From contig CBDANS010000003.1 in the NCBI GenBank assembly GCA_965197745.1, positions 1 to 26,893 of the forward strand: 26,893 bases of DNA. The letters are read 5' to 3'. Positions within the stretch are counted from its first letter, which is position 1. The number at the start of each line of letters is the position of its first letter. The notes beneath the pieces are model-generated. The model saw nothing but the letters and a program-made list of their open reading frames with translations. It was not told where the DNA came from and ran no database searches. The stretch is from Opitutales bacterium (lineage in GTDB: Bacteria > Verrucomicrobiota > Verrucomicrobiia > Opitutales > PNEW01). Of this stretch, positions 1 through 26,893 are shown in pieces. Made by a program: the position numbers and the translations under genes.

Positions 1-1
1 C

Positions 2-670
2 ATCTACGACATGAAAAAGGGAAATGATCTTACGGTGGGCCGACGACTCGACTGGATATTAAACTTAATTCTATACACGGGACCTATCCTGGCAGGAGTC
101 TCGCTGGTAACCCATCTTATGATTAACGAGGAACAATTGGTAAAATTCCTGGACCTGGAGGAGCCATTTTTTGAGTGGGTGCCGGCGACAAGCCAGTATA
201 GTCATTACCTTACTTACGGAGTTCTGGCTCTGAGTGTCCCCTTTTTTCTATATTATTTCTACGCCTACTGGCGTCTTCGACAACAGGGCTATAAAGTTTC
301 CTATCAAAAAGTATTTCTCTATGCGATCCTCGCGGTCGTCTCGATTACCTGTTGGGGATTCAACTCCTTTGGTGAAGCGTTCTTTGTCATGAATTTCTTT
401 CACGCCTAGCAGTATTTTTTTATCGTCTGGCACCTGGAAAAGAAAAACATCACTTCATTTTTCCGGCTGGGTAATTTACGAGGAGGACAGCAGATCGCGC
501 TTACCCTTTTCATTTTAACCGGCATCGGGTTTGGCATTTGGCAAACGATGCATGGGGACACCTTTTCTTTATCTAACCGAACGATGGCGTCGATTCTGCT
601 GGTCGTCTCGGTCATGCATTTTTGGTACGATGGTTTTATCTGGTCGGTGAGAAAGGGCCAGGTTCAATAA
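2..670 (+). pseudogene. Polytopic membrane protein (His-containing FHAxQY...HFWYDGFIW family), 5'-truncated by the window edge and interrupted by an in-frame TAG at 407-409 (nonsense mutation, sequence error or readthrough)
   Basis: The frame is open from position 2 (IYDMKKGND...). After MNFFHA-TAG the same frame continues for 86 codons (QYFFIVW...VMHFWYDGFIWSVRKGQVQ-TAA at 668-670) with hydrophobic helices. Confidence 0.75.
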
Positions 671-713
671 TCGAAAACTGAATTTAGAGAAGCCGGTTAA
701 AAGCGGCAAGACC

Positions 714-1952
714 ATGACAGAGCCCAGCAATACAAACAATTTTATGGCAACGTTGATGGCGGTACTGGCAGGTCTATCGCCTTTGGCCCTGATGATATTG
801 TGGGGTATTTATGAACTTAAACAAACGACAACTGACGCTACCATAGAGGCTCATGCATTGACTTTAAAAGGAGAGAGCATGATGTCTCGCGGTGATTTTG
901 AAAATAGCGTTGTGGCTTTTCAACAATCATTGGTTTTGGATCCGCATTCCAGTAAAACGCACTACTCTCTTGGAGCAAGCTATGAATCAGAAGGCATGCT
1001 CGATCTTGCGATCAATCATTACCGCCAGGCGCTGGATATCGAACCCAACTATGCACAGGCACACAACAATATTGCTGCGGCGCTTGAATCGCAAGGCAAC
1101 ATTGATGAAGCAATCATGCACTTTCGACAGGCCCTGAAGAGTGATCCCGAATTTGCTCAGGCGCACAACAACCTGGCAATCGCGTTGAGAGCAAAAGGGA
1201 AACTTGATGAATCCGTCGCTCACTTAGAGCGGGCGCTGAAAATTGATCCCCATTACGCACAAGCATACAATAACCTGGCGACAGCGTTTAAAGCGCAAGG
1301 TAAACTGGATAAGGCGATCGATTATTATAAGCGGGCACTGGATCTCGATCCTGAGTATGCCGAGGCTCATAACAACCTGGCCACGATCCTTAAATTGCAG
1401 GGCAAGCTTGATGAAGCGGTCCACCATCTTCAACAGGCGATCGAGCTTGATTCTGAGTATCCACTAGCACACAGCAATTTAGGTATAGCTTATATTTCCC
1501 TGGGAAAGACAGATGAGGCAATTATTCAATTTCGTAGAGCCTTAGAGATCCAACCCAATTTTGACCAAGCACATGCCAATCTTGGAAATGTGCTCGTCTC
1601 TCAGGGCAAACTGATTGAAGCACTCGGACACTATCGCCAGGTCGCCAATGAAAATATGGTTGGTCCTTTGAATGGCATGGCCATAATCATGGCCACGCAC
1701 CCCGATCCAGGGGTCCGCGATGTTAAAGAAGCAATCCTTCTCGCCGAACGCGCTTCAGCGATTACTCATTATAAAAATGCTAAAATACTGAACACGCTGG
1801 CAGCCACCTATTTTGCTGCAGGGCATTTCGACAAAGCTGTAGAGACTGCGGAGAATGCAGCCGCGCTAGCTTCACAGGACAAGAATGCCGAACTAGCCGA
1901 CCAAATCCGCACCCGGCTCGAGCATTATCGACACCCAAAAGATGATCTCTAA
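714..1952 (+). CDS. Membrane-anchored tetratricopeptide repeat protein
   Basis: N-terminal hydrophobic helix and about 8 regular 34-aa TPRs (AQAHNNLA...GKLDEA..H...AL.IDP). The C-terminal module (LNGMAIIMATHPDPGVRDVKEAILLAERA...LNTLAATYFAAG) is of a type common in PVC bacteria. Confidence 0.92.
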   Translation: MTEPSNTNNFMATLMAVLAGLSPLALMILWGIYELKQTTTDATIEAHALTLKGESMMSRGDFENSVVAFQQSLVLDPHSSKTHYSLGASYESEGMLDLAINHYRQALDIEPNYAQAHNNIAAALESQGNIDEAIMHFRQALKSDPEFAQAHNNLAIALRAKGKLDESVAHLERALKIDPHYAQAYNNLATAFKAQGKLDKAIDYYKRALDLDPEYAEAHNNLATILKLQGKLDEAVHHLQQAIELDSEYPLAHSNLGIAYISLGKTDEAIIQFRRALEIQPNFDQAHANLGNVLVSQGKLIEALGHYRQVANENMVGPLNGMAIIMATHPDPGVRDVKEAILLAERASAITHYKNAKILNTLAATYFAAGHFDKAVETAENAAALASQDKNAELADQIRTRLEHYRHPKDDL

Positions 1953-1983
1953 AAAATCTTAATTACCGATTATTGAAGTGTCC

Positions 1984-2256
1984 TCACTCCGCCGTCGTCG
2001 GATCAATGACGGCTCTAATTACAGAAACATTATCAGCGGGAAAACCACCCCGCTCCGCATGCTCGCGGACTACAGCCTCATCCGGCGCGATATAGACACA
2101 GTAAATCTTGTTATCCGTAACATAGCTTTGAAGCCATTGGATTCTGGTCCCCATTTCATTTAAAACACCGCAGGATTTCTGGGAGATTTCCTGCAGATCC
2201 TGAGCGGATAATTTTCCCGCGTCCGGAATTTCACGTTCGATTACATATTTTGGCAT
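1984..2256 (-). CDS. DUF4242 domain protein
   Basis: 90 aa, MPKYVIERE...IQWLQSYVT..KIYCVYIAPDE..VREHA..GGFPA...IDPTTAE, matching the family pattern. Confidence 0.88.
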   Translation of the reverse strand: MPKYVIEREIPDAGKLSAQDLQEISQKSCGVLNEMGTRIQWLQSYVTDNKIYCVYIAPDEAVVREHAERGGFPADNVSVIRAVIDPTTAE

Positions 2257-2289
2257 AATTGTTTTTAATTATTTTTGAGTGTTTCGTAA

Positions 2290-2868
2290 TTATTCTCCGC
2301 TGTCTATACCGGAATTATTTAAAGCAGAATCAAGGTAGGGGCGAAAATGAGGGAAATCGGGTGTTTCCAGCTTGGGCACTTTTGCTGAATCGTCCCAACG
2401 TCTTACCGATATAGCCTCGGTCGCGAAGGGTTCCGTTTCAAATGCTTTTACCTCGTCAGGGTTCATGGGGCCACCCTGGTCTTTCAAGCTTCTTAAGGAC
2501 ATCTCGGACAATTTTTTTATATATTTTTCATCGACCGCGCAAAGATAGCGTTTTGCTGGGACATGGAGCTTCACCGGATCAGAGACTTCGGGGCTAAAGT
2601 GTGCGCTCAACCAACGGTATCCAATCTCTTCGTGAAAGTTATCAGCGTTTTCAATTTTAAATTTATCCGCGCCATTTGGATCTGAAGCATTTATAATGTG
2701 ACCAATGTCATGAAGCAAAGCCGCAGCTATTTGACTTGAAGACGCACTTCTCTTTTCCGCAAGGGTCGCGGCCTGCAAGGCATGTTCTTTCTGGGTAACA
2801 GCCTCTCCTAAATATACCCTGTCACCGTAATCAGCGAAGAGCGCTATTACCTCGTCAATGATATTCAT
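2290..2868 (-). CDS. PhnZ/TmpB-like HD-domain diiron oxygenase (phosphonate C-P cleavage family)
   Basis: Motifs YLGEAVTQKEHALQAA, AALLHDIGH, HEEIG, LHVPAKRYLC, SLRSLKDQGGPM and RRWDDSAK supply the iron-ligand and phosphonate-binding pattern of PhnZ. Confidence 0.85.
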   Translation of the reverse strand: MNIIDEVIALFADYGDRVYLGEAVTQKEHALQAATLAEKRSASSSQIAAALLHDIGHIINASDPNGADKFKIENADNFHEEIGYRWLSAHFSPEVSDPVKLHVPAKRYLCAVDEKYIKKLSEMSLRSLKDQGGPMNPDEVKAFETEPFATEAISVRRWDDSAKVPKLETPDFPHFRPYLDSALNNSGIDSGE

Positions 2869-2920
2869 AATTGTTTTTATACACGAAAGATAAGCTTAAT
2901 GACACTTTTTTTAAAATCTC

Positions 2921-3916
2921 TCAATGATCTATACCCCTAATTCCCGGAAACACCTTACCTAATTTATCAAGTTTATCGTGGAGTTCGGCAGGAAGTGGTC
3001 CCGTGGCCGAACATCTCACATTCTCTTCGAGCTGCTCGATCGTTGCCGGGCCCGGGATGACCGCGGTAATGTCGGGATCTGCAAGGATGAATCGCATCGC
3101 CAATTCCGCCAGAGACAGGCCTGATTCCTTTTGAATGTCATACAATGCCCTGAATCGTATTCGCGTATCTTCATTCATCCAAGCCGGGGGATCTTCGAGC
3201 CATTCTTCATGGGGAACGGAGAGACGCCCTTGCTGTAATGGAGTACCGATGATAACACCCACGCCCAATTCATTCGTCAGGGGGAGAAGATATTCTTTGG
3301 CATTACGCCAAATTAAACTGTAGGCAAAGGCCATAAGGACAACATCGATATCCAGGTTTATTTCCTTCAACACTTTGGCCATCAGATGCGCGTTGTTTCC
3401 CGAAATGCCCAGGTAACGGGTCAATCCCTGGTCTTTAACCCACTGTAGAAATTGAGCAACCGGTGAAGCCGCGTAATCGTAGTCAGTATGCAAATCAATT
3501 ACCCGTTTCGATCTTGGGATCTCCATATCTTCCCAGTAAACCGCCCAATCCGCCTCATGAATATAAAAGATGTCCACTGATTCACGTCGGAGATCGTTCA
3601 GGGTGTTTTCGAACTGAACCTTATAAGCATCGATATCGCGGTAAGGACCGGTTTTGAAATCCCAACGACCGCACTTGGTGCCGAGAATATAATCTCCCTT
3701 ATACCCATCGAGCGCTTCACCGAGAACTTCATGCGAATTGTTGTAGAACGGCGAGGCGTCGATATAATTCACTCCAAGCTCGAGCGCGCGCTTTACTACA
3801 CGTATTCCGTCATCCATTTTTACCCCCAATTCATCGGTGATAAAGACACTCCCAAAAGATACCTCGGTGATCGATTGCCCCGTTTTGCCTAAAGCGCGTT
3901 TTTTTATAGAGCTCAT
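2921..3916 (-). CDS. Aldo/keto reductase (sugar dehydrogenase-like subgroup)
   Basis: KRALGKTG, GVNYIDASPFY, TKCGR, IHE, LGISG, GTPLQQG and IPGPATIEQLEEN motifs. Start moved from 3961 to ATG 3916, which overlaps the upstream stop (ATGA). Confidence 0.9.
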   Translation of the reverse strand: MSSIKKRALGKTGQSITEVSFGSVFITDELGVKMDDGIRVVKRALELGVNYIDASPFYNNSHEVLGEALDGYKGDYILGTKCGRWDFKTGPYRDIDAYKVQFENTLNDLRRESVDIFYIHEADWAVYWEDMEIPRSKRVIDLHTDYDYAASPVAQFLQWVKDQGLTRYLGISGNNAHLMAKVLKEINLDIDVVLMAFAYSLIWRNAKEYLLPLTNELGVGVIIGTPLQQGRLSVPHEEWLEDPPAWMNEDTRIRFRALYDIQKESGLSLAELAMRFILADPDITAVIPGPATIEQLEENVRCSATGPLPAELHDKLDKLGKVFPGIRGIDH

Positions 3917-4701
3917 ATACCTAATCCTTTTCGAATAAAATCCCGACTCGCTTGCGCGCATTCAAGGGGCGTCTTGCATCCCATTGGAGCATTCTGCTCC
4001 ACGGTAATCCAGCCACGGTAGCGTTTATCTTTCAGAATCCTGAATACACTGTCATAGTCACAACAACCCGCTCCAACCTCAGTCTTTAACTGGTATTTTT
4101 CTGACCAGTCTTTAAACTCGAGAAAATCAATACGCTCCCAGTTGCGCTCGAGAAAAATTGAGGCGCGTTGCGCGACCGGATGACCAACAAAATCCTGGGT
4201 AGCGTGTCCCACATCGAGGAAACCGAAAAACTTATGGGGATTCGTTTTTCCGATGAGTGATTCCACTTCTTCAAGGGTCTCACCGGCTTGACCTGAATGA
4301 TTGTGATAACAGGCACGAACACCATAGGAAAGGGCAATCTCACCGATACGGTTAAGGATATCGGCTATCATATCCATATCCGCATCTTTTTTCGCCAGAC
4401 CGCCAATCGTCACGAGGTGCTTCGCCCCGAGTTTTTGCATTATCTCGCATACGCGTTTAAGCCGGTCAAAGTCACGATCGATACCGTAGTCGACACTAGC
4501 CAGTGATAAACCTGCGTCATGCAATCGCTCCACAAAATCTGTCTCTTCGGTATAGCGGATCAATTCTCCTTCAAATGTCGCGACCCCGTCATAACCAGCG
4601 GCATTTACTTCGCTGACCCAACTCGGCATCATATCATTGGGGAGGTTGCTGCCCCACATAAGACTCATACACGCGAAATTGATTCCGGGATTATTGGTCA
4701 C
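3913..4701 (-). CDS. Sugar phosphate isomerase/epimerase (xylose-isomerase-like TIM barrel, IolE-like)
   Basis: AGYDGV, YHNH, LDVGHA, EFKDW, EVGAG, YRGWITVEQ motifs. GTG start 3 nt after the upstream stop. Confidence 0.85.
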   Translation of the reverse strand: MTNNPGINFACMSLMWGSNLPNDMMPSWVSEVNAAGYDGVATFEGELIRYTEETDFVERLHDAGLSLASVDYGIDRDFDRLKRVCEIMQKLGAKHLVTIGGLAKKDADMDMIADILNRIGEIALSYGVRACYHNHSGQAGETLEEVESLIGKTNPHKFFGFLDVGHATQDFVGHPVAQRASIFLERNWERIDFLEFKDWSEKYQLKTEVGAGCCDYDSVFRILKDKRYRGWITVEQNAPMGCKTPLECAQASRDFIRKGLGI

Positions 4702-4704
4702 AAA

Positions 4705-5205
4705 TCAAGATGATGCACCAGCCGGTGATGGCCGGGTGAGAAGAAGCTTAAAGATAATAATGTGCGTGACCAACAAAAGAGGAACGATGACGGCGGGAAT
4801 AAAATAGGTCGAACCAAAATGACCCGTTGCGTTGTGACGGAATCCTTGAAACAAGGCATTGAGCAGATCGAGAAACCCGACAATGTTGAAGACCCAAACC
4901 AGGGGTATCGCGATCGAAGCATTGAGACGCAAAGCAAATAATGCGAGCAAGGCCAGGACTGCGGCCAGGAGATCACCATAGGCAGCGGGATTAGCAAAGC
5001 GCGGGTCCAATACCTCAGCGGTGACTCCCTGGATAAGAAATGCCAGGCCGATGTAGCGAAAACCATGTAGAAGCAAGAGCGGAGTGAGCGCGTCTTTTCG
5101 AGATTGCCGGGAAAGCCATGGCATAAAATACCATTTTGCAATCAGGCTATAGCACAATATTCCTATAGCAATACTCAGCGGTAAGAATAAATCAGTTATC
5201 ATCAA
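4705..5205 (-). CDS. Conserved hypothetical integral membrane protein (about 4-5 TM helices)
   Basis: Hydrophobic 166-aa ORF (HGFRYIGLAFL, AAYGDLLAA, WVFNIVGFLDL). AAGGAG Shine-Dalgarno at 5216-5211; start is TTG 5205 or ATG 5202. Confidence 0.8.
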   Translation of the reverse strand: MMITDLFLPLSIAIGILCYSLIAKWYFMPWLSRQSRKDALTPLLLLHGFRYIGLAFLIQGVTAEVLDPRFANPAAYGDLLAAVLALLALFALRLNASIAIPLVWVFNIVGFLDLLNALFQGFRHNATGHFGSTYFIPAVIVPLLLVTHIIIFKLLLTRPSPAGASS

Positions 5206-5484
5206 TTGTACTCCTTATTTTATTGTTTTTACCGATATTAATAGCACCTGAGACAAGAATATACATATGAGAATGATGCGGTGTAGACGTGGCAATAAAT
5301 AATTTAATCAATAAAAATGAGAAATAAACAGCAGGATGAAAACATTAAGCCTTATATAAAAAATCGGATGGTTAAGGTAACCGGGCAACCATGGGAAAAT
5401 CTTTACTTTTTACGCAACAAATGATGGGAATTAGAACCTTTGCACCCCATCCACAGGTTAAAATAACATCGATTAAATAATTCA

Positions 5485-7569
5485 TTGATCAAGACGCTTA
5501 AAATTTTCCTGTTCATTACCGCGCTTGTTAGTGTACCCGTGCATTTACGTTCAGAAATAATAAATCTTCCTGAAATACAGGTGTCCGGTCGCCGTTACTC
5601 AGGAGAAGAATGGAAAAACCCTTACTCTGACACTTTTCTCGAACGCAGCTTTATTGAAACCGCACCCCAGAGAAGACTTGATGATGCTTTAAGAAGTATA
5701 CCCGGATTCAGCCTCTTTCGAAGAAGCAGCAGTCGCGTTGCGCATCCCACAACGCAAGGGGTAAGTCTGCGCAATCTCGGACCCAACGGTGCAGGGAGAA
5801 CATTGGTTTTACTCGACGGTATTCCCCTCAATGATCCCTTCGGTGGCTGGGTATACTGGAACCGTTTACCAGCTGCCGATGTAGAAGGGATAGAAATGCT
5901 CAAGGGCGGCGGTGCCGGTCCGTGGGGGAACGCGGCCCTGGGCGGAGTGATCCACGTGTTCTCCCAACATCCTCAAGATGACTTCGCACTGGTAGAAGCA
6001 TCCGGAGGAAACAGGGGGACATCAGATATTACCCTGACGGCGCAGAATACTTCTGAAGACCTTGATCTATTTATTACCGCCAATCGATTTTCAACAGATG
6101 GCTACCCTATCCTGCGAGAGGATCAAAGAGGGCCGATCGATCGCGACGCATTTTCTGAATCGGAGTTAATTAAAGGCGGTTTCCGCTGGCGCGTCACCGA
6201 TAACAACACCCTGACTTTCCGCGCTTCCTATTTTAATGAAGATCGAGGCAACGGAACTCCGCTAGCCACCAATGACACGGAAGCATACGACGCGAGTGTC
6301 AGTCTGAGCGGTTCAACTCAGAGCAACGATACCACATGGCAAACGCAGTTTTTTTATCAAAACCGTCAATTTCGAAATCAGTTCACTTCCGTTAACGCCG
6401 AACGTGATTCGGAAAATCCCGCGCTCGAACAATTCGATGTTCCCGCGGAATCCTGGGGAGGTAATGCCGTCTTCAATACGTCATGGGGGGGTGCTCATCA
6501 ACTATTAGCCGGTGCAGACGCACGCTATGTCGAGGGTGCTACTAATGAGCGATTCTTTTATACAGATACTTTTTATAACCGCGAAAGGTATGCCGGTGGC
6601 GAACAAACACTCTATGGCTTTTTTCTTGAAGATGTCTGGGAGATGTCACCCGCGTTCAACTTGACGATGGGTGGGCGCATTGATTATTGGAGCATTAATA
6701 ACGGGCGCCGAAGCCAGGTCGACCTGGTGAGCGGTAAAATACTTCGCGATGAAACCTTTCCGGATCGCGATGAATGGGTGGGTGATTTTCGTTTGGGCAT
6801 GAGTTATAACTTCAACGATAACCTGCGAGCGCGCGGCGCCTTTTACACGGGTTTTCGCGCTCCCACCCTCAATGAATTATATCGTCCTTTTCGCGTGCGC
6901 GTCGATATCACCGAAGCAAACCCGCAACTTGAAAAGGAGAGCCTTTATGGGGGAGAAGTCGGACTGGAATATCTAAGCAACGATAATTTCAGTTTCAGGC
7001 TGACCTACTTTCTCAACTATTTAGAAGACCCCATTGCCAACGCCACCATAGGCTTCGGACCGGGACCTGTCGACCCCTGCGGTTTTGTTCCGGGCGGCGG
7101 CACATGCCGCCAGCGGAGAAATCTCGGCCAGGCGCGCATTGGCGGCATTGAAATTGATGGGGTATGGAAACCAACTGAGCAATGGAGTTTTTCCGCCAGC
7201 TATTTATACAGTGACTCGGAAATTACAGACAGCCCTGAGCAGTTAGAACTCGAAAACAATCGTTTAGCCCAATCACCAAAACACATGTTCAGCTTCTCAT
7301 TAGTCTGGACGCCCTCCCCAAAATGGAGAAACAGCATGCAGCTTCGCTATACCAGCAGCCAGTTTGAAAACGATCTCAACACCCTTGAGCTGGATTCCTA
7401 CGCCGTGCTCGACTTTTCAATCGCCTATAAGTTTAATAAAAAATTAGAGGGATTCTTTTCATTAGAAAACGCGTTTGATACAGAATTTGAAACCGGTATC
7501 GCATCCAATGGTCTGGTATCGATCGGGGCCCCCCTGCTAGCCAGTGCGGGGCTACGCTGGCGCTTGTAA
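5485..7569 (+). CDS. TonB-dependent outer-membrane receptor (candidate lanthanide/lanthanophore or PQQ importer)
   Basis: Signal peptide, TonB-box-like EIQVSG, plug (LDDALRSIPG...VLLDGIPLND...IEMLKGGGAGPWGNAALGGVI), barrel motifs GFRAPTLNELY, NPQLEKE and ENAFD. The substrate is inferred from context only. Confidence 0.93.
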   Translation: MIKTLKIFLFITALVSVPVHLRSEIINLPEIQVSGRRYSGEEWKNPYSDTFLERSFIETAPQRRLDDALRSIPGFSLFRRSSSRVAHPTTQGVSLRNLGPNGAGRTLVLLDGIPLNDPFGGWVYWNRLPAADVEGIEMLKGGGAGPWGNAALGGVIHVFSQHPQDDFALVEASGGNRGTSDITLTAQNTSEDLDLFITANRFSTDGYPILREDQRGPIDRDAFSESELIKGGFRWRVTDNNTLTFRASYFNEDRGNGTPLATNDTEAYDASVSLSGSTQSNDTTWQTQFFYQNRQFRNQFTSVNAERDSENPALEQFDVPAESWGGNAVFNTSWGGAHQLLAGADARYVEGATNERFFYTDTFYNRERYAGGEQTLYGFFLEDVWEMSPAFNLTMGGRIDYWSINNGRRSQVDLVSGKILRDETFPDRDEWVGDFRLGMSYNFNDNLRARGAFYTGFRAPTLNELYRPFRVRVDITEANPQLEKESLYGGEVGLEYLSNDNFSFRLTYFLNYLEDPIANATIGFGPGPVDPCGFVPGGGTCRQRRNLGQARIGGIEIDGVWKPTEQWSFSASYLYSDSEITDSPEQLELENNRLAQSPKHMFSFSLVWTPSPKWRNSMQLRYTSSQFENDLNTLELDSYAVLDFSIAYKFNKKLEGFFSLENAFDTEFETGIASNGLVSIGAPLLASAGLRWRL

Positions 7570-7681
7570 TAAGTAATTGGTTGCCAAGATGATAATTATA
7601 AGCAATAGTCATAGTGCGGATTTTAAATCGACGTTTGATTTTAAGCTATTCTATACCTCTATCCTAATAAATTTGAATTTA

Positions 7682-7712
7682 CTTGACAGTATTATCGCTC
7701 AAGCAAAACAGT
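7682..7712 (+). promoter_or_regulatory. Putative xoxF promoter: consensus -35 TTGACA inside a CTTGA-N12-TCAAG inverted repeat
   Basis: TTGACA at 7683-7688; inverted-repeat arms at 7682-7686 and 7699-7703. The -10 is poor. An AGAGG Shine-Dalgarno lies just before ATG 7767. Confidence 0.4.
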
Positions 7713-7766
7713 TTATTTAACCCCATTTTTAAAAGACATAATTATTAAATATAAAAGAGGAAAAAT

Positions 7767-9497
7767 ATGAAGAGGATATACGTAGTTCTAATGATAGTTA
7801 CGATCGCTCTGCCGGGCATTGCCGGGGCAAATGACGAGCTACTTAAACTTCAGGAAGATGACTCTCAGTGGGTGATGCCTGGTAAAAATTATGCCGGCAC
7901 CCGATATAGTCCACTGGATCAGATAAACGGGTGGACGGTTAAAAAATTAAAACCTGTCTGGACATTTTCGACGGGAGTATTGCGAGGACATGAAGGGGCG
8001 CCCTTAGTAGTCGGCGAAACGATGTATGTTCATACTCCTTTTCCCAATATTGTTTACGCTTTAGATTTAAGCAGAGAAGGCGCTCCCATGATATGGAAAT
8101 ACGTCCCCAAGCAGAATGAGGAAGTCATCCCTGTCGCCTGTTGTGACACGGTCAATCGCGGGTTAGCCTATGCCGAGGGTAAAATCTTTCTCTCTCAATT
8201 GGACACCCACCTGGTCGCCTTAAACGCAGAGACCGGGGAAGAAATCTGGAAAGTCAAACAAGGGGATTATCGTCAGGGGATGACGATCACAAGCGCTCCA
8301 TTAGTGATCAAAGATAAAGTGATTTCCGGAATAAGCGGCGGTGAATTTGGGGTCCGTGGTTTCGTGACCGCAAATGACATCAATACCGGGGAACAAGTGT
8401 GGCGAATGTATAGCACCGGGCCGGAGGAAGAAGTCGGTTATCCAGGATCGATGGAAACCTGGAAGGGCGATGAATGGAAAAGAGGAGGAGGCACTACCTG
8501 GGGCTGGTACTCCTATGATCCTGAAATGGATTTACTTTATTACGGCACCGGTAATCCCGGCAGTTGGAACCCCGATCAACGACCCGGAGATAACAAATGG
8601 TCGATGACCATTTTCGCGCGCGATCCCGATACCGGAATTGCAAAGTGGGCTTACCAGAAAACGCCTCACGACGCATGGGACTATGACGGTGTGAATGAAA
8701 ACATTCTCGTAAACCTCAAAATCAATGATGTCTACAGAAAGGTCCTGGTTAACTTTGACCGCAACGGGTTTGGTTACACCATAGATCGTGCCACGGGCGA
8801 AGTACTCGTGGCTGAACCTTTTGTTCATGTGAGCTGGGCAAAAGGAATTGACCTTGAAAGCGGTCGTCCGATCGAAGATCCGACGAAGAGAACGTCATCG
8901 ACTAAAAACACCAAGAAAATCTATCCCGGAGCGATGGGTGGCAAGGACCAACAGCCAGCCTCCTATTCTCCCCTCACCGGTCTCTTCTACGTTCCAACGA
9001 TCAACGTGGGAATGGATTATGAAGGAGTGGAAGTAAAATACCAGGCAGGTCAACCTTATGTCGGCGCCATAGTCCGCATGTTTGCAGGACCCGGGGGAAA
9101 CCGGGGTGAGTTCATTGCCTGGGACGCGACAAAGGGTGAAAAAGTCTGGGGGGTGAAAGAAAATTTAGCAGCGTGGAGCGGCAGTCTTGTTACCGGTGGA
9201 GGCGTTGTCTTTTACGGAACGATGGAGGGCTGGTTTAAGGCAGTTCACGCCACGACAGGTAAAGTACTATGGAAATTTAAAACACCTTCCGGCATCATCG
9301 GCAATCCCATCACTTACAAATATAAGGGAAAACAGTATGTTGCCATACTCTCGGGTGTTGGCGGATGGGCAGGTATCGGCGCCGCCGCGGGAATTGGCGG
9401 GGAAGATCCCACGGCAGGTTTGGGAGCGCTGGGAGCTTTCGCTGACGTTGAAGGCATCAGTAACCTCGGAGGTGTCCTCACCGTATTTTCACTCTAA
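7767..9497 (+). CDS. xoxF: Lanthanide-dependent PQQ methanol dehydrogenase XoxF
   Basis: Signal peptide (AGA/NDELL), vicinal C125-C126 (ACCD), E193 (GGEFGVRG), N263 (GNP), D305-x-D307 (WDYDGVNE; MxaF has Ala at the second Asp), FDRNG and GVGGW. Followed by xoxJ and xoxG, with no mxaI. Confidence 0.96.
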
Positions 9498-9504
9498 GTA
9501 TGAC

Positions 9505-9555
9505 GTGGTATTTCGGGTTCTTGAAAACGACTCCTGGCAAGAACCATTTTACCAC
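9505..9555 (+). other. Stem-loop 1 directly after the xoxF stop
   Basis: GTGGTA/TACCAC plus GGTTCTTG/CAAGAACC with an internal loop and a 14-nt terminal loop. Confidence 0.65.
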
Positions 9556-9577
9556 AATATCACCTCTATTATTAAAT

Positions 9578-9650
9578 GGAGAGGACAGGATTTGGGAACG
9601 GTAGTTAATAATTACCGTTCTCAAAGTAACTGCTCCTCTTCGATTTATTT
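9578..9650 (+). terminator. Long stem-loop 2 in the xoxF-xoxJ spacer (partial terminator or mRNA stabiliser)
   Basis: GGAGAGGA/TCCTCTTC, CAG/CTG and TTTGGGAACGGTAGTT/AATTACCGTTCTCAAA (stem 9578-9641). The mismatches are G-U wobbles, and GATTTATTT follows. Confidence 0.65.
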
Positions 9651-9696
9651 ATATCATAAATTTTATGTTTAAAGAATGTTTGTTCACAGAACTTAA

Positions 9697-10551
9697 ATGC
9701 CAGCTTCAATTTTTAAACGCATGCTGATGGCAACCAAAACTTTCAGCATAAGCGGTCTGTTTCTTCTCTTATCGCCCATTTTATTAATTGGCAGCGCCAT
9801 GAGTGGAGAAAATATTACACCGTTCAGGGTTGGTGTAGATCCCCGAAATCTTCCTTTTTCCAACAATCATTTGGAAGGATTTGAAATCAGGATTGCCGAT
9901 TTGGTAGCCAGAGAACTGGGAACAACCCCCAGTTATGTCTGGTGGGGGCAAAGAAGAGGATTCATTAGAAACACGATGAAAGCCACGCTGAAGGAAGGTC
10001 GATGTGATGTGGTTATGGGTGTTCCTAAAGGCTATGATCTGGTCAGTTGGACTAAGCCTTATTACCGAACTTCCTACGTATTTGTTTATCCGAAAACAAA
10101 GGCATATGATATTAACACCCTGGATGATCCAATTCTTAAGGATTTAAAAATTGGGGTTCATCTGCTTGGCAACGACTATATGAACCCACCTCCTGTTCAC
10201 GAATTGGGAAGAAGAGGCATTGTCGATAATGTAATTGGATATGACACCTTCTACGCGGAGGACAATCCACCGGGCACGATTATAGACGCCGTGGTGAAAG
10301 GTGATATTGATGTGGCCATTGTATGGGGACCGATTGGTGGATATTTTGCTAAAGAACAGAATGTGCCGCTAAATATTGTGCCTGTTCTCTCGAATGAGGA
10401 TGATCTTCCTTTCGCCTTTGATATATGCATGGGAGTCAGACATGGAGAAAAGGAATTAAAGGATCAGCTGGAAGCCATCCTGGATAGAAAGCAGGGTGAA
10501 ATCAGAAATATCCTCGAAGAATATGGAGTCCCGCTTTTACCGATCAATTAA
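9697..10551 (+). CDS. xoxJ: XoxJ/MxaJ-family periplasmic solute-binding protein
   Basis: DPRNLPFSN, GFE.RIA, WWGQRRGFIRNT, GRCDVVMGVP, TKPYYRTSYVFV, IDVAIVWGPIGGYF, MGVR and ILEEYGVP motifs; lies directly after xoxF. The start may be 9721 or 9727. Confidence 0.93.
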   Translation: MPASIFKRMLMATKTFSISGLFLLLSPILLIGSAMSGENITPFRVGVDPRNLPFSNNHLEGFEIRIADLVARELGTTPSYVWWGQRRGFIRNTMKATLKEGRCDVVMGVPKGYDLVSWTKPYYRTSYVFVYPKTKAYDINTLDDPILKDLKIGVHLLGNDYMNPPPVHELGRRGIVDNVIGYDTFYAEDNPPGTIIDAVVKGDIDVAIVWGPIGGYFAKEQNVPLNIVPVLSNEDDLPFAFDICMGVRHGEKELKDQLEAILDRKQGEIRNILEEYGVPLLPIN

Positions 10552-10571
10552 TAGTCTTAGGGACAGCTGTC

Positions 10572-11114
10572 ATGATTATTAAACTTTTAAGCGGTGAAAG
10601 CTACAAACAGGCATTGGTCATAGGTGGGTTGGCTTTTATTGCTTCTTTTATCAGTTCGATAATAGCGCTGGCCGAAAACGAAATCAAGGTGGAAGCAGCG
10701 ATCCCGACTTCTGATGAAGTTTATAAGCGTGTTTATGGTGGCTGGAGATGGTGGCATGTATACTGTTACCGTTGTCACGGATTAGACGCGCTCGGAAGCG
10801 CATTGGCGAGTAATCTTAGAGATTCAATTAAGTTATTAAGTTATGATGAGTTTCTCCAGACTGTTCGTGAGGGAAGGCCGACAAAGGGAATGCAAGCCTG
10901 GAGTGTCCTTCTCGATGATAAGCAGATAACTGATATTTACATTTATGTCATGGCGAGAAGTGATCAAGTACTGCCCGCAGGCAGACCCGATGAAGTCGGT
11001 GAAAATGAGACCCCCTGGATACCCCCCGTTAACTGGCCAACAGAACCATTCCCTGTGCCCAATCCGGAATCGCCGGCGGAAGTTAATGAAACAGTTTCGA
11101 CTGAACCGATTTAG
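10572..11114 (+). CDS. xoxG: XoxG-type monoheme cytochrome c (electron acceptor of XoxF)
   Basis: Signal/TM helix, CYRCH heme motif, axial Met candidate GMQAW, YIYVMARS..VLPAGRP family motif and a Pro/Glu-rich tail. Confidence 0.88.
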   Translation: MIIKLLSGESYKQALVIGGLAFIASFISSIIALAENEIKVEAAIPTSDEVYKRVYGGWRWWHVYCYRCHGLDALGSALASNLRDSIKLLSYDEFLQTVREGRPTKGMQAWSVLLDDKQITDIYIYVMARSDQVLPAGRPDEVGENETPWIPPVNWPTEPFPVPNPESPAEVNETVSTEPI

Positions 11115-11174
11115 TAATGAGTTTGACTTCGCGATGAATTGCTCAGTTCCCATAAATAATTACTGGGCTATTTA

Positions 11175-12494
11175 ATGCAAAAAGGAATATTGCGATTGAG
11201 CAACACCCCTACAATTACGACAGCTTTAGCACGGCTTTTCCCCGGGATTAATGCGCTCATAGCTATGGGAACGGTTGCCTTAATTTTATTGGGACAGGAT
11301 GTCGTATCGGGTAGTTCTCCTGACTCCGACCAGTTGAAAGCGATTAAGATTGGTCATCTCATATCCCGTTTCGGCCCCTTCGTAGCCGAAGGGGAATACG
11401 CCGCAATGGGAGCCCGTCTCGCTCTTGAGGAAGCCAATGTTCTTGCGGGTTTTTTCGGAAAGCGCTTCACCCTCTTAAATGAGAGTATCAGTGAACCGGG
11501 AATGGCGGAGCAAAAAGTCATAAAATTAATTCAGGAAAATAAAGTAACCGCAATTGTTGGTCATGTAGACTCAGTTACCTCTCTGAACATCAGCGAAGTA
11601 ACGCAGAAGCACGGAGTTCCATTTTTCAACTGTGATTCAATCGCCGGTAATTTAAGAGATGGAGACTGTCATCGATACACTTTCCATATTGAAGCGAATG
11701 CCGCAATGTATGTAAGCGCCGTCGGGCAATGGTTAATTCATAAAAAAAATCTCACCCAATGGTTTTTTCTGACGGATAAATCCACTAAAAATAAACTGAT
11801 TTATGAAACAGCGCGGACATATCTTATGAAAGAAAATGGGGAAGAAAGCGGAATCGAGGTAGTGCCAGCTGGTAAATCAAACTATCGCGTTACGCTTAAT
11901 AAGCTTAAGCGGGCTGATCCTGAAGTGGTATTTATCATTATGAATGACGAGGATCAAATTAATTTTCTCAAACAGTATAAAAAGCGTAACCTCCCCTACC
12001 AGGTAGTCAGTGCTCATCTCGATATTGCTAATCTTTGGAATGAAGATACGGTGTCATTAACGGGAGTATGGCCGACAATATGGTATCACGAACTCGTGCG
12101 TTACAGTGCGAGGGAGCTCAACAGCCGATTTTTCAAGAAATACCAAAAGCCCATGGACAGCGCGGCGTGGGCTAATTGGGCTGCGGTAAAAATGCTCGGT
12201 GAAGCGGTGATTAGAACCGAGAGCACGGACGGCTATACTTTGATCAAATACCTGGAAAGCAATCCACCATTTGACGGACACAAAGGACTGGCCCTGACTT
12301 TTCGATCATGGAATCATCAATTAAGACAGCCCATGCACCTGGTTACGCCGAGAACAATACCTGGAGATCGCCCGTGGGATATATTAGAGGTGGTGACCCC
12401 TGTTCCTTTACGCGAAATGAAGACCGATGGCGATCCTTTGGACACATTGGGCACTTCGCAATCTGAAAGTCGTTGTCAATTTGAATCCTTATAA
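11175..12494 (+). CDS. ABC-type solute-binding protein of the PQQ-dependent alcohol dehydrogenase-associated (LutA/Ped-type) family
   Basis: Branched-chain-type periplasmic binding protein with family-specific motifs WAAVKMLGEAV.RT, FDGHKG..LTFRSWNHQLRQP and C-terminal LDTLG...ESRC. The start is uncertain. Confidence 0.85.
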   Translation: MQKGILRLSNTPTITTALARLFPGINALIAMGTVALILLGQDVVSGSSPDSDQLKAIKIGHLISRFGPFVAEGEYAAMGARLALEEANVLAGFFGKRFTLLNESISEPGMAEQKVIKLIQENKVTAIVGHVDSVTSLNISEVTQKHGVPFFNCDSIAGNLRDGDCHRYTFHIEANAAMYVSAVGQWLIHKKNLTQWFFLTDKSTKNKLIYETARTYLMKENGEESGIEVVPAGKSNYRVTLNKLKRADPEVVFIIMNDEDQINFLKQYKKRNLPYQVVSAHLDIANLWNEDTVSLTGVWPTIWYHELVRYSARELNSRFFKKYQKPMDSAAWANWAAVKMLGEAVIRTESTDGYTLIKYLESNPPFDGHKGLALTFRSWNHQLRQPMHLVTPRTIPGDRPWDILEVVTPVPLREMKTDGDPLDTLGTSQSESRCQFESL

Positions 12495-12527
12495 ATACAC
12501 TATAAAAATTTAAGAAATTATACGCTT

Positions 12528-13514
12528 ATGAATAACGGAAATTTCCTATCGGGAACACTAACAATAATTATTGTCTTTGCTTTAGTCTCTTCGGCCCTGT
12601 TTACAAAATCGATAGCAAAGCCTTTAGCTTATGTATCTAACGAACGATCAAACAGTGTGACGGTTATCGATACGGCAACCGACGAGGTGATTGATACTAT
12701 TGCCGTAGGGGCACGTCCACGGGGGATAGGTCTCAACCCCGATGGTGCTGTACTTTACCTGGCCCTCGGCAGAGATGATGCAATAGGTATGGTCGATACG
12801 GCCAGCAGGAAAGAGATCGGTAAAATAATGTCGGGTTCAGATCCGGAAGCCTTCTCTGTGAGTCCGGATGGAAGTAAGATTTATGTATCCAATGAAGACG
12901 CGAACACGGCATCTGTTATCGATTCCAAAACACATCAGATATTAGCTATCATACCCGTTGGTATTGAACCGGAAGGTGTAGCCGTTAGTCCGGATGGGAA
13001 ATTGGTATATGTCACGGCTGAGACAACGCATACCGTATCGGTTATCAACACGACCTCGTTTGAAGTTACTGCCACCATACTGGTAGGGAGTCGTCCCCGT
13101 GCCGCGACCTTCAGTCCGGACGGAAAACGCGCTTATGTCACATCTGAAATCGGCGGCGTTGTTTCAGTCATCGACACCGAAAAAAGTGAGATAACCGATA
13201 CGATAAAACTGGAACACGGTGATACCCCCATTAAAGCGATGGGGGTCGTCGTCAGTCCCGATGGCAAGCAGGTTTATGTTGCAACCGGATGGGCCAACCT
13301 TGTCGCTGTGATAGATGCCGCGACCCATGTAGTGACAGAATATATACCGGTTGGAATGAGGGTCTGGGGACTGGCGCTCACTACCGATGGTAAAAAGCTC
13401 TATACCGCGAATGGCGTCTCCAATGACATTTCAGTCATTGATACCGAGAAGAAAGCAGTAATCGCGACTATTCCCGCAGGCGAGGGTCCCTGGGGAATTG
13501 CTATCGAGAGGTAA
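12528..13514 (+). CDS. PQQ-dependent catabolism-associated YVTN beta-propeller protein
   Basis: Signal peptide and seven about 42-aa blades (AYVSNE, GARPRG, GSDPE, GIEPEG, GSRPR, GMRVWG, GEGPWG). Confidence 0.9.
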   Translation: MNNGNFLSGTLTIIIVFALVSSALFTKSIAKPLAYVSNERSNSVTVIDTATDEVIDTIAVGARPRGIGLNPDGAVLYLALGRDDAIGMVDTASRKEIGKIMSGSDPEAFSVSPDGSKIYVSNEDANTASVIDSKTHQILAIIPVGIEPEGVAVSPDGKLVYVTAETTHTVSVINTTSFEVTATILVGSRPRAATFSPDGKRAYVTSEIGGVVSVIDTEKSEITDTIKLEHGDTPIKAMGVVVSPDGKQVYVATGWANLVAVIDAATHVVTEYIPVGMRVWGLALTTDGKKLYTANGVSNDISVIDTEKKAVIATIPAGEGPWGIAIER

Positions 13515-13624
13515 GGACACAAATAACAAGCTGTAAGTTATAAGGGGTAAAAAGAGACTCTATATAAAGGGATTCTGTTTTTCTTCTTGATATTAATGCT
13601 AAATTTGATTGTTTGTAGCCGCTT

Positions 13625-13825
13625 ATGACTATCGAGGAATCCAAACCGAGCAGCCAATCGAAAAACCCCTCTAATATGACGGAGATGGACGTAGAGGCTC
13701 TTTCGCGTTACGTAACCGACACGGGAAAAATCCTGGCACGCCGTATTACCGGGCTCACAGCTAAGCAGCAACGCCATATCACCAAGACAATCAAGCGAGC
13801 GCGCAATTTGCTGCTTATGAAGTAG
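13625..13825 (+). CDS. rpsR: 30S ribosomal protein S18 (short, Cys-free form)
   Basis: [35 protein letters not shown]. Confidence 0.96.
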
Positions 13826-13886
13826 TCCCTTATAAATTTCAGGATGAGAAAAAATCATCCTTTAAAACCGTCTATATCATAATATC

Positions 13887-14888
13887 TTGACGAGGATTTA
13901 CCGGGACCGACCTGAAGACATTGCCCAGGTCATCAATCTTTTATCAGAAGGTAGTGTTGTCGCAGTACCTACTGAGACCGTTTATGGTCTTGCTGCCGAC
14001 GCATTCAACGAAGAGGCCACCCGGCAGATTTTTAAGATGAAAGGACGCCCTTTCATTGATCCCTTGATTGTCCATACCCACGATCTGGAAGGAGTCAGCC
14101 GTATCGCCTCACTAAACAAAGCGGCGGTAAATCTCGCAGACAAGTTTTGGCCCGGCCCTTTGACAATAGTCCTTCCCAAAAAACCTGGAGTGCCAGCCAT
14201 AGTCACTGCCGATCTAAATACGGTAGCCGTTCGTATGCCGAAGCACCCTGTCCTGCGTAAGGTGCTTGAAGACTCCAGACTTTGTCTGGCCGCGCCCAGC
14301 GCTAATCCGTTCGGTTATCTAAGCCCGACAAGAATAGAACATGTGCTCGAATCCCTGGGTGAATTACTGGAGTATGCGCTCGATGGCGGTCCCTGCCCTA
14401 TTGGCATGGAGTCAACAATCATCGATGTCAGCAATCCAGAAAAGCCTGTCTTATTACGCCCTGGCGCCATTACCGTCGAGATGCTGAGTGAAGCAGTGGG
14501 ATTACCCATAGCAATCAATATCCCCAGGCATAAAGCCGCGTTAAAAAGACCCGAAGGGATGCCGGCCCCCGGCATGTTGCAAATGCATTACAGCCCCAAT
14601 ACCCCACTGATCATACTGGAACCCGGTAAATCGTCAGATAAAACAGACCTCCCTAACACAGCAGTAGTATATTTCAATCGCAAGGGGTCACAACCCACCC
14701 TAAAAAACGCGCGTGTTTATTGGCTGACAGAAGACGGAGATCTAGCCCAAGCGGCACGTAACCTGTATCATTTATTGCGGGCCATAGACGGCCAGGGTCA
14801 TGACACTATATATATCGAAGCGGTGCCTGAAGAAGGGATAGGAGCAGCTATCGTTGATCGAATAAAGCGAGCCTCTAAAGGTAATTAA
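13887..14888 (+). CDS. tsaC: L-threonylcarbamoyladenylate synthase (Sua5-type, YrdC + SUA5 domain)
   Basis: PTETVYGLAA, KGRP..DPLIVH, FWPGPLT, VAVRMP, AAPSAN, GMESTI, LLRPG and APGM...HYSP linker. TTG start. Confidence 0.95.
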   Translation: MTRIYRDRPEDIAQVINLLSEGSVVAVPTETVYGLAADAFNEEATRQIFKMKGRPFIDPLIVHTHDLEGVSRIASLNKAAVNLADKFWPGPLTIVLPKKPGVPAIVTADLNTVAVRMPKHPVLRKVLEDSRLCLAAPSANPFGYLSPTRIEHVLESLGELLEYALDGGPCPIGMESTIIDVSNPEKPVLLRPGAITVEMLSEAVGLPIAINIPRHKAALKRPEGMPAPGMLQMHYSPNTPLIILEPGKSSDKTDLPNTAVVYFNRKGSQPTLKNARVYWLTEDGDLAQAARNLYHLLRAIDGQGHDTIYIEAVPEEGIGAAIVDRIKRASKGN

Positions 14889-14914
14889 AAAACGGTCAGT
14901 ACCGCACCTTCGAC

Positions 14915-16231
14915 TTATTCCCCGGTTTGAGTTGCTTCGGATGGTTGCTTTAACACTTTCACCTGGGCTGATATCACTCTTGTCTCGTCGACCTCAGTAA
15001 CCGTGATATCCAGACCGTTAAACTTGAGTTTTTCGTGCGCCTGGGGGATATGACCGAGTTCCGCAGTAATAAGTCCGCTCACCGTTGATACCTCTTTATT
15101 CTCAATATCTATAGTAAGGATTTCTTCGAATTCATGTATTGGGGTGAGACCTGAAACGAGGTAAACATCCTTATTAAGCTGCTTAATCTGATCTTCTTCG
15201 TAATCAAATTCATCCTGGATCGACCCAACCAGGGTTTCAAAAATATTTTCCAGGGTGACGACGCCGGCCGTTCCCCCGAATTCATCGAGAACGAGGGCCA
15301 TATGCGTTCGCGAAATGAGCAGTTTTTGCAAAACCTTGTCGAGAGTTTCGTCGGTCATTACCCTGATGATGTCACGCTTGACCTGACGTAAATCGAGTTT
15401 TGATTTATCATCCGTAGAGCGAAAAATATCCTTGATATGAACAATGCCTAAGCACTGATCAAGGTCTCCTTCACAGAGAGGAAACCGTGTATGCCCTGTT
15501 CTTCGGGCTAATTCGATATTTTCTTCAATACTGTCATTAAGATCGAAAAACTGTAATTGATTGCGTGGCAGAATCACATCCTGAACGGTACGATTATGTA
15601 ATTCCAAAGTATTTTTAAGGGTCTTCTGTGCTACAGGAGAGAAGGACGGCATATCATCACCCAGAGATTGGAGTTGTGCTTCTATATCGAGAGTCTCCAG
15701 TTGCGCCCCAGGTTTAATTTTGAAAATACGTAATATTATTTGGGAAATCTGAGTGAGTAAATAAAGGAAGGGTCTGGTTATCAGTGAGACAATTTTAACA
15801 GCCCAGGCGGAACTGCGCAATGCCTGTACGGGGTACTGAAGCGCGAGCTCCCTGGGGATTAATTCACCAATCAGGTTGTGTGCACAGACAGCGGCAATAA
15901 ATGAAATCATGATAGAGACAGGTTCGATAATTCCTATACCGAAGAGCTCAAGTTTATTAAGGTAGTTTGCGATTATCGGGAAGAGGAGGACGCCATAACC
16001 GATAGTACAGGTGATTATACCCAGGCGTACCACTCGAATGGTTAAGTCAGCATGATCGAGGAGAAGAGCGAGACGTTTGTTTTCTTTTAAACGATCAAGC
16101 ACATCCTGATTGAAATGGCTGAAACGCAGCTTGATAAGACTGAACTCACAGGTAACAAGCAGCGCATTAAGCAGGAGCAACCCCAGGATACTAGCGAGAC
16201 GATATGTAAATTCTAAGTAAGCTGGGTTCAC
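14915..16231 (-). CDS. Hemolysin-family CNNM + CBS pair + CorC/HlyC membrane protein
   Basis: N-terminal TM domain (EFSLI, GELIP), HTRFP, GIVHIKD, HMALVLDEFGGTAGVVTLENIFE.LVG.IQDEFD and CorC C-terminus. Confidence 0.93.
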   Translation of the reverse strand: MNPAYLEFTYRLASILGLLLLNALLVTCEFSLIKLRFSHFNQDVLDRLKENKRLALLLDHADLTIRVVRLGIITCTIGYGVLLFPIIANYLNKLELFGIGIIEPVSIMISFIAAVCAHNLIGELIPRELALQYPVQALRSSAWAVKIVSLITRPFLYLLTQISQIILRIFKIKPGAQLETLDIEAQLQSLGDDMPSFSPVAQKTLKNTLELHNRTVQDVILPRNQLQFFDLNDSIEENIELARRTGHTRFPLCEGDLDQCLGIVHIKDIFRSTDDKSKLDLRQVKRDIIRVMTDETLDKVLQKLLISRTHMALVLDEFGGTAGVVTLENIFETLVGSIQDEFDYEEDQIKQLNKDVYLVSGLTPIHEFEEILTIDIENKEVSTVSGLITAELGHIPQAHEKLKFNGLDITVTEVDETRVISAQVKVLKQPSEATQTGE

Positions 16232-16260
16232 GGCTTATGGGAAAGCCCTCCTCTGCCGTC

Positions 16261-17358
16261 TTATACTTTTTGATACTCGGCAAGGATTGAGAGCAACTGG
16301 GTGTTCTCTCTTTCCGTCCCCACCGAGATGCGCAAATGCTCTTCTAGTGCGTATCCTTTTAATGGCCTGACAATAACTCCTTTTGCCTCTAAATATTGAT
16401 ACACTTTGTCGGAATTCTCAAATCGCACAAGCAGAAAATTAGCGCGACTGGGGACAACTTCGTACCCTAATTCAATCAAACCCTTTTCCAGTTGTATCAT
16501 ACCGGAATTATTGATGGCTTTACAGTGTTCGACATATTCATCGTCATCGAGAGCCGCGAGGGCTGCGGCCTGAGCGACACTTGAGACATTAAAAGGCGGC
16601 CGCACCCGGTTCAAAAGTTCAATCAGTTCGGAATCCCCATAACCATAACCAATGCGAAACCCTGCAAGCCCGTAAATTTTTGAGAAAGTGCGCAGGCAAA
16701 TAATTTTTTTTCCCGCGGCGATCGCGGGACGAAGATCGGGTGGGTCGTCAATGTATTCGGCGTAAGCTTCATCATAGACAAAAACGAGATGGTCCGGCAT
16801 ATCATCGATAAATTTCACGATGTCATTCTCTTCATTCCAAGTACCCGTTGGGTTATTGGGACTGGGCAGAAAGACAAGCTTGGTCTTTGCAGTAATGGCC
16901 TCAGCCATCCCCTTTAGATCATGCGTAAAATTGACAAGGGGAACCTCGATGGCATTTCCTCCAAATAGAAGGGTGAAAAGTTTGTAACTGATAAAGGCCG
17001 ATTTCCCCATGATGACATCAACCCCCGGTTCGATAAAAGCGTGACCGAGCATTTGGATGATTTCATTAGAGCCCGCTCCAAAGATGAGCTGTTCCAGCAA
17101 AACTCCTCGTTTTTCCGCCAGTTTTTCACGAAGAAAATAACAGCTGTTTTCCGGGTAAAAAGCGACTGCATCCATTGCTTCGTGAGCAGCAGCCAGTGCT
17201 TTGGGTGATACTCCCAGAGGATTTTCATTCGATGCCAGCTTAATAACATCGTCCGGATCGAGTCCGTATTCGAGAGCAACAAGTTCAATGGGACGACCGG
17301 GTTGGTAAATCGGCTGTTTCAACACAGAGGGTTTGACTAAATTGCTATAAGTGAGCAT
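16261..17358 (-). CDS. hisC: Histidinol-phosphate aminotransferase
   Basis: YQPG, KLASNENPLG, GAGSNE, PNNPTG, DEAY, RTFSKIYGLAGFRIGY and LRISVG motifs. Confidence 0.96.
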   Translation of the reverse strand: MLTYSNLVKPSVLKQPIYQPGRPIELVALEYGLDPDDVIKLASNENPLGVSPKALAAAHEAMDAVAFYPENSCYFLREKLAEKRGVLLEQLIFGAGSNEIIQMLGHAFIEPGVDVIMGKSAFISYKLFTLLFGGNAIEVPLVNFTHDLKGMAEAITAKTKLVFLPSPNNPTGTWNEENDIVKFIDDMPDHLVFVYDEAYAEYIDDPPDLRPAIAAGKKIICLRTFSKIYGLAGFRIGYGYGDSELIELLNRVRPPFNVSSVAQAAALAALDDDEYVEHCKAINNSGMIQLEKGLIELGYEVVPSRANFLLVRFENSDKVYQYLEAKGVIVRPLKGYALEEHLRISVGTERENTQLLSILAEYQKV

Positions 17359-17412
17359 GAGAAAATTCAGAAGCTTGCTACAAGCGACGTCAATTGCAAT
17401 AAAAAGCCTTCC

Positions 17413-18168
17413 ATGAATAACGGATCAGACCTATCAAATTTAAATTTTTATATCTATTCTGATCGAAGAGGTGATGCCTTCCAAAACATGGCTGATGATT
17501 TACTTCTACTCGAACACGTTGAGCTTCAAGATGCCGTTCGGTTTCGACACTACGAATGGAAAATGCCCGCTTATACCTTTGGCTACGGACAAAGCTATGC
17601 TGAAGTTAAGAACCGTGTTGAACAAACGAGCGTACAACTTTGCCGCCGGCCCACGGGCGGTGGTGTTGTCGATCACCGCAATGACTGGACATACACCCTG
17701 ATCCTCCCCCCGCGTCACCGGTTGGTTCGAGAACGGGCGCTGGTTGCCTACGGGTATACCCATAGAGCGTTAGCTGACGCTCTGATAGAACAAGGACAAC
17801 CTGCCGAGCTTATTTCTTGCCCCTCTGAAAAAGAGGGATCCGTTGACCACGGCAAGAGAGAGACGGGTGCGGTAACGCTCTGTTTCCAACAGGCCGTTTT
17901 GGATGACGTGATTAATCCGCAGTCCCAAATCAAGATCGCTGGGGCTGCATTAAAACGCAATCGCCATGGAATGCTTATCCAGGGTTCCATCAACCGCGCA
18001 GCAATGACAGTTGATCTGGATTGGGACGTTTTTAAATACAGCTTTGTGCATGACTTGTGCTCTACGCTTCAAACCAGGCACGAACATGTGTCCTGGAGTT
18101 CATCGGATACGCTGAGAAAAAAGATGCATAGCCGGCTTGCCGCAGATAGCTGGAATAAACGCCGGTGA
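17413..18168 (+). CDS. Lipoate-protein ligase A family protein (BPL/LplA/LipB catalytic domain only)
   Basis: NMADD, TFGYGQ, RRPTGGGVVDH, WTYT, CF, KIAGAA and QGS motifs. Confidence 0.88.
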   Translation: MNNGSDLSNLNFYIYSDRRGDAFQNMADDLLLLEHVELQDAVRFRHYEWKMPAYTFGYGQSYAEVKNRVEQTSVQLCRRPTGGGVVDHRNDWTYTLILPPRHRLVRERALVAYGYTHRALADALIEQGQPAELISCPSEKEGSVDHGKRETGAVTLCFQQAVLDDVINPQSQIKIAGAALKRNRHGMLIQGSINRAAMTVDLDWDVFKYSFVHDLCSTLQTRHEHVSWSSSDTLRKKMHSRLAADSWNKRR

Positions 18169-18194
18169 ATGTCAGTCCGGGTTTTCTCTATCCG

Positions 18195-18223
18195 TTCGGG
18201 TCAGACTGCGCTGTCCCGAATTT
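18195..18223 (+). terminator. Possible terminator hairpin between convergent genes
   Basis: TTCGGG-T-CAG / CTG-T-CCCGAA followed by a short TTT. Confidence 0.3.
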
Positions 18224-18235
18224 AAACGCCCATTT

Positions 18236-19477
18236 TCAAATCTTCTTAACAAGCGTCACGACATTTTCAATATGCCGGGTTTGCGGAAATAGATCGAATG
18301 GTTGAACACAACTCACGTTATAACCATTATTTATAAAAATTGCCAAGTCGCGCGCCTGGGTAGCCGGATCACATGACACATAAACTACCTTCATAGGGGC
18401 ATAAGTTACGAGTTGATTTAAAAACGCAGATTCACAGCCTTTGCGTGGAGGATCGATAACAACAGCAGTAGCTTCAGGAGCAAAATCAATAGCCGTGAAT
18501 ACATTCTCCGCCTGACCAACGATAAACTCGGCATTGTTTATATTATTAACCATCGCGTTTGCGTTCGCCCAGTGAATGGGAATAGCGCTGATTTCTATGC
18601 CTGTAACTCTTTCAAAATTCGGTGCTGCTGAAATGCAGAACACTCCTACGCCGCAATAGGCATCTACGAGGAACCGGATACCTTCACCCTGTGTTTCTTT
18701 AACGACATGCTCGACCATGTCAGCCAGGATGAATGGATTATTCTGAAAAAACTCACCGGCTTGAAACTGGAAGAGAGAGTCTCCTACTTTCTCTGAAACT
18801 ACGGCATTATGATCGGTCACTACCCCATCAAGCGTGTCCCTTAATAAAAGGGTCCCGCCCCTGCGGTACTGCCCTAACCCTAAATTGACCATTTCACGTT
18901 CCCGGGGAAGTGTCTCATTGATGGCCTCAGTGGCGATAGGACAGCGGGGTATATCTACTATCCTTCGTGAATCATTTTTTTTGAATCCAATTTCTGTCGG
19001 TTTTCCTTTTTTAGGTTTTTGAAAGTGCGGGGTGATTTTTGAGCGATACCCGTATTGACGCGGTGATCGATGCGCAGGATTCACCTGAATCTCAACACCC
19101 GTCTGCCGCTTAAAACCCTCTTTGATCTGACGCGTTTTCCATAATAGCTGCTGCTCGTAAGTAAGATGCTGGTATTGGCACCCACCGCAGACTCCGAAAA
19201 GTTCACAGCGCGGCACTACGCGATGGGAAGATGATACTAACAATTCCAGGAGATCAGCATCAGAATAGTTTTTATAGTTGCGCCAGATCCTGGCGCGCAC
19301 TTTTTCCCCGGGCAGGGTGAATGGGACCATCACGACCCAACCGTTCAGACGTCCAACTCCTGTTCCCTCATTTGTCAGAGAAGAAATTTCAACCGTGATC
19401 TCTTCATGATAAGCAAAAGGTTCAGGTCGGAAATCTCGCGGGGGTTTTCTCTCAACCGGATCAGTCACTATTTTCAT
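18236..19477 (-). CDS. RlmD/TrmA-family RNA (uracil-C5)-methyltransferase with TRAM domain and Fe-S cysteines
   Basis: LPGE, CELFGVCGGCQYQ, YGYR, FFQNN, DAYCGVG, DPPRKG, YVSCDPAT and FDLFPQTRHIE motifs. Confidence 0.93.
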   Translation of the reverse strand: MKIVTDPVERKPPRDFRPEPFAYHEEITVEISSLTNEGTGVGRLNGWVVMVPFTLPGEKVRARIWRNYKNYSDADLLELLVSSSHRVVPRCELFGVCGGCQYQHLTYEQQLLWKTRQIKEGFKRQTGVEIQVNPAHRSPRQYGYRSKITPHFQKPKKGKPTEIGFKKNDSRRIVDIPRCPIATEAINETLPREREMVNLGLGQYRRGGTLLLRDTLDGVVTDHNAVVSEKVGDSLFQFQAGEFFQNNPFILADMVEHVVKETQGEGIRFLVDAYCGVGVFCISAAPNFERVTGIEISAIPIHWANANAMVNNINNAEFIVGQAENVFTAIDFAPEATAVVIDPPRKGCESAFLNQLVTYAPMKVVYVSCDPATQARDLAIFINNGYNVSCVQPFDLFPQTRHIENVVTLVKKI

Positions 19478-19483
19478 ATCAGA

Positions 19484-20056
19484 TTATTCTTTTCTGTTAC
19501 CCCTGGGCTTTAAGGGCTCACAGGGATTTCCGACACATATCATGTCGTCAGGCATGTCCTTAGTGACAATAGAGCATGCACCAATGACAGAGCCGCGGCC
19601 GATTCTTATCCCGGGTTGAATAAATGCCCGCGCCCCTATAAAGGCATCCTCACCAATGGTGATTTTTCCTGTTCTTAGAGGGAGAGCGGGATCATCAAAG
19701 TTATGGGTGCCGGTGCACAGATAAGCTTCCTGGGCAACTGTGGCCCTGGCCCTAATTTCAATCTCTCCAAGGGTGTAGGCGTTTGATCGATCGCCGAGAC
19801 ACGCGCGGTCATAAAGCGTTAAATTCCAGGGAAGAGCAATGCGCGCCCGCTGGTGGACAAACGGGTATCCTTTGATAGTAGCACCAAAAATCCTCAGCCA
19901 GATAAGTCGCCAGAAGTTTAAAGGTTTTGGAGTCCATCGACACAAAATTAACCAGCAACAATCCCATAAGAACATGCCTATCCGTTGGCCAGACGTCCAT
20001 GGACTCTGGTATGCCTTTTCCTGATCAGCACTTGGAATTGTCGTTTTCTTATTCAT
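19484..20056 (-). CDS. WcaF-like hexapeptide-repeat acetyltransferase
   Basis: WTPKP..FWR..WLRIFGA, PWNL, YLCTGTH and hexapeptide repeats ending GNP. Confidence 0.9.
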   Translation of the reverse strand: MNKKTTIPSADQEKAYQSPWTSGQRIGMFLWDCCWLILCRWTPKPLNFWRLIWLRIFGATIKGYPFVHQRARIALPWNLTLYDRACLGDRSNAYTLGEIEIRARATVAQEAYLCTGTHNFDDPALPLRTGKITIGEDAFIGARAFIQPGIRIGRGSVIGACSIVTKDMPDDMICVGNPCEPLKPRGNRKE

Positions 20057-21183
20057 AGACTAGCGGTCGAAGAAAAATCATTTAGATATAATTTCGCAAT
20101 CTTTACTAATGCGTATTGTTCAGCCGTTTTTCGGGCTTCAAGAGACGCGCCCTTCAAGGTTTCACGGTCTTCGAGCACAGTGACAAGTTTGGCCGATAAT
20201 TTTTTTTCCGGTTCCGATTCGCGATGATTAAAAATAAACCCATTTATATTTTCCTTCACGAAATCCTTAAAACAATCCAGGGCTGAAACTAATACCGGAC
20301 AACCGAAAGCCATCGCTTCAAGCGGGGCCAAACCGAATGTTTCTCCTTTTTCCGCTATCGAGGGATAGAGGAACAACGCGGCACCTCGGTATAAATCGGC
20401 CAACTTTTCCTGGTCAAAAACGGGTCCCGTCCAATCGAAATTACACTCACTGTCTGAAGCCATTTTTTTTAAATAATTAAAATACGATTGCCCCCCTCCA
20501 CCCTGGGAAACTTCCCACGGTCCGACCATGCGGACAAGTAAATTTTTTCGCATTGATAGGTTTAATAAAGCTACAGATTTAACCAATAGATCCAGACCTT
20601 TCTCGGGATGTATCCGACCTGCATAAAGCAAAGTTAGTGGATCCGTTGATTTTGAGCGATTATCCGATTCAGCTATGGGTGGCAGGTTGACCGGATAGGG
20701 AATGACTTTTATTTTATTTTTTAATCCAGGAGCTTGATTTACCATTTCATCGGCAATGGGCTGTGACACCGTTTGCAGTCGAGCAGCACGACGATAATAC
20801 TTAAGCTGACCCTTGGGGTAGCGCCCTACATGCACATACAGTTTACCGAATTTAGGATTTCGAACGAGAACCGGTAACCAGAAAGTGTTAGTTACCAGTA
20901 TGTCTGCGGATGGCAAAATCCTGCGCACTTTAAGTGAATAAAGCAGATCATAGAGTTTCAACGACAACAGTGAACGCGGAGTGGCATAACCCGCTATTCT
21001 CCTGTAGCGCACCCTATCAACATCTTCCTCCTCGGGTAAACCGGGATACTGACGTGATAAATGGGTGACCGCGTGCCCCTGTCGGGCAAATTCGCGGCCA
21101 AGGCTATACCACACTTTTTCCACCGCCCCACCCAACAATGGGGGGACAGGCAGGAAAGCTCCTTGCACAATGGTAATTTTCAT
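20053..21183 (-). CDS. Glycosyltransferase family 4
   Basis: GGAVEK, YAGRIHPEKG and ETFGLAPLEAMAFG motifs. Confidence 0.93.
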   Translation of the reverse strand: MKITIVQGAFLPVPPLLGGAVEKVWYSLGREFARQGHAVTHLSRQYPGLPEEEDVDRVRYRRIAGYATPRSLLSLKLYDLLYSLKVRRILPSADILVTNTFWLPVLVRNPKFGKLYVHVGRYPKGQLKYYRRAARLQTVSQPIADEMVNQAPGLKNKIKVIPYPVNLPPIAESDNRSKSTDPLTLLYAGRIHPEKGLDLLVKSVALLNLSMRKNLLVRMVGPWEVSQGGGGQSYFNYLKKMASDSECNFDWTGPVFDQEKLADLYRGAALFLYPSIAEKGETFGLAPLEAMAFGCPVLVSALDCFKDFVKENINGFIFNHRESEPEKKLSAKLVTVLEDRETLKGASLEARKTAEQYALVKIAKLYLNDFSSTASL

Positions 21184-22364
21184 TAATCCTGAGCGGGAGA
21201 ATTTAAGACTTGGATGAGGTTTTGGACCGCCAATTCGACATCAAAGTATTTTTCATAGCAGTATCGCGCGTTCTTCCCGTGGGACTTCCAATCTTCCGGA
21301 TTCGTTTCCAGCCAACGACGGATTAGCTTTTCGCAACCATCAAGCGTATCATTCTCCACATAACCCGCGCATTCCTCTTCGATCTCGCGCCAGATATTGA
21401 CTTTGTTAGAAATAAGCACTGGCGTAGCCGTGGCCAAAGCTTCAACCACGGCAATACCAAAATTCTCCTGATGGGATGGAAGAATAAAAGCATTTGCGGC
21501 ATGAATACCGCCCCACTTTATGTCACCCTGTATCATTCCGGTCCAATAGATACGTTTAGCAATACCTGGTCCCGTGCTATTTATCAGTTCTTTTAAGGAT
21601 TGGAGGTATCTTTCATTGGCACATGGTCCGGCAATTACCAGATTTACATTATCATCCAAGGGTCTACTGGCGTCGTTAATTAATCGGCCAAACGCCTGGA
21701 TGAGCAGATCGATACCTTTTTTTTCGTGAATGCGACCCAGGTAAAAGAGCAAACGTTTGTTTTCTAATTGCGGAAATTGATCAAAATAAATTTTCTTTTG
21801 CATCGCTGCATCCCCATCGGGTGTGGCTGTTCCGTAATGGACGACCACTTCATTGCAGCTATAGGGTCTGAAGGATCGTTGAGCGAGAATGCGTTCTTCT
21901 TCACTAGTAAAAAGAACAGCGCGGGCTTCTTTTAAAACAAGGTATTCAGCCAGGAGCCAGTAGATGCTTTTCTTGATGTTTTTAAAAGGGTATGCTTTTC
22001 TAAACCAGGGGTCGAGCATGCCGTGGGGATAAACGTAATAAGGAAGTCTGGTTTTACGCAGCACTCGCCAGGCACCATAACCTGTATATTGCCATAATCC
22101 ATGAATGATGACACAATCATACTTCGAGAAATTAGTTTCGAACCAGGGAACTAACTTAGGCGTGTATCCGTAGGCATTAGCAACCGGGCCAAGGGCATGA
22201 ACCGTTAAAGAATTCTCATCCAGCCAGGAGGAATCGGGTGCATCAAGACAAACAACCTCGACATTATGACCTGACTTTTGCAGGGCTTTTGAGATTTGCC
22301 TGATCCCCTCACCCGGCCCGCCAATATCGGGATTGAGGGAGTGAATGCATCTTAAGATGCGCAT
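21183..22364 (-). CDS. Glycosyltransferase family 4
   Basis: GGP, HGLW, PHGMLDPW, LGRIHEKKG and PSHQENFGIAVVEALA motifs. Confidence 0.93.
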   Translation of the reverse strand: MRILRCIHSLNPDIGGPGEGIRQISKALQKSGHNVEVVCLDAPDSSWLDENSLTVHALGPVANAYGYTPKLVPWFETNFSKYDCVIIHGLWQYTGYGAWRVLRKTRLPYYVYPHGMLDPWFRKAYPFKNIKKSIYWLLAEYLVLKEARAVLFTSEEERILAQRSFRPYSCNEVVVHYGTATPDGDAAMQKKIYFDQFPQLENKRLLFYLGRIHEKKGIDLLIQAFGRLINDASRPLDDNVNLVIAGPCANERYLQSLKELINSTGPGIAKRIYWTGMIQGDIKWGGIHAANAFILPSHQENFGIAVVEALATATPVLISNKVNIWREIEEECAGYVENDTLDGCEKLIRRWLETNPEDWKSHGKNARYCYEKYFDVELAVQNLIQVLNSPAQD

Positions 22365-22393
22365 AATTTTATTAACAGAGAAAGGAAGGCTGT

Positions 22394-23581
22394 TTAATTA
22401 CGATGGTGATCAATCAGCTCACGATAAAGGTCTATATAAGCATAAATCATTTTAGTCGTAGAAAAACGTTTAGCATTTTCGAAACCTTTTTCACGCAATT
22501 CATGAACAAGCATTTCCGAAGAAAGAATATTATTAACGTGCGCAACATAGGCAGCATTGTCTGACGGTTCCGCAATTAGCGCGCTTGTCTCCAGCACTTC
22601 TTTCAAGGAACCACAATGACTGGCCACCACCGGGCAACCGCAGGCCTGCGCCTCAAGAGGAGGCCAACCGAACCCCTCGTAATGGGAAGGGTAAAGTAAA
22701 AGTTCAGCCGTTGAATATAAAGCCTGTAACTCCTCGTGAGTGAGGTTTTGCGGATTATCTACTCGGGATGATAGACTATGATTTCGTATGTATTCTAATT
22801 GTTCGGAAGAAAGTGCTTTGCCTGCAAAGACGATTTGGAGCTTTGGGTCGGGTTGTTCCTGCAACACCCGGTGAAATATTTTCAGCACCCCCAGGCGATT
22901 TTTATACCAGGAATCATTGCCAACATGGAGAATAAATCGGGCATCGTTTGGCAAATTCATATCGCGCAATATTAGCCGCGCATCATGATGATCCATCCGA
23001 GTAAATTTATAGTTGAAACCGGCATGTATGGTGGAACTATCACGCTTTCGCTTGGGATCCATGTCGATAAGATCCTTGCGCGTATTATGCGAGTCGCATG
23101 CGATATAACGAGCAGCCGTCAGTCCCTTTAGAATATTGTATTGAAGGTATCGTCCCGATAGACGCGTAGGGTTTTGAGGAAAGTCTCCGCGAGCGGAACG
23201 AATTGCCATAAGGTCGTGACAGGTCACAAGATGAGGAAATTCGGCAATATACTTAACATATATCGCATTGGAGTGGTCACAAATATGAATAAGGGGCAAC
23301 AGGTCAGTACTGCTCTTTAAAGATTTTTTTAATGGAGCTATCTTTTGTTTTAGAACACGGGGGAAAACGAGTAATTTATCAAAATAACCCAATAACTTTC
23401 CCAGACCCCTGGATCCAGAATTATGTTTAGCAAAAAAAGGTTCAGGCTGAATTAATTCTGCATTCATTCCGGACATTTTTAATTCCCGCGCGAGAGTATT
23501 TGAAAACAGTTGCATACTGTATTGGCCATCCGGCACATAATTGCCGACGAGCACAATTTTACCCGACCAATTCGCATCCAT
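22394..23581 (-). CDS. Glycosyltransferase family 4
   Basis: HICDHSN, TCHD, HVG...YKN and YPSHYEGFGWPPLEAQACG motifs. Confidence 0.93.
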   Translation of the reverse strand: MDANWSGKIVLVGNYVPDGQYSMQLFSNTLARELKMSGMNAELIQPEPFFAKHNSGSRGLGKLLGYFDKLLVFPRVLKQKIAPLKKSLKSSTDLLPLIHICDHSNAIYVKYIAEFPHLVTCHDLMAIRSARGDFPQNPTRLSGRYLQYNILKGLTAARYIACDSHNTRKDLIDMDPKRKRDSSTIHAGFNYKFTRMDHHDARLILRDMNLPNDARFILHVGNDSWYKNRLGVLKIFHRVLQEQPDPKLQIVFAGKALSSEQLEYIRNHSLSSRVDNPQNLTHEELQALYSTAELLLYPSHYEGFGWPPLEAQACGCPVVASHCGSLKEVLETSALIAEPSDNAAYVAHVNNILSSEMLVHELREKGFENAKRFSTTKMIYAYIDLYRELIDHHRN

Positions 23582-24936
23582 CAGGCGGTGGATATCTGAG
23601 ATCTATTCTTGTTGAGCCCCTGTCCAGAAGGTATTTTAACCCGATTGCGAGCAGGTGATAAATTATTCAAACTGGTTCTCGATGCGGCCAGGGTCAATCC
23701 GGCGCCAAAAATCGCAAATCCCAATGTTGTGGCCTGCCCAAACTGCCCCGTAAGAATCAGTAAAAAGCAACTGCCAAAAAGCAGCATGGGCAGAATATTA
23801 CCGGCACGAGCGCTAATTGCAGCCACTCTAAAAAGATAAACGCAAATGGAAACTCTTAAGATGATGTAAATTAATCCTATAATCGGTCCCGACTCCAAAA
23901 ATATCCTCGCCCACTCACCTTCTGCTAATAAGAAACTAAGTTCTCCGGTTAAAAGCCTGGCCCCAACATTAGTTCCCACGCCGAGCCCATACCCAAAGAG
24001 AGGTGCTTTTTTCATCGCTTTATATCCAGATGTAAAATCACCAAAAATTCTTTCCGACCAATTCGCAGCTTTGCCCACCACCCCTACTTCGGCGTCCCCT
24101 GTTTGCACCAGTCTTTCCTGAAATACGATACGCCCCTCTTGATATATATCCAAATTAGTCGCAATAAGCATGATCAATCCTGCGGAAACGATAAGACTGA
24201 AGATCCTCCGTGAGACAAGGGAATGGTTAAAGTAATAGATGACCCCCACCATAATCATGACCAGACCTATACTTCCCAGGACTAATCGTGAAGAAGAAAC
24301 CGCGGTGCCGATGACCATGGAAAAGCCACTTAAATAGAGTAGCAATTTTACATATACTCCATTTTTTAAAAATCCATAGGCAAGAAATGAAGCGCATAAA
24401 GCGAGGAACTGAGCAGCCCCGGTGATAAAGGAAAATAAACCAGGCGGTCGTACTTTACCCATCACGCTTGGCATTTGAGAACCGGGAGTAGCACCGGGAC
24501 CATAGTTCCAATAATCGTCGGGACCGGCTTTGAACTGAAGCACCATCAACACCCCCATGGGTAATGCAAGTATTAATACCCACCTGCCTATTTTGATTAC
24601 ATCTTTCAGGGTAAAAACCTGCGGGATTAAGAAGATCAGAGGTAGATGCAGAAAGTTAGCCTTGATCCCATAAAGCATAACAATGAGATTTGCCTCCTCC
24701 GCAAAAAGGGTTAAAACAAATGAAAAGAATGTTAATACGATGCAGAAAAGGATATTTTTATTAATGGGAAATTGATTCTTCGATATAGCGAGAAAATAAA
24801 TGGCGATAAGCACCGGATCCCGAACAATGAGAAGTGGGTTTGAAATTTGAGGAAAGATCCATTTCCGCAAGACGCCTTCGAACATGAGAAGAATAAATTA
24901 TAACCAAATCAAATTTTTGATCAGTCTCGGGTCCAT
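23581..24936 (-). CDS. Wzy/O-antigen-ligase-like polytopic membrane protein with a premature TAA at codon 13 (24900-24898); intact from internal ATG 24885
   Basis: Reads MDPRLIKNLIWL*FILLMFEGVLRKW from ATG 24936, 6 nt after the upstream stop. About 10-11 TM helices, with RPPGLFSF, SSSR and GYGLGVGTN motifs, inside a glycosyltransferase cluster. Confidence 0.72.
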
Positions 24937-24942
24937 AATGAG

Positions 24943-26181
24943 TCAATTGTTACTGATAACATTTTTTATAGATGATACAAGCTGCTCACCGTAACGTTGC
25001 CATCTATATTCTCGTGATGTCTCTAATGCATTATTTTTCATTTCTTCTAATAAATCATGGTCGCGATACAATAATTCCAATTTCTCTGTAATGGCTTCTG
25101 CTGAACGTATCGGGACGATAAATCCATCTTTACCATTTGTAAGAATATCGGGTCCTGCCGTATGGGCAGTAGTAATCACAGGAAGTCCTCGGGATAATGC
25201 CTCCAGAATAACGAGTCCGAAACCTTCAAATAATGAGGGGAAAATTAATACATCGTGACCCCCCATTGCCTTGAGGATATCATCATGGGAAAGCGAAGCA
25301 ATCCATGTGTGATGATTGAGGTGTTGATCGAGAATTTTACACCCCTCAGGCCTTCGTCCGATAACTGTAAGATTCACCATTCCTTTTAAGGAAGCGATTG
25401 CCTCAAATAAATAGGATATACCCTTGCGTTGGCTCAGTCCTCCAACGAAAAAGGCACGCAGCGGTTTCCCATCTGCTCTCGCGGGTGGAATTTGAGGCGC
25501 CGGCATGGGTGCTCCGTATGGAATCACTTCAACATCAGCCTGAAATTTTGGCGCCAGCATCAAGGTTTCTCGGGTAAATGAGCTGGCTACGAAGATATAA
25601 TCTGCGAGATTCAGTTCATCATCTTTACGTGCCAGTTTATCTTCGGGCTCATTCAGTGCTGGTATCGTCATACGCCACAATGGTTGTTTTTCTGCCTCTT
25701 CGAAAAGTATCTCATGCCCTGATCGCCAATAGCCTATTGGTAAGTCATAAAATTTAATCAGACCTCTCATTTTAGCAGCTTTAAAGCTTTTTAAGCACCC
25801 GTCTTCGTAACCGTATAGAGCTTTAGTGACGTCCGGTATTTTACTCGATTCTATATCTTCAGCTAATTGTGAATCCAGATTAAAATAAACTTTATCTATA
25901 GCAGACCTAGTACTAACCTTACCCCCAATGGGTAAAAGGATGTTAGATCTTAAAAATCGAATGAGTTCTGAATATAAATGGCTCTTGATAAGGTGTTGAG
26001 GAATATCATAACTGCGCCGACTCAACTGTTTTGTCATAATAGGATAAAGCGCTTTCAATATCCTATTTTCAGATGAATACCCAAGCGTGGTGTAGTAGGA
26101 AGCCAAAATATTTTCGCGATTGAGACTGGTGAGAACACCTCGAACATTCGCATTACCAGTGGGATGGATTATTGTAACCAT
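24943..26181 (-). CDS. Glycosyltransferase family 4
   Basis: FVGGLSQRKG and FPSLFEGFGLVILEALSRGLPVI motifs. Confidence 0.93.
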   Translation of the reverse strand: MVTIIHPTGNANVRGVLTSLNRENILASYYTTLGYSSENRILKALYPIMTKQLSRRSYDIPQHLIKSHLYSELIRFLRSNILLPIGGKVSTRSAIDKVYFNLDSQLAEDIESSKIPDVTKALYGYEDGCLKSFKAAKMRGLIKFYDLPIGYWRSGHEILFEEAEKQPLWRMTIPALNEPEDKLARKDDELNLADYIFVASSFTRETLMLAPKFQADVEVIPYGAPMPAPQIPPARADGKPLRAFFVGGLSQRKGISYLFEAIASLKGMVNLTVIGRRPEGCKILDQHLNHHTWIASLSHDDILKAMGGHDVLIFPSLFEGFGLVILEALSRGLPVITTAHTAGPDILTNGKDGFIVPIRSAEAITEKLELLYRDHDLLEEMKNNALETSREYRWQRYGEQLVSSIKNVISNN

Positions 26182-26255
26182 ATAGATGATACAGGTTTCA
26201 AGGACTGAACTTATTCCGTCCCTGAATATAATGATGATGCGTAAATGAAATTAGA

Positions 26256-26893
26256 TTAACGTGAAAAATAATAAGTTTGTTGAGACCCGCCATCGTGCAA
26301 ACAACGAGTTTTTTTTAATCCTATTTTTTCTAACTTTTGAACAGAGGCAGACACCGATCCGTGTTCTGCGTGAAATTCTATGGCAAGGTGGGAAATCTTT
26401 TTAAAAAACTGTTCATAACTATTTAAAAAATCAAATTCTGAACCTTCCACATCACATTTGAGCAAGTCAATATGAGCTACTTCACTAAAGAAGGATTCCA
26501 GATTTAAGTATTCGATATAATTTTTTCGGTGTTTTAAATCATTGAATACAGAATTTTTGAGAGAATCCTTATTTAAATGAAGATTTGCGGCGCCCGTTTT
26601 ATTACCAACCAGCCCATTGATAATATTGAATTTTAAATGATCTGAATTCAGAGAGTGAAATTTATTATTAAGGAGCAGCACCAAGTCATTGGATGCTTCG
26701 ACAAGCCAGAATTGTGCGTTACCATGAAAAGCCGAATGACGGTATAAGAGATCCAAAAATCGTAATGTAAAAAACCCGACATTAGCCCCCAGATCGACAA
26801 TGTTGATCTGTGTTTTATTCAAGTTATCGGACAGTGTTTCTTCAATCGCTATATCGTATTCACCATTGACAAACAGATCATTATATACGCACC
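26256..26893 (-). CDS. FkbM-family SAM-dependent methyltransferase (5'-partial; continues beyond the window)
   Basis: VDLGANVGFF, IDLLKCDVEGSE and IEFH motifs. The frame stays open upstream of 26822 to the edge (CVYNDLFVNGEYD). Confidence 0.9.
   Translation of the reverse strand, partial: CVYNDLFVNGEYDIAIEETLSDNLNKTQINIVDLGANVGFFTLRFLDLLYRHSAFHGNAQFWLVEASNDLVLLLNNKFHSLNSDHLKFNIINGLVGNKTGAANLHLNKDSLKNSVFNDLKHRKNYIEYLNLESFFSEVAHIDLLKCDVEGSEFDFLNSYEQFFKKISHLAIEFHAEHGSVSASVQKLEKIGLKKTRCLHDGGSQQTYYFSR

Follow-up and report, generated by a model that had tools for sequence, protein, structure and literature searches.

The window analyzed here, a 26,893-nucleotide contig from an Opitutales bacterium, carries six linked genes that probably make up a chromosomal module for methanol oxidation in the periplasm, centred on a lanthanide- and PQQ-dependent XoxF3-like enzyme; its heterotrophic host would scavenge both PQQ and lanthanide, and would draw extra energy from methanol rather than use it as sole carbon source. 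In our alignments XoxF holds every metal and cofactor ligand and is followed by XoxJ and a c-type cytochrome, and its constant companions in three Opitutales families are a TonB-dependent receptor, a binding protein and a propeller of the PedA2 type. Judging from sequence, lanthanide-dependent methanol oxidation is most likely the reaction that XoxF carries out.

ORF coordinates and profile searches confirm the six co-oriented genes reported in a first-pass annotation of the window. These occupy positions 5485-13514 of the plus strand and stop 110 nt before rpsR (13625-13825, plus strand), a 66-aa ORF for ribosomal protein S18 that belongs to the downstream flank, outside the module, and shares 90-92% identity with its counterpart at the syntenic locus in each of three related genomes (G060, G032 and G083). 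All six proteins begin with a hydrophobic stretch, as judged directly from their sequences, and are putatively exported. Among the Opitutales genomes examined, eight others carry the six genes as a linked set, and in a ninth (G171) they are split over two contigs. This recurrence rules out a chance arrangement, and its extension across three Opitutales families (f1, f18 and f26) is possibly a new observation. The description of the host as Opitutae-like is borne out, as the window genome (G000) shares its GTDB order with two Opitutales MAGs, G076 and G171. No island signal is visible in composition, GC being 0.42-0.51 across the module and 0.456 for the contig. Scans of positions 5100-14000 returned 10 promoter-like sites where 15.2 are expected and three terminator-like sites where 8.6 are expected, none of them on the plus strand between genes, and are uninformative on transcription units; no RNA run is listed among the sequencing runs holding the stretch.

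The xoxF gene (7767-9497, plus strand) codes for a 576-aa precursor of a lanthanide-type PQQ methanol dehydrogenase, as indicated by profile, PDB matches, motif and trees. It scores 708.5 bits against TIGR03075, the methanol/ethanol PQQ dehydrogenase family, over the cut-off of 480.05. The lanthanide D-x-D motif previously reported is indeed there, as D305-Y-D307 within WDYDG (precursor positions 304-308), and alignment to the solved enzymes 6oc5 and 4mae indicates that the active-site Glu, Asn, Cys-Cys and Arg are kept, together with FDRNGFGY. XoxF enzymes in the PDB match with 736 (6oc5), 732 (4mae) and 729 (6dam) bits, MxaF-type enzymes with 540-614 bits, and ethanol dehydrogenases with at most 379 bits; by these scores the enzyme is closer to characterised XoxF than to either of the other two kinds. 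The second of these structures, 4MAE, is the XoxF2 of the verrucomicrobial methanotroph Methylacidiphilum fumariolicum SolV, which shares with the window's enzyme the family, the metal and PQQ ligands, and the phylum of its host. Across Opitutales families XoxF is 80-88% identical, with all ligands kept.

Downstream, xoxJ (9697-10551, plus strand) encodes a periplasmic MoxJ-like binding protein (TIGR03871, 285.1 bits, cut-off 212.15); in 75 of 80 related loci, a homologue comes after xoxF. The next gene (10572-11114, plus strand) encodes an XoxG-like monohaem cytochrome c of 180 aa, which matches PF13442 (33.8 bits) and has the haem c motif CYRCH, but reaches only 57 bits against TIGR03874, below the cut-off of 161.75. 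Loci of Acidobacteriota and Opitutales have homologues of this cytochrome, with 55-69% identity, in the equivalent place, and a cytochrome homologue is found downstream of xoxF in 30 of the 80 loci.

Of 401 genomes sampled from the order, 10 have an XoxF orthologue. In our phylogenies, built as quick trees with neither bootstrap nor AU test, these orthologues form an Opitutales clade (SH-aLRT 92-93) within a 28-row clade (99) that holds 18 Acidobacteriota rows, Gemmatimonadota being the next neighbours. The enzyme accordingly sits beside Acidobacteriota XoxF, the kind termed XoxF3, a name that we take from taxonomic neighbours, without labelled XoxF3 references. The verrucomicrobial methanotrophs differ: XoxF of their pmoA-bearing family (f44) is 59-61% identical and falls in a separate clade (support 100), grouped with a Methylomirabilales row. 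The first-pass annotation had seen an affinity to NC10/XoxF1-type loci, both in the XoxF sequence and in the F-J-G gene order, and had proposed lateral acquisition. Neither sign gains support, as the tree puts both of the Methylomirabilota rows (59% and 66% identity) into clades other than this one, and XoxJ follows XoxF so generally in this part of the family that the order is not diagnostic. What survives is a foreign origin of the module, which is plausible given the few genomes with orthologues and the position of the clade as sister to Acidobacteriota XoxF and not to the pmoA-bearing verrucomicrobial methanotrophs; an affinity to NC10 is not supported.

Metabolic profile searches covered five genomes, two of them single-contig, and are given as matches over cut-off; the window genome is 92% complete, so that gene absences lean partly on its relatives. 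The earlier idea of a self-contained module is contradicted by these searches, as pqqB, pqqC, pqqD and pqqE are over cut-off in none of the five genomes and a formaldehyde pathway was not found (Fae and GSH-formaldehyde dehydrogenase, 0/5 each). A PqqU-family receptor at E ≤1e-30 is likewise missing from all five. Candidate PqqC matches in family f1 (68-77 bits) correspond to a Haem_oxygenas_2/TENA ORF adjoining a pterin-binding (folP-like) gene, and candidate PqqE matches (120 bits) to generic radical-SAM proteins, far under cut-off. Hps is over cut-off in none of the five, and a match of 147 bits (cut-off 200), seen in f1 only, was rejected as a RuMP enzyme, the E. coli control also matching. 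RuBisCO was found in none of the five genomes and pmoA in none of three Opitutales searched, which sets the host apart from verrucomicrobial methanotrophs and, along with the lack of Fae, supports the claim of a lanthanide-type XoxF module in a non-methanotrophic heterotroph. The proposal that methanol is released from methyl-esterified polysaccharides finds no support in CE8 pectinesterase (0/5 genomes). By contrast, the alpha subunit of formate dehydrogenase, formate-THF ligase (FTHFS) and the haem-copper oxidase subunit COX1 are each present in all five genomes.

From this inventory we infer a cell unable to make PQQ that would have to obtain PQQ as well as a light lanthanide from outside. 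One of the two, more likely lanthanide or its chelate, would cross the outer membrane through the receptor, and the binding protein and propeller would form a periplasmic complex handling that cargo; as the enzyme works in the periplasm, a step across the inner membrane would be unneeded. XoxF would convert methanol to formaldehyde or formate, with electrons passing via XoxG to haem-copper oxidases, and formate would either be oxidized to CO2 by an NAD-type formate dehydrogenase or enter the folate pool. It is the lack of RuBisCO, of a confident RuMP enzyme and of an H4MPT pathway that suggests a role for methanol in energy supply and not as sole carbon source.

The fifth gene (11175-12494, plus strand) encodes a LivJ-like (type I) periplasmic substrate-binding protein (SBP; PF13458, 164.8 bits) that is PedA1-like by context. 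Its best NCBIfam match is TIGR03863 (PedA1-type), at 152.4 bits and below the cut-off of 413.6, and its PDB matches are Leu/Ile/Val-binding-type proteins, PqqT not being among them. The sixth (12528-13514, plus strand) encodes a PedA2-type YVTN beta-propeller (TIGR03866, 347 bits, cut-off 287.3), with 65% mean column identity over 12 orthologues. A propeller over this cut-off is found in 11 of the 401 genomes of the order: it accompanies XoxF in 10 of 10 genomes, and occurs in only one of the 391 without XoxF, a relative (G083) where xoxFJG is deleted. This confinement is possibly a new point. Possibly new as well is the predicted binding of the SBP and propeller to each other, in a complex modelled from custom 12-row alignments: ipSAE is 0.84 in three runs versus 0.33 for the best control (the ipSAE mark is reached by 116 of 157 solved complexes versus 2 of 215 mismatched pairs), contacts agree to at least 92%, partner pLDDT is at least 92, and the predicted interface is built from residues invariant in both families.

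The lanthanide importer PedA1A2BC is described in P. putida (PMC12997753), and a TonB receptor is part of the Lut set (LutABEFGH) of Methylorubrum extorquens, as it is here. However, besides an SBP below its family cut-off, the Opitutales system differs in that the searches recovered neither an ABC ATPase nor a permease of that type, the PedB ATPase model TIGR03864 being over cut-off in none of the five genomes (best in the window genome, 168.5 vs 302.25) and the PedC permease model TIGR03861 matching in none at E ≤1e-10; such genes therefore do not encode cytoplasmic import. The label of Lut/Ped-type uptake given to these genes is thus sound for the propeller, and not for the SBP or for a complete ABC transporter. 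We tentatively raise the possibility that the receptor, the LivJ-like SBP and the PedA2-type propeller make up a delivery line confined to the periplasm, without inner-membrane transporter, where the conserved acidic interface of the modelled SBP-propeller heterodimer would hold lanthanide (or a lanthanide-PQQ pair) and pass it to XoxF. If true, this would be the first assigned role for the PedA2/YncE propeller family. The trio may also serve another client besides XoxF, as it is intact in the relative that has lost xoxFJG.

The first gene of the module (5485-7569, plus strand) encodes a TonB-dependent outer-membrane receptor of 694 aa, with plug (PF07715) and barrel (PF00593) domains. It reaches the cut-off of no NCBIfam model, scoring 51.5 bits against the PqqU model NF041535 (cut-off 1200), and its best PDB sequence match is CirA, with 55 bits. 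Orthologues with at least 50% identity are present in 13 of the 401 genomes, nine of which have an XoxF orthologue; in eight of these nine the receptor is encoded within the xoxF locus, and in G171 its gene adjoins the propeller gene, on the other contig. Lone copies, 52-55% identical and in unrelated contexts, occur in two genomes without XoxF or propeller (G025 and G051), and rule out the receptor as a strict marker of XoxF. Homology does not fix its substrate; we favour lanthanide or a lanthanide chelate as cargo, PQQ being possible.

Were PQQ the cargo, the receptor, together with the propeller or with both propeller and SBP, would be a PQQ importer and lanthanide would enter by another route, which we consider rather unlikely. 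Some PQQ route is needed, given the lack of both pqq genes and a PqqU-family receptor in the genomes searched. Moreover, E. coli, itself without PQQ synthesis, offers a parallel in PqqU (YncD), a 22-strand TonB receptor whose gene in K-12 diverges from the neighbouring yncE, coding for a YVTN propeller 23-28% identical to that of the module, and PqqU with PQQ (9c4o) heads the Foldseek matches of the receptor model (E 9e-28, TM 0.71), followed by FhuA (2e-26). However, this AlphaFold2 model, obtained from nine sequences, has a mean pLDDT of 61, with the plug below 50, so that the ranking is only a weak hint, and lanthanide TonB-dependent transporters likewise match PqqU best while lacking its PQQ residues (preprint 10.64898/2026.07.10.737718). 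In an alignment made weak by 17% identity, Tyr99 of PqqU falls in a three-residue gap in all nine receptor orthologues, and neither Arg304 nor Arg365 is matched by Arg; an invariant Arg stands one column away from Arg304. The SBP is also unlike PqqT, and the characterised relatives of the propeller are those at work in lanthanide uptake (PMC12997753).

The enzyme may be questioned in its turn. According to PMC10875860, activity, metal and substrate data exist for no XoxF3-type enzyme, and, as the host has no recognisable formaldehyde pathway, the physiological substrate might be an aldehyde or a different alcohol, for instance formaldehyde or ethanol. We regard this as unlikely in view of the 729-736 bits reached with the three solved XoxF methanol dehydrogenases, far from the scores against ethanol-type enzymes, and of the XoxJ and cytochrome genes downstream, as in methanol systems. 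The module is dispensable, since xoxF is lost in 3 of the 11 genomes that bear the module or its remains: in G136 it is 5'-truncated with an in-frame TAG, in G057 it is split by an IS (DDE_Tnp_1), and in G083 it is deleted along with xoxJ and xoxG, leaving the receptor-SBP-propeller trio intact. Such losses, along with a host that does not make PQQ, could suggest that in the window genome, too, the module is a remnant in decay that no longer functions, but this is very improbable, as all six ORFs are intact there and in G032, G060, G017, G117, G076 and G097, and XoxF keeps every ligand and its high identity across families. It is less credible still that the contig belongs to another organism and was misplaced in binning or assembly, even if it stands as a separate 26.9-kb contig in a seven-contig genome: of 44 chunks, it lies closest to the genome mean in tetranucleotide composition, synteny is complete from the TPR gene to rlmD within large contigs of two same-family genomes (2.16 Mb in G060 and 4.49 Mb in G032), and single contigs from other studies' runs cover positions 3000-16000. 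Both junctions of the module, flagged earlier as possibly chimeric, are real, being bridged by contigs in sequencing runs from three studies.

Neither the class of enzyme, nor its spread to non-methylotrophs, nor PQQ scavenging is new, and verrucomicrobial XoxF3 systems with TonB transporter, XoxJ and XoxG are already in print in a study of soil Verrucomicrobia, Acidobacteria and Gemmatimonadetes (Voutsinos et al. 2024, BMC Biol; PMC10875860). The systems it describes resemble ours in a lanthanide-motif XoxF followed by XoxJ and XoxG, in the TonB-dependent transporter co-located in Verrucomicrobia MAGs, where XoxG is nearest to the Acidobacteria type, in a 'YncE' propeller and TonB named in the cluster figure legend, and in hosts many of which lack PQQ synthesis (16 of 38 genomes are able). 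They differ in companions such as a mechanosensitive channel and cox/ctaG, neither among the window's genes, and that account does not present the SBP-propeller pair as a unit. Its text and three supplements use phylum labels only, 'Opitut' occurring 0 times, and a full-text literature search found no paper in which 'xoxF' and 'Opitutales' appear together. The module would thus extend lanthanide-dependent methanol oxidation to Opitutales, polysaccharide-degrading heterotrophs, and points to a cell that depends on its community for PQQ and lanthanide. With a receptor, an SBP and a propeller, and neither ABC parts nor PQQ synthesis, it also offers a simple system for the roles of PedA1/PedA2-type proteins. 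Finally, the module described here could help explain the unexpected 13C-methanol labelling of Opitutus-like bacteria in a probing study whose own MAGs of Verrucomicrobia are reported without methanol dehydrogenase (PMC7065363).

The six ORFs at 5485-13514 all lie on the + strand, and all six products begin with a hydrophobic N-terminal segment, as read off the sequence by eye. First comes the gene for a TonB-dependent receptor (Plug and barrel domains). It is followed by xoxF, whose product is a PQQ dehydrogenase belonging to the methanol/ethanol family (TIGR03075, 708.5 bits; cut-off 480), by xoxJ, coding for a MoxJ-like protein (TIGR03871, 285 bits against a cut-off of 212), and by genes for a XoxG-like cytochrome c (180 aa, haem motif CYRCH), a periplasmic binding protein of LivJ-like type (SBP; PF13458, 165 bits), and a YVTN propeller (TIGR03866, 347 bits; cut-off 287). 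rpsR (66 aa) begins 110 nt after the propeller gene. XoxF contains WDYDG, the D-x-D of lanthanide enzymes, and retains the active-site Glu, Asn, Cys-Cys, and Arg in alignments with solved XoxF. Three solved XoxF match it in the PDB at 729-736 bits, versus 540-614 for MxaF-type chains and at most 379 for ethanol dehydrogenases, and it is the sole protein over the TIGR03075 cut-off in the genome. Everything that the first-pass annotation had observed here (six co-oriented genes, the gap to rpsR, the D-x-D) is correct.

Among the best 80 of 586 XoxF relatives examined in species-representative genomes, the closest belong to two Opitutales MAGs (79-82% identity), followed by Acidobacteriota (72-78%), while those of Gemmatimonadota, Binatia, and Methylomirabilota share 59-67%. 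In quick maximum likelihood trees (87 and 92 rows, SH-aLRT support only, the fragment of less than 450 aa from locus L065 being left out), the eight Opitutales rows form one clade (support 92-93), sister to a 20-row, mostly Acidobacteriota clade (joint support 99), with Gemmatimonadota next. The kind of XoxF found in Acidobacteria and Gemmatimonadetes is named XoxF3 in the literature (PMC10875860), and from the taxonomy of its tree neighbours we infer that the window's enzyme is probably a XoxF3. The suggested affinity to NC10 did not hold, the two Methylomirabilota rows being of a different type. Nor is the xoxF-J-G gene order diagnostic, since it is general among the 80 loci examined: XoxF is followed by a XoxJ homologue in 75 of them, and a XoxG homologue turned up in 30.

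A phylum-wide sample of 401 genomes gave XoxF matches at E <= 1e-150 in seven: the window's genome, one other Opitutales (50% identity), and all five members of the verrucomicrobial family f44 (59-61%). Each of two f44 genomes searched has three to four copies of pmoA and none was found in G000 (the window's genome) or the relatives G032 and G017, so f44 is the methanotroph family. Its XoxF form a separate clade (support 100) grouped with a Methylomirabilales row; the window's enzyme is thus not descended from the verrucomicrobial methanotroph line.

The genome consists of seven contigs (4.45 Mb, 92.3% complete, 1.4% contaminated), of which the window is all of contig C3, and the tetranucleotide profile of C3 is the nearest to the genome mean among 44 equal-size chunks. 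The XoxF search of 401 genomes of the same GTDB order found matches in G076 and G171, at contig coordinates identical to those of L011 and L015, two loci under the NCBI title Opitutales bacterium; the host is therefore an Opitutales, as the proposed Opitutae-like background had anticipated. One gene order (a TPR gene, SCO4226-like, PhnZ-like, the six genes, rpsR, sua5, corC-like, hisC, rlmD) is common to the window, a 2.16-Mb contig of G060, and the 4.49-Mb single contig of G032, all of one family. Moreover, Logan contigs from runs of three studies bridge both module junctions: single contigs cover 3000-16000 in X3 (no differences; this may be the source run) and X4 (15 differences), and 4937-16000 in X1. 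With this synteny and these contigs, the junctions are not chimeric, and a chimeric assembly at the locus is ruled out.

At 8249-8614, inside xoxF, contigs of runs X3 and X5 match just 21-nt flanks with 358 differing letters between them, and their most likely source is a different XoxF-bearing organism present in these samples. The PhnZ-like gene (2290-2868) codes for an HD phosphonate oxygenase scoring 209 bits on TIGR03276, slightly below the cut-off of 214.6. An exopolysaccharide cluster occupies 19484-26891, with four GT4 glycosyltransferases, a WcaF-like acetyltransferase, and an FkbM methyltransferase. Where the window has 110 nt between the propeller gene and rpsR, G060 has an extra gene for a PhyH-family dioxygenase (250 aa; L100 5860-6612).

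Gene content was searched in five genomes (G000, G032, G060, G017, and G117; G032 and G017 are single contigs). None has PqqB, PqqC, PqqD, or PqqE over cut-off; the module, which had been claimed to be self-contained, is therefore not so, and must obtain PQQ from outside. No PqqU-family receptor matches at E <= 1e-30 in any of the five either. Such dependence is common: PQQ synthesis is reported in just 16 of 38 XoxF genomes (PMC10875860), and PQQ scavenging as widespread (PMC12124388). All five genomes possess the alpha subunit of NAD-type formate dehydrogenase, formate-tetrahydrofolate ligase, and two haem-copper oxidases each. Fae, glutathione-dependent formaldehyde dehydrogenase, pectinesterase, RuBisCO, and Hps (147 bits for a match in family f1; cut-off 200) were over cut-off in none of the five. 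As the search for assimilation enzymes, which covered RuBisCO and Hps, found no pathway, methanol most likely serves as an auxiliary electron donor. Weak PqqC-like matches were rejected as PqqC: the protein concerned is haem-oxygenase-like, and its gene adjoins a folP-like one. In G000 this PqqC/TENA-like ORF (243 aa; contig C6, L108 1501-3051) lies directly upstream of the pterin-binding, folP-like gene, and may resemble the chlamydial CADD-type p-aminobenzoate synthase.

Concerning the receptor, which reaches no NCBIfam cut-off and whose best PDB sequence match is CirA (55 bits), we favour import of a lanthanide or lanthanide chelate over PQQ or something else, with roughly even confidence. 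Import of PQQ appears rather unlikely. PqqU bound to PQQ is the top Foldseek match of the receptor model, although by a narrow margin and with a low-confidence model (pLDDT 61), and according to a 2026 preprint PqqU is also the top match of lanthanide receptors in which the PQQ residues are missing. Against PQQ, the receptor scores 51.5 bits on the PqqU model (cut-off 1200). All nine receptor orthologues have a three-residue gap where E. coli PqqU has Tyr99, and Arg304 and Arg365 are unmatched, in a weak alignment with an invariant Arg just one column away from Arg304. A lead in favour of PQQ comes from E. coli, where pqqU and yncE, the gene for a propeller of the same superfamily, are divergently oriented neighbours. 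In E. coli K-12 pqqU (yncD) and yncE occupy L126 8964-12369, and YncE shares 23-28% identity with the window's propeller; YncE does not occur in the PqqU paper.

XoxF orthologues of at least 79% identity are present in 10 of the 401 genomes sampled from the order, which belong to the three Opitutales families f1, f18, and f26. Members of f18 and f26 have the genes arranged as xoxF-J-G-SBP-propeller-receptor, and in f1 the receptor is placed ahead of the other five. The propeller family is over cut-off in 11 genomes, exactly these ten plus G083 (f1, 82% complete), which retains intact receptor (699 aa), SBP (417 aa), and propeller (319 aa) genes on a single contig with the window's synteny (L123, C65 2991-7413); xoxF, xoxJ, and xoxG are cleanly absent and the receptor gene abuts that of the SBP. 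Elsewhere, xoxF of G136 (L125, C9 9130-10455) lacks its first ~150 codons and has an in-frame TAG, and that of G057 (L105, C3 10321-11783) is split by a ~1.4-kb insertion encoding a DDE_Tnp_1 transposase and a DUF4372 protein, so xoxF has been lost in 3 of 11 lineages. The linkage of the receptor to XoxF is less strict than that of the propeller: 13 of 401 genomes have a copy with 50% identity or more, and nine of these 13 also have a XoxF orthologue. The copies in G025 and G051 are solitary, with unrelated genes around them, and 63 further genomes have weaker relatives (33-42%). In one XoxF-less Opitutales, a propeller (G303:C1:3379442-3385153; TIGR03866 221 bits, below cut-off) and a paralogue of the receptor (37% identity) are ~3 kb apart, which may represent a second receptor-propeller pairing.

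XoxF3 systems with a TonB transporter, XoxJ, and XoxG were reported in five Verrucomicrobia MAGs (Voutsinos et al., 2024; PMC10875860), and share the first two of these components, and a XoxG-like cytochrome, with the window's module; according to a figure legend of that study, clusters of Acidobacteria and Gemmatimonadetes include TonB and a YncE-type propeller. Our full-text search found no paper with both xoxF and Opitutales, and one paper with 'methanol dehydrogenase' and 'Opitutales' names the terms apart. A six-gene set fixed across three Opitutales families, and a natural deletion retaining the uptake trio, may be new. The module might also have an ecological link to the unexplained 13C-methanol labelling of Opitutus reported in soil (PMC7065363).

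The propeller shares its family name with PedA2 of P. putida, which imports lanthanide into the cytoplasm together with the binding protein PedA1, PedB, and PedC (PMC12997753); in M. extorquens, LutA, LutE, and LutF act with the receptor LutH (PMC7391723). In contrast to these systems, the window's module has the periplasmic half and the receptor only, and in the five genomes no PedB-type ATPase is over cut-off and no PedC-type permease matches at E <= 1e-10. Complex prediction with SBP residues 50-439 and propeller residues 30-328 (12-row alignment each) gave an ipSAE of 0.84 in three of three runs (best control 0.33), with contact agreement of at least 92% and partner pLDDT of at least 92. 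Of 157 solved complexes 116 attain this ipSAE mark, as do 2 of 215 mismatched pairs, counts that are rough given our own alignments. The model supports binding of the two proteins to each other, through a predicted interface whose invariant residues are E86, E343, R347, F366, D367, and G371 of the SBP and E123, E147, E165, T169, R189, E207, and I208 of the propeller. No PDB entry is common to their match lists, so it is unlikely that the prediction recalls a solved SBP-propeller complex. This predicted complex, with no ABC partner found, may also be new.

The SBP is similar to Leu/Ile/Val-binding proteins and unlike PqqT, which binds PQQ. Its orthologues in genus g50 (L104 7405-8634 in G097; L125 11952-13238 in G136) and in a Gemmatimonadetes MAG (L066 4483-5790) have a twin-arginine-like start (RRGFL / RRAFL), and the f1 copies an ordinary hydrophobic leader.
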